Source: Obrimoposthia wandeli (lineage: Eukaryota). From it: a stretch of 64,000 nt of DNA. Below, one piece after another: positions 1 to 64,000 of this stretch; the first letter of the stretch is position 1; the number at the start of each line of letters is the position of its first letter. A program made the translations under genes and the position numbers. Under the pieces are notes generated by a model. That model was not told the DNA's origin and searched no databases. It worked only from the letters and a program-made list of their open reading frames with translations. The stretch covers positions 62,001 through 126,000 of the forward strand of contig CDROCS010003983.1 of the NCBI GenBank assembly GCA_977020255.1. The letters are read 5' to 3'.

Positions 1-691
1 AGTTTCTGAAAATAAAATTAAAAAACATTTTAAATAAATGATGTCTAACCTCATTCGTCGCCTTTATTCTCCTAACAGGACGTATCGGAGATTGTGGTCT
101 TTTGAACGAATCAGGCACCATATTGTCAGCTATCGGAGTTGGAGTTGTAGAGGGAGTGACACCATCCCAATCGTCGGTGAACAATCGCCACTCGTCCTCG
201 TCCAATTCTGCCACCATCGAATCGTTGGCTCCTGGGGCTCCGATACTTGGCTGTATCCATTCGTCGATGAATGGAGTCAAGTCCTCCTAACCATTCGACG
301 GAACGTCATCGGTGAATAGCTCCTCGTCTGAGTCTGGTGCGAGTACTATCTTCAGCTGAGACAGCGGGATCAATTTCCAGGGGCATTTGATTGCCGCCTC
401 AAAATTCTGGAAGAGATTGGATCTCCCTGTTGCTACTGCTGAAGTTGCCGGACGATTGCGTTTTGTATTTTGCCTGGGAATATAGTCTTCCCAATTCTCA
501 ATCGAATCCTGACTAGTCAGGTCGATATATTGGGATCTCTGTATCCCACCTCTCACGCTCATTGGTTCTTCTCTCGGAGTTGAGCTGGCCAATGGCGGTT
601 CTTCTAGCAACAGTTCAACAGCGACCCTGTATATATGTTGCTCGTTAAACCACCGCGGGCCCACTAAACGGCCTCTCAGAACCTTCCTCAC
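1..691 (-). pseudogene. Uncharacterised acidic/Pro-rich ORF just inside a Polinton terminus; reading frame continues past one TAG at about 287
   Basis: 134-aa ORF 287..691 plus in-frame continuation EDLTPFIDEWIQPSIG...RHHLFK; begins about 80 bp inside the TIR that ends at 901; no recognisable family motif. Confidence 0.35.
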
Positions 692-769
692 TTTTTTGAG
701 AGCATTATGAGATTTTCAATTTTAAAGGGTGTTATATGGGGTTAATTAGTTTTTTGAGTTTTTTTGGGG

Positions 770-901
770 GGGGTAGAAAATTTAACTCCACACACATGCA
801 CAAAATTTCACTCCACACACCTACACGAAATTTCACTCCACACACATGCACGGTTTTAAAGGACAAGGGGGTGTGGATTAGACCGGACACATCCACCTAC
901 T
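770..901. repeat. Polinton terminal inverted repeat end (A2 type)
   Basis: Ends ...GACCGGACACATCCACCTACT at 901, the reverse complement of AGTAGGTGGATGTGTCCGGTC at 38683. AG...CT termini are typical of Polintons. Confidence 0.85.
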
Positions 902-1370
902 ACACTGCTACCAAGTCATCTGCAATTGTAAAACTACGCTTGAAGTTGTACTTGCTAGTATATGTTATTAGTTTACGCTCATCATTGCAAAACCGTAGAC
1001 AAATAAGTTTCCGCAAGTCCTCTACAGTTTTTCCAAAGAGGCTATTACTTTTTAACTTGTAAAAATCCCGATCGAATTTGCTAGTGGCCAAATTACGTTT
1101 TCTAGAATTTTACATTTAGGGCGTAGGAAAATACAATCATCATACGAAACCTGTCCTCGCTTTCATCCTTAAATTTCCCGATAATATCCTTTAAACTCAT
1201 AGAGTGTAGAGGATGGTTAACGGGATATTTATGGATATCAAGTAAGTTATCCCTAAACATTGCCGGTAATAATTGATTTTTTAAACTAACATTCCTACAT
1301 TCTAAAAAGAAGAGTCAGTGTCCCCAGTTGCGATTTTGATCTCACAATTGAATTCTTGTCGATATATCTC
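902..1370 (-). pseudogene. Polinton protein-primed DNA polymerase B fragments (motif B region and motif C/thumb region)
   Basis: KLKSNSLFGKT (KxxxNSxYG motif B) in 902-1091; IATGDTDS (motif C), YPVNHPLHS, IGKFKDE and frameshifted LRPK in 1092-1370. Confidence 0.85.
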
Positions 1371-3202
1371 TTTTGTTTTGTTCTTTTTGATAATTTTGAA
1401 ACTTTTTTTGTAGCCAATTGAATCTTTTGGATTGAACCATATCTTCTCCATTACAACAATTTGAATATATAGAAAATTTAAATTTAGGTAAAGAAGGGGT
1501 AGCACCCATATCTTTAGCTGATTTTTGAAATAATTGTTTATGTACGTATCGCATAATACTACTGATAATTGAAGCAACAATTGGAATAACAGCCCCTATG
1601 AAACCACCATTATGTTTAAGAATAATATTTCGTTTCCTTTTTTACTTTTTACATTAGCAATATTTAGAAGAGTTTTTCTATATTTCTTTAATATATTTTT
1701 CCGTTTTCCAACTTTTACTCGACCCAAAACTATATTATACAAAACTTCCAATAAATCATCTACAGCAAAAGATGGAAATGCTTTAAGAATAATCATTCTC
1801 TTATGAGAAGAGGCTTTGACTAAAGCTTTAAAATAAGGTATGCTTCTTTGTATTTTCTTCATTTTAATAAAAAAGGTTAAATTTGAATATTGTTTATATT
1901 CGAAGCCATTTAAGTTTTTTTTATTTTTAACTACAGATTTGATTAATTTTTTCACTTCATTTTTCTTAATGATTCTTTTTTTGATTTCTTAGGCTTTGCT
2001 TTACGTTTTACTATCAACTTCTTAAATGCATTGTACATTTATTTTTTATAATTGTTCTCTATTTGTTTATAAACAGTTACTCCCTTAGAATTAAATATGT
2101 CTGTTAAAACACGTAAATCATCTGGGCAAGCTTGTGTAAAATCAATAAATATATACCCATCTGCTTGTTTAGCAGCATCATATAATGAATCAACTAGAAA
2201 GATTCAACTTTATGGTTACAAGAAAGATGAAATTGGAACAAAGTTACCTATTTGAAAAATTGAACGTGCTCATATCCCTATGTTTTAACATTTTTTTTCA
2301 TTTTGCATGTAATAAATTGTAATCGGTTTTATTCATTTTTACTATGTTTCTGTCATGTGGCAATTAATAATGAGTTTTATTTTTTATAGTATTTGTATCT
2401 TATATGTATTTTTTTATAAACATTTTTTTTAATCAGTTTCCTTATTTTAGAATGGATCTTCTTCTGAGATATGTAGGAAATTTTTATTATCCAGAAATAA
2501 TTTCAAAAGGAAAACTATGTAATATATTAAAGAGGCATCAAATTATACGAGTTATGAATCCTATGAAAATATCAAAAGTGGAGAATAAATATCTCATCGA
2601 AATTTTAACAACATCTGATATTGATCAATTGAAAAATATTTTGGGATTTTACATTCCTGATTATGTATATGAAGGAAATTCTTTCCAGTTTGAAACTGAT
2701 CCCAGTCTGGCTTTTAGAGATGATTTTTTCTCTTCTAAATTATATAGATCTGACCTATTTTTTCTCTTATAAATCTGACTTAGATATTTAACAAAAACAT
2801 GTAGTAATTTATTAATCTAAAATCTTTCTTAACAATAGTAGTAATATATTGACATGAACATATTATTTGAAATCTCGTCTGCCATAAGCCGCCGGGGTCA
2901 ATATGGATTCTCGTGGTCTTCTCTAATCACTTTAGAGATTAGCGGATAATTTCAAAGTAAAATAAAAATTTGTGGGGAGACCCCCCCCCTTCGGGTGGAA
3001 TGGACACTCACATACACGAAAAATGTTTTTTTGGATGTTGGGGGGGAGATAGAAAATTTCACTCCACATACATGCACAAAATTTCACTCCACACACATGC
3101 ATGAAATTTCACTCCACACACATGCACGGTTTTAAAAGACAGTGGTAACCCTGCCCGGGTGAAGGGGGAGGGGATGGATTAGACCGGACACATCCACCTA
3201 CT
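1371..3202 (-). mobile_element. Inverted, internally deleted copy of an A2-family Polinton (integrase N-terminus, KQxGGF ORF, basic ORF, ATPase 3' end, SSB-like pair fragments, TIR)
   Basis: 1371-2195 is a reverse-complement copy of about 42210-43050; 2200-2720 matches 39560-40260 reversed; TIR end ...CACATCCACCTACT at 3202. Confidence 0.85.
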
Positions 3203-3320
3203 GATGTCTTTATTAGATTTACGCAAGCTTTTCCCCTAAAGTTTAAATCCTGTACTGATGTTTTAGAGGCAATGAATCAAATGATTAAAGAAACTAAACT
3301 ATAAATTTCCAAACGAATAG
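3203..3320 (+). pseudogene. Polinton integrase fragment directly abutting a TIR
   Basis: Frameshifted DV(F)IRFTQAFPLKFKSCTDVLEAMNQMIKE...NFQT aligns by eye with DVFSRFARTIPVKAKSSIAMLEAIKEILKE...NVQTD of the integrase at 43168. Confidence 0.7.
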
Positions 3321-5946
3321 TTTTTTATTTTATATTAATATTTCTGTCGCATGTGACATTAAATAAATTTGCAGACACATACGTAAATCGGTACCACTAC
3401 ACAGATAGAAGCAGTAAATAACATGTGTGTATGTGGTGCAGTTAAAATTGGGTAAGCAGAAAAATTGATAAAAGATGCAGTAATTTCTTCTGTGTTATCT
3501 CCTTCTTCGCTGGAAATTTTTCTACTGCGAAGCACAAGATGAAAACTGAACATCACTGACAAAAATTGCTGTTTGACTGTGGACACTTCAATACATTGAT
3601 TTAAATTGGAATATTTTAATTCCCAACACAATCAAATTCATTAAATTTAGCAATGCACTAAAAATTGTGCTGACGTTCTTCTAGAAGTAGAGTTTGTATT
3701 GCTCAATAATGACCTATAAATATATCCTCAGTACAACAATGAATGCTGTTTATTTATCAATATAATTATGTCTGAACTTTGGTTTTCTAGCAATTTTCTA
3801 ACAATCCAAGATCAAAACATAAGTGATAATTGATTTATATATTAACAATTGCACCATCAATGTGGAAGTGTAAAATTGGAAAATAACACTTTTCCTATTA
3901 AATGTTGTGCTGCCGTTCAAAATATTTCGAAATTCACAAGGTCAACTTTACACATTTTGTTGTCATAGAAACCCACATTTGTAGGAAAATGCCACATGAT
4001 ATTTTTTCATATCCAAAAGTAAGTACTATTTTAAACACATGTTCGTATTTGATGTTTACAGTTCGGGAAAATTGGGTAATCGATGACAGTATTGAGTCCA
4101 ATAACTGTGGTAATGACTATAACGTTGCTGAGGAATTTTCAGATATTGAATTATATTTTCAATATCTCACACATTCATTTCATCTTTCATCGCCTTCAAC
4201 ATCTGAATTAAAGTTTAAAAAATTCTCCATTATTTTTGATAATTGCTTGTTCTGCAGTGATGTGACAATTTTTTTGCAAAGAAATAATACACATTGGCCG
4301 AACTTGACAAATCATAATCCTCTCCTTTCTTCTCTATTAACCTGGGAAAAATCCATGCTAATATTACCAATATCCATATTTTAAAACTGAATAAAATTGT
4401 TTACTGCCATGGCCCTTCGACAACTTTGTATCAAACGAGTGCTTTAAAAATGTATAACTTGAAATTTGGATTATGCAAACTTTTTGATATTTACTCAAGA
4501 TTTGTTTTGTCTCATAGGAAAAATTTCTTAATATCTCTGACAGTTAATGAAGATTCAAAGAAAGCTCAGTTTATTTTCTATGTGTATTAGATTTGAATTG
4601 TATTTTGTATATATATTTGAATTTTATTAATACATTTTATTTATTTTTTCTTTTCAGTTTTATTGCCAAGCTCATTTCTTTTAAACAACAAAAAAACTAA
4701 CTAAAATCTTAAATTTGCAAAATTTAATATAAAAACAATTTGCTTGATAATATTTGCTAATTTGATTCATTTAAAATTTAGCTTTTATAAAATAATTTTT
4801 TTTACAATGTAAAAAATAATTAAAATATTTTTTAAAGTTTTTAAATATATTAAATTGTAAATAAAGTAATAGATTTGTTTAAATATTAAATATTTTTAAA
4901 ATAAAAAATTGCTTCTTTGAAAATAAAACATCAATAACTAAAACTTGTGAAACTTTCAAATTAAAAATGAAACTTTTCTTTTTGATAAGATCTGTCTAAT
5001 CAAATATTTATATTTTCCGAAATTTAATTTTGTTGATTTTCAAGTAATTTATATTAACATTTTTACTTCTTAATTTTTTTTATATTTATATTTTTTTTAA
5101 GTTACAAAAGTTATATAAATTGTTACGGTGCTGTTGTTACTGCTGTTCAGATAAGTAACATTAACTGGAATATACCAGTGCTACCATTGTTAGAGTGAGA
5201 GCATACCAAAGAGTAACACTGTAGATAGTCTCTTGATTTCCCTATTTTTTTAAAAATTTCCTACATATTGCCCTTCGATTATAGATTAAACTGGCAGAAA
5301 AATTAATTCTTCTTTTTTCACGGGTTTCCTTCTTTTTCATACACCCTAAAGTAACAGATAATACAATTTACAGACCAGCTGACAATCCCATGGCAGGGTG
5401 AAACGGTATAAAATTCAATACCTCGTGGTTTAATTCAACCGAAACCATTGTACTATTGTAGTCATTTCGTTATTTTAAATTTTCATTTCTAATAACAAAA
5501 ATATAAAATAATAATTAAACATACAAATGATATAAACAAAATTATACTAATTAACTTAATTTTTAATTCTGTCAACGTAATTTAATTTTTTGATAATTTA
5601 TTTTTCAATTCCATTTATTTAATTTGCTTTTTTTTGTCAGCCGATTTTTTATGTTTTATACATAATTCTTTGTAAATATAGAAAACAAAATCTATTAAAT
5701 TTTTATATGATCATTTAATCATCTTATTTGAAATAAACTAAATTTTTGGATTCGAATTTCAGTTTTGGATCTTGAAAGTTAAGAAAGTTTCTTAATTATA
5801 TTATGTGTATATTACGTACTATTAAAAGTAGTATATCTATAGATGTACCAATCTTATTTAAATAGCAACATTAAATAAATTCTGTCTTGATGAGTCTAAG
5901 AAATCAAAAATACATTTAAGATGCAATCCTTGTAAATATTCATTTT

Positions 5947-8900
5947 ATGAGACCTAAAAGATATCCAAAGTTAGACAAAAGTAAAGATTTTGAACCATCA
6001 TCATATAGACACTATGACAAAATTGATATTTCTTCGAAACATCCAACTTTTAATAAAGGTAATTTGTAATATTGAATGGATATTTATATTTAGTTGTCGT
6101 ATCAAATAATTTGAACTTCTTTGAATTGCCATCGTTGCAAATTGAGACAGAAAAGATTTTATCTCAATTAGGTCATCGAATAAAAAGTCTATCTGGAGTT
6201 CTTAATGGCAAAAATATCGATCAACACAATGGAAATGGTAAGCAGTGAGATTAACAGAACGTATTAAAGTGTTTTATAGCGGCCATGTCTGAGTCGAGTT
6301 TGTGTGCAAATGGCGAATCTACTCACTCAACTGAGACTCGTAGAAGCAGCAGGAAGGAACTGATAGTAAAGTCGGTCCCAGAGAAGCCGCTCACGCTCAT
6401 AATAGCACAGAATTTACGTAGTGGTGGACGCAGGATTGGGACAAAGCGCTCTATTGCAGAGGCGGAAGCGTCACTGAATTACTCCGCTCTGGAGCTAACA
6501 TGTTCGGTAAGATAATTTATTCTATCTTAATTTTTAACTTCATCAACGTGTTTTGTCTCAGATGTTGAGAGAGATCAGTAAAATAGTTGCATGGCAGTGT
6601 TAAAAGTTATTTACTTTCGACGCAAAATTGTTCTTTGCTTTTATATTCCATAAATATTCCATAAATAGTTCTGAATAAGTCTTTTATACGGTTTAATTGT
6701 ATTTATTATATGTAAAGGTTGACATTTCCTTCTATCAGAGAGAGAGAATGAGCTTATTCCGGGCGATTGATGATATGTGAGCCATTTTTGAAATTAAAAT
6801 AGTGACAGAAAAAGTGAACACTAAAACAATCTGAACATTTCTGTGAATAAAAATGTCATTCAAGGGGTTTATCATCATTAGAAACTAAAACATAGCTTGC
6901 GGGATTTGTCCCATTTCTTCAATAATTTTTTCTTCAAGATCTTCGACAATATTGACCATATCTGGATGGAGTTTCTCACTCAAATAGCCCCACAGAAGTC
7001 CTGACATGTGGTTAAATCCGATGACTGGGCAGGGTACTGAGCAAGAAAACCACCCAACCTCCCGAGTGGTCTGTACATTATATATTTCCCAATGAGACAT
7101 TACTGCTGCGTGACACTGGGTGATCTAGCTTGGTTAGCAATGTTGGTACTGGGTTACCAGACACTGTAGCAACTTCTAAATCATTTCCAAGTGTTGTAGC
7201 CGACGATGATGCGTCAACCTTCAGCTAACCAAATTTATCGATCTGCAGACGAGCACGGGTGTAACAAGCACCCCGAAGCGCAAGAGAGGTGACCAACATA
7301 GCAGCGCGATGCCGCCGCTGGCAGAGTCTCCCATCCTGAAGCTGTCCATACCCATCCCGTCAGAGAGCAACACCAACAACATCGGCAGCAGCACTGGTAA
7401 CAGTAGACCATACTCCACTGAGATCGGCAGCACGGTTAGTCACTACAAATGACGAAGAGAGTTGGGTTCAAATATCGCTGTTTTATTTAACTTTTTCAGA
7501 TAGTTTAATTTTTTTTCACTTTTGTTTCATTGTTTTTCAATTTGCGACATCATCACCACTTTTAATCTCAAAAAATAATGGCAAACTGTTCGACACATTG
7601 TGTAACTGTCCACATTACAACTCCCATATAGGTTAATTGCATGGGAAGTCACATACACGAGGGATTATTGACAATGTTCTCTTCACTACAGGTTGCCCCC
7701 AACTACGAGATCCCCAACAAGTTCTGGGAGTTGATGGAGCCGTACTGTGCCGAAATCAATGACGAGCACCTCAACACACTGGAGCACATGATCCGCGCTT
7801 ATGAGCTGGATGCACACTTCTACGAGCTGCCGTCTCCGGAGACGCCAGTTGCACTCGACACTGACAATGGTGAGCACGATCGAGCGCCCATTAATCGCCG
7901 CTACATGCCGCCTCCCGACGATGACAGCATGAAGAAGCATCTCAATGGCTTCGTGGATACCAACAGAAACGGTATCGATTTGTCCAGTCTGCTCAAGAAG
8001 ATCGACACCGAGATCAGGTGAGTTCATTCTCGATGTAGACGTGATGTCCAAGAATCAAATATAGAATCAATTGCATTGATTTCTTATAAAAGCACGAATA
8101 GAATATGAAGTCATTATGGCATTCTAAAATGCTTATTATTTAGAGAGCTTAAATACTACCTCGATATGTTGATTATAGCAACGCAATTCCAATAAGCAAC
8201 GCAATTTCCGAAGGAATGATGAAGAAAACAGATTTCTCTAACGAGCGAATGTTTTTACTTGAATTGACCAAATTATTTCAATAAATTATTATGTACAAAT
8301 TTCTATAAAATTTCTAATAATTATTTTGAGCCTTCTAAAATTACAAATTACATTAAATATACATACATATAACGGTTATATATATATTATAACCACATGA
8401 ATTTTGTTGTTGGAATTAGTGGAATCAAATTTACTCAGACTACTAACTAGAATCAGTATTAGTTATATTTTAATATTTCTTCTACAGTGAAGTTGTTAAT
8501 GTTCAGAAATATACAATTCAATGACAAGTTATCAAAATTAACCATACGCGTTATTATGCAAACACATTTTAATTAAAACAACATTTCATAATATAGCTAA
8601 GTTAGTGACCAAAGTTAATTGCAACATGAATTTAACATAATATGTACCCTTTAACTTTTAACATAATGCAGAACGAAGGATCTTAGGAGATTAAAAGAAG
8701 AATCCATTTTATGATGTATAGTTATTTATTGAAGTAGACAAGGTAAGGTTCCTTTGAATAACTTTTGTCAGCCACATTCTGGCGCTACATTTATCATACA
8801 TACCCAATCGTCAAACGGTTTCCGAATCAGTATCAAAGAAGGTTTACATAAGGTGACCTAAAACTCAATTTTCTCCTCAACTTGACCAGCTGACATGATC

Positions 8901-11900
8901 ATAATAGAATATTTTCCCTCTGACTTTCAACTTTCTTGAACAGTGCAACAATCCCAGGGTTACATTCATTGTTTTAATCTGTCACTCTATGCTACAGATT
9001 GGTCATCCAATGAAGTTTCCCAAGTTCTCGAGTTTCGCTCTTGATTGAGTGGGTATTTTTCTGTCTATTTTGGGCAACTCAACTCGATTTTAGCTCAATT
9101 ATTGCCAGCACTTTTATTTAGAAAATCAAGACGGTGAGTGACGTTTCTGCATTTTGTTTAGATCCGGTTTGGATCTCACGCTCAAAATATTGTGTGTTTA
9201 TGTAGCCAAAACTCTATGGGAAAATCCATCACTTTATCCCAGAGAATTCAACGATATTTTTGTTTAGAAAATGTCTTCTGGAGGAATGTAAAATATGAAA
9301 ATAAATTAAACAAGATTTTTGTTGATTAATTATAGCATGATTTAGAAGAACAGTTAAAGATAGATTTGAAACGTTTACAAAAGTCTGTAAATTCAAAATA
9401 TCAACAATCGGCTACACAAATACATAACATATTTTGGGTGTGAAGTTGGTTTTGTTTTTGTTCCTACAAAAAGTAAATGTAAAGTGAACATCACAACTAG
9501 GATATATCGAGGGAATATTAAAGCTATATTGTGTATGGAATTCCCAAAATTGTAGAAGATATATAATACGAAAATAAATATTTGAGACTAAAACCGAGGT
9601 CGAAAGATTCCTTGACCCTGTTTACGATCTTTAATAATTTCCCCCTATGTCTACGAACCATTCAGCTGACCATTTGGCGAACTAAGCTGAAGCAGTGTTG
9701 ACTCAAATTCTCTGTTACTGTAATTTTCCCTTACCAGACCCCATCTGTCTACATTCACTTTTCATATTTTCGCTTCATCATTCTACTTCATCTCTGCCAT
9801 TTTGTTATTCTTTTTCCTTTCTCCATCATCCAATGCATTACCAATCAATAGTCCACATTAAAAACACGATAAAATTTAGTGAAATCTGCATTGCCTGATA
9901 ATTTTTTTTTCAAACATTATCACGACTTAGAGGTCCTTATTTAAGTAACCAATGCTCAAAAATCTCACAAATTAATAAAAGAAGGCAATCACATCAATTT
10001 ATTTTTATATTTATATATTTTAATTTACCGGAATTTTAATTTATCCATCCATAAATATAAAATAAGTTATGCGAAATAATATAGGAGAAATATTTACATA
10101 TCATGTGAAATTCATTGAATGCTAGTCTAAATTTAATATTTTAGCAGCTATGCATATTGCAAAGCATGAGTTGAAAATGTGAAATCTCATCTCAAGAATA
10201 TAAAATAAAGATTTTTAGAAAAAAACATTGTAATTATATTCAAGTAATATTTGTACTATTTAGGTTTGTAAGTAATTTGTATATTTAAAATTTATATATG
10301 AAAAATGAATTTTAACACTTTAGAAATTATGGATATGAACAGTCCATTATATGGCACATAAATTGGTCATTTTACCGGAATTGTTTTTTAAAAATTCAGA
10401 CAGTCTTTAAGTACATAAAACATTAACTCATTTTCCTTCTGTTTTTCCATGATGCATTTCAAAAATCTTCCTCAAATAATTTCTTAGTTCAAAAATCTTT
10501 AAGAGAAAAATATAAGAAAACAATGAATCGTAGATAAATACAATAAAACAATTTTGAATAATATTTATTTTAAGTCCATAAACATTAAATATGCAACTGG
10601 ACATATACTAATTTCTACTCCTATCCTCTTTGGTAGATCGTAATTGATCGCAGGGTTATCTTTTTAATTCATGTAAGCCGCGACTTATAATACGCAAAGA
10701 GGGAAAATTCCTCACGTGATACACAACTTCATCGATTTTATTGGGGATATTCTTATCGCACAGTGTGGTTTGAGCCAAGTTATCGCCGTGAAAGGCATAG
10801 TCCGCTGATATCAGTTACTGACTGTAACATGATCCGATTTTGAGTGGTTTGACTCAGATTTCTAAAAATACAAATACAATCACCTCTGTCACATATATAA
10901 TGTTCCGTCAAGTCTACCCTTTTCCAAGCTTTACTAATTTCATTAATGCCAATTGCGACGGTACACTCAAACATTCAAGGACGACAATATTATTCTTTGA
11001 TGGCTTGAAATGCTTTGTAGCAGTCTTTTATAACGGTTCTCGATACTATGTCCAGCTGATCGTCGTCTATCATTACCTGATCACTACACAAACAAATGCT
11101 TACTTAAGTTAGGAGCAATGAGAGTTTCTGAAGCGACATTTAATAGAACATCGTCTTCATCACATTCAAAATAATTAAAGAAAGTTCCTTCTGCATGATA
11201 TGAAATGTACGCCAATTCAATGAATTCTTTCTACACATCAACTTCATAGTGATCTTCTGGCATGTTTAAAGCAGTTGACTGTTGCCGTTGTAGCCTCATG
11301 TCAGACGACATTATTATAAATTAGTGTATCCTTAACTGTTCATATTTTATGTGATTCTAGTGCATCCTCGTCACTTTTAATGTTTCACTTATGTCACTCA
11401 GTTCTTGCTCGTAAATGGGGTTTAAAACATTTAATTATTCCTCGATCTAGTGGCTGTAGTGTAGCTGTTAAATCTGGGGACAGCAAACGTATTACAATTG
11501 CTCTTAGACTCCTGTAAAATCGGTGGGAAGAGCAGTTGTCAAACATTAATAATACCGCCTGATGTGATTGTTCTCATTCCAAAATATCAGCGGTCATCCA
11601 AGCTCTTACACAGTTACTATAATCAACCAACGGACTTGGAGACAAATGTTTCATTTAACGGATTTGGCAAATTTTTCAATAACCGCAGATTTACGATTTA
11701 CACTCCCTGTCGTCTTTACACAGAATAACATGGGATGTGGTGATTGAGGGAGATGGTGATTGAGGGAGATGACAGTTGAGGGATATGGCGGTTGAGGGAG
11801 ATGGTTGTTGAAGGAGTTGGCGGTTAAGGGATATGGCAGTTGAGAGAGATGGTGGTTGAGGGATGTGGTAGAGGGTTATGGTGATTGAAGGATGTGGTGA

Positions 11901-14900
11901 TTGAGGGAGATGGCGGTTGAGGGATGAAGGGATATGGCAGTTGAGGAGATATGGTTGAGGGATTGATATGGTGATTGAGGATATGGTATGGCAGTTGAGG
12001 GAGATGGTTGAGGGATGTGGTAGAGGGATATGGCGATTGAGGGATATGGCAGTTGAGGGATATGGCAGTTGAGGGATATGGCAGTTGAGGGATGTGGTAG
12101 AGGGTTATGGTGATTGAAGGATGTGGTGATTGAGGGAGATGGCGGTTGAGGGATGTGGTAGAGGGATATGGTGATTGAAGGATGTGGTGATTGAGGGATG
12201 TGGCAGTTGAGGGATATGGCAGTTGAGGGATATGGCAGTTGAGGGAGATGGCGGTTGAGGGATGTGGTAGAGGGATATGGCAGTTGAGGGAGATGGTGAT
12301 TGAGGGATGTGGTAGAGGGATATGGTGATTGAAGGATATGGCGATTGAGGGATATGGCAGTTGAGGGATATGGCAGTTGAGGGATATGGCAGTTGAGGGA
12401 TATGGCAGTTGAGGGATATGGCAGTTGAGGGATATGGCAGTTAAGGGATATGGCAGTTGAGGGATATGGCGATTGAGGGATATGGCAGTTGAGGGAGATG
12501 GTGATTGAGGGATATGGCAGTTGAGGGAGATGGTGATTGAGGGATGTGGTAGAGGGATATGGTGATTGAAGGATATGGCGATTGAGGGATATGGCAGTTG
12601 AGGGATGGTGGTAGAGGGATATGGTGATTGAAGGATATGGCGGTTAAGGGATATGGCAGTTGAGGGAGATGGCGGTTAAGGGAGATGGCAGTTGAGGGAG
12701 ATGGTGATTGAGGGATGTGGCGATTGAGGGATATCGTGATTGAGGGAGATGGCAATTGAGGGAAATGGTTGTTGAAGGAGTTGGCGGTTAAGGGATATGG
12801 CGATTGAGGGATATGGCAGTTGAGGGAGATGGTGATTGAGGGATATGGCAGTTGAGGGAGATAGCGGTTGAGGGATGTGGTAGAGGGATATGGTGATTGA
12901 AGGATATGGCGATTGAGGGATATGGCAGTTGAGGGATGTGGTAGAGGGATATGGCAGTTGAGGGATATGGCAGTTGAGGGATATGGCAGTTGAGGGAGAT
13001 GGCGGTTGAGGGATGTGGTAGAGGGATATGGTGATTGAAGGATATGGCGATTGAGGGATATGGCAGTTGAGGGATATGGCAGTTGAGGGAGATGGTGATT
13101 GGGGGATGTGGTAGAGGGATATGGTGATTGAAGGATATGGCGATTGAGGGATATGGTGGTTGAGGGAGATGGTTGTTGAAGGATATGGCTGTTAAGGGAG
13201 TTTCCTTGTTCTTACTGTTATTATTACTGTTACAACTTTCTTAAAATTTGATTTTTGTTTTCTTGTAATGTTTTTTTATGACTATTGCATTGTGTGTGAC
13301 TAAAATAACTGGCCCCCATTTCGGTTTAGGAAACCGCTGTCACATACGAAGTCGCTGGGCTCCTTCCCAGCTCGATTGGCCAGCAAAATATCACAGCAAA
13401 CGGACCTTGAGATTACTCCCCACGTCGAGAGACTCCGCAGCTCCAGTAAGTCGATTAACTTTTCGCACCTCCACAGAATATAAGCAAGATTTTTTAGAAT
13501 ATTTTTGATTTTATTTAAAATCGTTTAAGCATCACGTAAGAAATTTTATCGATTAAACTCTACTCGGAATATGAGGTTGTTGCATATTAAAGTTGTCGGT
13601 TTTCAGTGTCAGAATTACGATGCATCTTCATACGAGTTTTAATGAATCAAATTATCTACCGGCATTATTCATTTTTGCACTTCTATTATATTTATAATTA
13701 GGAACTCGCAATTATATTTTAGGTACACTCCTCAACTATTTCCGGGCATTTACCAGCAATGAATAGGGGAGAAAAGTTAGAAAAATGAAAATCAAAAAAT
13801 CCAAAGGATTTACGATTTGTTCATTACTTATATTTAGAAGATTTATTCATGTATACAAGATATTTATGAACAAATATTCTCGGTAGGATATTTCCAGCTT
13901 CTGATTACATAACACTCCTCTTCACTATTCGAACTTGCATTTACATCCATTCGATTCTCCTGTTGAGGATTCCTCTTGAAAACTGAATTGGACTGGACTC
14001 ATAAAATTCTATTATTCAAAATGGGCTTTAGTACTGCTTGCTATTCTTGATTCTTTTAACTTGGTCTTTTTTAACAAGCGCCTTTTCATTCACTTTAAAT
14101 ATCCTTCATTATCTAACTTTTCAGCTGTGATTTATTGGTTCTTCCTTACGTCTAAAATTGTTTGTTGTGCACTTAATGTTTGAATTTTTCTTTTTCTTCT
14201 ATAAATGACCTCAAACTGTGAATGTTTTGAGGAGCTGTTTACTGCATTTATGAAAAAAATCAATTTGTGGCAATAAATGGTTCCAGCATTTTCCTGTTTT
14301 TTGTCTATACTCTATTCTTGTAACAATCATATATCTTACCGTGCGTATAACTCTTTCTGCTAGACCGTTAGCTTGGTGTTGATAAGGTGCTGTAAGCTCT
14401 TGTTCAATACCAAATTTTCATAGCCAATTCTAAAAATAATTTCCAGTAAATTTTCGAGCTTTATCTGTTACAATGCTTTTAGCATTCCCAAATTTATATA
14501 TCCAATTTGTCTCGAGGGTTTTAGTAATTGTTATTTCATCTTCTTTTGTAGTTGCTGATAGTGTTATCAGTTTACTAAATCGATCGATTACTATTAATAT
14601 TTATTTAGATCTTCTTTCCTTGTGGGCTATTTGATCAACTATTTGATCTAAAAAATTCTTTGACTATAAAAATATATTTATTTTGTTCTGAATGTTTCAA
14701 TTTTTCTTTTGGGACTGAAAACGCTTTTTGATATTCATTCTTTTATTTCTTGAAACATTCCTTTTAATATAAATTATCTTTCATATAGTTATAAACCTTT
14801 TGCATTCCTAGGTGACAAAGATATTGATGAATTTAATTAACGTTCTTCGAAGGTACAATAATTAAATATGTAACATTTTGTTCAAGGATATCATCGTAGA

Positions 14901-17900
14901 GTTTAAGTTTCTCTTTTATCTGATAAATCCAACTTCTTTTGGATTCTTCTGATAAATCCTTACTTTCCAGTTGGAGGAAAACTTTCATTTCTTTCACATG
15001 AATATCTTCTTGTTGTATTTTCCTTATCTTACCCAAGAAGTTGTCTTCATTTAGTGAGTGAATATATCGTAATGGGTGTAGGTTTAATGCGAATACCGTG
15101 TAAAGTCTACTCAGGTTTGCGTGCGAGGGTGTAGATAATGCAGAATAAATCAACGAACAATATTAGCTGAATAAGTCAAACAGCAGTTTAAAAATGTTCT
15201 TTTTATTCGAGAAAATCGTACGTGGGCAGTTACACGGTATTGCATAATAGCATATATAGTTGAAATATAAATTTCCCCCCAATTAATCAACATGTTTTTG
15301 CATGCGTATCAATGAAACTTGCTTTCTTTACGAGGTTAGAAAATGGAATCAATAAATTTATATATGCGATAGGGATCAGATGTGAATATACAAAATCTAT
15401 TGTACAAATGGCACCGAATGTGTTCTTGTTTCACAAAAATTCATTTAAGCTCATTTACGGTTTTGGGATTTCATGCAAACTGCATTTGTGTAAAATAGTG
15501 CAAAATTGACATCAGGTTTGTTGCAAAAATCGTGTGAGGTTTAATAGTTCTCAGACAAATGAAATTGAGAAACTGTTACATGATTACGAGTTCTTTGTGA
15601 GGTTTGAAGTGTGTTTGCTGTATCTGAGGTTTGAAACCGCTGACTTTGTCCTTTGAAGTCGTATTTAACAACGATGGACCAAGAATATTTTTAATTCGAT
15701 TCGAGTGTTGTACAATCGAGACATTTGGAATTACCTCTCAATATAAACATCCTCTATTGAGTCAGGTTGGCTACTGTCAATTTCTCTAATTTAAGGAGTT
15801 ATTCTAAAATTAGGCGTGTATGACTGATTCCATTTCATGACGATTCATTTTGATAAACAATTATATCATGAACCAAAATTTCCAATTGTTAATTGTGAAT
15901 TTTATGTTATTTTTCCCATCTCCCATTTTTTCAATTACCTTTACAACAAATCAGTCAACTCAAATTATGGACCGGTTTCTAATTCGTATATTTTCGAAGT
16001 TTATTTACTGAGCTTTTGGAAGAAAATATCACAACAAGATATATTTAATCAAGGTTTTGTTTGACTGTATTGATAAAAAGAAATCGTATCACATTTTACC
16101 ACAAAATAAACAAAAGTCAAAATGTATAATTAACGTTTATAAAATCAAAATTGATCTATTCTTTTCCACTACCCCCAAAAATCTTTTTAGGAAGCTTTTG
16201 TATAGCTCCTTTATGTCATTTCAAGATAACCTATTCCATTCTTTCAGTGCATTCATAATAAAAATGATTGAAGATCTTTAAGCAGCATTAACGAAGGTAG
16301 AGGGGGAATAGCAATGTCATTTATGCATATTCATCATCCTTTAGAGATAATAGACACCAAGACCAGCATTCCACACCAAAAGACAACAACCCACACATTC
16401 ACAACCTCTGCCAGGACGTAGGTCGCTTTTGCTGTAAACACGTCTAATATTAAATGACAGTTCGGACCCATGACGAGGGTAGGTTGCCTGTCATTGACCA
16501 TTGATCACCACCATAACTAGATGGTCACAGTTTTTCGAGGTGTGAACGGTTAATGGGCTTTAGACAGCGGACGAGTTCTGTCACTGTAGTATGGCTGTTG
16601 ACAATGGTATTTAAATTAATCAATTTAGAGTATATTTAACAACGTGTAACATATTTTATGACAGAAGTTTGAGTTTTGGAATCGATTGATGCATATGATT
16701 ACGTCATTTAATTAGAATTCTCGGAATAGAGTATACTTCGGCGACTTTCTAGCACTTCCCCATTGATTTTTCCAATGTCAAGTGTGAGGAGCAAAGAAAA
16801 GGAGATGATGCTAAGCTCGTTTTGTATATTTTTGTTAAAAAAAGTAAATTATATTGAATGTTTTTCAACTTTTTTTCTAATGCTTCTGATCTTTCTAATA
16901 AAGTAATTCTAACTTATTATTTGAGATAGTTATTTTAAATGATTCAATTGAAAATATAGAATTTCTGTCATGTTCAAAATTTATATTCCCAGTTCTCGTC
17001 TATGATCCGTAGCTTATCTAAAGAAAAAGTGGAATTATGAAAAAGCAGACAAGCGCTTTTTACACAGAAAAACGTAAAATTTAAAACAACCATACATTTT
17101 TTTAATCGAAGCCATCAAAATCTTCATCAGGTTCAATATCAAAGAGATCAAACACTTAATTTAAATATTCTGGTATTTCAGATTCAATTGGTTCCTCGGA
17201 TTCTTCTCTTCTAGCAGTGGTATGAGATTTCACAAATAGTTAGCACTTCGGTTGGATATTCACAGACATTAGCGGATTAAAATCCATTTTCAATGCACCA
17301 TACTTCGATCCATTGTCGTACTTGACGAGCTCTTTTCGGCACCGACAGCAGCGATTCTCCATATTCTTTGTTTTAACAGACTTTGGTTGTATCCGTTGCT
17401 GGATGCTTGACTCGTCTGTTTCAAACTCTTAAGCTGCCGTCGCTGCATTGTCATAGCTTTCAGCAGAACCTACAACTTCAGTTTTTCGGCGATTCGAATA
17501 AGATTTTCGAGTCTTTGTTATGTCACAATTTCAGTCCATTCCAACTTGAGTATTCACTGATTTTTAAAATAGATCTTAATAAAAAAAAGATGAAATATTT
17601 AGAATATGTTTAAAATATCCACAGTCAAAAGATAAAAAATGTTTCGAAACCAAAATGCCCTATTTACTTGAATGAACTGAAGTTTAAAGATTTGAAAAAC
17701 AAGAAACTTAGCCTGTAATAATTAATTTTCAAACATTTTTATTGCACAAAATCATATAGTTTTTGGTCTGGTTGTGTCCATTAGGTGGTCTATAGGCAAG
17801 AACTCAGGGTATTTTGAAGGTATTTTCAACATTACACACGCAAGAACAGTTTTTCATTTGATTTTATTAGTGTTGGGTATAGAGAATGGACAGTGGGGAC

Positions 17901-20870
17901 TTGAATACATTTTCGTTTTAATACCAAAATTATGGTACTTTTTTTACATGGTTTCTCGAAATCTTCACCTTCCATCTGGAGGTACTGGTGAAACCTTTCA
18001 GGTGAATCTCTCAAAGCTCTTCTAATCATAGCCGTGTCAGTGTTCTCAATATGTAGCGCAGTTACGACTCTCAATTGACTGAGATCGTTGTTTTTGTCCA
18101 GGCCAGTAGATCATTTGTCGCTAATAGAACCACAGCCAGTAGTCGGCAAGTGTCAGGTCTGGAGTGCAAGCCTACCTTCTACGACCGAGCAATCTTCTGC
18201 CGACTGGCGTATCCATAATCTCCATCTCGTATCGCCGGTCCCACTGGACTACAAATGGACCACTAGGTATTCCTATTAAATTGGGCCACTTGAACGAAGA
18301 AAGCCACACGCCATACTCATTTAATGTTTGAGAACAAGTCGAATACGTTACATCCCACAACTACCAACCATCTTTTACCAGATAGAACTGATCTCAATGT
18401 AAAGAGCACCGTCTTGACTGCTTGTATTGGTTTGATACAAGAAAGAGGTTCAGTTCTCCAAATGAGAGAACCTTCTAATGTTTTAAACTTATTTTCTTGT
18501 TATCGCAGAAGCATCCAGCATCACGTCCGAGAGTGCTCAGTCCTCAAAGTCTATTGCCAAGCAGCTGAAGGTCAACAATGGCTTCAAGTTGGAGAAGCAC
18601 GTCAAGAAGTCTATGGAAGATCTCGGTCTTTGTTATGTGGATCTTCCCTTTGTCTGCAAACTGGAGCCTGCTGCCAATCCGAATACGGTTAGTGCACTTT
18701 CTTTTTCTGTACTTCTGTATGAATGGAAGAGTGATTGAACGAATGTATGATACACTCAAAATCTGAATTGGCACACGATCTGCTCAGTTGAAGGCCCACA
18801 CCGCGGAAAGAACAAAACACCATGAATATAAATTTGACTTATTAATATGAACATGTAATAATGATCTCTTTATATTAATTCCATTGCCCTAGACTACTGG
18901 ACTGGTAGACTACAGACATATGTCAATGCTCAACAGAAAATAGTATTGACTTCATACATTCATACACATTCATTGTCATATGTTATGTAAATTATCTTAA
19001 TGGTCTGTCCTATGTTCATATACTCTGACAAATTAGGAGAAAACAATATCGTGTTTTTATGTAAGTAGCGGCAACCTAGGATAATATTTCAGAAGATGCT
19101 ACAATAAAACGAGTGACATTTTTATAATCGGGATCATTGAATTACTTTGTAGACTTAAAAAATCAAGATAAGCTAAATTTTGTTACTTTGTATTTCATAA
19201 ATCTTTACCGATTTTGTCACATTAAAATCTAATCATATCTTAAAAGAAAGGTCAGCTGATTTAAGATGGTGCAATCCTTTGAGATATATTTGAGTTCGAG
19301 ACAACTAATTAAGGAGTTTGCTCTAATGAGTGTGGAATTGTATGTGACATTTGCCGCTGCTGCTGTTTCAGAAGAGTGAAGAGGAGGGCATCGCCCGAAG
19401 TGGAGAAGCGGATATTATTGATCCGATAGTGCTGACTGATGGTGACTATGTGGAGGTGCGCGTACCGGAGCCGGGGCAGCGAGTGAGGAACACCAAGATG
19501 GAGGTGCAGGTTCGCGGTGATCGTGGAGTGCGGGCTGCTCTGGGTCGCAGACAGGCTGAGTTGCGTCTAATCAGTGAGTCCAATTTGGGCATGCTGCGCC
19601 GTCTTCTGCTGGCTGCCAGGAGGGACGTGCGCCGGCAAGCTGTGGAGAGACGGCTGGCAGTGGCGGATGCGGATGTGAGTGCCCACACTGCAGCACAACA
19701 CGCCACACAAATTTCCAGTGCACCACTGCATTACAATACAACACATAAATACACTGCATCACACCCTACCACTAGACAACAATGCAACACACCAATTTCT
19801 CCACAATTTATAACACACTTCCATACTGCACCAAACTACGTAATGATATATCACACTGCATCATGCATAAACACACTGCACCTTTATGCATCACGCACTA
19901 CCACTGGACTACACTGCACTTCACTACCGATATTGCTCCACAATATATAGCTCCATACTGAACTACACAGCACCATACTGCACTACATCACACTGCACCA
20001 CATTGGACGACACTGCAACATACTGCATCTCATTACATCTGATTGCTCCACAATATGTCATATACCACCACATTGCATTACGCATAACCACACTTCCATA
20101 CTGCATCACAATATAGCACACAATTACACTACATTACACACTACTACTGGACTACACTGCACTTCACTACCGATATTGCTCCACAATATATAGCTCCATA
20201 CTGAACTACACAGCACCATACTGCACTACATCACACTGCACTTCACTGCACCACATTGGACGACACTGCAACATACTGCATCTTATTACATCTGATTGCT
20301 CCACAATATGTCATATACCACCACACTGCATTACGCATAACCATACTTCCATACTGCATCACAATATATCACACAATTACACTACATTACACACTACCAC
20401 TGGACTACAGTGCACCACTACATCACACTGCACCACACTGCATCACACTGCACCACACTGCATCATACTGCACCACTCTGCATCATACTGCACCACTCTG
20501 CATCATACTGCACCACTCTGCATCATACTGCACCACTCTGCATCATACTGCACCACTCTGCATCATATTGCACCACTCTGCACCACACTGCATGGCACTG
20601 CATGGCACTGCATGGCACTGCATCATACACTTCCACACTAGATTGCACTGCACCACACGCCATTGCATTCGATCTCTGAATCACTACAATTTATCTGTGA
20701 ACATTTGCCGATGTGACATGCAGGTGATTGAGGCCTACAACGTCATAGAAAGTTACCGACCTTCCCATCGTCAGCCACTCAAGAAAGATCGGGACGCCGC
20801 CTTCAAGGCTTTGAAGGAGCGCCAGAAGATCCTGAAAGAGCTAGAGTTACTGGACTCAGAGTTCTTCTAG
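5947..20870 (+). CDS. TADA3: Transcriptional adapter 3 (ADA3, SAGA/ATAC subunit) homologue, 9 coding exons: 5947-6058, 6094-6237, 6280-6506, 7225-7434 (acceptor tentative), 7692-8017, 13330-13445, 18509-18687, 19372-19674, 20724-20870 (587 aa)
   Basis: All exons have GT-AG boundaries and compatible phases. Recognised ADA3 blocks: ELPSLQIETEKILSQLGHRIKSL, PNKFWELMEPYCAEI, LEKHVKKSMEDLGL, LGRRQAELRLISESN...RRQAVERRLAVADADV, DRDAAFKALKERQKILKEL. Confidence 0.85.
10990..11730 (-). mobile_element. Degenerate Tigger/pogo DDE transposase remnant in TADA3 intron 5
   Basis: Frameshifted motifs AWMT, VLLMFDNCSSH, TATLQPLDRGIIKCFK and TVNCFKHA on the minus strand. Confidence 0.75.
11735..13200. repeat. 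Purine/G-rich minisatellite, about 16-bp degenerate unit GAGGGA(T/G)ATGG(C/T)(A/G)(G/A)TT
   Basis: Directly visible tandem array of about 1.45 kb. Confidence 0.95.
14250..15153 (-). mobile_element. Gypsy/Ginger-type retroviral integrase remnant in TADA3 intron 6
   Basis: HQYLCHLG zinc-finger-like segment, ILIVIDRFSK, SIVTDKARKF, APYQHQANGLAERVIRTV with stops. Confidence 0.75.
17105..17520 (-). mobile_element. Internally deleted pogo-family element (Brinker-type DNA-binding N-terminus plus acidic C-terminus)
   Basis: TRKSYSNRRKTEVVGSAESYDNAATAA*EFETDESSIQ, followed by a tail ending DEDFDGFD*. Confidence 0.55.
17930..18480 (-). mobile_element. Degenerate Tc1/mariner-superfamily transposase remnant
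   Basis: LLGRRR*ACTPDLTLADYWLW resembles WIGR..WP.RSPDL.P.DF.LWG; C-terminal QYLQMEGEDFEK resembles CI...G.HFE. Confidence 0.6.
19680..20660. repeat. CACTGCAC/ACACTGCATCAT low-complexity repeat array in TADA3 intron 8
   Basis: Visible short-unit array with an internal direct repeat of about 185 bp. Confidence 0.9.
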
Positions 20871-21819
20871 CAGCATTTACTTGTCTCAATAACGGCGCCT
20901 GAGATCTTGAGCGCGGGTTTTAATTTTGTTTATAATTGTTTATACGACACGTCTCTCTCGCTTCCTCTTCTTTACCACCCAATCACTCAATAAGCACCCG
21001 CTGTAGCTATGTCGAACGGGGTTGCAAATCTCTTGTTCTCATCGCTGTAAAGATGTTAACATTTACAAACCACTTCAGCCAACAATATAAGAGAGGTCTT
21101 GGAAAGGATTTGTGTAGATTAGCTCTATTATATGGGAAATGTGTGAAGTTTAAGAATTTGACCTTTCAAGCATTCTAAATTTTGTTCTTGTGTCTTCTTG
21201 TCTCATCTCATAATCAATTGGAGAAATAAATATGAATGGAGAACATTTGTGAGGCTGAATTTAACGCAAAAACAACAACGAAAGGTGCAAATGTAATATT
21301 ACGCCATCACAAAACATAGTCGGAGAATTCGATTAAATCGATTTTAATGAAGAGTAAGTCAGTGAAATCGAATGCTTAGCGTGACAAATTATTGGTTTCG
21401 AACAATTCCTTATTGGGCAACAATAAATATCATTACAACGATCTTCTCAATTTTATGTACACATTACCGAATAGTGTTGTCGCTTTCCAATGTTTCTGTC
21501 AGAATTTCTTCTTTTATCATTTGTTTGGTCCTCTTTCACTTTCCACTGCAATTTATCAACACTACCCAGAAGTTTATGCAATTTTCCTAAGTAACTATGA
21601 TATCTGAATGATCATTTTCATAATTCAAAAGCAGCACTGAATATTACAAAAACCATGCTGGTACAGCAATAGCAACTAGAAGGACAAAACTAGTTTTTAC
21701 TCAATATCACATATGCGTAAATGCTTTTTGTATTTCATACTTCAAAATAATTCACAAAGTGAAATTTTTGAAAATTCTATTTTTATGTTTGTATCTGTGT
21801 GTCCTTTATTCAATTAGAC

Positions 21820-22445
21820 CAGTGGTTCCTAAAGTGGGCGATATCGCCCCTTTAGAGGCGATTTTAGGATATCAGGGCGATAAAAAATTATGAACGCGAT
21901 AGGAGCCAGAAAGGTGGCGATTTTATTTAACCCAATCAACTTTTTTTACACATTTAATTAGAGTTAAACCAATTAGCGGTATTAAAATACAGTTTATATG
22001 CATTTAACGAGTAATTTATAACTAAATATTTACATGGAAATAAATAATTATTTAACATAAACAAATATTGTCAGCATGGTCAACTCATACCGATTTTAAG
22101 AAATATCATAAATTGATTTTTAAAAAATATTTCATCCGTGTCAAGTAAAAAAATATATTTCCAGTCTCTTCGAGACAAGTTTCGAAATAGGAAAACCCTA
22201 AATAACATGTTTGATATACGGCAGAAAAATGATGATTATGGATTACGTTCTTCATACAATATCTCATTGATGATTGTCAGGCCTGGCAAATCTCACACTA
22301 TTGGAGAGGAAATTATTTTGCCAGCAATAGAAGAGGTCCTATCTACTGTAATGAAACATAAATCACCTATTCAAATTATTAAATCCATTCCATTGAGCAA
22401 TAATTCGGTTCAGAGAAGAATTGATGAAATAGCTGAGAATGTTCG
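21820..22445 (+). mobile_element. hAT (Buster/Charlie-type) transposon 5' fragment
   Basis: TIR-like CAGTGGTTCCTAAAGTG at 21820; ORF 22138 contains GKSHTIGEEIILPAIEE...IKSIPLSNNSVQRRIDEIA. Confidence 0.85.
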
Positions 22446-22793
22446 AAAACAGTCTGGTAAAGCCAAGACCAGAAATTTACAACACTAAGCCAGACTCAGT
22501 CAGTGTCGACGATAACCCTCTGAATATGTCAGGACTTAGATTAGCGTCTTACTGATTACCTGATTACTGATTAGAATTTGAAATTAAACACAATTGACCA
22601 TCCCAAGTTTTTATAATTTACAACTATTTAATTTACTTAGTACGGCGACCCTATTCCAGGAGTTAGACTGCCCCGTATAAACGGCAGCTATCGCAGTTTT
22701 AATCTTGCAGAGGTTATTGTTTAAACATTATTATATGATAAAGAAAGAAATTGTTTATAAGCAAAGTAGCATTGATATAATATATTAGAACAA

Positions 22794-23429
22794 TCACAAG
22801 CGAACTTGACCATCAGTAATTTTCCAGATAAGTTTCTGGAGACCTGTACAGTTGATTTTGTAGCCCTGTATCGCAATGACGATCATCCACTTGAGTTCAG
22901 TCCCCATCTTTTCGGCGTCAAAATCATGATCTCACTTGAAGAGATTAGGATCAACTCAAATGATTATATGATTCACAACTAGGATGTTGAGATTCATCGC
23001 TGCAAAAGTATTGTTGAGATCATCAATATTTGACGGATTGATTATATGTATCTTGAAATTATATTTTGACTTATTCAGAGCCACTGGAAACATGAATCCA
23101 AATGAGATTGGAGTCTCTAAGAAATTCCTTTGCCAGTTAATAAACATAACCGGCTTGGTGAACGTCAAATCATTAGACTCCAATATTACTATTGCTGGTC
23201 TGTTGTTGCTTGAAGTGGTTAGTTTCTTGAGTTTGGGTGTAGAAACTATATCATCAACAAATAGATCCTCATTTAATGCTTGCTTCTCGAACTCGATAGT
23301 ATTAAATTGTTTGTTGTTGCTTGACATAGTTTGCTTCTTAGGCTTTGATATTAAAACTTCATCATCTGTATCCGCAAGCCTTGATGTTGGATTCTCGAAC
23401 TTGAGAGTTTTAGTTTGTTTATAGCTCAT
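22794..23429 (-). pseudogene. Polinton A1 accessory gene of the putative OB-fold/SSB-like family (two in-frame TGA)
   Basis: ORF 22956..23429 continues through two TGA into KWMIVIAIQGYKINCTGLQKLIWKITDGQVRL*, the motif shared with ORFs 27629, 39630 and 40169. Confidence 0.65.
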
Positions 23430-23515
23430 ATCAAAATAATGAATTGTATACGAAAAGTGGTAGCTTATATATCATCATACTCAATGCTGATTGGTTAATA
23501 TTTGGCTTATGAATA

Positions 23516-25617
23516 TGTTGGGGTTTCTATATGAAACTTATAGATCCTCTTGAATGTGGAGGGCCCCAACGTGAGTTCTTATAGAAGCAGGACTTAAGGA
23601 TGGTTGTGGCCTACTTAATGTTATAGTTGCCTGTCTCAATTCTTATCTGAAGGTGTTTGTTTTTGATGTTTCTTAGTCTGAAGGGTTTAGAACAATGCTT
23701 TCTAGTTGTAGGAAATCGTTTATTGTTAACACACTAGACTAACACAAAACAATACGTTTACGTACGTATTTCTAAAAAGTGACAGTAAATTCCTAAGACT
23801 TCTGTAAGTCTCTACACAAGTGGGGATGAAGCACGTATCGATTTAATTTTAGGGTGGGTTGGTTACTAGAGTCTTTAAATCAAGGGATAATTTATACGCA
23901 ATTAAGAAACAATTAAACGTAAAATATAGGACGATTATATGAAATTAAAGGATAGTTTATACGAAATTAAGAAACAATTAAACGTAAAATATAGGACGAT
24001 TATATGAAATCAAGGAACAGTTTATACGCAATTAAGAAACAATTAAACGTAAAATATAGGACGATTATATGAAATCAAGGAACAGTTTATACGCAATTAA
24101 GAAACAATTAAACGTAAAATATAGGACGATTATATGAAATTAAAGGATAGTTTATACGAAATTAAGAAAAAATTAAACGTAAAATATGGGACGATTATAT
24201 GAAATCAAAGGATAGTTTATACGCAATTAAGAAACAATTAAACGTAAAATATGGGACGATTATATGAAATCAAGGAACAGTTTATACGCAATTAAGAAAC
24301 AATTAAACGTAAAATATGGGACGATTATATGAAATCAAGGGATAGTTTATACGCAATTAAGAAACAATTAAACGTAAAATATAGTACGATTATATGAAAT
24401 CAAAGGATAGTTTATACGAAATTAAGAAACAATTAAATCTTCCACTTTTTTGTTCACAGTATTTTAATTCTTAATATTTTTACGACTTTTACTTTCCAAT
24501 ATTGCCACGTTTGGCTCTTACCTCCTCCGAATAACCTGGCGTCCGGTCTCGCTATTCCTCCTCAATTGCCGGCAGAGTTGCCCTGCTCGGTTCTCGTCTT
24601 AGGTGTTGTAGTCACACGACTCGGTTCTCGTTTCTGGTGCTGTAGGCACACGGCTCGGTTCTCGTTTCTGGTGCTGTAGTCACACGGCTCTTCCTTGGAC
24701 TCCTAATTTTTTCTGCAAGTCTAGATTTAATTTGGGTTTTGTATCCGGCTGTGTTTGTGACTTACCTTCGTCGGATGGGCCGGCTATTGGATTTCGATAG
24801 TTAATATATCCTCTTCTGTTATTATTTGGATTGAACGGTTTACTAATTTAACCGATTACTGCTTCTGTTATTATTTGGACTGAACGGTTTACTAATTTTA
24901 ACCGATTACTGCTTCTGTTGTTATTTGGATTGAACGGTTTACTAATTTAGCCGATTTACTTCTTGCCTCTAGGATTTGGCGTGAGATGTTCTGCAACGAT
25001 CGAAAAATTTCGTTAGTATTTATATAAATTTACCTTCGTCGCTGTCCAGACGCTAATGGACTTCCTGTTCGTTCCTCCGCGACTCAATTCCGCAGTCTAC
25101 TTGCTGCTTGCTGTTCGGAGGTCCCGATCCCGTTAAGTGCTCTCTCAGACACTGCTAATGGGCTCATTTGTTCCGCTGTTTGGTTCCCAGCGACTCCCAC
25201 AATTCTTCTGACGAGATTTTCCTCCTAACAATAGTTAATGGCAGTTAGCCTAATGTATTTTCTTACCTTGAGACTGGATGGCTGGCGTAGTTCCCAGCGT
25301 CAATGATTCTTCAACTTAATTAACTTCTTAATTATCTTCTCTGTTTTCTTCTTAATTGTCTTCTCTGTTTTCTTCTAAATTGTCTTCTTTGTTTTGTGGC
25401 TAGATCTTTTTGGGGCCCTTTGCTTAATTTTAAACTTTAATATATACTGCACATCACACACGACCTTCGTGGTCCTTAAATATTTTATTACAATTTTAAT
25501 CTTATCAATTCCAATTTTGATATTAAATTTATTTAATTATAACCTTGCTTTCAAGGATTTCTATTTCACTATAAAATCAATTAATTATTTAATTTATTTC
25601 AAAACCTAAACCTAACA
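23516..25617 (-). mobile_element. Solo-LTR-like element X1 (2102 bp) inserted in Polinton A1
   Basis: TGTT...AACA termini, 4-bp TSD AATA (23512-23515 / 25618-25621); end region homologous to X2 (34931-36131). Confidence 0.8.
23881..24437. repeat. 65-bp tandem repeat (about 8.5 units) inside X1
   Basis: TTTATACG recurs at 23891, 23956, 24021 and onward with period 65. Confidence 0.95.
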
Positions 25618-25662
25618 AATATTATATATAGATGGACAGTTATTTCCATTAATTAAATCACG

Positions 25663-26149
25663 AATGTTGTAAATATTAATTATAGAGGTAGAGTTAAAGG
25701 AGACATCAGTCACTTACCCTTCAAAATCGAGAAACCCTGTCAGTACGTGCGCAGGTGAAAGGATTATATTCTTATAATCTTCCGTCCAGGTGTGTTTTAT
25801 AATTTATGTTAGTTAATTATTATTAGGAGCATGCAGGATAATGGGTTGCAAGAAACATATTACTACAACTATGCTCAAGTATCCAGTTAGAATAAAGATT
25901 GGACGTATTCAATCAGTAACGGTTACTGTCGATTTGGGTAAGAAGGTGAACCTATACAAGATGTCTCAAAAGTGTGGAGCTGCATGCATGTTCAAACCTG
26001 AGTTGTTTCCTGCTCCGAGGTTTTCAAAACACAATCCTCTATGTGTCAATATATTTGCAAGCAAAAAAGGGGTCATATTCAGTCTTAAAGATTTGGATTA
26101 TAACTTTGATGTGACTTGGATAATAACTGATATTTTACTTTTGATATAA
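25663..26149 (+). pseudogene. TBP-like gene of Polinton A1, two exons with intron 25790-25826; start frameshifted, one TGA
   Basis: VVNINYRG...ILIIFRP(G)|ACRIMGCKK...IQSVTVTVDLG...MFKPELFPA...VNIFASKKGVIFSLK, matching the two TBP core repeats. Confidence 0.75.
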
Positions 26150-26195
26150 ACAATACAGTTTATTTAGTTGAATTGTCATTCTTATAAACAAATAT

Positions 26196-26438
26196 ATGTT
26201 ATATGATTTGATTTTGAAAATGCTCGATGATAATATACTTCATTATATAACTGTTAATAATGTTTTAGTTAAACGAAAAATAGAATATTCTAGAATGAAA
26301 GTTTTACATATGAAATATAGACATGAAAGTGAAAGATTGAAATCATTAATTAAAAATTTTGAAGATAAACTATCTAAAAGTGATTTAGCTAAAGTCCGAT
26401 TTTATAAACATGATGATGATTCAACCGATAAAGTATAA
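26196..26438 (+). CDS. Small basic Polinton A1 accessory ORF, unknown function (second copy at 59970)
   Basis: 80-aa ORF conserved between the duplicated copies; lies between the TBP-like gene and the ATPase in the reconstructed A1. Confidence 0.45.
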   Translation: MLYDLILKMLDDNILHYITVNNVLVKRKIEYSRMKVLHMKYRHESERLKSLIKNFEDKLSKSDLAKVRFYKHDDDSTDKV

Positions 26439-27462
26439 TGTATAATATCATAATATATAATCATTATAATCATTAAATTTTATGTATGATGTCTGCATAA
26501 TCCTTCTGCACCCCATGCATAGTGTGGAATTGGAAAAACTGAAAAAAAGATAGGTTTCGACCCGGCCTATTGTATATACTGTCAAGGTACATTATATGAT
26601 TAGGAATGGTATCTTAAACCAATGAAGCAATATATGAATTTTTTTCTACATGCCCATTTCTATTAAAATTAAATGTTTTAAATGTACTAATAATTGAAAT
26701 TAATGATAAGAATATTGATTTTGATACATCACTGTTGATCGGAAGAACAAGAAAGATTATTTTTTGCATATTTGAGGAGGTATAAATGGGATTGGTCTAG
26801 TTCCAACTCCAAATGTGCGCAGAGGTTAAATAGTGTAGAATACGTATTTATATATTTAGGCAGGATGGAACTTCTTGTCATAGACAAATATCAACTAAAC
26901 TTATTTATATAAGATTTTCTTCAACAATCAGAAGTCGAGCAACAATATTATTCAGAATATGTAAATTAAGCTCAACAAAAATATATCAATAAAAAACTTC
27001 AAATTCAGATGAACATTGGTTATTAGGACCTCAATGGATACATAAATGTGGCATACAATACACATTATCTATCAGAAATAAAGGGAAAGTATATATACAG
27101 TATAGGGACAGGAAAACTTATGTCATTTTGACAATTACTATTCCAGAATGTACGGGCCTCATTATAGTCTTGAAGACTTAAACTCTTGAATTCAGTTACG
27201 GGCGGCATTTCAGTTGTCTTTTGTAAATCTTCGAAGGATTTTGCAAATTTAGGGTTAGGGATATGGCGGTGGTTAGGGTTAGGGAGCTTTATAATTTGCG
27301 AGTTTCATTATGTTTTATTCATATATCCTTATATATATCTCACGCAAGATATAAAAAAAGAGTAATAATAACATACATTCATGAATACAACCAAACAAAT
27401 CCTCAACCAATCATGTGAGGTTAGATAGAATATAAACAATTCAGACATTATTTCTGATCACA

Positions 27463-27961
27463 ATGTTGATAAACATCGAGAAGAAGATAGCAATATCAGA
27501 GAAGAGGATCAATTCCATTGCATTGAAGAAAAGAAGCAAGAAACAGTCTATGGATTTTATTCGACAATTAGATATCTCCAATGATGTCATCAAATTGAAG
27601 AAACCAAAATTTCAAATTCATATGGGATATGTATTTACTCAAAAATCCTATAACATACCACTTCTCCAATCATGTTCATGTAACGAAAATCAAGTTTGAT
27701 TATATCATCAGAGATATCCATGAAGAAGATGTTATACAATTGAATGAACTCATGCAACAATTGGATATTGGATATAAAATCCATAGAAATGCTATATTGG
27801 TGAGAGCTGATGAAGGTATTTTTGCAGATTATTGGAATGTTGAAAAGAATATGAAAAATGGAAAATGGACCCTATTCATCATGATTCAAGGATTTATGAC
27901 CAAGTGTGATGGAAGTTTAAAACCTATATGGAAGATTACCGACGGATGTATAATGTTATAG
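27463..27961 (+). pseudogene. Polinton B accessory gene, putative OB-fold/SSB-like family (frameshifted)
   Basis: C-terminus ILVRADEGIF...KWTLFIMIQGFMTKCDGSLKPIWKITDGCIML. Confidence 0.65.
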
Positions 27962-28249
27962 AAATTATATATAAATATTGATGTTTTATCTTACGAATTT
28001 ATGTACTATCCACTTGAATATCCTAATTTCCTGAAAATATCGTTAATTTCTCTATTTTTCTCTTCTTAAACATCTTAACCAGCACGTAATTTCCCTCTCC
28101 TCTCCATAAACATCTTAACCACCATGAGATTTTCCTCTTCTTAACCCTATAACATAATATATTTTTAGTAACATTGCATCATCTATTCTTATTGGTTAAT
28201 CTGAGTCTCAGTTTTATATAAACAAAGATATATTTAAATAAACATGTAA

Positions 28250-28526
28250 GCTGATTTATAGCAACGTCATCATACTTTTCATGGATATACATTTTCTCAA
28301 GAAGCCTTTCAATTTCATATATTGATGGGAAAATTGCTGATATTACTTAAAAATCAATCAAATACTTGTCAAAATCAATTTTATCACCTACAAGAAAAAA
28401 AATCCAATATTATGACGTCATTTTCTGGAATATCAATGGATCAATGTCTACCAACTGAATTACAATGGAATATACAAGATTGCACCCCGTGGCTTAGTGA
28501 CTCCTGTTTGGACTCTATGGAATTAA
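28250..28526 (+). pseudogene. Further degenerate paralogue of the putative SSB-like family
   Basis: RHFLEYQWINVYQLNYNGIYKIAPRGLVTPVWTLWN* carries the G-x3-P-x-W-x-L ending. Confidence 0.4.
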
Positions 28527-29982
28527 CAAATAAAGGTACGTATTTTCTCCTTTATATTTATTAATATTTTATAAGAAGTTTGAAAGTTAAAAATATATTG
28601 ATGTGAATATTGATATTTATTGAAATAGATGATTTATGAAACGTTAGTAATGAATAGTAATATCTTAATAAAATAGTGAGAAACTATGCTATCTTTAGAA
28701 ATATTAAACCTAGCCCTAGATTCAATAATCAGTAGCTACTTTATAGAATAGATTAATCAATAAAATACTTATGATGAATCATTGTTAAGGTTTTATTAGG
28801 ATTTACAGCATGTGTTATGATATAGATGAAATATGTATATTATCGATAATTTTGGTATAAGATTCTTTGTATGCGAGATTGTATGATAATCAATTTAACT
28901 TTCAAAACATCTAAGTCTTCTCCATATTTAACTATTTTATTCCATTTTATAGTCTAAATCTCAATGACACATTAGAAAAATCATTATTCCTATTATCAGC
29001 TACTTTATGATGGTTGATGATAGTGAGATTAGATGTTGATAATATTGATAATTTAAGGTTTTCAATAATCAATATGTATGGAAATATATGAATTTATGGT
29101 ATTTGGTAATTTCTCTGAAAGTTAGGGATGAAAGTTTTTGTAAGAAGATTCATGATAGAGATGTTAGAATATATGGATAGATATATCTCGATTGATTGAT
29201 TATTAGATTCATTCTTATAAAATTTTCAATATTTTCCTTTACAGCCTAACTTGATTATCTAACTCAAAAGTCTTAATATCTTAGTTTTTACAACAAAATG
29301 TTTAAAGTTAAACAACTGCAATGTAGAATATTACAATCAATCAACATTGATGTATAAGTAATGTTAAATTATGTTTGTTATTTAAAAAACATCCATCTAG
29401 GACTGCTATGGTAGGCTTTATATTGGTCTGATTCTATGCTATTCTTTCCTTAAACCCTAATACTTGTTATATTTTTCCTCTTAAACCTCTTAACATCCAT
29501 GAGATTTTCCTAACATCCATGAGATTATCCTAACTACCACGTTATTTACCTCCTTAAACCTCTCAACTTCCATGAGAATTCCCTAACTACTGCAAGATTT
29601 CCCTAACTAGCATGAGATTTCCCTAACTAGTATTATATTTTCCTCTCAACTACCATGGGATTATCCTAACATCCACTAGATTTTCCTAACTACCATAGGA
29701 TTATCCTAACTTCCACGTTATTTTCCTCCTTAAACCACTCAACTTTCACGAGATTTCCTTAACTACTTTAAGATTTTCCTAACTACCATGAGATTTCCCT
29801 AACTACTACGGGATTATTCTAACTTCCAGAAGATTTTCCTAACTACCATGGATTATCCTAACTTTCACGTTATTTTCCTTCTTAAACCACTCAACTTCCA
29901 CGTGAGTTCTCTATTTCTCTTCTAGAACCATCTAAATATCGTAAATTTCCTGAACATATCATTAATTTCCTGAATACATCCT

Positions 29983-31569
29983 TAAAAGAAGCAACTCAAA
30001 TAACTTCCTTAAAGAAGCAGCTCAAATAATCTGCTGAAAGAAGATCCATCAAGAGTAAGTAACCATGTGCTCATGGTCGTTGTCCTGAAAGACTCATGTC
30101 CTCAACATGTGAAAGAAATAATTCACATCACGTGTACAAATGTCGCAAATAAGTGTAATTATTAGTAATTATTTGTAAATCACACACTCACACAGATGTG
30201 ATGAAAATGTCATGTGAAACATCTGTGTGAGTGTATGATTTTCTCTTCTCTACTGTACACTTCAATACAAGGCAGAGATTTTCTCTGCTTTGTATTGACG
30301 TATGTGTGCGGTTAATGCTATCAGTTGATCGCATCACTCTACTTCTGAATTGAATTTAGCTACAGTATTCGGGTACATTTTTTATTTATATTTATATTTT
30401 TATGCTGCTGCTTCCAATCTCGAGTAAGATTTATTTTTTATTGATGTATGTGTGCGGTTAATGCTATCAGTTGATCGCATCACTCTACTTCTGAATTGAA
30501 TTTAGCTACAGTATTCGGGTACATTTTTTATTTATATTTATATTTTTATGCTGCTGCTTCCAATCTCGAGTAAGATTTATTTTTTATTGATTTAATTTCA
30601 ATATATATGTTTGAAAAACACCATGAAGAACAAATATCTATTGATTATTGTCCTTCTATTGTGTTTTTTAAACATTATTTGAATAATCATCAAATTATAA
30701 TCGATTAATAATAATCCTTTTAAATGATGTGATGTGGTTAGATGTCTGTCTTTCATGACATGAGCTCATAGTGAGCACATGGGCTCATGAACCTTATGAT
30801 AACCTTGGGCTCATAGTCAGCACATGAGCTCATAAACTGGAACTTGACGATAACCTTGGGCTCATGGTGAGCACATGAGCTCATAACCTAGACCTTGAAA
30901 ATAACCTTGGGCTCATGGTAAGAACATGGGCTCAAAATCTTATAATAACCTTGGGCTCTTAGTCGGTATATTAGCTCATGACCTAGACCTCGACGATAAC
31001 CTTGGGCTCATGGTGAGCACATGAGCTCATAACCTAGACCTTGACAATAACCTTGGGCTCATGGTGAGCACATCGGCCCATAACCTCGTAATAAACTTGA
31101 GCTCATCGTGACCTCTAGCTGTGCTCATGTTTTCACACACAAAAGTTTTGAATTTTGAATTTGCACGCATCAAAAACTGATGTATTGAAACAAAAGAACT
31201 TTTTTAAATAGTAGGTCATTTTTTATTATGTTTAAATCATATGCCATTTTAAAAATTATAACCTTAATTGAGAATGAGCTTCAGAAATCGAGTGAAATCA
31301 CCCTAAATAAACCGAAATTTGAAAATGCGCCAATCAAAATTGGTGCATTTAAACAAAATGTTGCTGAAAATAGACGTTTTATAGTACATAATGACCTTGA
31401 CCTTAAAATATCATGTGTACTCGGGATAAATTTGACCTTGACCTACATCTGACATAAATCTTTTTCTTTTTGAAAAATTTCGCGCATATTTGAAAAATTT
31501 TCGCGCAAATTTTGAAATTTTTTTGAGTTTTTGCTAGGGGGTGGCCGGAACTGGACACATCTATCTACT
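29983..31569. repeat. Polinton B long TIR (right-end copy) with internal repeat array and a 146-bp tandem duplication (30301-30592)
   Basis: Reverse-complement match to 62322-63638 along its length. Confidence 0.9.
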
Positions 31570-32301
31570 CATGCATTACCTGTAAAATCTAAATCCGGTA
31601 AGGCTACAGAGTCTGCTCTAAGTATAATGATTGATAAAATTGTCTCTATACATGTATAAACCGATAAGGGTAAAGAGTTTTACAACAAAAAAATAGGTAG
31701 TTTATTTAAGAAATTAGATATTGAACATTACTCTGTAGTTTCACAATTCAAAGCTGCAGTAGTTGAAATGTTTAATAGAACATTGAGAGATCGATTGAAA
31801 AGACATTTTATTGCACAAGGCAATAAAAGATGATTTGATGTGTTTCCAAAAGTAATGATTTCATACAATCCCAGTAAGCATAGAGGTTTAGACGGATTCA
31901 TACCTGTTGATATTACCGACAAAAATGCAATGGAAATTTGGTTGAGTCGTAATCAAGTCAGTAAAGTTAAGAAACCTTATCATAAGACTGGTGATTATGT
32001 TCGGATATCAAAGTTTAGTGGTAGCCCCTTTATTAAAAACTTTGATCAGAATTGGAGTGATGAGGTGTTTAGGATAGAGAAAATAAACAAACGTGCAAAT
32101 CCTGTAATGTACTCTATAGTTGATGATGACTGTAATGTAATAACAGGGAAATTTTATGAACCTGAATTACAAGTAATTAATAAACCTACAGTATTCCATA
32201 TCCAAGAAGGCGATGGTAAGAATAAACAATATCGCATAACGTGGCATGGATATTCTGAATCAACATGGATCAAAGCAAGCCAGAAAGATACTTCTATATG
32301 A
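31570..32301 (+). pseudogene. Polinton A1 integrase, 3' part (after the B insertion)
   Basis: ALPVKSKS...TDKGKEFYN...KAAVVEMFNRTLRDRLK...GDYVRISK...FIKNFDQNWSDEVF...GKFYEPELQ, ending in chromo-like YRITWHGYS. Confidence 0.9.
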
Positions 32302-33433
32302 TTTTACCGAGTAATAGTAGTCCGAAAACTAAAGCTAATAATATGGCTTCATTATTCACTGTAGATTGGGAGTATCCAATTACGTTGATTGGTAAATGGG
32401 AGGCGGTATTAACTGAATTTACATATAAAAAACACTCCTGTTATTTTAAATAAGGGTAGTGAAATTAGTTATTCTTTTAAATTCTCCAATCAACAGATTG
32501 ATAAAATATCTTTATCAGTAATTCGTACTCAAGTAGAAGTAGAAACGAAAGAACCACGATTGCATGGTGATAAATCAGAACCAAAGGTTATTAAAAAGAC
32601 AAATAATAAAATATCAAAACTCACCGTCACGTCTAAAGATAAGATTGCAAAGCTTTATATTTTCTTAATCACAGTTGGTGTAGGTGTTGATAAAAAGGAT
32701 AATGTTGTACTGATACAATCCGTCAACAACAAAAAATTCTATATCAAGATGGATGCTGAAGTTAAAAATGAATTAGGATTCCTTTTCAATACATCAACTT
32801 CAGATAGTTTCGAGTCTGATGATAAAGGAGTTTTACAAGGATCAACATCTATCAGACCTGATTGTGGTGCACATAATATACAGTATATGCGTTATAAAAC
32901 CGTTTCATATAACAAGAAAATTGTGTTTACAGAAGATTTATATAATAATAATATAAATGCATTAGTGTCATACATTAATTCTAAATGTGATGTCATATTT
33001 AAAAGATTTAATATGGATGATTATGATAAATTAATAAAATTTGTATTAATGAATAAATTGAGCATATTACATTTGATCAACGTTTAATGTATGTATTAGG
33101 GAATATAAATCACGCTTTATCATCGACGGGTCAGGTAAACCTCGATTAAGTTATGAGTTTGATCACATGTACTTGTATGCTAGTCTGTGTGAACCTGTAA
33201 ACGTTGGAGGTCAAATGATACATCTATTAAAATCCATATGGTAAGATAAAAATAAAGCACCAGGAGACACGCTTAATATCGCCATATACCGACCAAAGTA
33301 TATCCCTTTAGCATCAAATGTCATCTCAAACATCGGAATTAATATTAGAAACGATGCAGGTATCCCAATAAGATTTTCCAACAATGCAAAAGTATCCATT
33401 ATCATACATGTCCTTTGTATAGATCAGGTATAA
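32283..33433 (+). pseudogene. Polinton A1 penton/minor capsid protein (frameshifted)
   Basis: N-terminal YMILPSNSS...GKWEAVLTEFTY; C-terminal MYLYASLCEPVNVGGQ..LLKSIW...ISNIGINIRNDAG. Confidence 0.8.
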
Positions 33434-33458
33434 GCAATCTGTATTAAAATAGTTGTCC

Positions 33459-33870
33459 ATGACCGTTATGAATATAACTGAGACATTTAGTGAGCCTCAA
33501 CAAGGTGGCGAATTACCATATTTTGTAGGTAAACAGTACGGTTCGGAATGGTTGAGAACATTGGGACAGTTAGTATTCCCTATACTGAAACGATTAGGTC
33601 GTGTTAGAGTAATACATTTCAAGATATATTAATGAACAAAAAATCTGTGTTACCTATGCTTAAACAACATGCAGTAGGGAAGTTGCCGGAATTATACCAG
33701 AGGCTAAGGAAGCTTTTGATACAGTTGTTAAACATATTAAAAATCGACGTAAGCGTAAAGCGAGTGAAGTAGCGGATGTGTCTGAACCTGCAGCTAAAAC
33801 GCAAGAGGGTAGTGGTAGAAAGAAAGCATCTAGTATAAACAAACGTAGAAAACGAGGTACAATATTTGCT
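33459..33870 (+). pseudogene. Polinton A1 PX-type (QxGxG amphipathic) protein
   Basis: QQGGELPYFVGKQYGSEWLRTLGQLVFPILKRLG, homologous to ORF 45014. Confidence 0.75.
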
Positions 33871-33875
33871 TAATA

Positions 33876-36470
33876 ATGGCTTGTGGTAAATCTGAATTAT
33901 GTATTTCCTATCAAGCTTTGCCTCAGGTAGTTGTAAATAGCGATAGCTTTAAATATAGATATCCAACAAACAATATTACCGTGACAAGAACAGCAGAGAT
34001 TCTGTTTAAAATCCAAGGTTCAGATATTGAGTACTTAGATTTGAATGATACCTTGTTGTTTGTGAAAATTAAAGTAACGAAAACATGGTACAGACCTAGT
34101 TGTTGCTGATAATGTGGTTTCATCAAATTTCTGATGTATTCACTATTTAAAAGCATAGATATAACAATGAATAATACTGTAGTTGAAACCCATCCTCAAT
34201 ATGCACAAAAAGCTATGATTGAAACCATACTAAACTATGGGACAGACACTAAAGACACTTGTTTGTCGAGTATAGGTTATGATGAAACTGTAAATAATCG
34301 TACAGGTTGGGCCGCGGATTCAAAAGAAATTGACTTGTGTGGGACTCTTCGATCTTATATTTTTGAGCAACCAAAGTATCTCTTACCTGGTGTGTCTGTC
34401 ATGGTAAGACTTGTACCTAATAAATCTATGTTTAGTCTGAATGACGGAACAACTCCATCACGAATCAAGTTTATCTAAGCTAAACTTAAAGTCAGAAGAG
34501 TCAAAGTTGAGAATGATGTTTTAATTAGACCGTGGTGACCCCTATGCTACCCTATCGTCTTATTATGCTTATTATACTTATTATGCGAGTTTTATTATGG
34601 TTGTCAAATTATCTTATGGATTATAAAAAATTGGAAGTGATCCAAAGAAAGGAAATCAATAAAACTATCTGTTATTCTCTTCTCGTTATTTTCTCCATAC
34701 CCTCTAAATTGCTTCTCATATCAATTACCCTCAATTAAGACAATACATGGACATAATATTGGTCTTGAATCTAGGAATTCTGTATATCCCTATACTCGCA
34801 GAAAGCTAATGTTTCATACCTTAGCCATCAGTTCTACGAGGTTTTACAAGGATCAAATGTTTGATGATGAACAATTGCCTAAATTTGTGTTGATTATGTT
34901 GCAAGTAGGTGAAAAACCTACCGGCAATGGTGTTAGGATTAGGAATTACAAAATTAATTAATTATTTACATAGAAAAATGAAACTTTGAAAAGCAAGGCT
35001 GAATAAAATATATTTTTTTAAAATTTAAAGTAAAATTAAGTTTGATGATATTGAAATAAGTTTAAGTATCTTGAAAGGTCGTGTGTAATCTGAAGTATAT
35101 AAGGTATTTTAGAAAAATTAAAAGGGCCCAAAACATAATAATAACAGCAGAAATTAAAGAAGCAAGAATCAAATTATCATCAAAAGAAAAGACATTCAGA
35201 AAAAATAAAAAACTAATTAACGACTGAGAACGAAACAGCCGTCATCAGTCAAGTTATCTTCTTTCAAGCTCGTGGAAACATACTTGATTAACGGGAATCA
35301 ACCATCTGGTAGACGATCTCCATATACGACTGGAAACGAAGCAGCCGTCAACGTGATGAGGTAAGAAATATTTAGCTTCTATTAAGCTAATTGTTTTCCT
35401 TTCAGATATTTATATTATAAAATATGAAAACAAGGATTGTTAGGGAAAATTTGGATTATTGGAAACGAGGCATTAATTGGAAGACCAAGAGGTGACTAAA
35501 ATATTAGGATCGCAGCACTATTAATATCAGTCGTTCAGGACACAAGGAAAATAAGCAAGGACCGGACAGACACGACGAATTGCCGGATACTAGGACTCTA
35601 GCATCTCGACGGAGAATAGCGGCCAGCCTCTGTGGACCATTCGATACTGGAATTAAAGGTAAAAAATATATAATTGAATATTAAATCTATTGTTGAAAAA
35701 AGATCTAATTGAATATAAAAACTATTGTTGAAAAAATATCTAATTGAATAATAAAACTATTGTTGAAAAAAATTATAATTGAATATTAAGATCTAATTGA
35801 ATGTTAAAACTATTGTTGAAAAAAGATCTAATTGAATATTAAAACTATTGTTGAATAATATCTAATTGAATACTTGAATCAACCCACCTAGGACGAGGAC
35901 GATACCAATCCCGTTATACACCACACTACAATAAGGGAACCTTTTCAATACCTTGTGCACACAACCCTGTACACACCTCACAATACACTAGTATAAAAAT
36001 CCTTCAGACTTGAGACTAAGTTAAGTGAGATAAAACCTAAATAGGCCACGACCATCTGCAAGCCCTATTGCTACAGAACTCACGTTGGGGTCCTCCATAC
36101 AAGGATCTGGTTTTATATAGAAACCCCAACAATGGTACTACAGACTCTTCAATTTTCGATCATTCTGATGTTAGTACTATAAGTATTGCTAGAATCAGTG
36201 CTTTTAACGAATCTGAACAGGTGAAACCACCTTTTCATATCTTCAATCTATCATTAGAAATATGGATAATTTGGATAAGAATATAAACAATGGCGTATCA
36301 CTGGATGAATTCAAAAACATTTATCCGTTTTTCACTTTTGTATCTGACTTTGATATCACACAAAACCAATTTGCAAAACAGGGTAATTTACGTCTTGACA
36401 TCAAGTTTCACAAGTCATTAACAGTCCCGTAAAACGAACTGATTTACGGGATTTTGTCAAAAGTTCGATT
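33876..36470 (+). pseudogene. Polinton A1 hexon/major capsid protein, interrupted by X2
   Basis: MACGKSELCI...ILFKIQGSDIEYLDLNDTLL...FEQPKYLLPGVSV...GNLRLDIKF; the frame resumes after the ATGG TSD. Confidence 0.85.
34931..36131 (+). mobile_element. Solo-LTR-like element X2 (1201 bp) with an internal tandem array of about 35-bp units (35672-35872)
   Basis: TGTTAGG...CCCCAACA termini, 4-bp TSD ATGG (34927-34930 / 36132-36135). Confidence 0.8.
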
Positions 36471-36636
36471 TTAAATTAAAACGCCAAGTCAACATTTCGT
36501 ATAAACATCGACTTTCTAAAAATAAACTTTAACTGTGATTGGAGGAATATAAAAATATATTGGCTCAATGTTCAATTAGCTTATCAAGCAGAATGCCCGA
36601 TATAAATGGATAGGTAGCTGATTACAACACGCAGTT

Positions 36637-37173
36637 ATGGATATGTTTAGTTTGTGTAAAACAGGTACTAAACTTAGTCTCAAGAACCTTGACGACGGAT
36701 TTTATCTAAGCATTGACAAGGACAAAAAGTCTCTGTGTCTAACAAAGAAAGACTCAGAGAAGGCGCATTTTATTGAATATCTCTTCAAGCATTTAACGGA
36801 TAAAACTCCTGTTAAACTGCATCAGATCGTGGACGCCAAAGAAGGGGTCACTTTGTGCTTCAAGAATAATGGCTTCAAACTCACTCAAATGTACAGTTTC
36901 AACTTCATTTTACAGACGGATCCCAATGCTCTCGCTCTGCAGAATCACACAGAGTTGAACATTCCAGATCCATCTCCCGATCTATTCTGTATTTTTCATA
37001 CCTCATGTCCGAGTGTTGGAAAAGGCAGCTCGAAATTCAAATCCGATACGTTCGTATACAATCTACTAATTGCCGACAACTCCGGAGTACCTACAAATAA
37101 AACTTTCGAAAGCTGGGTTAAACTGACAGCATATGTCAAGAAACACCGGAACTCCTCCTGGATATGGAACTAA
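36637..37173 (+). CDS. Intact 178-aa ORF, candidate beta-trefoil (IL-1/IL-18-like) protein
   Basis: Uninterrupted ORF among pseudogenes; by-eye pattern similarity to IL-1-family strands (see findings). Confidence 0.45.
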   Translation: MDMFSLCKTGTKLSLKNLDDGFYLSIDKDKKSLCLTKKDSEKAHFIEYLFKHLTDKTPVKLHQIVDAKEGVTLCFKNNGFKLTQMYSFNFILQTDPNALALQNHTELNIPDPSPDLFCIFHTSCPSVGKGSSKFKSDTFVYNLLIADNSGVPTNKTFESWVKLTAYVKKHRNSSWIWN

Positions 37174-37904
37174 TAAAATTGCATTTATTTTGTCTCATAG
37201 ATCTTTTGTATAGAAAATAAATATCTCTCAACCCCTAATTTTATTGCTGAGTTATTTGCTTTTGAAACAGGAAATGTTGCAATAACCCTTGACTTACAAT
37301 ATAATTTTAGAAAATTGTCAACTTTTATAAATATTCCATTAATGTTTGTTAATTTGCTTTATCACGTTACCCTCATTTACGGTCTCAAATTAGAACTTCT
37401 CTTAATATGACTTTAACTTTCTCCAGTTTAAATTATAATATAAAAATAAATATATAAAAATTAGAGGAAATTTTTATAATATAAAATTCGGAACTCAAAT
37501 GTTATTATTTATTGATTTAGTTTTCAGTTTTGGAAATTGAAGTTTTTAATGTAAAATAATTAGCATTTGTTTAATATCTTCATGTCATATTTTTACATAT
37601 TTTGAATTTTCTTTTTAGAAATGACTAACCAGACAGAAGACCGAAGAAACTGGTATGTGGAAACTTCAACAGTCAGAAAGGTTTACAAGAAGTATTTGGA
37701 ACTAGGCTCCATTAAAGATCTGTATAAAAGAGGAAATTTGAGTTTTTCAATGAAACATACGAGGGAAATAAGCAAAAAAAGCTTTTATTTAGCTCACAGG
37801 ACATAAAGCATGAACATTTTTGAATAAATGTCCTTCAGCAAAATCTTTCAGACACGGATCGATGGATGATCATCTTTTACTAGAAAACCTAACTCAATAA
37901 AGAA

Positions 37905-38652
37905 GAACAAAATATATTATTTTTTGCATATTTGAGGAGGTATAAATGGGATCGGTCTAGTTCTAACTCCAAATGTGCGCAGAGGTTAAATAGTGTAGAA
38001 TACGTATTTATATATTTAGGCAGGATGGAACTTCTTGTCATAGACAAATATCAACAAAACTTATTTATATAAGATTTTCTTCAACAATCAGATTGGCCTT
38101 CACGAAGTCGAGCAACAATATTATTCAGAATATGTAAATTAAGCTCAACAAAAATATATCAATAAAAAACTTCAAATTCAGATGAACATTGGTTATTAGG
38201 ACATAAATGGATACATAAATGTGGCATACAATACACATTATCTATCAGAAATAAAGGGAAAGTATATATACAGTAAAGGGACAGGAAAACTTATGTCATT
38301 TTGACAATTACTATTCCAGAATGTACGGGCCTCATTACAGTCTTGAAGACTTAAACTCTTGAATTCAGTTATGGGCGGCATTTCAGTTGTCTTTTGTAAA
38401 TCTTCGAAGGATTTTGCAAATTTAGGGTTAGGGTTAGGGATATGGGCGTGGTTAGGGTTAGGGAGCTTTATAATTTTGAGAGTTTCATTATGTTTTATTC
38501 ATATATCCTTATATATATCTCACGCAAGATATAAATAAAATGAGTAATAATAACATACATTCATGAATACAACCAAACAAATCCTCAACCAATCATGTGA
38601 TGTTAGATAGAATATAAACAATTCAGACATTATTTCTGATCACAATATTGAT
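37905..38652 (+). repeat. Direct copy of the Polinton B segment 26742-27475
   Basis: Near-identical from TTTTTTGCATATTTGAGGAGG to GATCACAAT(G/A)TTGAT. Confidence 0.9.
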
Positions 38653-38783
38653 AGTAGGTAGTAGGTAGATCAACTAAACCTAAGTAGGTGGATGTGTCCG
38701 GTCTAATCCACACCCCCCTCCCCCCTTGTCCTTTAAAACCGTGCATGTGTGTGGAGTGAAATTTCGTGTAGGTGTGTGGAGTC

Positions 38784-39085
38784 ATATAGGTCACAGACTA
38801 GCTTGGCGATGTACGGATGTCTCGCTCTCATATAGGTCACAGACTAGCTTGGCGATGTACGGATGTTTCGCTCTCATATAGGTCACAGACTAGCTTGGCG
38901 ATGGACGGATGTCTCGCTCTCGTATATGTCACAGACTAGCTTGGCGATGTACGGATGTCTCGCTCTCATATAGGTCACAGACTAGCTTGCCGATGTACGA
39001 ATGTCTCGCTCTCATATATGTCACAGACTAGCTTGGGTGATGGGCGAATGTCTCGCTCTCGTGTATATCACTGACTACCTTGGGT
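38784..39085. repeat. 46-bp tandem repeat (about 6.5 units) just inside the A2 TIR
   Basis: ATATAGGTCACAGACTAGCTTGGCGATG... at 38784, 38830, 38876, 38922, 38968 and 39014. Confidence 0.95.
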
Positions 39086-39285
39086 GATGGGTGAAAGTCG
39101 ACGGGTGTTGGATGGAAACACCCACCGACCACCACCCGCCCCTTCGGGGCAGGCTCTATTCTCACTAAAATAACTACAATGGGTGTTGGGTGAAAGTCGA
39201 TGGGTGATGGGTGAAAGTCGATGGGTGATGGGTAAAAGTCGGTGGGCGTTAGGCTAGTGGTGGTTCACCACCAACACTACACCCC

Positions 39286-39380
39286 ACAACACCACACCAC
39301 ACTTAACACCACACCACACCACACCACACCACACCACACCACACCACACCACACCACACCACACCACACCACACCACACC
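39286..39380. repeat. (ACACC)n microsatellite
   Basis: Directly visible. Confidence 0.95.
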
Positions 39381-39629
39381 ATTAATTGCCCGCCCCTTTG
39401 GGGCGGGCTTTATTCTCGCGAAAATAACTACAAAAACATGCGCTACAGTATCACTTTACCTCTCACAACTACAAATGTAAACGACCCGTGTCATACCCAA
39501 GACCCTAACATACATACTTCGGGGCGGGCTTCATTCTTGATCTACAGGCACAAAAAACATCGGTCAGATCTATATAATTTAGAGGAGCAAAAACAAAATA
39601 CGAGACAAAATTACTTTTCAAAATATTTA

Positions 39630-40133
39630 TTAAACATAAAACAACATATTGGCTTCACTCAAAGTCCAGAGAGGCTGCATTGTCCCGTCATCAGCAAAAT
39701 ATCCATTCAGACGTATTGAGATATTCCATAGTTCTTCATCTAGAATTGGAGCAATCAAATATCCTAGATCATCTTTAAAATCCAGACTGGGATCAGTTTC
39801 AAGCTCGAAACAATTTCCTTCATATACATAATCAGGAATGTAAAATCCCAAAATATTTTTCCGTTGATCAAAATCAGTTGTTGTTAAAATTTCGATGATA
39901 TATTTTTTCTCCACTTTTGATATTTTCACAGAATTCATAACTCGTATAATTTGATACCTCTTTAATATATTACATAGTTTTCCTTTTGAAATTCTCTCTG
40001 GATAATAAAAATTTGCTACACATCTCTTATCCATTCTAAAATAAGGAAACTGATTAAAAACAATGTTTATAAAAAATACACATAAGATACAAATATTTAA
40101 AAAATAAAACTGATTATTAAATGAAAGAAACAT
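39630..40133 (-). CDS. Polinton A2 accessory protein 2, putative OB-fold/SSB-like (true start probably MDKRCV)
   Basis: C-terminal WNISIRLNGYFADDGTMQPLWTLSEANM; copy at 2404-2720. Confidence 0.6.
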   Translation of the reverse strand: MFLSFNNQFYFLNICILCVFFINIVFNQFPYFRMDKRCVANFYYPERISKGKLCNILKRYQIIRVMNSVKISKVEKKYIIEILTTTDFDQRKNILGFYIPDYVYEGNCFELETDPSLDFKDDLGYLIAPILDEELWNISIRLNGYFADDGTMQPLWTLSEANMLFYV

Positions 40134-40168
40134 AGTAAAACCGATTACAATTTATTACACACAAAAAG

Positions 40169-40645
40169 TTAAAACATAGAAATATGAGCACGTTCAATTT
40201 TCCACATAGGCAACTTTGTTCCCATTTCATCTTTCTTGTAACCATAAAGTCGAATTGTTACAGTCCATTGCTTCTTTTTCGGAAACGCATCAATATCAAC
40301 ATATCTTCCATAGTCATCTAGAAATGCTTCATCGGCTCCTCGGATATAAAATTCGTTCTTATTGAAAGTAGAATTCGGAACTGCCTTTTCAACTTTCTGT
40401 TTAAGATATTGAAAATCAGGTTTTTGAATACCTGATAGATAGTAGCTGAACTTTCTTCTTTCAATTGTCACAGGATTTACTAAAGCAATCAGTTGAGCCT
40501 TCTTCAAGAATCTGACTTTGTATTTGAAATATTGTTTCACTTCTTCATACATATCCTTATCCGATTCTTCAAACATTTCTTCGTCATCGCTTAATACCCG
40601 TTGGCTATCGTCCATCGTTGATAATTGTCTTTGGTATGAATGCAT
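40169..40645 (-). CDS. Polinton A2 accessory protein 1, putative OB-fold/SSB-like
   Basis: Intact 158-aa ORF ending QWTVTIRLYGYKKDEMGTKLPMWKIERAHISMF. Confidence 0.65.
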   Translation of the reverse strand: MHSYQRQLSTMDDSQRVLSDDEEMFEESDKDMYEEVKQYFKYKVRFLKKAQLIALVNPVTIERRKFSYYLSGIQKPDFQYLKQKVEKAVPNSTFNKNEFYIRGADEAFLDDYGRYVDIDAFPKKKQWTVTIRLYGYKKDEMGTKLPMWKIERAHISMF

Positions 40646-40894
40646 TTACTGTGATTTGTCCTCCAATGGCGCATTCTTTTATACTAATTTCTAACAAAGA
40701 CATGAATCTCATTGGTTAATATAACTAAAGCATTGAATTTGATTGGACTAAATCTATATTAAAAATCAAAATTGATTGGAAGAAATATATCATCCAATTA
40801 TAATAGGTTTGCAAGATAATTACAAGAAACGTGCAATAAAAAAGCAGGTTCAGACATATATAAAGAAGATTTTACAGAATACAATTTCAGTCTA

Positions 40895-41391
40895 ATGAAA
40901 CTCGTAAATATAAATTATAAAGGTAGAACAGAAGATGATGTTTCGTACTTACCATTCAATGAATGGAAGCCGAGACAATATGTAGAAAAGTTTGACAATT
41001 TCACAGTTGTTATTTTTCCTACAGGTTAGTTTTTTATTTTCATATTGAATTCTTTTAGGAAATTGTCGTGTTATGGGATGCAAAATACCAATGCTTGGGT
41101 TCAATTTACCATTTGGAATTCGAATCACTGCAATACAATCAATCACGATTTCGGCTAATCTTGGGAAACAGATAAATATTTTTAAAACTGCAGAGAAAAT
41201 GAAAGAAGAATGCATGTTTGAACCAGAAAATCTTTCCTGCTCTCAGTTACTTGAAGTTTAAACCGCTATGTCTAAATATGTTTTCTAGTGGTAAAGTTAT
41301 GATATTGGGATTGAAAAATTTTGATTATCCAGACATTGTCGATTTGATTTTAGAAAATATATCTTATTACATCTTGTTATCTTTTCTATAA
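40895..41391 (+). CDS. TBP-like protein of Polinton A2, exons 40895-41024 and 41059-41391; one extra A near 41229 shifts the frame (about 153 aa when corrected)
   Basis: MKLVNINYKG...FTVVIFPT(G)|NCRVMGCK...IQSITISANLG...MFEPE(I)FPAL...LNMFSSGKVMILGLK. Confidence 0.8.
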
Positions 41392-41727
41392 ACAAACATG
41401 TTTAAACTTATTGTTTTAAATTAATAATACTATAAATAGAGACAATGAAGTGGATCATCTTGCCGACGAAATATTTTCTGGAAAAATTAGGGGTAAAGAA
41501 ATTTTTATCAGAATTAAAAAATAATGATATAACAAGAGATAACATTGAAATATTGGTTAGATCACACGTTATTCGAGAATTTAGAAATCATACACAAATA
41601 AATAAAATTATAGCCAAATATTAATTTTTTTTTTGTATTTCATCTACAATAGCTCTAACATAGTACATTTCAATAAGGAAACTTCTATGATAATATAAAC
41701 AATATTAAAAATGAAAGAGTATATGCA

Positions 41728-42376
41728 ATGGATCTAAATAATAATGCTGTATTTCAAATAGTTGGTCCCAGTGGAAGTGGAAAGACACATTTCATATGTA
41801 AATTGTTGCAAAATGAATCTAGTTTCAAATCTAGTTTCAAAAATATTTATTGGCATCATGGTGGAGGAGGGGAAAGCGGATTAACCAAAACAGAAGTTTG
41901 CAAGTTGAAGGGAATACAATTTATTGAAGGATTTGATGCAAATTCGTGTGAAAGATTGAAAAAAGAAGATAAAAATAATAATTGATGATTTGTATCAGGA
42001 AGCTAACAAGGAATCGGACTTTAATAATTTATTTACAAAGATTGCAAGACATCGTGAAGTAACAGTTATATTTATCACTCAAAATCTGTTTCACCAAGGA
42101 GGTCACCATAGAACAAGAAATCTTAATGTACATTACTTAGTTTTATTTAAAAATCCTAGAGATCAAACTGTTGTAGATTTCTTGGCCAGACAGGCATTTC
42201 CCCAAAATAAGAACTTTCTAGTTGATTCATTCCACGATGCTGCTAAACAAGCACATGGGTATATATTTATTGACTTTACACAAGCTTGCCCAGATGATTT
42301 ACGTGTTTTAACCGATATATTTAATTCTAAGGGAGTAACTGTTTATAAACAAATAGAGAACAATTATAAAAGATAA
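41728..42376 (+). pseudogene. Polinton A2 packaging ATPase (FtsK/A32-like), one frameshift
   Basis: Walker A GPSGSGKT, Walker B IIIDD, FITQNLF, FKNPRD. Confidence 0.9.
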
Positions 42377-42535
42377 ATTTACAATGCCTTTTAAGAAGTT
42401 GATAGTAAAACGTAAAGAAAAGCCTAAGAAATCAAAAAAAGAATCATTAAGAAAAATGAAGTGAAAAAATGAATCAAATCCGTAGTTAGAAATAAAAAAA
42501 AATTTAAATGGCTTCGAATATAAACAATATTCAAA

Positions 42536-42883
42536 TTGAACCTTTTTATTAAAATGAAGAAAATACAAAGAAGCATACCCTATTTTAAAGCTTTAGTTAA
42601 AGCCTCTTCTAATAAGAAAATGATTATTCTTAAAGCATTTCCATTCTTTGTTGTAGATGATTTATTGGAAGTTTTGTATAATATAGTTTTAGGTCGAGTA
42701 AAAGTTAGAAAACGGAAAACTATATTAAAGAAATACAGAAAAACTCTTCTAGATATTGCTAATGTAAAAAATAAAAAAAGGAAACGAAATATTATTCTTA
42801 AACAGAATGGTGGTTTCATAGGGGCTGTTATTCCAGTTGTTGCTTCATTAATCAGTAGTATTATAGCTGCGACAAGATCATAA
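42536..42883 (+). CDS. Conserved small Polinton protein ending KQNGGF + hydrophobic helix
   Basis: IILKQNGGFIGAVIPVVASLIS; homologues at 1560-1870 (-) and 61740-62050. Confidence 0.7.
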   Translation: MNLFIKMKKIQRSIPYFKALVKASSNKKMIILKAFPFFVVDDLLEVLYNIVLGRVKVRKRKTILKKYRKTLLDIANVKNKKRKRNIILKQNGGFIGAVIPVVASLISSIIAATRS

Positions 42884-42969
42884 ACAATTATTTATAAAAT
42901 CAGCTAAAGATATGGGTGCTAGCCCTTCTTTACCTAAACTTAAATTTTCTTTCTATTCAAATTGTTGTA

Positions 42970-43996
42970 ATGGAGAAGATATGGTTCAATCCAAAAGATC
43001 CAATTGGCTAAACAGGAGTTTCAAAATTAGCAAAAAGAACAAAACAAAAATACAAGAAAACGCAGAAATGGCTGAGCGACCAGTTAGCCTACAGTCTGAA
43101 CAAGCTGATAAGAAGAAGGTTTCCAACTAGAGCTTACAAAACCAGTTGTCCTAATAATTTATGGCAAATGGATTTGATGGAGATGATCCCATATTCTTCC
43201 ATTAATAAGGGATATCGATATATTTTAACATGTATTGATGTATTTAGCAGGTTTGCTCGTACAATTCCAGTTAAAGCAAAGTCTTCAATAGCTATGCTTG
43301 AAGCCATTAAAGAAATATTAAAAGAGAACATTCCACAAAATGTGCAAACTGATTTAGGAAAAGAATTTTATAATAAGCAAGTTCAATCATTATTTAAACC
43401 AAATAATATAAATCACTACTCTGTGTTTTCACAGTACAAAGCAGCTGTAGTAGAAAGATTTAATCGTACTTTAAGAGATCGAATAAAAAAGTATTTCACA
43501 AAAGAAGGAAATGAAAAATGGGTCCAAGTTTTACCTAAAATAATACATGCATATAATCACTCTGAACATAGAGGTCTCAAGGGAATGAGACCTATTGGTG
43601 TTACTAATAAAAACTCTATGGATATTTGGATGGACAGCAAAAAAAAGAAAATATTAAAAAGCTAAATATAAGAAAAACGAATATGTTCGAATTTCGAAAA
43701 TTAGCTCTACTCCATTTATTAAAAACTTTGATCAGAATTGGAGCGATGAAATATTTTGTATAAGTAAAATTGATCAAAAGAGTAATCCAATAATGTATAC
43801 TATTAAAGATGCTGACAATAATATCGTTCACGGTAAATTTTACGAGCAAGAACTACAAGTAATATCAAATAAACCTAGCGTTTTCCGTATTCAAAAAATA
43901 TTAAAATCTAAGGGTACAGGTAAACATAAACAATACTTTGTTAAATGGCATGGTTATTCAGACCCAACTTGGATATCAGCATCTAATATAATATGA
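42970..43996 (+). pseudogene. Polinton A2 retroviral-type (DDE) integrase with C-terminal chromo-like domain
   Basis: MEKIWFNPKD, WQMDL, QTDLGKEF, VVERFNRT, YFVKWHGY; one stop near 43008 and a frameshift near 43660. Confidence 0.92.
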
Positions 43997-45036
43997 ATTC
44001 GATGTATATGGTTTTACCAAGTAACGGATGTCCGAAGACTCAACCAGATAATGACGCTAGTAGCTTTATTATCGATTGGGAAAATTCTATAAATCTCCAA
44101 GGAGAATGGGAAGCGGCTTTAACAGAATTTTCTTTTATTATTCTCCAATTACTATCAGAAAAAACGGACATATTTCGTTTACAAAAGAAGTTGATCATGA
44201 AAAATCAATTGAAGTTGTGATCGGGTTTAGTAGTAAAGGTAAATTCTATTACAATTGTATAGATAAAGAAGTGAAAGTAATATTTGAAAAAAACAAAGTC
44301 AGATTTAAAAATCGAATAAAACATTTTAAACCTATTCAAATTATATTCGACTCTGGAAAAGAAGCTCTTCAATTCGATTTTGACAGTGAACATGTAGTAG
44401 GTATGAAGAGATCTGATATAGCCTCATCTAAATCGGTTAAAAATGTTCCTGATAGAGTAGCAAGAGTGTTTTTAGTTGAAACGAGACCAAAGTATGTAGT
44501 GGAACTGAAAATGTTTTCAAAAGATTATAAAATAGATAGTGAAGTGAATTTCTGTAAATTAATACAGAAGGAATGTAGTGAATATTTGAATAAATGGTAA
44601 ATTAACGTTTACAGTAAAGAGCAATATAAAACGAGTTTTATTTGATGATAAACTCGCTAAAAACCTTGGTTTAAACAGTAATACCTTTGAAACCCATACA
44701 ATAAAAACCATAAAAGCTAAAAATAAGGCCAAACTTTTAAATGCTGTTAATCATTTATATATTTATACTAATTTAATAGAACCAACGCTTGTAGGAGGAC
44801 AGTGAGTTCCCCTTTTGAGAACAATATGGATATCTAAAAATGAAACTAAAGATGGAGACGCTGTTGGTATGTGTATAGATCAACCAATGTATCTTCCAGT
44901 TTCTCTCTTTTCTATAAACAATATTGAAGTAAATATTAGATATGATTCCAGACAACTAATAGATTTCATGTACGGGGCTAAGACAAGTTTAACAATACAT
45001 TTAAGAAAACAAAATGTCGAATCCAGCAATAATTGA
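43993..45036 (+). pseudogene. Polinton A2 penton/minor capsid protein (frameshifted)
   Basis: MYMVLPSNGC...LQGEWEAALTEF; C-terminal PMYLPVSLFSINNIEVNIR...LTIHLRK. Confidence 0.8.
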
Positions 45037-45370
45037 GGCTTATAGTCAAAGCCAGCAGGGTGGAGAATTACCATATTTTGTTGGAAAACAATATGGATCT
45101 GGCTGGCTTAGAACATTAGGTAGATTTGTCTTTCCTCTTTTAAAGAGACTCGGGCGATTTATATCAAAATTAGGAAAGGATTACCTTTCATCTAAGGACA
45201 ATAAACTAATACCAACTTTTAAGAAGCATGCACTTGATGAACTTGATAATGTTTTACCTGAAGTTGCTAATTTGATTAGAAAACGTAAATCAAATAAAAG
45301 CTAAGGAGGTAGTGGATTTAAACGCAAAAAGAAGCAACAAATTAATATAAACAAACGTAAGAAAGTTGAA
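45014..45370 (+). pseudogene. Polinton A2 PX-type protein
   Basis: YSQSQQGGELPYFVGKQYGSGWLRTLGRFVFPLLKRLG. Confidence 0.8.
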
Positions 45371-45387
45371 GGAACAATATTTGCAAA

Positions 45388-46112
45388 ATGAGTTGCGCTA
45401 AAACCGAATTGTGTATTTTTGATAAACTACTTCCACAAGTAGTTGTAGATAATGCTTCCTTTGAAGAAATATTTTTAGTTAACTCAGTTTCAGGAACCAC
45501 TTTAACCGATTTAGAATTTAATATTAATGGTTCCAATAGCGAATATTTAGATTTGAATGATACTTTGCTTTACGTTCAAATAAAAGTATTAAATCGAGAT
45601 GGTACTAATTTAGAGGAAAATGCCGATGTAACACCTGTAAATTATCTCTTTAATTCTTTATTTAGTGATGCTATTGTTACTCTTAATAATGTCAAAATTG
45701 AAGGCGGAAATCCTATGCTCACAAAGCTTTGATTGAAAGTCTTTTGAATTATAGTACTGATACTCAAAATACTAATTTGGCAACAATTGGTTATGATAAA
45801 ACGGATACAACTCACAAAGAATGGATTGCGGGTTCTAAAGCTTACGAAATGTGGGTCTTTGAGATTGAATTTCTTTGAACAACCGAAATATTTAATTCCC
45901 GGTGTTAATGTACATCTTCGTTTGAAACGTAATAAATGGAATTTTTCTTTGATAAGCACGGACGTTCTAAAACCTAGACTTGATATTTTTTTGATATTTA
46001 CGACTAGAAATTAAGTTCAATGCAGCTTTAACACATCCTACTACGGGGCTTATTTACGGAGTGTTTGATTCGGAAATACAAATCAATAAAAACAGAACTG
46101 TCATATTATAGA
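45388..46112 (+). pseudogene. Polinton A2 hexon/major capsid protein with internal deletion near 46005
   Basis: MSCAKTELCIF...LEFNINGSNSEYLDLNDTLLY...FFEQPKYLIPGVNV, then jumps to C-terminal LIYGVFDSEIQINKNRTV. Confidence 0.85.
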
Positions 46113-46495
46113 ATGAAGTAAGACATTTTTTAAATTTTAATATTTATTAATTTTTATTTAGTTCAGTACAAGTACAAGAATCAGCAGAGAAGGTCTTGGG
46201 TGATAAATTCAATGGAGTTTATCCTATTGATATGATTCCATTTTTTCAATCTCGAGGTTACATTATTAATACTCATACTTCGAATTTACCAGGAGAACAT
46301 TGGATAGCTATTTATGTTAGAGAGTGGACAATACATGTATTTGAACCACTTGCAATGTATTATCCACACAAACTTGTTTCAACTATTCAAAAAGGACGAA
46401 GAAGAGTATTTTACAACAAGATACAATATCAGGATCCTGCGACGAGAAACTGTGGACATTTATGTATTTTATGGTTATCGTTGCAAAACGATTAG
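46113..46495 (+). CDS. Polinton A2 adenain-type cysteine protease, two exons (intron 46118-46161)
   Basis: M-N|SVQVQES...FNGVYPID...IINT...PGEHW...QYQDPATRNCGHLC (His/Gln/Cys catalytic motifs); splicing restores the frame and the MN start. Confidence 0.85.
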
Positions 46496-46758
46496 TGTGT
46501 TATAAAAATAAATATTTGTAATGTTTTATTTTTAATTATTTTTTTAAAATCCCTAAAAATTATAAGGTAAAATAATAAAAGACATAAGACGAAATATTTT
46601 TTAATAAATTTATTAAAAACAACATCACAATGAGATCTGTCAGCAAAATAAGGTCCATCCTAAAAAATGTATTGAAATAACAAAACGTTAGAGTCAAGTT
46701 GCCATAGGGATCTAAAATTAAAAAAAACTAAACTAAAAAAATCAAAAATGAAAACAGT

Positions 46759-46827
46759 TTAAATTTGGAAGTGTCCATAAGCCAGGCTAGCGTTCTTTTC
46801 TACCCAAAAGCGCTTGTCGTCATTACT
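46759..46827 (-). pseudogene. Extreme C-terminus of Polinton A2 pPolB
   Basis: SNDDKRFWVEKNASLAYGHFQI* matches the DDKR...LAxGH end of Polinton polymerases. Confidence 0.75.
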
Positions 46828-49668
46828 ACAGGATCGGACCAAGTAACATATAGGGACATGTTACACAGCTTCGATGATAATGGTAACGAACTGGCAAGCC
46901 TATACAATGCATGCATTGACGAACAACGGACTCCCGACTCTTGGCGAACCTTCAAGACTAAGTTCATCCCAAAACCTAGGAAACAGCGCTACGATGACAT
47001 CACAGCTTGGCGACCTATCGCAGTCATGTCATGCGTTTACAAGATATTTGCGTCAATCATCACAAGACGGATGAGTGATTGGGCCTGGAAGAATAAAATA
47101 CTGGATCCACGACAAAAATATCTTGGTGCCTACGAGGGGTGCTATGAGCACAACACGGTGATTAGCCTGATCACCTCGGAAGTATTGCGAAAGAGGAACC
47201 AAGGCTGCGCCTACATCGCCTTCCTAGATCTGGCCGATGCCTTTGGATCGGTGCCAGTCTCTTTCATTTGGGGAATGCTGGAAAGAATTAACGTGGCCCC
47301 AGCCGCTATCAGACTGCTTGAAGATGTATATAAGCAGAATATGACCAACATTGTCTGTGGTGACAGGAAAATCAACCGGATCCCAATAAAACGAGGAGTG
47401 CGACAAGGGTGTCCACTATCGATGCTCTTATTTAATATGAGCATCAATCCGGTAATAGAGGCCACAAACCAAAGCCATGGCTCAGGATACAGATTTGAAA
47501 CAGGTGAAGAAATCCGGACCCTGGCATACGCCGATGACCTTGCACTCATATCTAGCTCCAAAGAAGGACTCCAGGCCCTGATCAATACCGCTGACAAGAC
47601 TGCGAGTACACTACAGCTGACATTCCGGCCCAGCAAGTGTGGTGTCCTACGAATACCTTACAGGAAAGACAAACCAGCTGACAATCTCATGTTGAGAGGA
47701 GAAAAAATACCAGAGGTAACTGCGGACACGCCATACCGATACCTTGGCAGCGACAGGACTGCAAACGCCAAGCAACATTGCGAGGAGCTGTTGGCTGAGG
47801 TGCTTCGACTGACCACGGCAGTGGCAAAAAGCGAACTAAGACCGTATCAAAAGACTGACGCATACAATACCTTCATTCACTCAAAGCTGATATTTGTATT
47901 CAGACAGGGAAACCTGGTACACTCCCGCTTATCCTGCAACCGAACAGACGAAAGGGGCTTCGAAGGACTCCTAAGGAAAGTCATAAAACCAATCGCGGGA
48001 CTAGACTTAGCCAACAGCCCTATCGGAGTTCTCTATGGGCACAAGGACCGTGGAGGTCTTGGGCTGACAAGGATTGAGGACGAATATAACATCCAGTCCA
48101 TCATCCAGACGATAAAGATGGCAAATGCACGCGACAGGGACCTGAAGAACCTATTTAGGCGTGAGCTCACTGAACAATTGAAGTTTCCTAATCCGCCAAT
48201 GACCTTCTCCGAAGCAGTTCAGGGGTTTAATGAAGGGACCCTAGCCACTAACATGAAAGATACGGGACTTTGGACGCGGCTGTTCTACGCGGCCAAGAAA
48301 TTCCAGAATGAGCTAAATATCAAACTAGAACTGATTGAGAAGGACCAAGCACTCAATCTTTTCATAACCAGCGACCATGGAGGCAGTTTTCTCATGCAGT
48401 TCAAGACCTACAAGGCCACAAGTAAGGCGATGCATAACATTGTGCAACTCAGCCAGAGTCACAAGGTTCTCGAAGACAAGCTAGCGAGTCCAATATATAA
48501 GAACGCCACATCAGACACAGACATTAACCGGGCCATCATGAAAGGCTGTCTGACGTACCGAGGGTGGTTCTTCATCCACCGCGCAAGGTGCGGGCGCATG
48601 AAGGTACGAGGCCCCAGGACTGATATGATCGCCCCATGCAGGAAGGAATGCCAGGAGCGAGAGTCGATGAGCCATGCAATCGTTGGTTGTAAGCTCATAG
48701 CAAAACTACGAATTCAAAGACACGACATGATCTGCCGAGAAACTGCAAGGGTCATGGAACTAAAATATCCAGGACAGGTAACTCAAGAGCTGACCCACTT
48801 ATGTGTAGACGATAACGGAAACAGCTGCAGACCACGACCAGACATAACGATCGAGACTGACTATAAGGTGATGCTGATAGAGATCAAGATCCCGTTTGAC
48901 TCTGACATGTCATTTGATCTGAGGCTCACCGAAACTATGTCCAAATACGCGGAGCTCGTTGAAATGCTAAAGACCCGCCACCCAGAAAAACTCGTGCAAC
49001 TCTACGCGCTAAGGATCGGGACCCTCGGCTTCTGGCCTGAAATCAATAACCGGATCTTTGCAAATGCTGGTTTTAAAGCAAAGGAAATCAAGGATATCAA
49101 GATCCGACTAACCCTGAAAACCATCGAACATACAGCGGCCTCGTGGGCTAAATTCTCGAGTCATACAACTGGGATCCTGGATAAGTTGTCAGCCGAGGAG
49201 CTGGAGAAGATTGAGGCCTGGAACTACGTAAAATAAAAAAAACAAAAAAAAACAAAAAAAACAACAACCAACAACAACCAACAACCAACAACCAACAACC
49301 AACAACCAACAACCAACAACCAACAACCAACAACCAACAACCAACAACCAACAACCAACAACCAACAACCAACAACCACCACCCAACAACCACCAAACAC
49401 CAAACACCAACCAACAACCAACAACCAACAAACAACAGCAGATTCGTGACTGCCGAGGGGCCCAAAACTGTACCCGGCGATGACGTAATAGTACTGAAAA
49501 AGTACGCGGACCTACTCAAAGTTCCAATGACGAAACCGAGACCCCAAGCAGCTACTGTTACTGCTACCGAGGACCAGCAGCATATTGAAACCCGGACCTA
49601 CGTAAAGTAGAAGAGGCCCCTATGGGGCCTTTGAGAAATTGATTGCGTTCACATTAATAAATGTTTGA

Positions 49669-49707
<39 letters not shown>

Positions 49708-49708
49708 A
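46828..49708 (+). mobile_element. 5'-truncated non-LTR retrotransposon with RT and restriction-like endonuclease (NeSL/Utopia/R5-like); ORF to 49236; (TAAA)n tail
   Basis: WRPI, FLDLADAFGS, GVRQGCPLS, AYADDL, YRYLG; CCHC CRKEC-x7-H-x4-C, RHD, PD...IEIK, KYAEL, GTLGFW; ORF is uninterrupted. Confidence 0.92.
49237..49440. repeat. A-rich and (CAACCAA)n microsatellite in the retroelement 3' UTR
   Basis: Directly visible. Confidence 0.95.
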
Positions 49709-52700
49709 ATTCTCTACCGACATTATTCATTTTTGCACTTCTATTATATTTATAATTAGGAACTCGCAATTATATTTTAGGTACACTCCTCAACTATTTC
49801 CGGGCATTTACCAGCAATGAATAGGGGAGAAAAGTTAGAAAAATGAAAATCAGAAAATCCAAAGGATTTACGATTTGTTCATTACTTATATTTAGAAGAT
49901 TTATTCATGTATACAAGATATTTATGAACAAATATTCTGGGTAGGATATTTCCAGCTTCTGATTACATAACACTCCTCTTCACTATTCGAACTTGCATTT
50001 ACATCCATTCGATTATCCTGTTGAGGATTCCTCTTGAAAACTGAATTGGACTGGACTCATAAAATTCTATTATTCAAAATGGGCTTTAGTACTGCTTGCT
50101 ATTCTTGATTCTTTTAACTTGGTCTTTTTTAACAAGCGCCTTTTCATTCACTTTAAATATCCTTCATTATCTAACTTTTCAGCTGTGATTTATTGGTTCT
50201 TCCTTACGTCTAAAATTGTTTGTTGTGCACTTAATGTTTGAATTTTTCTTTTTCTTCTATAAATGACCTCAAACTGTGAATGTTTTGAGGAGCTGTTTAC
50301 TGCATTTATGAAAAAAATCAATTTGTGGCAATAAATGGTTCCACATTTTCCTGTTTTTTGTCTATACTCTATTCTTGTAACAATCATATATCTTACCGTG
50401 CGTATAACTCTTTCTGCTAGACCGTTAGCTTGGTGTTGATAAGGTGCTGTAAGCTCTTGTTCAATACCAAATTTTCAATGCCAATTCTGAAAATAATTTC
50501 CAGTAAATTTTTGAGCTTTATCTGTTACAATGCTCTTAGCATTCCCAAATTTATATATCCTATTTGTCTCGAGGGTTTTAGTAATTGTTATTTCATCTTC
50601 TTTTGTAGTTGCTGATAGTGTTATCAGTTTACTAAATCGATCGATTACTATTAATATTTATTTAGATCTTCTTTCCTTGTGGGCTATACCGTCAACTATT
50701 TGATCTAAAAAATTCTTTGACTATAAAAATATATTTATTTTGTTCTGAATGTTTCAATTTTTCTTTTGGGACTGAAAACGCTTTTTGATATTCATTCTTT
50801 TATTTCTTGAAACATTCCTTTTAATATAAATTATCTTTCATATAGTTATAAACCTTTTGCATTCCTAGGTGACAAAGATATTGATGAATTTAATTAACGT
50901 TCTTCGAAGGTACAATAATTAAATATGTAACATTTTGTTCAAGGATATCATCGCAGAGTTTAAGTTTCTCTTTTATCTGATAAATCCAACTTCTTTTGCA
51001 TTCTTCTGATAAATCCTTACTTTCCAGTTGGAGGAAAACTTTCATTTCTTTCACATGAATATCTTCTTGTTGTATTTTCCTTATCTTACCCAAGAAGTTG
51101 TCTTCATTTAGTGAGTGAATATATCGTAATGGGTGTAGGTTTAATGCGAATACCGTGTAAAGTCTACTCAGGTTTGCGTGCGAGGGTTACGAGGGTGTAG
51201 ATAATGCAGAATAAATCAACGAACAATATTAGCTGAATAAGTCAAACAGCAGTTTAAAAATGTTCTTTTTATTCGAGAAAATCGTACGTGGGCAGTTACA
51301 CGGTATTGCATAATAGCATATATAGTTGAAATATAAATTTCCCCCCAATTAATCAACATGTTTTTGCATGCGTATCAATGAAACTTGCTTTCTTTACGAG
51401 GTTAGAAAATGGAATCAATACATTTATATATGCGACAGGGATCAGATGTGAATATACAAAATCTATTGTACAAATGGCACCGAATGTGTTCTTGTTTCAC
51501 AAAAATTCATTTAAGCTCATTTACGGTTTTGGGATTTCATGCAAACTGCATGTGTGTAAAATAGTGCAAAATTCACATCTGGTTTAATGCATAAATCGTG
51601 TGAGGTTTAATAGTTCTCAGACAAATGAAATTGAGAAACTGTTACATGATTACGAGTTCTTTGTGGCGTTTGTAGGTTGTTAGCTGTATCTGAGGTTTGA
51701 AACCGCTGACTTTGTCCTTTGAAGTCGTAGTTAACAACGATGGACCAAGAATATTTTTAATTCGATTCGAGTGTTGTACAATCGAGACATTTGGAATTAC
51801 CTCTCAATATAAACATCCTCTATTGAGTCAGGCTGGCTACTGTCGATTTCTCTAATTTAAGGAGTTGTTCTAAAATTAGGCGTGTATGACCGATTCCATT
51901 TCATGACGATTTATTTTGATAAACAATTATATCATGAACCAAAATTTCCAATTGTTGATTGTGAATTTTATGATATTTTTCCCATCTCCCATTTTTTCAA
52001 TTACCTTTACAACAAATCAGTCAACTCAAATTAAGGACCGGTTTCTAATTCGTTTATTTTCGAAGTTAATTTTCCGAGCTTTTGGAAGAAAATATCACAA
52101 CAAGATATATTTAATCAAGGTTTTGTTTGACTGTATTGATAAAAAGAAATCGTATCACATTTTACCACAAAATAAACAAAAGTCAAAATGTATAATTAAC
52201 GTTTATAAAACCAAAATTGATCTATTCTTTTCCACTACCCCCAAAATCTTTTTAGGAAACTTTTGTATAGCTCCTTTATGTCATTTCAAGATAACCTATT
52301 CCATTCTTTCAGTGCATTCATAATAAAAATGATTGAGGATCTTTAAGCAGCATTAACGAAGGTAGAGGGGGAATAGCGATGTCATTTATGCATATTCATC
52401 ATCCTTTAGAGACAATAGACACCAAGACCAGCATTCCACACCAAAAGACAACAACCCACACATTCACAACCTCTGCCAGGACGTAGGTCCCTTTTGCCGT
52501 AAACACGTCTAATATTAAATGACAGTTCGGACCCATGACGAGGGTAGGTTGCCTGTCATTGACCATTGATCACCACCATAACTAGATGGTCACAGTTTTT
52601 CGAGGTGTGAACGGTTAATGGGCTTTAGACAGCGGACGAGTTCTGTCACTGTAGTATGGCTGTTGACAATGGTATTTAAATTAAACAATTTAGAGTATAT

Positions 52701-54575
52701 TTAACAACGTGTAACATATTTTATGACAGAAGTTTGAGTTTTGGAATCGATTGATGCATATGATTACGTCATTTAATTAGAATTCTCGGAATAGAGTATA
52801 CTTCGGCGACTTTCTAGCACTTCCCCATTGATTTTTCCAATGTCAAGTGTGAGGAGCAAAGAAAAGGAGATGATGCTAAGCTCGTTTTGTATATTTTTGT
52901 TAAAAAAAGTAAATTATATTGAATGTTTTTCAACTTTTTTTCTAATGCTTCTGATCTTTCTAATAAAGTAATTCTAACTTATTATTTGAGATAGTTATTT
53001 TAAATGATTCAATTGAAAATATAGAATTTCTGTCATGTTCAAAATTTATATTCTCAGTTCTCGTCTATGATCCGTAGCTTATCTAAAGAAAAAGTGGAAT
53101 TATGAAAAAGCAGACAAGCGCTTTTTACACAGAAAAACGTAGAATTTAAAACAACCATACATTTTTTTAATCGAAGCCATCAAAATCTTCATCAGGTTCA
53201 ATATCAAAGAGATCAAACACTTAATTTAAATATTCTGGTATTTCAGATTCAATTGGTTCTTCGGATTCTTCTTCACTAGCAGTGGTATGAGATTTCACAA
53301 TTGTTAGCACTTCGGTTGGATATTCACAGACATTAGCGGATTAAAATCCATTTTCAATGCACCATACTTCGATCCATTGACGTACTTGACGAGCTCTTTT
53401 CGGCACCGACAGCAGCGATTCTCCATATTCTTTGTTTTAACAGACTTTGGTTGTATCCGTTGCTGGATGCTTGACTCGTCTGTTTCAAACTCTTAAGCTG
53501 CCGTCGCTGCATTGTCATAGCTTTCAGCAGAACCTACAACTTCAGTTTTTCGGCGATTCGAATAAGATTTTCGAGTCTTTGTTATGTCACAATTTCAGTC
53601 CATTCCAACTTGAGTATTCACTGATTTTTAAAATAGATCTTAATAAAAAAAATATGAAATATTTAGAATATGTTTAAAATATCCACAGTCAAAAGATAAA
53701 AAATGTTTCGAAACCAAAATGCCCTATTTACTTGAATGAACTGAAGTTTAAAGATTTGAAAAACAAGAAACTTACCCTGTAATAATTAATTTTCAAACAT
53801 TTTTATTGCACAAAATCATATAGTTTTTGGTCTGGTTGTGTCCATTAGGTGGTCTATAGGCAAGAACTCAGGGTATTTTGAAGGTATTTTCAACATTACA
53901 CACGCAAGAACAGTTTTTCATTTGATTTTATTAGTGTTGGGTATAGAGAATGGACAGTGGGGACTTGAATACATTTTCGTTTTAATACCAAAATAATGGT
54001 ACTTTTTTTACATGGTTTCTCGAAATCTTCACCTTCCATCTGGAGGTACTGGTGAAACCTTTCAGGTGAATCTCTCAAAGCTATTCTAATCATAGCCGTG
54101 TCAGTGTTCTCAATATGTAGCGCAGTTACGACTCTCAATTGACTGAGATCGTTGTTTTTGTCCAGGCCAGTAGATCATTTGTCGCTAATAGAACCACAGC
54201 CAGTAGTCGGCAAGTGTCAGGTCTGGAGTGCAAGCCTACCTTCTACGACCGAGCAATCTTCTGCCGACTGGCGTATCCATAATCTTCATCTCGTATCGCC
54301 GGTTCCCACTGGACTACAAATGGATATTAGGTATTCCTATTAAATTGGGCCACTTGAACGAAGAAAGCCACACGCCATACTCATTTAATGTTTGAGAACA
54401 AGTCGAATACGTTACATCCCACAACTACCAACCATCTTTTACCAGATAGAACTGATCTCAATGTAAAGAGCACCGTCTTGACTGCTTGTATTGGTTTGAT
54501 ACAAGAAAGAGGTTCAGTTCTCCAAATGAGAGAACCTTCTAATGTTGTTTTAAACTTATTTTCTTGTTATCGCAG

Positions 54576-57318
54576 AAGCATCCAGCATCACGTCCGAGAG
54601 TGCTCAGTCCTCAAAGTCTATTGCCAAGCAGCTGAAGGTCAACAATGGCTTCAAGTTGGAGAAGCACGTCAAGAAGTCTATGAAAGATCTCGGTCTTTGT
54701 TATGTGGATCTTCCCTTTGTCTGCAAACTGGAGCCTGCTGCCAATCCGAATACGGTTAGTGCACTTTCTCTTTCTGTACTTCTGTATGAATGGAAGAGTG
54801 ATTGAACGAATGTATGATACACTCAAAATCTGAATTGGCACACGATCTGCTCAGTTGAAGGCCACACACCGCGGAAAGAACAAAACACCATGAATATAAA
54901 TTTGACTTATTAATATGAACATGTAATAATGATCTCTTTATATTAATTCCATTGCCCTAGACTACTGGACTGGTAGACTACAGACATATGTCAATGCTCA
55001 ACAGAAAATAGTATTGACTTCATACATTCATACACATTCATTGTCATATGTTATGTAAATTATCTTAATGGTCTGTCCTATGTTCATATACTCTGACAAA
55101 TTAGGAGAAAACAATATCGTGTTTTTATGTAAGTAGCGGCAACCTAGGATAATATTTCAGAAGATGCTACAATAAAACGAGTGACATTTTTATAATTGGG
55201 ATCATTGAATTACTTTGTAGACTTAAAAAATCAAGATAAGCTAAATTTTGTTACTTTGTATTTCATAAATCTTTACCGATTTTGTCACATTAAAATCTAA
55301 TCATATCTTAAAAGAAAGGTCAGCTGATTTAAGATGGTGCAATCCTTTGAGATATATTTGAGTTCGAGACAACTAATTAAGGAGTTTGCTCTAATGAGTG
55401 TGGAATTGTATGTGACATTTGCCGCTGCTGCTGTTTCAGAAGAGTGAAGAGGAGGGCATCGCCCGAAGTGGAGAAGCGGATATTATTGATCCGATAGTGC
55501 TGACTGATGGTGACTATGTGGAGGTGCGCGTACCGGAGCCGGGGCAGCGAGTGAGGAACACCAAGATGGAGGTGCAGGTTCGCGGTGATCGTGGAGTGCG
55601 GGCTGCTCTGGGTCGCAGACAGGCTGAGTTGCGTCTAATCAGTGAGTCCAATTTGGGCATGCTGCGCCGTCTTCTGCTGGCTGCCAGGAGGGACGTGCGC
55701 CGGCAAGCTGTGGAGAGACGGCTGGCAGTGGCGGATGCGGATGTGAGTGCCCACACTGCAGCACAACACGCCACACAAATTTCTAGTGCACCACTGCATT
55801 ACAATACAACACATAAATACACTGCATCACACCCTACCACTAGACAACAATGCAACACACCAATTTCTCCACAATTTATAACACACTTCCATACTGCACC
55901 AAACTACGTAATGATATATCACACTGCATCATGCATAAACACACTGCACCTTTATGCATCACGCACTACCACTGGACTACACTGCACTTCACTACCGATA
56001 TTGCTCCACAATATATAGCTCCATACTGAACTACACAGCACCATACTGCACTACATCACACTGCACCACATTGGACGACACTGCAACATACTGCATCTCA
56101 TTACATCTGATTGCTCCACAATATGTCATATACCACCACATTGCATTACGCATAACCACACTTCCATACTGCATCACAATATAGCACACAATTACACTAC
56201 ATTACACACTACTACTGGACTACACTGCACTTCACTACCGATATTGCTCCACAATATATAGCTCCATACTGAACTACACAGCACCATACTGCACTACATC
56301 ACACTGCACTTCACTGCACCACATTGGACGACACTGCAACATACTGCATCTTATTACATCTGATTGCTCCACAATATGTCATATACCACCACATTGCATT
56401 ACGCATAACCACACTTCCATACTGCATCACAATATATCACACAATTACACTACATTACACACTGCTACTGGACTACAGACTATCAGACTGCATAACACTG
56501 CACCACACTGCATAACACTGCACCACACTGCATAACACTGCACCACACTGCATCATACTGCACCACTCTGCATCATACTGCACCACACGGCATAGCACTG
56601 CACATCACGCACTACCACTGGACTACACTGCACTTCACTACCGATATTGCTCCACAATATATAGCACACCTCCACACTGAACTACACAGCACCATACTGC
56701 ACTACATCACACTGCACTTCACTGCACCACATTGGACGACACTGCAACATACTGCATCTCATTACATCTGATTGCTCCACAATATGTCATATACCACCAC
56801 ACTGCATCACAATATATCACACAATTACACTACATTACACACTACCACTGGACTACAGTGCACCACTACATCACACTGCACCACACTGCATCATACTGCA
56901 CCACTCTGCATCATACTGCACCACACTGCACCACACTGCATCACACTGCACCACACTGCATCATACTGCACCACTCTGCATCATACTGCACCACTCTGCA
57001 TCATACTGCACCACTCTGCATCATACTGCACCACTCTGCACCAGACTGCACCACACTGCATGGCACTGCATCATACACTTCCACACTAGATTGCACTGCA
57101 CCACACGCCATTGCATTCGATCTCTGAATCACTACAATTTATCTGTGAACATTTGCCGATGTGACATGCAGGTGATTGAGGCCTACAACGTCATAGAAAG
57201 TTATCGACCTTCCCATCGTCAGCCACTCAAGAAAGATCGGGACGCCGCCTTCAAGGCTTTGAAGGAGCGCCAGAAGATCCTGAAAGAGCTAGAGTTACTG
57301 GACTCAGAGTTCTTCTAG
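54576..57318 (+). pseudogene. TADA3: Duplicated TADA3 exons 7-9 (54576-54754, 55440-55742, 57172-57318); no 5' exons
   Basis: Splice sites and frames intact; one visible E>K change in the exon 7 copy. Confidence 0.85.
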
Positions 57319-58351
57319 CAGCATTTACTTGTCTCAATAACGGCGCCTGAGATCTTGAGCGCGGGTTTTAATTTTGTTTATAATTGTTTATACGACACGT
57401 CTCTCTCGCTTCCTCTTCTTTACCACCCAATCACTCAATAAGCACCCGCTGTAGCTATGTCGAACGGGGTTGCAAATCTCTTGTTCTCATCGCTGTAAAG
57501 ATGTTCACATTTACAAACCACTTCAGCCAACAATATAAGAGAGGTCTTGGAAAGGATTTGTGTAGATTAGCTCTGTTATATGGGAAATGTGTGAAGTTTA
57601 AGAATTTGACCTTTCAAGCATTCTAAATATTGTTCTTGTATCTTCTTGTCTCATCTCATAATCAGTTGGAGAAATAAATATGAATGGAGAACATTTTGAG
57701 GCTGAATTTAACGCCAAAACAACAACGAAAGGTGCAAATGTAATATTACGCCATCACAAAACATAGTCGGAGAATTCGATTAAATCGATTTTAATGAAGA
57801 GTAAGTCAGTGAAATCGAATGCTTAGCTTGACAAATTATTGGTTTTGAACAATTCCTTATTGGGCAACAATAAATATCATTACAACGATCTTCTCAATTT
57901 TATGTACACATTACCGAATAGTGTTGTCGCTTTCCAATGTTTCTGTCAGAATTTCTTCTTTTATCATTTGTTTGGCCCTCTTTCACTTTCCACTGCATTT
58001 TATCAACTGTTGTCGCTTTCCAATGTTTCTGTCAGAATTTCTTCTTTTATCATTTGTTTGGCCCTTTTCACTTTCCACTGCAATTTATCAACACTACCCA
58101 GAAGTTTATGCAATTTTCCTAAGTAACTATGATATCTGAATGATCATTTTCATAATTCAAAAGCAGCACTGAATATTACAAAAACCATGCTGGTACAGCA
58201 ATAGCAACTAGAAGGACAAAACTAGTTTTTACTCAATATCACATATGCGTAAATGCTTTTTGTATTTCATACTTCAAAATAATTCACAAAGTGAAATTTT
58301 TGAAAATTCTATTTTTTTATGTTTGTATCTGTGTCCTTTATTCAATTAGAC

Positions 58352-58990
58352 CAGTGGTTCCTAAAGTTGGCGATATCGCCCCTTTAGAGGCGATTTTAGG
58401 ATATCAGGGCGATAAAAAATTATGAACGCGATAGGAGCCAGAAAGGTGGCGATTTTATTTAACCCAATCAACTTTTTTTTACACATTTAATTAGAGTTAA
58501 ACCAATTAGCGGTATTAAAATACAGTTTATATGCATTTAACGAGTAATTTATAACTAAATATTTACATGTAAATAAATAATTATTTAACACAAACAAATA
58601 TTGCAATGCAATATTGTCAGCATGGTCAACTCATACCGATTTTAAGAAATATCATAAATTGATTTTTAAAAAATATTTCATCCGTGTCAAGTAAAAATAT
58701 ATATTTCCAGTCTCTTCGAGACAAGTTTCGAAATAGGAAAACCCTAAATAACATGTTTGATATACGGCAGAAAAATGATGATTATGGATTACGTTCTTCA
58801 TACAATATCTCATTGATGATTGTCAGGCCTGGCAAATCTCACACTATTGGAGAAGAAATTATTTTGCCAGCAATAGAAGAGGTCCTATCTACTGTAATGA
58901 AACATAAATCACCTATTCAAATTATTAAATCCATTCCATTGAGCAATAATTCGGTTCAGAGAAGAATTGATGAAATAGCTGTGAATGTTC
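58352..58990 (+). mobile_element. hAT fragment, duplicate copy
   Basis: Same TIR and ORF (58684) as 21820-22445. Confidence 0.85.
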
Positions 58991-59339
58991 GAAAACAGTC
59001 TGGTAAAGCCAAGACCAGAAATTTACAACACTAAGCCAAACTCAGTCAGTGTCGACGATAACCCTCTGAATATGTCAGGACTTAGATTAGCGTCTTACTG
59101 ATTACCTGATTACTGATTAGAATTTGAAATTAAACTCAATTGACCATCCCAAGTTTTTATAATTTACAACTATTTAATTTACTTAGTACGGCGACCCTAT
59201 TCCAGGAGTTAGACTGCCCCGTATAAACGGCAGCTATCGCAGTTTTAATCTTGCAGAGGTTATTGTTTAAACATTATTATATGATAAAGAAAGAAATTGT
59301 TTATAAGCAAAGTAGCATTGATATAATATATTAGAACAA

Positions 59340-59920
59340 TCACAAGCGAACTTGACCATCAGTAATTTTCCAGATAAGTTTCTGGAGACCTGTACAGTTG
59401 ATTTTGTAGCCCTGTATCGCAATGACGATCATCCACTTGAGTTCAGTCCCCATCTTGTCGGCGTCAAAATCATGATCTCACTTGAAGAGATTAGGATCAA
59501 CTCAAATGATTATATGATTCTCAACTATGATGTTGAGATGCATCGCCGCAAAAGTATTGTTGAGATCATCAATATCTGACGGATTGATTATATGTATCTT
59601 GAAATCATATTTTGACTTATTCAGAGCCACTGGAAACATGAATCCAAATGAGATTGGAGTGTCTAAGAAATTCCTTTGCCAGTTAAAAAAGATAACTGGC
59701 TTGGTGAACGTCAAATCATTAGACTCCAATATGACTACTGCTGGTCTATTGTTGTTGCTTGAAGTGGTTAGTTTCTTGAGTTTGGGTGTAGAAGCTATAT
59801 CATCAACAAATAGATCCTCATTTAATGCTTGCTTCTCGAACTTGATAGTATTAGATTGTTTGTTGTTGCTTGACATAGTTTGCTTCTTAGGCTTTGATAT
59901 GAAAACTTCATCGTCTGTAA
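59340..59920 (-). pseudogene. Duplicate of the A1 SSB-like gene, 5'-truncated by deletion
   Basis: Same two TGA and the same KWMIVIAIQGY...IWKITDG end as 22794-23429. Confidence 0.65.
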
Positions 59921-60789
59921 TCCGTAAGCCAGTTTATTTAGTTGAATTGTCATTCTTATAAACAAATATATGCTATATGATTTGATTTTGAAAATGCTCG
60001 ATGATAATATACTTCATTATATAACTGTTAATAATGTTTTAGTTAGACGAAAAATAGAATATTCTAGAATGAAAGTTTTACATATGAAATATAGACATGA
60101 AAGTGAAAGATTGAAATCATTAATTAAAAATTTTAAAGGGAAACTATCTAAAAGCGATTTAGCTAAATTAGATTTTATAAACATGATGATGATTCAACCG
60201 ATAAAGTATAATGTATATACTGTCAAGGTACATTATATGATTAGGAATGGTATCTTAAACCAATGAAGCAATATATGTATTTTTTTCCCTACATGCCCAT
60301 TTCTATTAAAATTAAATGTTTTAAAAATACGTATATAGTTGATCGGAAAAGTATATGTATCTGATATTTATAAATTACATGATATATTCTATTCAAATAG
60401 TTTAGAAAACTATAATGATGCTAATGTTATTGAGAAAATCGAAAACAGATTGTATTATTGATATCCTTTAACTATAGAGAAATTTGATATGTTGATGGAT
60501 ACTCAGATATTTGAAATTAAAGATAGAATAAAATCTGCTGTTTACTAAATGAGTAGAAACCCGAATCTAGTAATATTTCTCTTGGGAGATGGAAAAGACA
60601 TGAAGTAAACCACTTTGTAAAACGATAAATTTGTTGATGATACAGTTCAATAAATGAAGTTCAAAAGCATATTTACTCGTTCAGAATTGTTCAAACATGA
60701 TGTATATAATATTTTCTGTTTGGTTGTTGTATATAAAACGATATAAACAATCGTTTCTTTTGATCTATTATTATTGATGATGATGAAAC

Positions 60790-61380
60790 TAAAAATAACG
60801 CTGTTTACAAATAGAGGATTAGTGGGGAGTGGAAAACCCACTTTGTAACTAAATTACTAAAAATAAAAGCATATTTACTCAAATGTTTGGTAGAATATAG
60901 CCAGGTGAATCTGGTCTAGTGCGCTCATAATTAGGTAAATTGAAGGGTATTCAGTTTATTAATGGTTTCGATAATAAATTACCTGATAGGTTAAATTCAA
61001 GAGATGTCATTGTAAATTATGAGTTGTATGATTAAGCAAATAAAAAGTCAGGTTTTAATAACCTGTTTACCAAAATAGCCAGACAGGAATGTAACAGTGA
61101 TTTTTATCACTCAAAATCTCTTTCATCAGGCGGTCAACACCCTACTCAGAATTTAAATGTTCATTATCTGGTATTATTTAAGAATCCACGAGATCAAACG
61201 GTTATCGACTTTATTGCTTTCCCTTGTAATAAGCAATATTTGATTGACGCATTTCAAGATGCTACGACAAACCCTCACGGATTCTTGTTTTTAGATTTTA
61301 CACAGGAATGTCCCGATGAATTACGCATGAGAACCGATATTTTCAATAATGATTTTATGTATAAACAAAAGAAAAGCACA
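60790..61380 (+). pseudogene. Polinton A1 packaging ATPase (multiple frameshifts)
   Basis: Degenerate GSGKTHF, FNNLFTKIAR, LNVHYLVLFKNPRDQTV, FLDFTQECPDELRMRTDIF. Confidence 0.85.
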
Positions 61381-61739
61381 TCTACATGTGAATCATGTCA
61401 TTTATGAAAAAAACAATGCCCAGTGGAGTTGAACCAAAATGGAGACAGGGTGATACATTACGCAAATGATAACAAGTTGATGATAAAGAAGAATGCTCAT
61501 ATTAAACATCTTATTAAATCATTGCTTCATCAATGTAAAGTAGTCTATGAATCATTAAGAAAATAGGCCAAAGCAGTAAAGAGGAAACCGGTAAAAGGGA
61601 AACCATTAAAAAAGAAGAAACCTGTTAAGAAAACAGTTAAGAAGTCGGTTAAAAAGTCCTTTAAAAAGCGTGTAAATAAACTAGTTGGTAAATATATTAA
61701 ACTATAAACAATATTGTAATAGTTTAATTCATTAAATAT

Positions 61740-62050
61740 AATATCAAAATCTATACTTCTCTACTTTCAGGCTTTAATCAAGGCTCCAAACACATATAGA
61801 TAACGTATTCTCAAGTAATTTCCACCCTTCGTTATTGATAAGTTTTTTGAAGTGTTGTTTAATATTACAAAAGGTACTGTATAAACAGTAATCATAAACA
61901 AAACCTAAGAAAAAATCAAAAGGTTTTACTTGATTTAGTGAATACTAAATGCAAAACTGGTAAACGTAGAGTAATTCTAGAATAAAAAAGGTGGTTTTAT
62001 CGGTGCATTAATAGCGATAATTGCTACTTTATTATCTCCTTTGATTACAA
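61740..62050 (+). pseudogene. Polinton A1 small KxGGF protein
   Basis: ...KKGGFIGALIAIIATLLSPLI; homologous to 42536-42883. Confidence 0.6.
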
Positions 62051-62118
62051 AATGGACACAATCATAAACAAAATGGGTAACACTTTATCAAACAGCGATT
62101 TGAAATTTACTTGTTGTA

Positions 62119-62321
62119 ATGGAAACGATATGGTACAATCCCGAAAACCCAGCTGGGTACAGCGGTATTGGCAAACTATCATCAAAAAGTCATACGAGTC
62201 AAAAGAAAAATCAAATTTATGGCAGGCCGATTTGATGGAATTGATACCATATGCAAGTATCAATGATGGTAACAAGTATATTTTAACATGTATTTATGTG
62301 TTTACAAGGTATGCGCGTGCA
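62119..62321 (+). pseudogene. Polinton A1 integrase, 5' part, cut by the B insertion
   Basis: METIWYNPENPAGYSGIGKL...WQADLMEL...YILTCIYVFTRYARA then the AGTAG terminus. Confidence 0.9.
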
Positions 62322-64000
62322 AGTAGATAGATGTGTCCAGTTCCAGCCACCCACCCTAGCGAAAACTCAAAAATATTTTAAAATTTGTGCGAAATTTTTT
62401 GAAATATGTGCGAAATTTTCCAAAAAGAAAAAAAAATTATGTCAGATGTAGGTCAAGGTCAAATTTCTCCCGAGTACACATGATATTTTAAGGTCAAGGT
62501 CATTATGTACTATAAAACGTCTATTTTCAGCAACATTTGTTTAAATGCACCAATTTTGAATTTGCGCATTTTCAAATTTCGGTTTATTTAGGCTGTTTTC
62601 ACTCGATTTCTGAAGCTCATTCTCAATTAAGGTTATAATTTTTAAAATGGCATATAATTTAACATAATAAAAAATGACCTACTATTTAAAAATTTTCTTT
62701 TGTTTCAATACATAAATTTTGATGCGCGCAAATTTAAAATTCAAAACTTTTGTACGAGAAGACACGAGCACAGCTTAAGGTCACGATGAGCTCAAGTTTA
62801 TTACGAGGTTATGAGTCCATGTGCTCACCATGAGCCCAAGGTTATCGTCGAGGTCTAAGTCATGAGCTCATATGCCGACTATGAGCCCAAGATTATTATA
62901 AGATTTTGAGCCCATGTGCTCACCATGAGCCCAAGGTTATTGTCAAGGTCTAGGTTATGAGCTCATGTGCTCACCATGAGCCCAAGGTTATCATAAGGTT
63001 CATGAGCCCATGTGCTCACTATGAGCTCATTTCATGAAAGACATACATCTAACTACATCACATCATCTTAAAGGATTATTATTAATCGATTATAAATTGA
63101 TGATTATTAAAATAATGTTTGAAAAACACAATAGAAGGACAATAATCAATAGATATTTGTTCTTCATGGTGTTTTTCAAACATATATATTGAAATTAAAT
63201 CAATAAAAAATAAATCTTACTCGAGATTGGAAGCAGCAGCATAAAAATATAAATATAAATAAAAAATTGACCCGAATACTGCAGTTAAATCCAATTCAGA
63301 AGTAGAGTGATGCGATCAACTGATAGCATTAACCGCACACATACGTCAATACAAGGCAGAGAAAATCTCTGCCTTGTATTGAAGTGTACAGTAGGGAAGA
63401 GAAAAGCACACACTCACACAGATGTGATTTACATATAATTACAAATAATTACACTTATTTGCAACCTTTGTACACATGATGTGCTTTGTCCTTCGTGAAT
63501 TATTTCTTTCACATGTTGAGGACATGAGTCTTACAGGACAATGACTATGAGCACATGGTTACTCACTCTTGATGGATCTTCTTTGAGCAGGTTATTTGAG
63601 CTGCTTCTTAGGGGAAGTTATTTGAGTTGCTTCTTTTAATTAAGTTCTTTGACTTGCTTCTCTTAAGGAAATTCTCTGAGTTGCTTCTTTTTAGATACTT
63701 ATTATTGCTGATTCTTCGAGTTACTACTTTGAGCTTATTCTTTAATATGGTTATTCAAATAGGGTTCTCTGAAAGGGTCTAAAACCTTCAAGGGTAAACA
63801 ATCTATTTTTCTACTTTTCAAAGTTATATATAATAAGCTTGAGTAAAACTTAGTCTGACCTTCAAGGCTTGACTTTTAAAGGTTCAAAACCTTCAAACCT
63901 TTTTATTTTTCTACTTTTCAAAATGATATATAATAGAATTGATCTGACTTTGATTAGACCTTCAAGGGTCCAAAACCTTCGAAAATTTATTTTTTCAAAA
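62322..64000. mobile_element. Left end of Polinton B (TIR 62322-63638, then subterminal repeats; continues beyond the window)
   Basis: Starts AGTAGATAGATGTGTCCAGTTCC; inverted copy of 29983-31569. Confidence 0.9.

Follow-up and report, generated by a model that had tools for sequence, protein, structure and literature searches.

An apparently orphan family of intact single-exon genes in a Polinton-rich cluster, with a candidate beta-trefoil product

An intact open reading frame (ORF) standing among broken Polinton genes raises the questions of what it encodes and how it came to lie there. The window analyzed in this study (the whole stretch of 64,000 nucleotides) contains such a frame, in which a first-pass annotation had seen an IL-1/IL-18-like beta-trefoil cytokine domain, either carried as Polinton cargo or caught in the cluster as a host exon. 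Translation of positions 36637-37173 on the plus strand gave an ATG-to-TAA frame of 178 aa without a stop, an outcome seen once when the bases of the stretch were shuffled 20,000 times. The frame also lacked a hydrophobic leader (the highest 12-residue Kyte-Doolittle mean within the first 40 residues was 0.46), so that the description of an intact ORF without a signal peptide held, the latter as judged by this hydropathy proxy rather than by SignalP. The features of the gene are as follows:

36601..36606 (+): TATAAA box, present in all nine aligned copies
36632..36636 (+): CAGTT, which we take to be an initiator-like motif; its A lies 32 nt past the TATA box, and it includes the AG of the supposed splice acceptor
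36637..37173 (+): single-exon ORF of 178 aa, about 20.3 kDa, without a leader; member of a ten-place family
37172..37177 (+): AATAAA poly(A) signal, overlapping the stop codon of the ORF

The stretch from TATA to ATG was nearly identical across the nine aligned copies, and in each of the six intact copies the ORF formed one continuous frame uninterrupted by introns. No poly(A) tract of the kind that marks a retrocopy was seen 3' of the gene, and no upstream coding exon or PDZ match was found in the 3 of 13 upstream frames that were scanned (the two longest and one of 77 aa). Given the TATA box, the CAGTT motif and an AATAAA placed on the stop codon, the ORF has the appearance of a complete single-exon gene whose leader is very short, not of a stray exon, and transcription would start from the TATA/CAGTT promoter. 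As for the splice acceptor proposed just before the ATG, the CAG is present, but it has no pyrimidine tract and belongs to the CAGTT, whose spacing suits a TATA box plus initiator; we therefore rejected the acceptor reading. Nor was there support for a host exon caught in the cluster, since core-promoter and poly(A) signals belong to the ORF itself and no coding exon turned up in the upstream frames scanned. Four read runs of one sample (X1-X4, kind not stated) cover the locus. In X1, which comes from one study, the cover ended at about 37230 and was sparse outside the gene region, whereas X2-X4 went on; this pattern was not counted as evidence. An X1 contig of 1,897 nt spans L022:7534-9428 collinearly across the AG before the ATG, which would indicate the absence of splicing there only if X1 is RNA. 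At L022:7195-9428, X1 contigs covered approximately 1.8 kb 5' of the ATG, and the upstream frames in this region had no convincing family match.

A protein search of the assembly returned 13 matches at ten places on five contigs. Six of the ten carried a full frame (the window, L002-L005 and L007, the last with a 7-residue in-frame deletion); among the others, L006 had one stop, L008 and L010 were frameshifted and L009 was truncated at codon 106. Rearranged Polinton pieces surrounded the gene at every place, and each of the ten was no more than 50 kb from the end of its contig. The ten places thus probably form one duplicated cluster, at which the assembly broke; some of them are possibly haplotypes. 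Comparison of seven copies divided the frame into segments that evolved at two speeds:

36637..36762 (+): variable N-terminal segment, with changes in codons 2-5, 16-22 and 38-42
36763..37005 (+): constrained core, codons 43-123; three nonsynonymous and five synonymous changes in seven copies, pN/pS 0.16
37006..37170 (+): hypervariable recombining C-terminal segment, codons 124-178; pN/pS 1.74

The low ratio of the core was significant (binomial p 0.013), and the core differed from the ends (Fisher p 0.017), with codon boundaries that were picked after inspection of the data. Codons 1-42 and 124-178 together had 47 nonsynonymous and 11 synonymous changes (pN/pS 1.20); this ratio was not significantly greater than 1 (p 0.36), so that old recombining alleles or relaxed constraint could also explain the ends. 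Nonsynonymous changes at the ends reached 0.22 per site, against 0.038 per site for all changes in the 3' flank (22 in 579 columns). Changes among copies were clustered and often multi-base, the four-gamete test was failed by 262 of 1,275 informative site pairs, and one X1 contig joined an L003-type promoter to a window-type frame start. Hence the middle of the protein is constrained, and its end segments are old or fast-changing and have been shuffled between copies. A conserved core with recombining, fast-changing ends is the pattern expected for a gene of host-pathogen or predator-prey recognition.

Homologue searches gave no match in any set. In a set of 5.8 billion proteins, none was found with the 178-aa query (nine candidates), with a six-sequence alignment (176 candidates) or when proteins of greater length were searched (1,998 candidates); viral contigs (169 pattern matches examined) and metagenome contigs (597 pattern matches examined) likewise yielded none. 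None of five family protein sequences had an exact copy on record, NCBIfam gave no match and PHROG rows appeared only at E>=0.026. The Pfam FGF, fascin and ricin families did not match the 178-aa protein, the family members or fragments, and an FGF family search of the assembly had no match among two candidates. By sequence comparison, therefore, the family is an orphan with no detectable homologue outside its own genome in the searched sets. Within the genome, residues 38-91 have a look-alike, broken and 54 codons long without gaps, which was observed in three copies (L099-L101) among Polinton B genes of contig C1211:

C1211:346806-346964: look-alike, first copy
C1211:357328-357486: look-alike, second copy
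C1211:364845-365003: look-alike, third copy

Its identity to the gene product was about 38-40% (E 0.3-3 genome-wide; 24.9 bits at profile positions 38-91), and DNA identity was 46% over 162 nt, with no significant wider DNA alignment and no intact relative in 12 DNA matches.

What does the gene encode? We lean toward a beta-trefoil fold, as the first-pass annotation had claimed, on evidence that is mixed. Two AlphaFold runs gave pLDDT values of 35.5 and 39.5, which are unusable, because the lack of a homologue outside the assembly left the program without a useful alignment; fold searches on these models were uninformative. Both low-confidence models had a helix at residues 39-53, where a trefoil requires strand 4. 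On the other hand, for two variants submitted to the ESM Atlas, all ten top family matches fell in one family/clan of trefoils (scores 0.91-0.93), comprising ricin B, fascin, FRG1, the I66 inhibitor, AbfB, CCL2 and CDT, with no IL-1 cluster listed. Recognition values (1812 and 1621) were under the 2300 level, and a single-clan list was also obtained from one third of shuffled proteins. In the PDB, residues 13-67 matched FGF1 (1fmm) locally at E 1.2 as the sole match of that fragment search, and non-trefoil matches were equally weak: an RA domain (E 0.48), the GTPase-like AGAP1 (E 1.2) and ADP-glucokinase (E 0.11-0.14). Residues 12-48 aligned with two host fascin repeats at pairwise E-values of 0.001 and 0.014. 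An internal three-fold repeat had p 0.04 in one test and p 0.07-0.89 in another, and was not significant. Thus, the trefoil part of the original claim received some weak support and its IL-1 part received none from the fold comparison.

Taken together with the two-speed evolution, our leading explanation, to which we give somewhat less than an even chance, is that this intact single-exon family encodes a leaderless, predicted beta-trefoil recognition protein, whose variable ends would bind a partner as an IL-1-type ligand or decoy does. A whole host gene would have been amplified by segmental duplication within one Polinton-rich cluster; its transcript would arise from the TATA/CAGTT promoter, the protein would be released without a signal peptide, and the variable patches would form one binding face through which the partner is engaged. 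Action like that of an IL-1-type ligand is the single likeliest mechanism, and the cytokine claim should be taken as a lead.

A different trefoil, FGF- or fascin-like, lectin-like or protease-inhibitor-like, that serves in non-self recognition or against prey or parasites, is a possible but less than probable alternative. The ESM Atlas neighbours named above (I66 inhibitor, ricin B, fascin, FRG1, CCL2 and AbfB) are of this kind and not IL-1, and residues 12-50 resemble one repeat of FGF1 and of host fascin, including the F-x-E of strand 4. However, the Q-x-W or Q-x-F motif of ricin-B lectins is absent from the 178-aa protein, the Pfam families mentioned above gave no match, and an eight-repeat fascin profile scored only -1.5 to -1.7, which was equalled by 1,079-1,242 of 3,000 shuffles (five copies; one unscored). 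Moreover, whereas fascin has four tandem trefoils, this family consists of a single 178-aa unit that is hypervariable and multigene. If the fold proves to be another trefoil, or another fold altogether, the family would still be an orphan with strong two-speed evolution inside a Polinton cluster.

It is likewise possible but less than probable that the fold is no trefoil at all and that the gene encodes a small alpha/beta protein, perhaps ubiquitin-like (RA) in its N-terminal half, whose likeness to IL-1 arose by chance. The helix at residues 39-53 in both AlphaFold runs, the non-significant internal repeat and the match of the L002 copy to the RGL1 RA domain over 65 residues (E 0.48) agree with this possibility. 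However, those models are of low confidence, the ESM Atlas features indicate trefoils, and an RA-like pattern suited none of the six copies; a profile of 13 host RA-domain fragments, a comparison of low power, scored the family no better than shuffled sequences (hhalign probability 0.35%).

Kinship with the IL-1 lineage itself appears unlikely, though not negligibly so, and we do not file the gene as an IL-1 member. Invertebrate IL-1 proteins (IL-1anc) have been described across eumetazoans, most of them as PDZ plus trefoil and a small subset without PDZ (Fontenla-Iglesias et al. 2026, PMC13736523, here and below in the portions accessible to us). That account gives every IL-1anc trefoil examined 3-5 exons, describes two conserved central introns and an (F/L)ES motif in strand 9, and states that standard sequence searches, including HMMER, fail to detect invertebrate IL-1; its Table S1 contains no flatworm genome, and the host lineage is absent from it. 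Our searches did not bear out the resemblance to IL-1/IL-18 noted in the first-pass annotation. Pfam IL1 (PF00340) matched neither the 178-aa protein, any of the six family members nor seven fragments, a PF00340 search of the assembly did not pick up the ORF, and eight PDB sequence searches with the protein, copies and fragments returned no IL-1 chain at E<=10. The Pfam result carries little weight, because HMMER also misses invertebrate IL-1anc (PMC13736523).

The rival that follows from these comparisons, a true IL-1anc descendant which lost PDZ and introns (by retroposition or through a mobile element), expanded, and now acts as a cytokine or receptor antagonist, is likewise possible but less than probable. 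By eye, short motifs are collinear with several IL-1anc rows of PMC13736523 Table S2, above all with sea-star rows: F-x-x-Y-x-F at strand 4, PV-x-L-x-Q at strand 5, PSPDLF (resembling P-D-P-x-L/F-F) ahead of strand 8, and F-x-S followed six residues on by a hydrophobic pair, and the strand-2 stretch LYLSID is identical between L003-type copies and PminIL-1.6. An ordered four-element IL-1anc-like pattern over residues 23-144, hand-made after the ORF was seen, fitted five of six copies and none of either 50,000 shuffles or 219 other frames. Among eight Table S2 rows read by eye, it suited three (PminIL-1.3, PminIL-1.6 and ArubIL-1.2), whereas AjapIL-1.1, AtenIL-1, PclaIL-1.2, DgigIL-1.1 and PmaxIL-1.1 each missed one element. 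This statistic was rejected as a discriminator, since rival hand-made patterns (fascin/FGF-like and GTPase-like) also occurred in 0 of 50,000 shuffles, each suiting only one of six copies. Like the PDZ-less AjapIL-1.1 and PclaIL-1.2 in the rows seen (PMC13736523), the protein is leaderless and of bare-trefoil size, and it belongs to a lineage-specific expansion that escapes Pfam and BLAST; the failure of sequence searches on invertebrate IL-1 and the existence of a PDZ-less subset also suit descent.

However, the absence of PDZ (the ORF begins at its own TATA/CAGTT, and the scanned upstream frames had none) and of introns, the missing poly(A) scar, and the lack of IL-1 matches in Pfam, PDB and the ESM Atlas argue against such descent. 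In contrast with the (F/L)ES of IL-1anc in the accessible text, the protein has FKS at presumed strand 9: FKS stands at residues 134-136 in five of six intact copies (deleted in L007) and FES at 157-159 in two of six, with the strand number depending on the assignment. Flatworms are, in addition, reported to lack the TLR pathway, as far as the consulted part of PMC4484250 goes. A TIR search (PF01582) gave eight matches among 34 candidates, and nothing resembling a receptor appeared in the frames read, the exon-by-exon search being insensitive. The TIR frames at L085-L087 and L089-L090 (C728, C4458 and C6806) are related and contain one or two tandem TIR domains; one is preceded by a long helical-looking region, and no receptor ectodomain was seen in those read.

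Under an IL-1-like strand assignment, the variable patches of the protein lie on the beta1/2, beta3/4, beta10/11 and beta11/12 loops. Most of these loops contact receptor site A or the co-receptor in IL-18/IL-1; in IL-18, site A consists chiefly of beta2, beta3 and the beta1/2 and beta10/11 loops, and the co-receptor is engaged by beta11/12 (PMC6596353, in the part consulted). A second assignment, with the trefoil at residues 11-146 followed by a tail, is equally possible and places most C-terminal variation outside the fold, so that the coincidence between variable patches and receptor loops vanishes. If the protein is an IL-1-type trefoil, it would extend IL-1anc to an unsurveyed lineage, and the positions of its variable residues would outline the face that binds the receptor; a PDZ-less, intronless, hypervariable and multicopy form is not among the features reported in the accessible portion of PMC13736523. 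The literature seen, in which subscription journals were sparsely covered, contained no description of an IL-1-like gene from either a Polinton or a flatworm.

The other question is whether a Polinton carries the gene. The surroundings of the ORF are the following:

33849..36455 (+): broken gene with insertions and no Pfam match, presumably the Polinton A hexon (major capsid), a label resting on gene order and recall
36456..36490 (+): 35-bp junction; the hexon ends just short of its usual end, and the gene block replaces the protease
36491..38063 (+): gene block common to the copies (promoter, ORF and 3' flank)
38683..38701 (+): left terminus of Polinton B (AGTAG...), with the 178-aa ORF outside

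The ORF indeed lies between the A1 hexon end and a Polinton B segment, as had been annotated: it comes just after the broken hexon and 1.5 kb before 38683. Among its neighbours, the integrase match was clear and the A32 ATPase and adenoviral protease matches were weak. These Polinton genes are broken, whereas six copies of the 178-aa gene are intact. At the Polinton B start, numerous left flanks without relation to one another all run up to AGTAG, and because this terminus begins 1.5 kb past the ORF, the ORF is outside Polinton B. A search for hexon-A 3' ends gave 393 candidates, of which 40 were scored; only three continued into the gene block, and the 40 ends were spread over 39 contigs, as compared with five contigs for the gene. 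Among 30 fetched hexon-A loci, a protease was present within 1.5 kb downstream in 27 (one inverted) and the 178-aa gene in three. The hexon was upstream of the gene only in the window, L002 and L010, where it stopped at the position of 36455 and was followed by the 35-bp junction. Seven of the nine other places had a different upstream flank in common, starting at about -146; it was low-copy and devoid of Polinton genes and extended for at least 1.4 kb in L003-L005. The proposal of regular Polinton cargo is therefore not supported, as judged from the hexon-A loci and the mapped terminus of Polinton B. The copies do occur among Polinton pieces, at all ten places, but not as a regular module. 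On our reading, the gene belongs to the host and became joined to Polinton debris secondarily.

It is improbable that the gene is cargo (a virokine or decoy) captured by one Polinton A lineage in place of the protease and scrambled later in the cluster. Nematode Mavericks carry cargo genes such as proteases and kinases, according to the part of the report seen (10.1101/2022.07.12.499685), and like such cargo the 178-aa gene is non-core, intronless and adjacent to Polinton core genes. It is also compact, with its own promoter, joined to a hexon end at three places and to other Polinton pieces at all ten, and the weak, broken look-alike on C1211 lies among Polinton B genes as well. Unlike cargo, however, the gene is not dispersed with the element, being confined to contigs near whose ends it lies; the usual slot is held by the protease, seven of the ten places have the low-copy flank, the gene is outside the Polinton B terminus and viral contigs had no match. 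Finally, it is very unlikely that a flatworm-type animal, of a phylum reported to lack TLR/IL-1R signalling, keeps an intronless IL-1-derived family that passed through a Polinton, with receptor-binding loops diversified by gene conversion and acting on the IL-1 receptors of another animal (a mollusc-like mitochondrion is also present in the assembly); if true, this would be the first IL-1-like ligand in an invertebrate to serve as a mimic or decoy between species, and the first with a link to Polintons.

Several other features were observed around the locus. In the 3' flank of the gene block, a short frame at 37621-37803 (+) resembles by eye the start of a Tc1/mariner DNA-binding region; it sits after a good splice acceptor and has no Pfam match. 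After the Polinton B protease, the window has an intact 834-aa frame at 46732-49236 (+), by eye a non-LTR reverse transcriptase with a C-terminal endonuclease, a broken copy of which is located at C3263:32445-35048. Two Polinton-linked frames, at 39630-40645 (-) and 27599-27961 (+), are paralogous (24-33% mutual identity) without a Pfam match, and members of this family stand in tandem within Polinton B. Recent internal duplications connect 13641-20533 with 49699-56603 (6.9 kb, 98.4%) and 21475-23380 with 58008-59930 (1.9 kb, 97.4%).

The assembly itself is mixed: besides dozens of bacterial-type COX1 genes without stops, it contains animal mitochondrial COX1 of two kinds. In one of these, AAA stands for Asn and ATA for Ile, and the AAA=Asn code fits flatworms or echinoderms. 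This COX1 is divergent, which points to a flatworm as the likely host. Contigs with this COX1 share Polinton B with the window at approximately 87-96%, whereas the contig of the other kind shares nothing. The AAA=Asn COX1 was present in eight near-equal copies on separate contigs (L036 and L038-L052), and on C652 and C2590 Polinton B lay 4-12 kb from such a copy. The second mitochondrion, C5352 (L035), has the gene order ND2-COX1-COX2-ATP6, by which we take it to be mollusc-like.

Follow-up and report, generated by a model that had tools for sequence, protein, structure and literature searches.

The window, a 64,000-nt stretch of DNA from Obrimoposthia wandeli (contig CDROCS010003983.1, positions 62,001 to 126,000 of the forward strand), carries on its plus strand a TBP-like gene that extends from an ATG at 40895 to a TAA at 41389–41391. 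An earlier note on this DNA, made from the sequence alone, had read it as a Polinton-encoded gene in which removal of a 34-nt GT-AG intron and of one extra A leaves about 153 residues with two TBP-type repeats. The gene, its surroundings and a second TBP-like gene elsewhere in the window are listed below.

~25664–26149, plus strand: second TBP-like gene, lineage B; the same intron site is occupied, by 37 nt (25790–25826); exon 2 has an open frame, exon 1 is broken
38653–39400, no strand: AGTAG repeats (38653–38664), then 46-nt and CCACA tandem repeats; likely left end of the element
39630–40071, minus strand: second F1-like ORF; YATAAACR box at 40064–40071, 37 nt before an ATG
40169–40645, minus strand: first SSB-like gene, of family F1; Atlas scores of 0.85–0.87 make SSB a weak lead as a label
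40646–40894, no strand: putative divergent promoter region of host type; for TBP, TATATAAAG at 40857–40865 and an Inr-like TCAGT at 40887–40891
40895–41024, plus strand: TBP-like gene, exon 1; 43 codons and 1 base; strand S1, shortened first stirrup and the strand with the F116-equivalent Phe
41025–41058, plus strand: putative intron, 34 nt, GT-AG, phase 1, inside the Gly codon of IFxxG
41059–41391, plus strand: TBP-like gene, exon 2; end of repeat 1 and all of repeat 2; frame break at ~41227–41232
41387–41394, plus strand: YATAAACR box, 58 nt upstream of a 59-codon ORF; it overlaps the TBP stop codon
41694–42379, plus strand: box (41694), 34 nt before the ATG (41728) of an A32-type packaging ATPase, which lies in two frames here
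42519–42883, plus strand: box (42519) and, 35 nt downstream, the protein-X/mu-like core gene (42554–42883)
42879–43996, plus strand: box (42879) and, 33 nt downstream, a small ORF at 42912, then an rve+chromo integrase, broken here
43925–45304, plus strand: boxes at 43925 and 44913; F16 and F17 genes, F16 being a likely minor capsid gene by its position
45346–46534, plus strand: box (45346), 42 nt before the ATG (45388) of the likely major capsid gene, which is broken
46169–46534, plus strand: adenain-like protease, after the likely major capsid gene
46858–49236, plus strand: intact ORF of 792 codons for a non-LTR retrotransposon RT, inserted immediately beyond the PolB region of the element, on its 3' side

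Exon 1 stops one base into a Gly codon, the splice-site dinucleotides are GT (41025–26) and AG (41057–58), and the junction is placed at 41024/41059, where the note had it. Copies with an open exon 2 imply ~153 codons (43+1+109). The TBP-repeat motifs quoted in the note are present, in three frames as described, and the lesion that it suspected at an A run around 41229 is a frame break at ~41227–41232. This break is common to the window copy and two others (L002 and L003); 33 of the 36 family-A copies read through in one frame. Judged from the sequences, it is probably an inherited lesion, and a recurrent homopolymer error may also be its source. The frame-broken window copy probably makes no full protein. 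The pieces of the window gene give weak Pfam TBP matches (E 0.012 and 0.013, below the cut-off), and its exon 1 aligns to the N-terminus of the intronless-family profile with a probability of 98.8. The analysis confirms that the gene and its family are real and that the local copy is broken.

Exon 2 of the second TBP-like gene matches Pfam TBP with 25.7 bits (E 1e-5), above the cut-off of 22.9, and is 47% identical to exon 2 of the gene at 40895–41391, from which it is separate in lineage. The earlier note had placed the TBP gene, in each of two element copies, head-to-head with a pair of SSB-like genes and directly upstream of the run from ATPase to protease. At 40895–41391 the SSB-like genes do lie upstream on the minus strand; the ATPase run does not follow directly, because a 59-codon ORF (41445–41624) without a Pfam match intervenes. 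The statement on two element copies is true only in part: the lineage-B gene has no ATPase directly behind it, and the family-A copy at 749–2724 has no TBP. The latter copy is inverted and internally deleted, with the PolB end, the protein-X gene, the ATPase end and part of the SSB-like gene kept. In addition, a ~10-kb stretch is duplicated within the window (13641–23380 and 49699–59930, 87–98% identity) and ends in part of a lineage-B Polinton; the duplicate at 49699–59930 skips the TBP gene, joining 23380 to 26156.

Polintons have terminal inverted repeats and a 6-bp target-site duplication. The AGTAG repeats at 38653–38664 presumably match the terminal AGT motif of these elements and would mark the likely left end. 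By its gene content, the element is a Polinton/Maverick of the adintovirus type, with ATPase, integrase, protease and capsid-like genes in the window and PolB after the protease in copies L169 and L171. A relative of the likely major capsid gene gives a weak Capsid_N match; the homologue search returned no named relatives of the MCP, and IMG/VR scans with the ATPase, MCP and PolB alignments returned no relatives. Elsewhere in the assembly (L168–L169, C1609:74001–94000), two family-A parts are inverted around a PolB gene, and a second TBP/SSB-like block is joined upstream of PolB. Apart from the motifs listed for TBP, the divergent region 40646–40894 holds a minus-strand TATA (40676–40683) and five CCAAT/ATTGG boxes (40663, 40711, 40742, 40775 and 40794).

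A search with lineage-B exon 2 retrieved 42 proteins of 87–170 aa, all with a precomputed PF00352 assignment, and 37 near-full-length homologues (~145–170 aa) form the alignment used throughout. Its profile matched the TBPs in the PDB with an E of 1.5e-24 and, in a set of representatives at 50% identity, 58 clusters with E ≤ 1e-30; intact homologues score 57–65 bits against the Pfam TBP cut-off. The AF2 model of one homologue, P0003, has a pLDDT of 95.2, Foldseek with this model returned TBP structures at all of ranks 1–44, and the model aligns with TBP over 149 residues (Z 13.7, rmsd 2.8). These data point to the two-repeat TBP saddle fold (PF00352), to which the window exons are tied by profile matches, and bear out the note's assignment by both profile and fold. 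In a tree of 69 rows and 112 columns, the 53 family rows split on a long branch (support 98/88) from 16 cellular, host and giant-virus-like rows, with most inner forks unresolved. Five distant matches from an IMG/VR scan with TBP (25–32%) fall outside the family in the tree.

Surveyed in metagenomes, the family gave 71 loci, of which the 62 strongest (L036–L097) were used and nine weak ones dropped. The TBP gene recurs in Polinton-like contigs: 29/62 loci carry one or more hallmark genes (ATPase, protein X, integrase, capsid-like, protease or PolB), most of the others being short. Its commonest neighbour is the SSB-like family F1 (22/62 loci), small ORFs without assignment flank it, and no neighbour family is common to every TBP locus among the 62. 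Accessory genes in TBP-bearing Polintons include those with ubiquitin-conjugating E2, RING finger, LRR, KilA-N, C2H2 zinc-finger and PLA2-like domains (loci L042:225–719, L085:13315–13893, L066:1918–3327 and L094:7136–7993). The SSB-like gene of several metagenomic Polintons has an apparent short GT-AG intron just before the called ATG, the ORF labelled F8 looking like a first exon (among L036–L065, for example L045:1788, L048:576, L053:665 and L065:1479). Furthermore, five GTDB contigs of bacterial MAGs (L197–L201) carry Polinton-type gene sets (ATPase and integrase; in some PolB, capsid or TBP) and are probably eukaryote-derived contamination.

The O. wandeli assembly, which is AT-rich and comprises 1.35 Gb, gave 1703 candidates for TBP gene DNA, 40 of which were scored and are 96–100% identical. 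The family-A set consists of 36 copies, 30 from the DNA search (the window copy included) and six from a second search, and both GT and AG are kept in all 36. Seven further family-A stretches (L111, L149–L152, L159 and L160) were set aside, being picks of a protein search that favours altered junctions; six of the seven have a splice site lost or replaced, hence GT-AG is kept in 37/43 overall. In L160 (C2335:183400–185000), the intron is replaced by short pieces from both flanks, with an exon1-exon2-like junction before the old acceptor; from its sequence, this is likely a templated repair and not a retrocopy.

Within family A the intron varies from 34 to 39 nt by non-triplet indels (30 copies), and across the 36 copies introns have 55 indel events (+1, +4, +5, +6, −1) and exons seven, the break site not counted. 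Clustering at 85% identity gives six TBP lineages in the assembly. Five of them have an intron of 34–40 nt at the identical position, with one copy deleted to 15 nt and one having a GA donor; the sixth (L107-type) is intronless, with open frames of ~150 codons. In the 62 metagenomic loci the site is contiguous in 56 TBP genes, as well as in L083 by inspection, and the intron is in none. Intronless homologues are continuous across the junction, and removal of the intron therefore restores colinearity. The host TBP genes have introns of 47 and 48 nt, none at the Polinton TBP site; thus, the Polinton TBP intron is host-like in length, and its site was not inherited from host TBP. With its GT-AG ends, restored colinearity and host-like length, the 34-nt segment is best read as a spliceosomal intron, in keeping with the earlier note. 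Four runs of one sample behave as DNA contigs, with only DNA-type deletions and no splice joint among the 15 joints listed (1868 more exist). The six intron-bearing tree rows require two changes, and 44% of bootstrap trees have one; the intron may go back to a single gain. Between lineages, exon-2 dN is 0.22–0.50 and dS ranges from 1.17 to saturated (10 pairs). Young family-A copies have a pN/pS of 0.57 and five stops, which suggests that they are mostly decaying.

The intron would account for intron-blind gene callers missing or truncating the TBP gene. Fourteen homologue representatives (e.g. P0148, P0154–P0156, P0171 and P0172) begin exactly at the Met of a CRxMG motif, and may be exon-2-only calls from intron-bearing copies elsewhere or plain truncated calls. 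TBP-family genes of at least four kinds are present in the host (L137–L143; contigs C238, C60, C1092 and C968): C238 has a pair of canonical paralogues that lie head-to-head, two divergent copies without introns are nearly identical to each other, and a further gene lies on C968.

Residues are given in yeast numbering, taken from the 1rm1 alignment and transferred manually through motifs; from residue 31 on, hhalign agrees with this map, and the repeat-1 map is hand-made, without superposition. F116, F190, F207, E186 and E188 are kept in 37/37 homologues, P191 in 36/37 and N69 in 35/37. The three kinking Phe that the note had recognised are among these; by the hand map, the F99 position is a Lys in 30/37 (Pro otherwise seen), with a Tyr or Trp one place earlier in 11/37, and one of the four intercalating Phe is probably lost. 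The family has, in addition, conserved changes at positions that face DNA in TBP: V71N, V122R, T124M, N159S and I194R in 37/37, L205N in 36/37 and V161T in 34/37. A wider set of 101 sequences, a few of which are probably cellular, has V122R in 91, T124M in 96, L205N in 97, V71N in 63 and I194R in 72, with E186 kept in 93/101 and E188 in 98/101. The TBP positions that face DNA are described, in part, in the accessible sections of PMC12529657.

The first repeat is shortened, as the note had remarked. Thus, the G125-to-E186 spacing has a median of 47, against 59–61 in six cellular TBPs; the segment with N-lobe helix H2 is ~13 residues shorter and forms a gap in hhalign; and the P0003 model has no long H2, just a 3-residue helical turn. 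According to the accessible part of PMC7221094, C-lobe glutamates of TBP are the contact for TFIIB, and H2 residues of the N-lobe that for TFIIA, TAF1, Brf and Mot1. Sequence and model suggest that the family is without the H2 basic patch for the latter four, and the kept glutamates of the C-lobe stirrup predict a contact with TFIIB. There is no multicopy TFIIB in the O. wandeli assembly, where 29 candidates gave 12 PF00382 (TFIIB-family) matches, compared with 1703 candidates for TBP gene DNA. None of the 71 locus proteins scanned is a TFIIB at Pfam-type similarity, a level that a very divergent TFIIB could escape.

The earlier note had advised a search for a motif common to the upstream regions of capsid-module genes, and one was found. 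In windows of 70 nt upstream of the ATG, de-duplicated at 80%, a box precedes 18/18 ATPase genes (shuffle control: mean 1.3, maximum 6 in 1000), 12/15 protein-X genes, 6/9 MCP genes and 2/45 TBP genes. The flanks extend it to YATAAACR (Y in 74/77, R in 75/77). The late group has ATAAAC in 76/120, as against ATAAAT in 16 and ATAAAG in 2, and the early group has the box in 8/92, the grouping having been drawn partly after the motif was seen. Some structural genes are largely without it in the tested windows, namely the protease after MCP (0/4), the integrase after a zinc finger (0/4) and F17 (1/6). The distance from box to ATG peaks at 33–38 nt, versus 35–55 nt for canonical TATA. The latter is present in the upstream interval tested for 16/45 TBP genes, and for 14/14 in lineage C, and some neighbouring genes have it too; a TCAKT-type initiator stands 25–30 nt behind canonical TATA in 15/27 cases and behind the box in 1/54.

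Sorted by junction, the box is found in 13/13 any-to-ATPase, 16/16 ATPase-to-protein-X and 2/29 any-to-TBP intervals, and downstream of TBP in 9/9 TBP-to-ATPase and 1/8 TBP-to-F15/F18/F4 intervals. From these counts, the box belongs to the downstream gene. Three other identities were considered and ruled out. First, a polyadenylation signal does not fit a box that tracks the downstream gene. Second, a forkhead (FOX) site, whose consensus is of the GTAAAC type, does not fit, as GTAAAC occurs in 4/120 and the box itself, which is strand-specific, in reverse orientation in 0/120. Third, a codon constraint does not fit, as the box is kept in two frames of upstream genes with different residues.

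YATAAACR occurs 52 times in the 64-kb window against 17.8 expected, and the element around the TBP gene has eight plus-strand boxes 20–58 nt before an ATG. At 42340–42351, within the 3' end of the ATPase gene, the box lies on both strands as a palindromic overlap, which is seen in other copies too. Sixteen hand-picked TBP-bearing loci, from the 29 with hallmark genes, have 125 boxes against 33.9 expected. The controls were 18 loci found by integrase or ATPase, with TBP in L197 only; this locus, found by its ATPase, has three boxes against 0.8 expected, which precede its ATPase, protein-X and integrase genes. In twelve Polinton-like loci where TBP gave no match, 17 boxes stand against 20.3 expected; these loci are partial contigs that represent about four groups, of which three are GC-rich (0.51–0.56), with true TBP absence uncertain for most; one of the twelve, L187, has eight against 4.1. 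Five more distant loci without a TBP match have 14 against 17.6. The box and the TBP gene may co-occur only since one clade has both.

We propose, as a reading that we consider fairly likely on the basis of sequence and model, that a minimal Polinton TBP of ~150 residues, made early, reads YATAAACR and recruits host TFIIB and Pol II, which would make it a late-gene switch. Host factors would fire the CCAAT/TATA/initiator region 40646–40894 both ways, so that the SSB-like gene and TBP are expressed early. The element TBP would then bind YATAAACR ~35 bases before the packaging and capsid genes, with the kept E186/E188 docking host TFIIB and Pol II without TFIID, while a TBP without the N-lobe H2 would escape TFIIA, TAF1, Brf and Mot1. 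The box deviates from the consensus by its C at position 7, in the 3' half, and it is this half towards which the remodelled N-lobe would be turned. As far as the accessible part of PMC12529657 goes, the C-lobe proline reads position 1, and the DNA kinks at steps 1–2 and 7–8 (PMC10005294); it is from this geometry that the N-lobe would come to face C7.

The note's inference that the element carries its own basal transcription factor is supported by these sequence and model data. Of the two roles that it had offered, that of a late-gene activator gains circumstantial support from the shared box before capsid-module genes and the kept TFIIB glutamates, and that of a dominant-negative TBP mimic gains little. 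A broader proposal is that a widespread Polinton clade runs a one-protein early-to-late cascade, in which a single TBP combines DNA binding with a host-TFIIB dock, reads YATAAACR and is blind to TFIID, TFIIA and Mot1; here we are slightly more doubtful than confident.

One alternative, which we regard as unlikely, is that the box is a weak TATA for host TBP that fires only after DNA replication, the element TBP being a decoy or repressor that ties up TFIIB or blocks promoters. In one plant assay (PMC10005294, Table 4), activity with host-type TBP on TATAAACG is still 27%, and a cellular TBP was crystallised on the C(-25) variant, going by the title of PDB 1qn3; a viral reader would then not be strictly needed. 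The 27% cuts both ways, motivating a dedicated reader and keeping host TBP in play. Furthermore, the probable loss of one Phe, together with invariant TFIIB glutamates, would suit a TFIIB sponge too. A decoy, however, would have no need of seven near-invariant DNA-face changes, and a weak TATA could vary, yet ATAAAC dominates over ATAAAT and ATAAAG; nor is the box enriched in loci without TBP.

Alternatively, the element TBP might bind the box and work through another adaptor, either host Brf and Pol III or an element partner as in the late complexes of herpesviruses and poxviruses. Brf1/2 too use the C-lobe glutamate (PMC7221094, in its accessible part), and the small ORFs beside the TBP gene would offer candidates for a partner. 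We find this rather improbable: what the protein has lost from its N-lobe is the surface that binds Brf, the target genes are long and protein-coding, the assembly has no multicopy TFIIB, and no neighbour family is in all loci. In a further reading, to which we give a slim chance, box and TBP are unrelated marks of one Polinton clade, another factor reading the box and the TBP-fold protein serving in replication or terminal-repeat binding. The frequent SSB-like neighbour would agree with this, as would the divergent Giardia TBP, which in the partial source at hand prefers single-stranded DNA, and the control groups are few; against it, the TFIIB-binding glutamates are invariant and the box sits at TATA distance from ATGs, with the polyadenylation and codon explanations ruled out. 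Finally, a captured host TBP fragment or pseudogene without a role in the element, which the note had considered in the form of a fragment confined to one Polinton copy, agrees with both window copies being broken and is hardly credible given the many copies in several lineages, the 58 clusters and metagenomic Polinton-like contigs, the long branch that parts the family from cellular, host and giant-virus-like TBPs, the host genes without an intron at the site and a dN far below dS between lineages.

The production of Polinton particles and the switching-on of their capsid genes are a long-standing question. A dedicated factor with a matching box brings capsid-gene control within reach of tests that take one small protein and one short oligonucleotide; if the late-switch reading is true, a natural homologue would prefer YATAAACR over TATAAAAG. 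The box would also provide a way to annotate late genes. If our reading is right, the family is a natural experiment on which TBP surfaces are needed to start Pol II, and on retuning of the DNA face for C7. It would further be evidence that Polintons control virion production themselves, with an intron that the switch gene gained in this host and that five lineages have kept.

Compared with cellular and archaeal TBPs (PF00352), the Polinton protein shares the two-lobed saddle and keeps F116, F190, F207, N69, P191 and E186/E188. It differs in size (~150 aa against a core of ~180), with H2 and part of stirrup 1 gone, in the replacement of F99 by Lys or Pro, and in a conserved polar DNA face instead of a hydrophobic one, at ~25–27% identity. 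With three of four intercalating Phe and no apparent H2 patch, it is not a canonical eukaryotic TBP.

Herpesviruses, poxviruses and giant viruses are known to encode TBPs (PMC12529657 and PMC7221094, accessible parts). With the herpesvirus vTBPs (KSHV ORF24, EBV BcRF1 and HCMV UL87), the Polinton protein shares the TBP fold, a polar DNA face and a variant TATA before structural genes, and the reading of a variant box by a polar DNA face has a precedent in KSHV ORF24 (PMC12529657, in part). ORF24, as far as the same source goes, is a large multidomain protein in a six-member complex that binds Pol II directly, is without the TFIIB glutamates and reads TATTWAA. The Polinton TBP is unlike it in being a bare core with the glutamates kept and YATAAACR as its candidate box; it is not a herpesvirus-type vTBP, yet by analogy it likely works like one.

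Many Nucleocytoviricota and poxviruses encode RNA polymerase. Their TBPs, which are also among the BFVD matches, have like the Polinton one lost the eukaryotic N-lobe regulatory signature; the TFIIB glutamate is ~40% conserved in them, and almost all such viruses carry their own TFIIB (PMC7221094, in its accessible part). The Polinton TBP differs from these in its invariant glutamates, in that no element TFIIB was found in the loci scanned, and in belonging to a small integrating element. The word polinton is absent from the text of PMC7221094.

With adintoviruses, Mavericks and Polintons as described in the accessible part of PMC8502044, the element shares pPolB, an rve-chromo integrase, an A32-type ATPase, protein-X-like and capsid-like genes and adenain. 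Figure legends of this paper (Starrett et al. 2021) and its preprint, as accessible, bear a 'TBP' label for MELD viruses; the parts examined contain no analysis of a TBP protein, box or intron beyond that label, and the readable text of the animal adintovirus maps and supplement is without it. In the literature searched, which left most subscription papers and Repbase outside its scope, these two are the only works to link TBP to Polinton-like elements. The earlier note had left open whether the gene was undescribed: the label precedes us, while no study of the family, box or intron was found within the same scope. New here are the intron that five lineages share while a sixth is intronless, the tests of junctions and initiators and a first TBP-less control. 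If the proposed switch is true, it would amount to an orthogonal promoter system run by one protein, unlike the multi-protein complex of herpesviruses and the TBP-TFIIB pairs of giant viruses.
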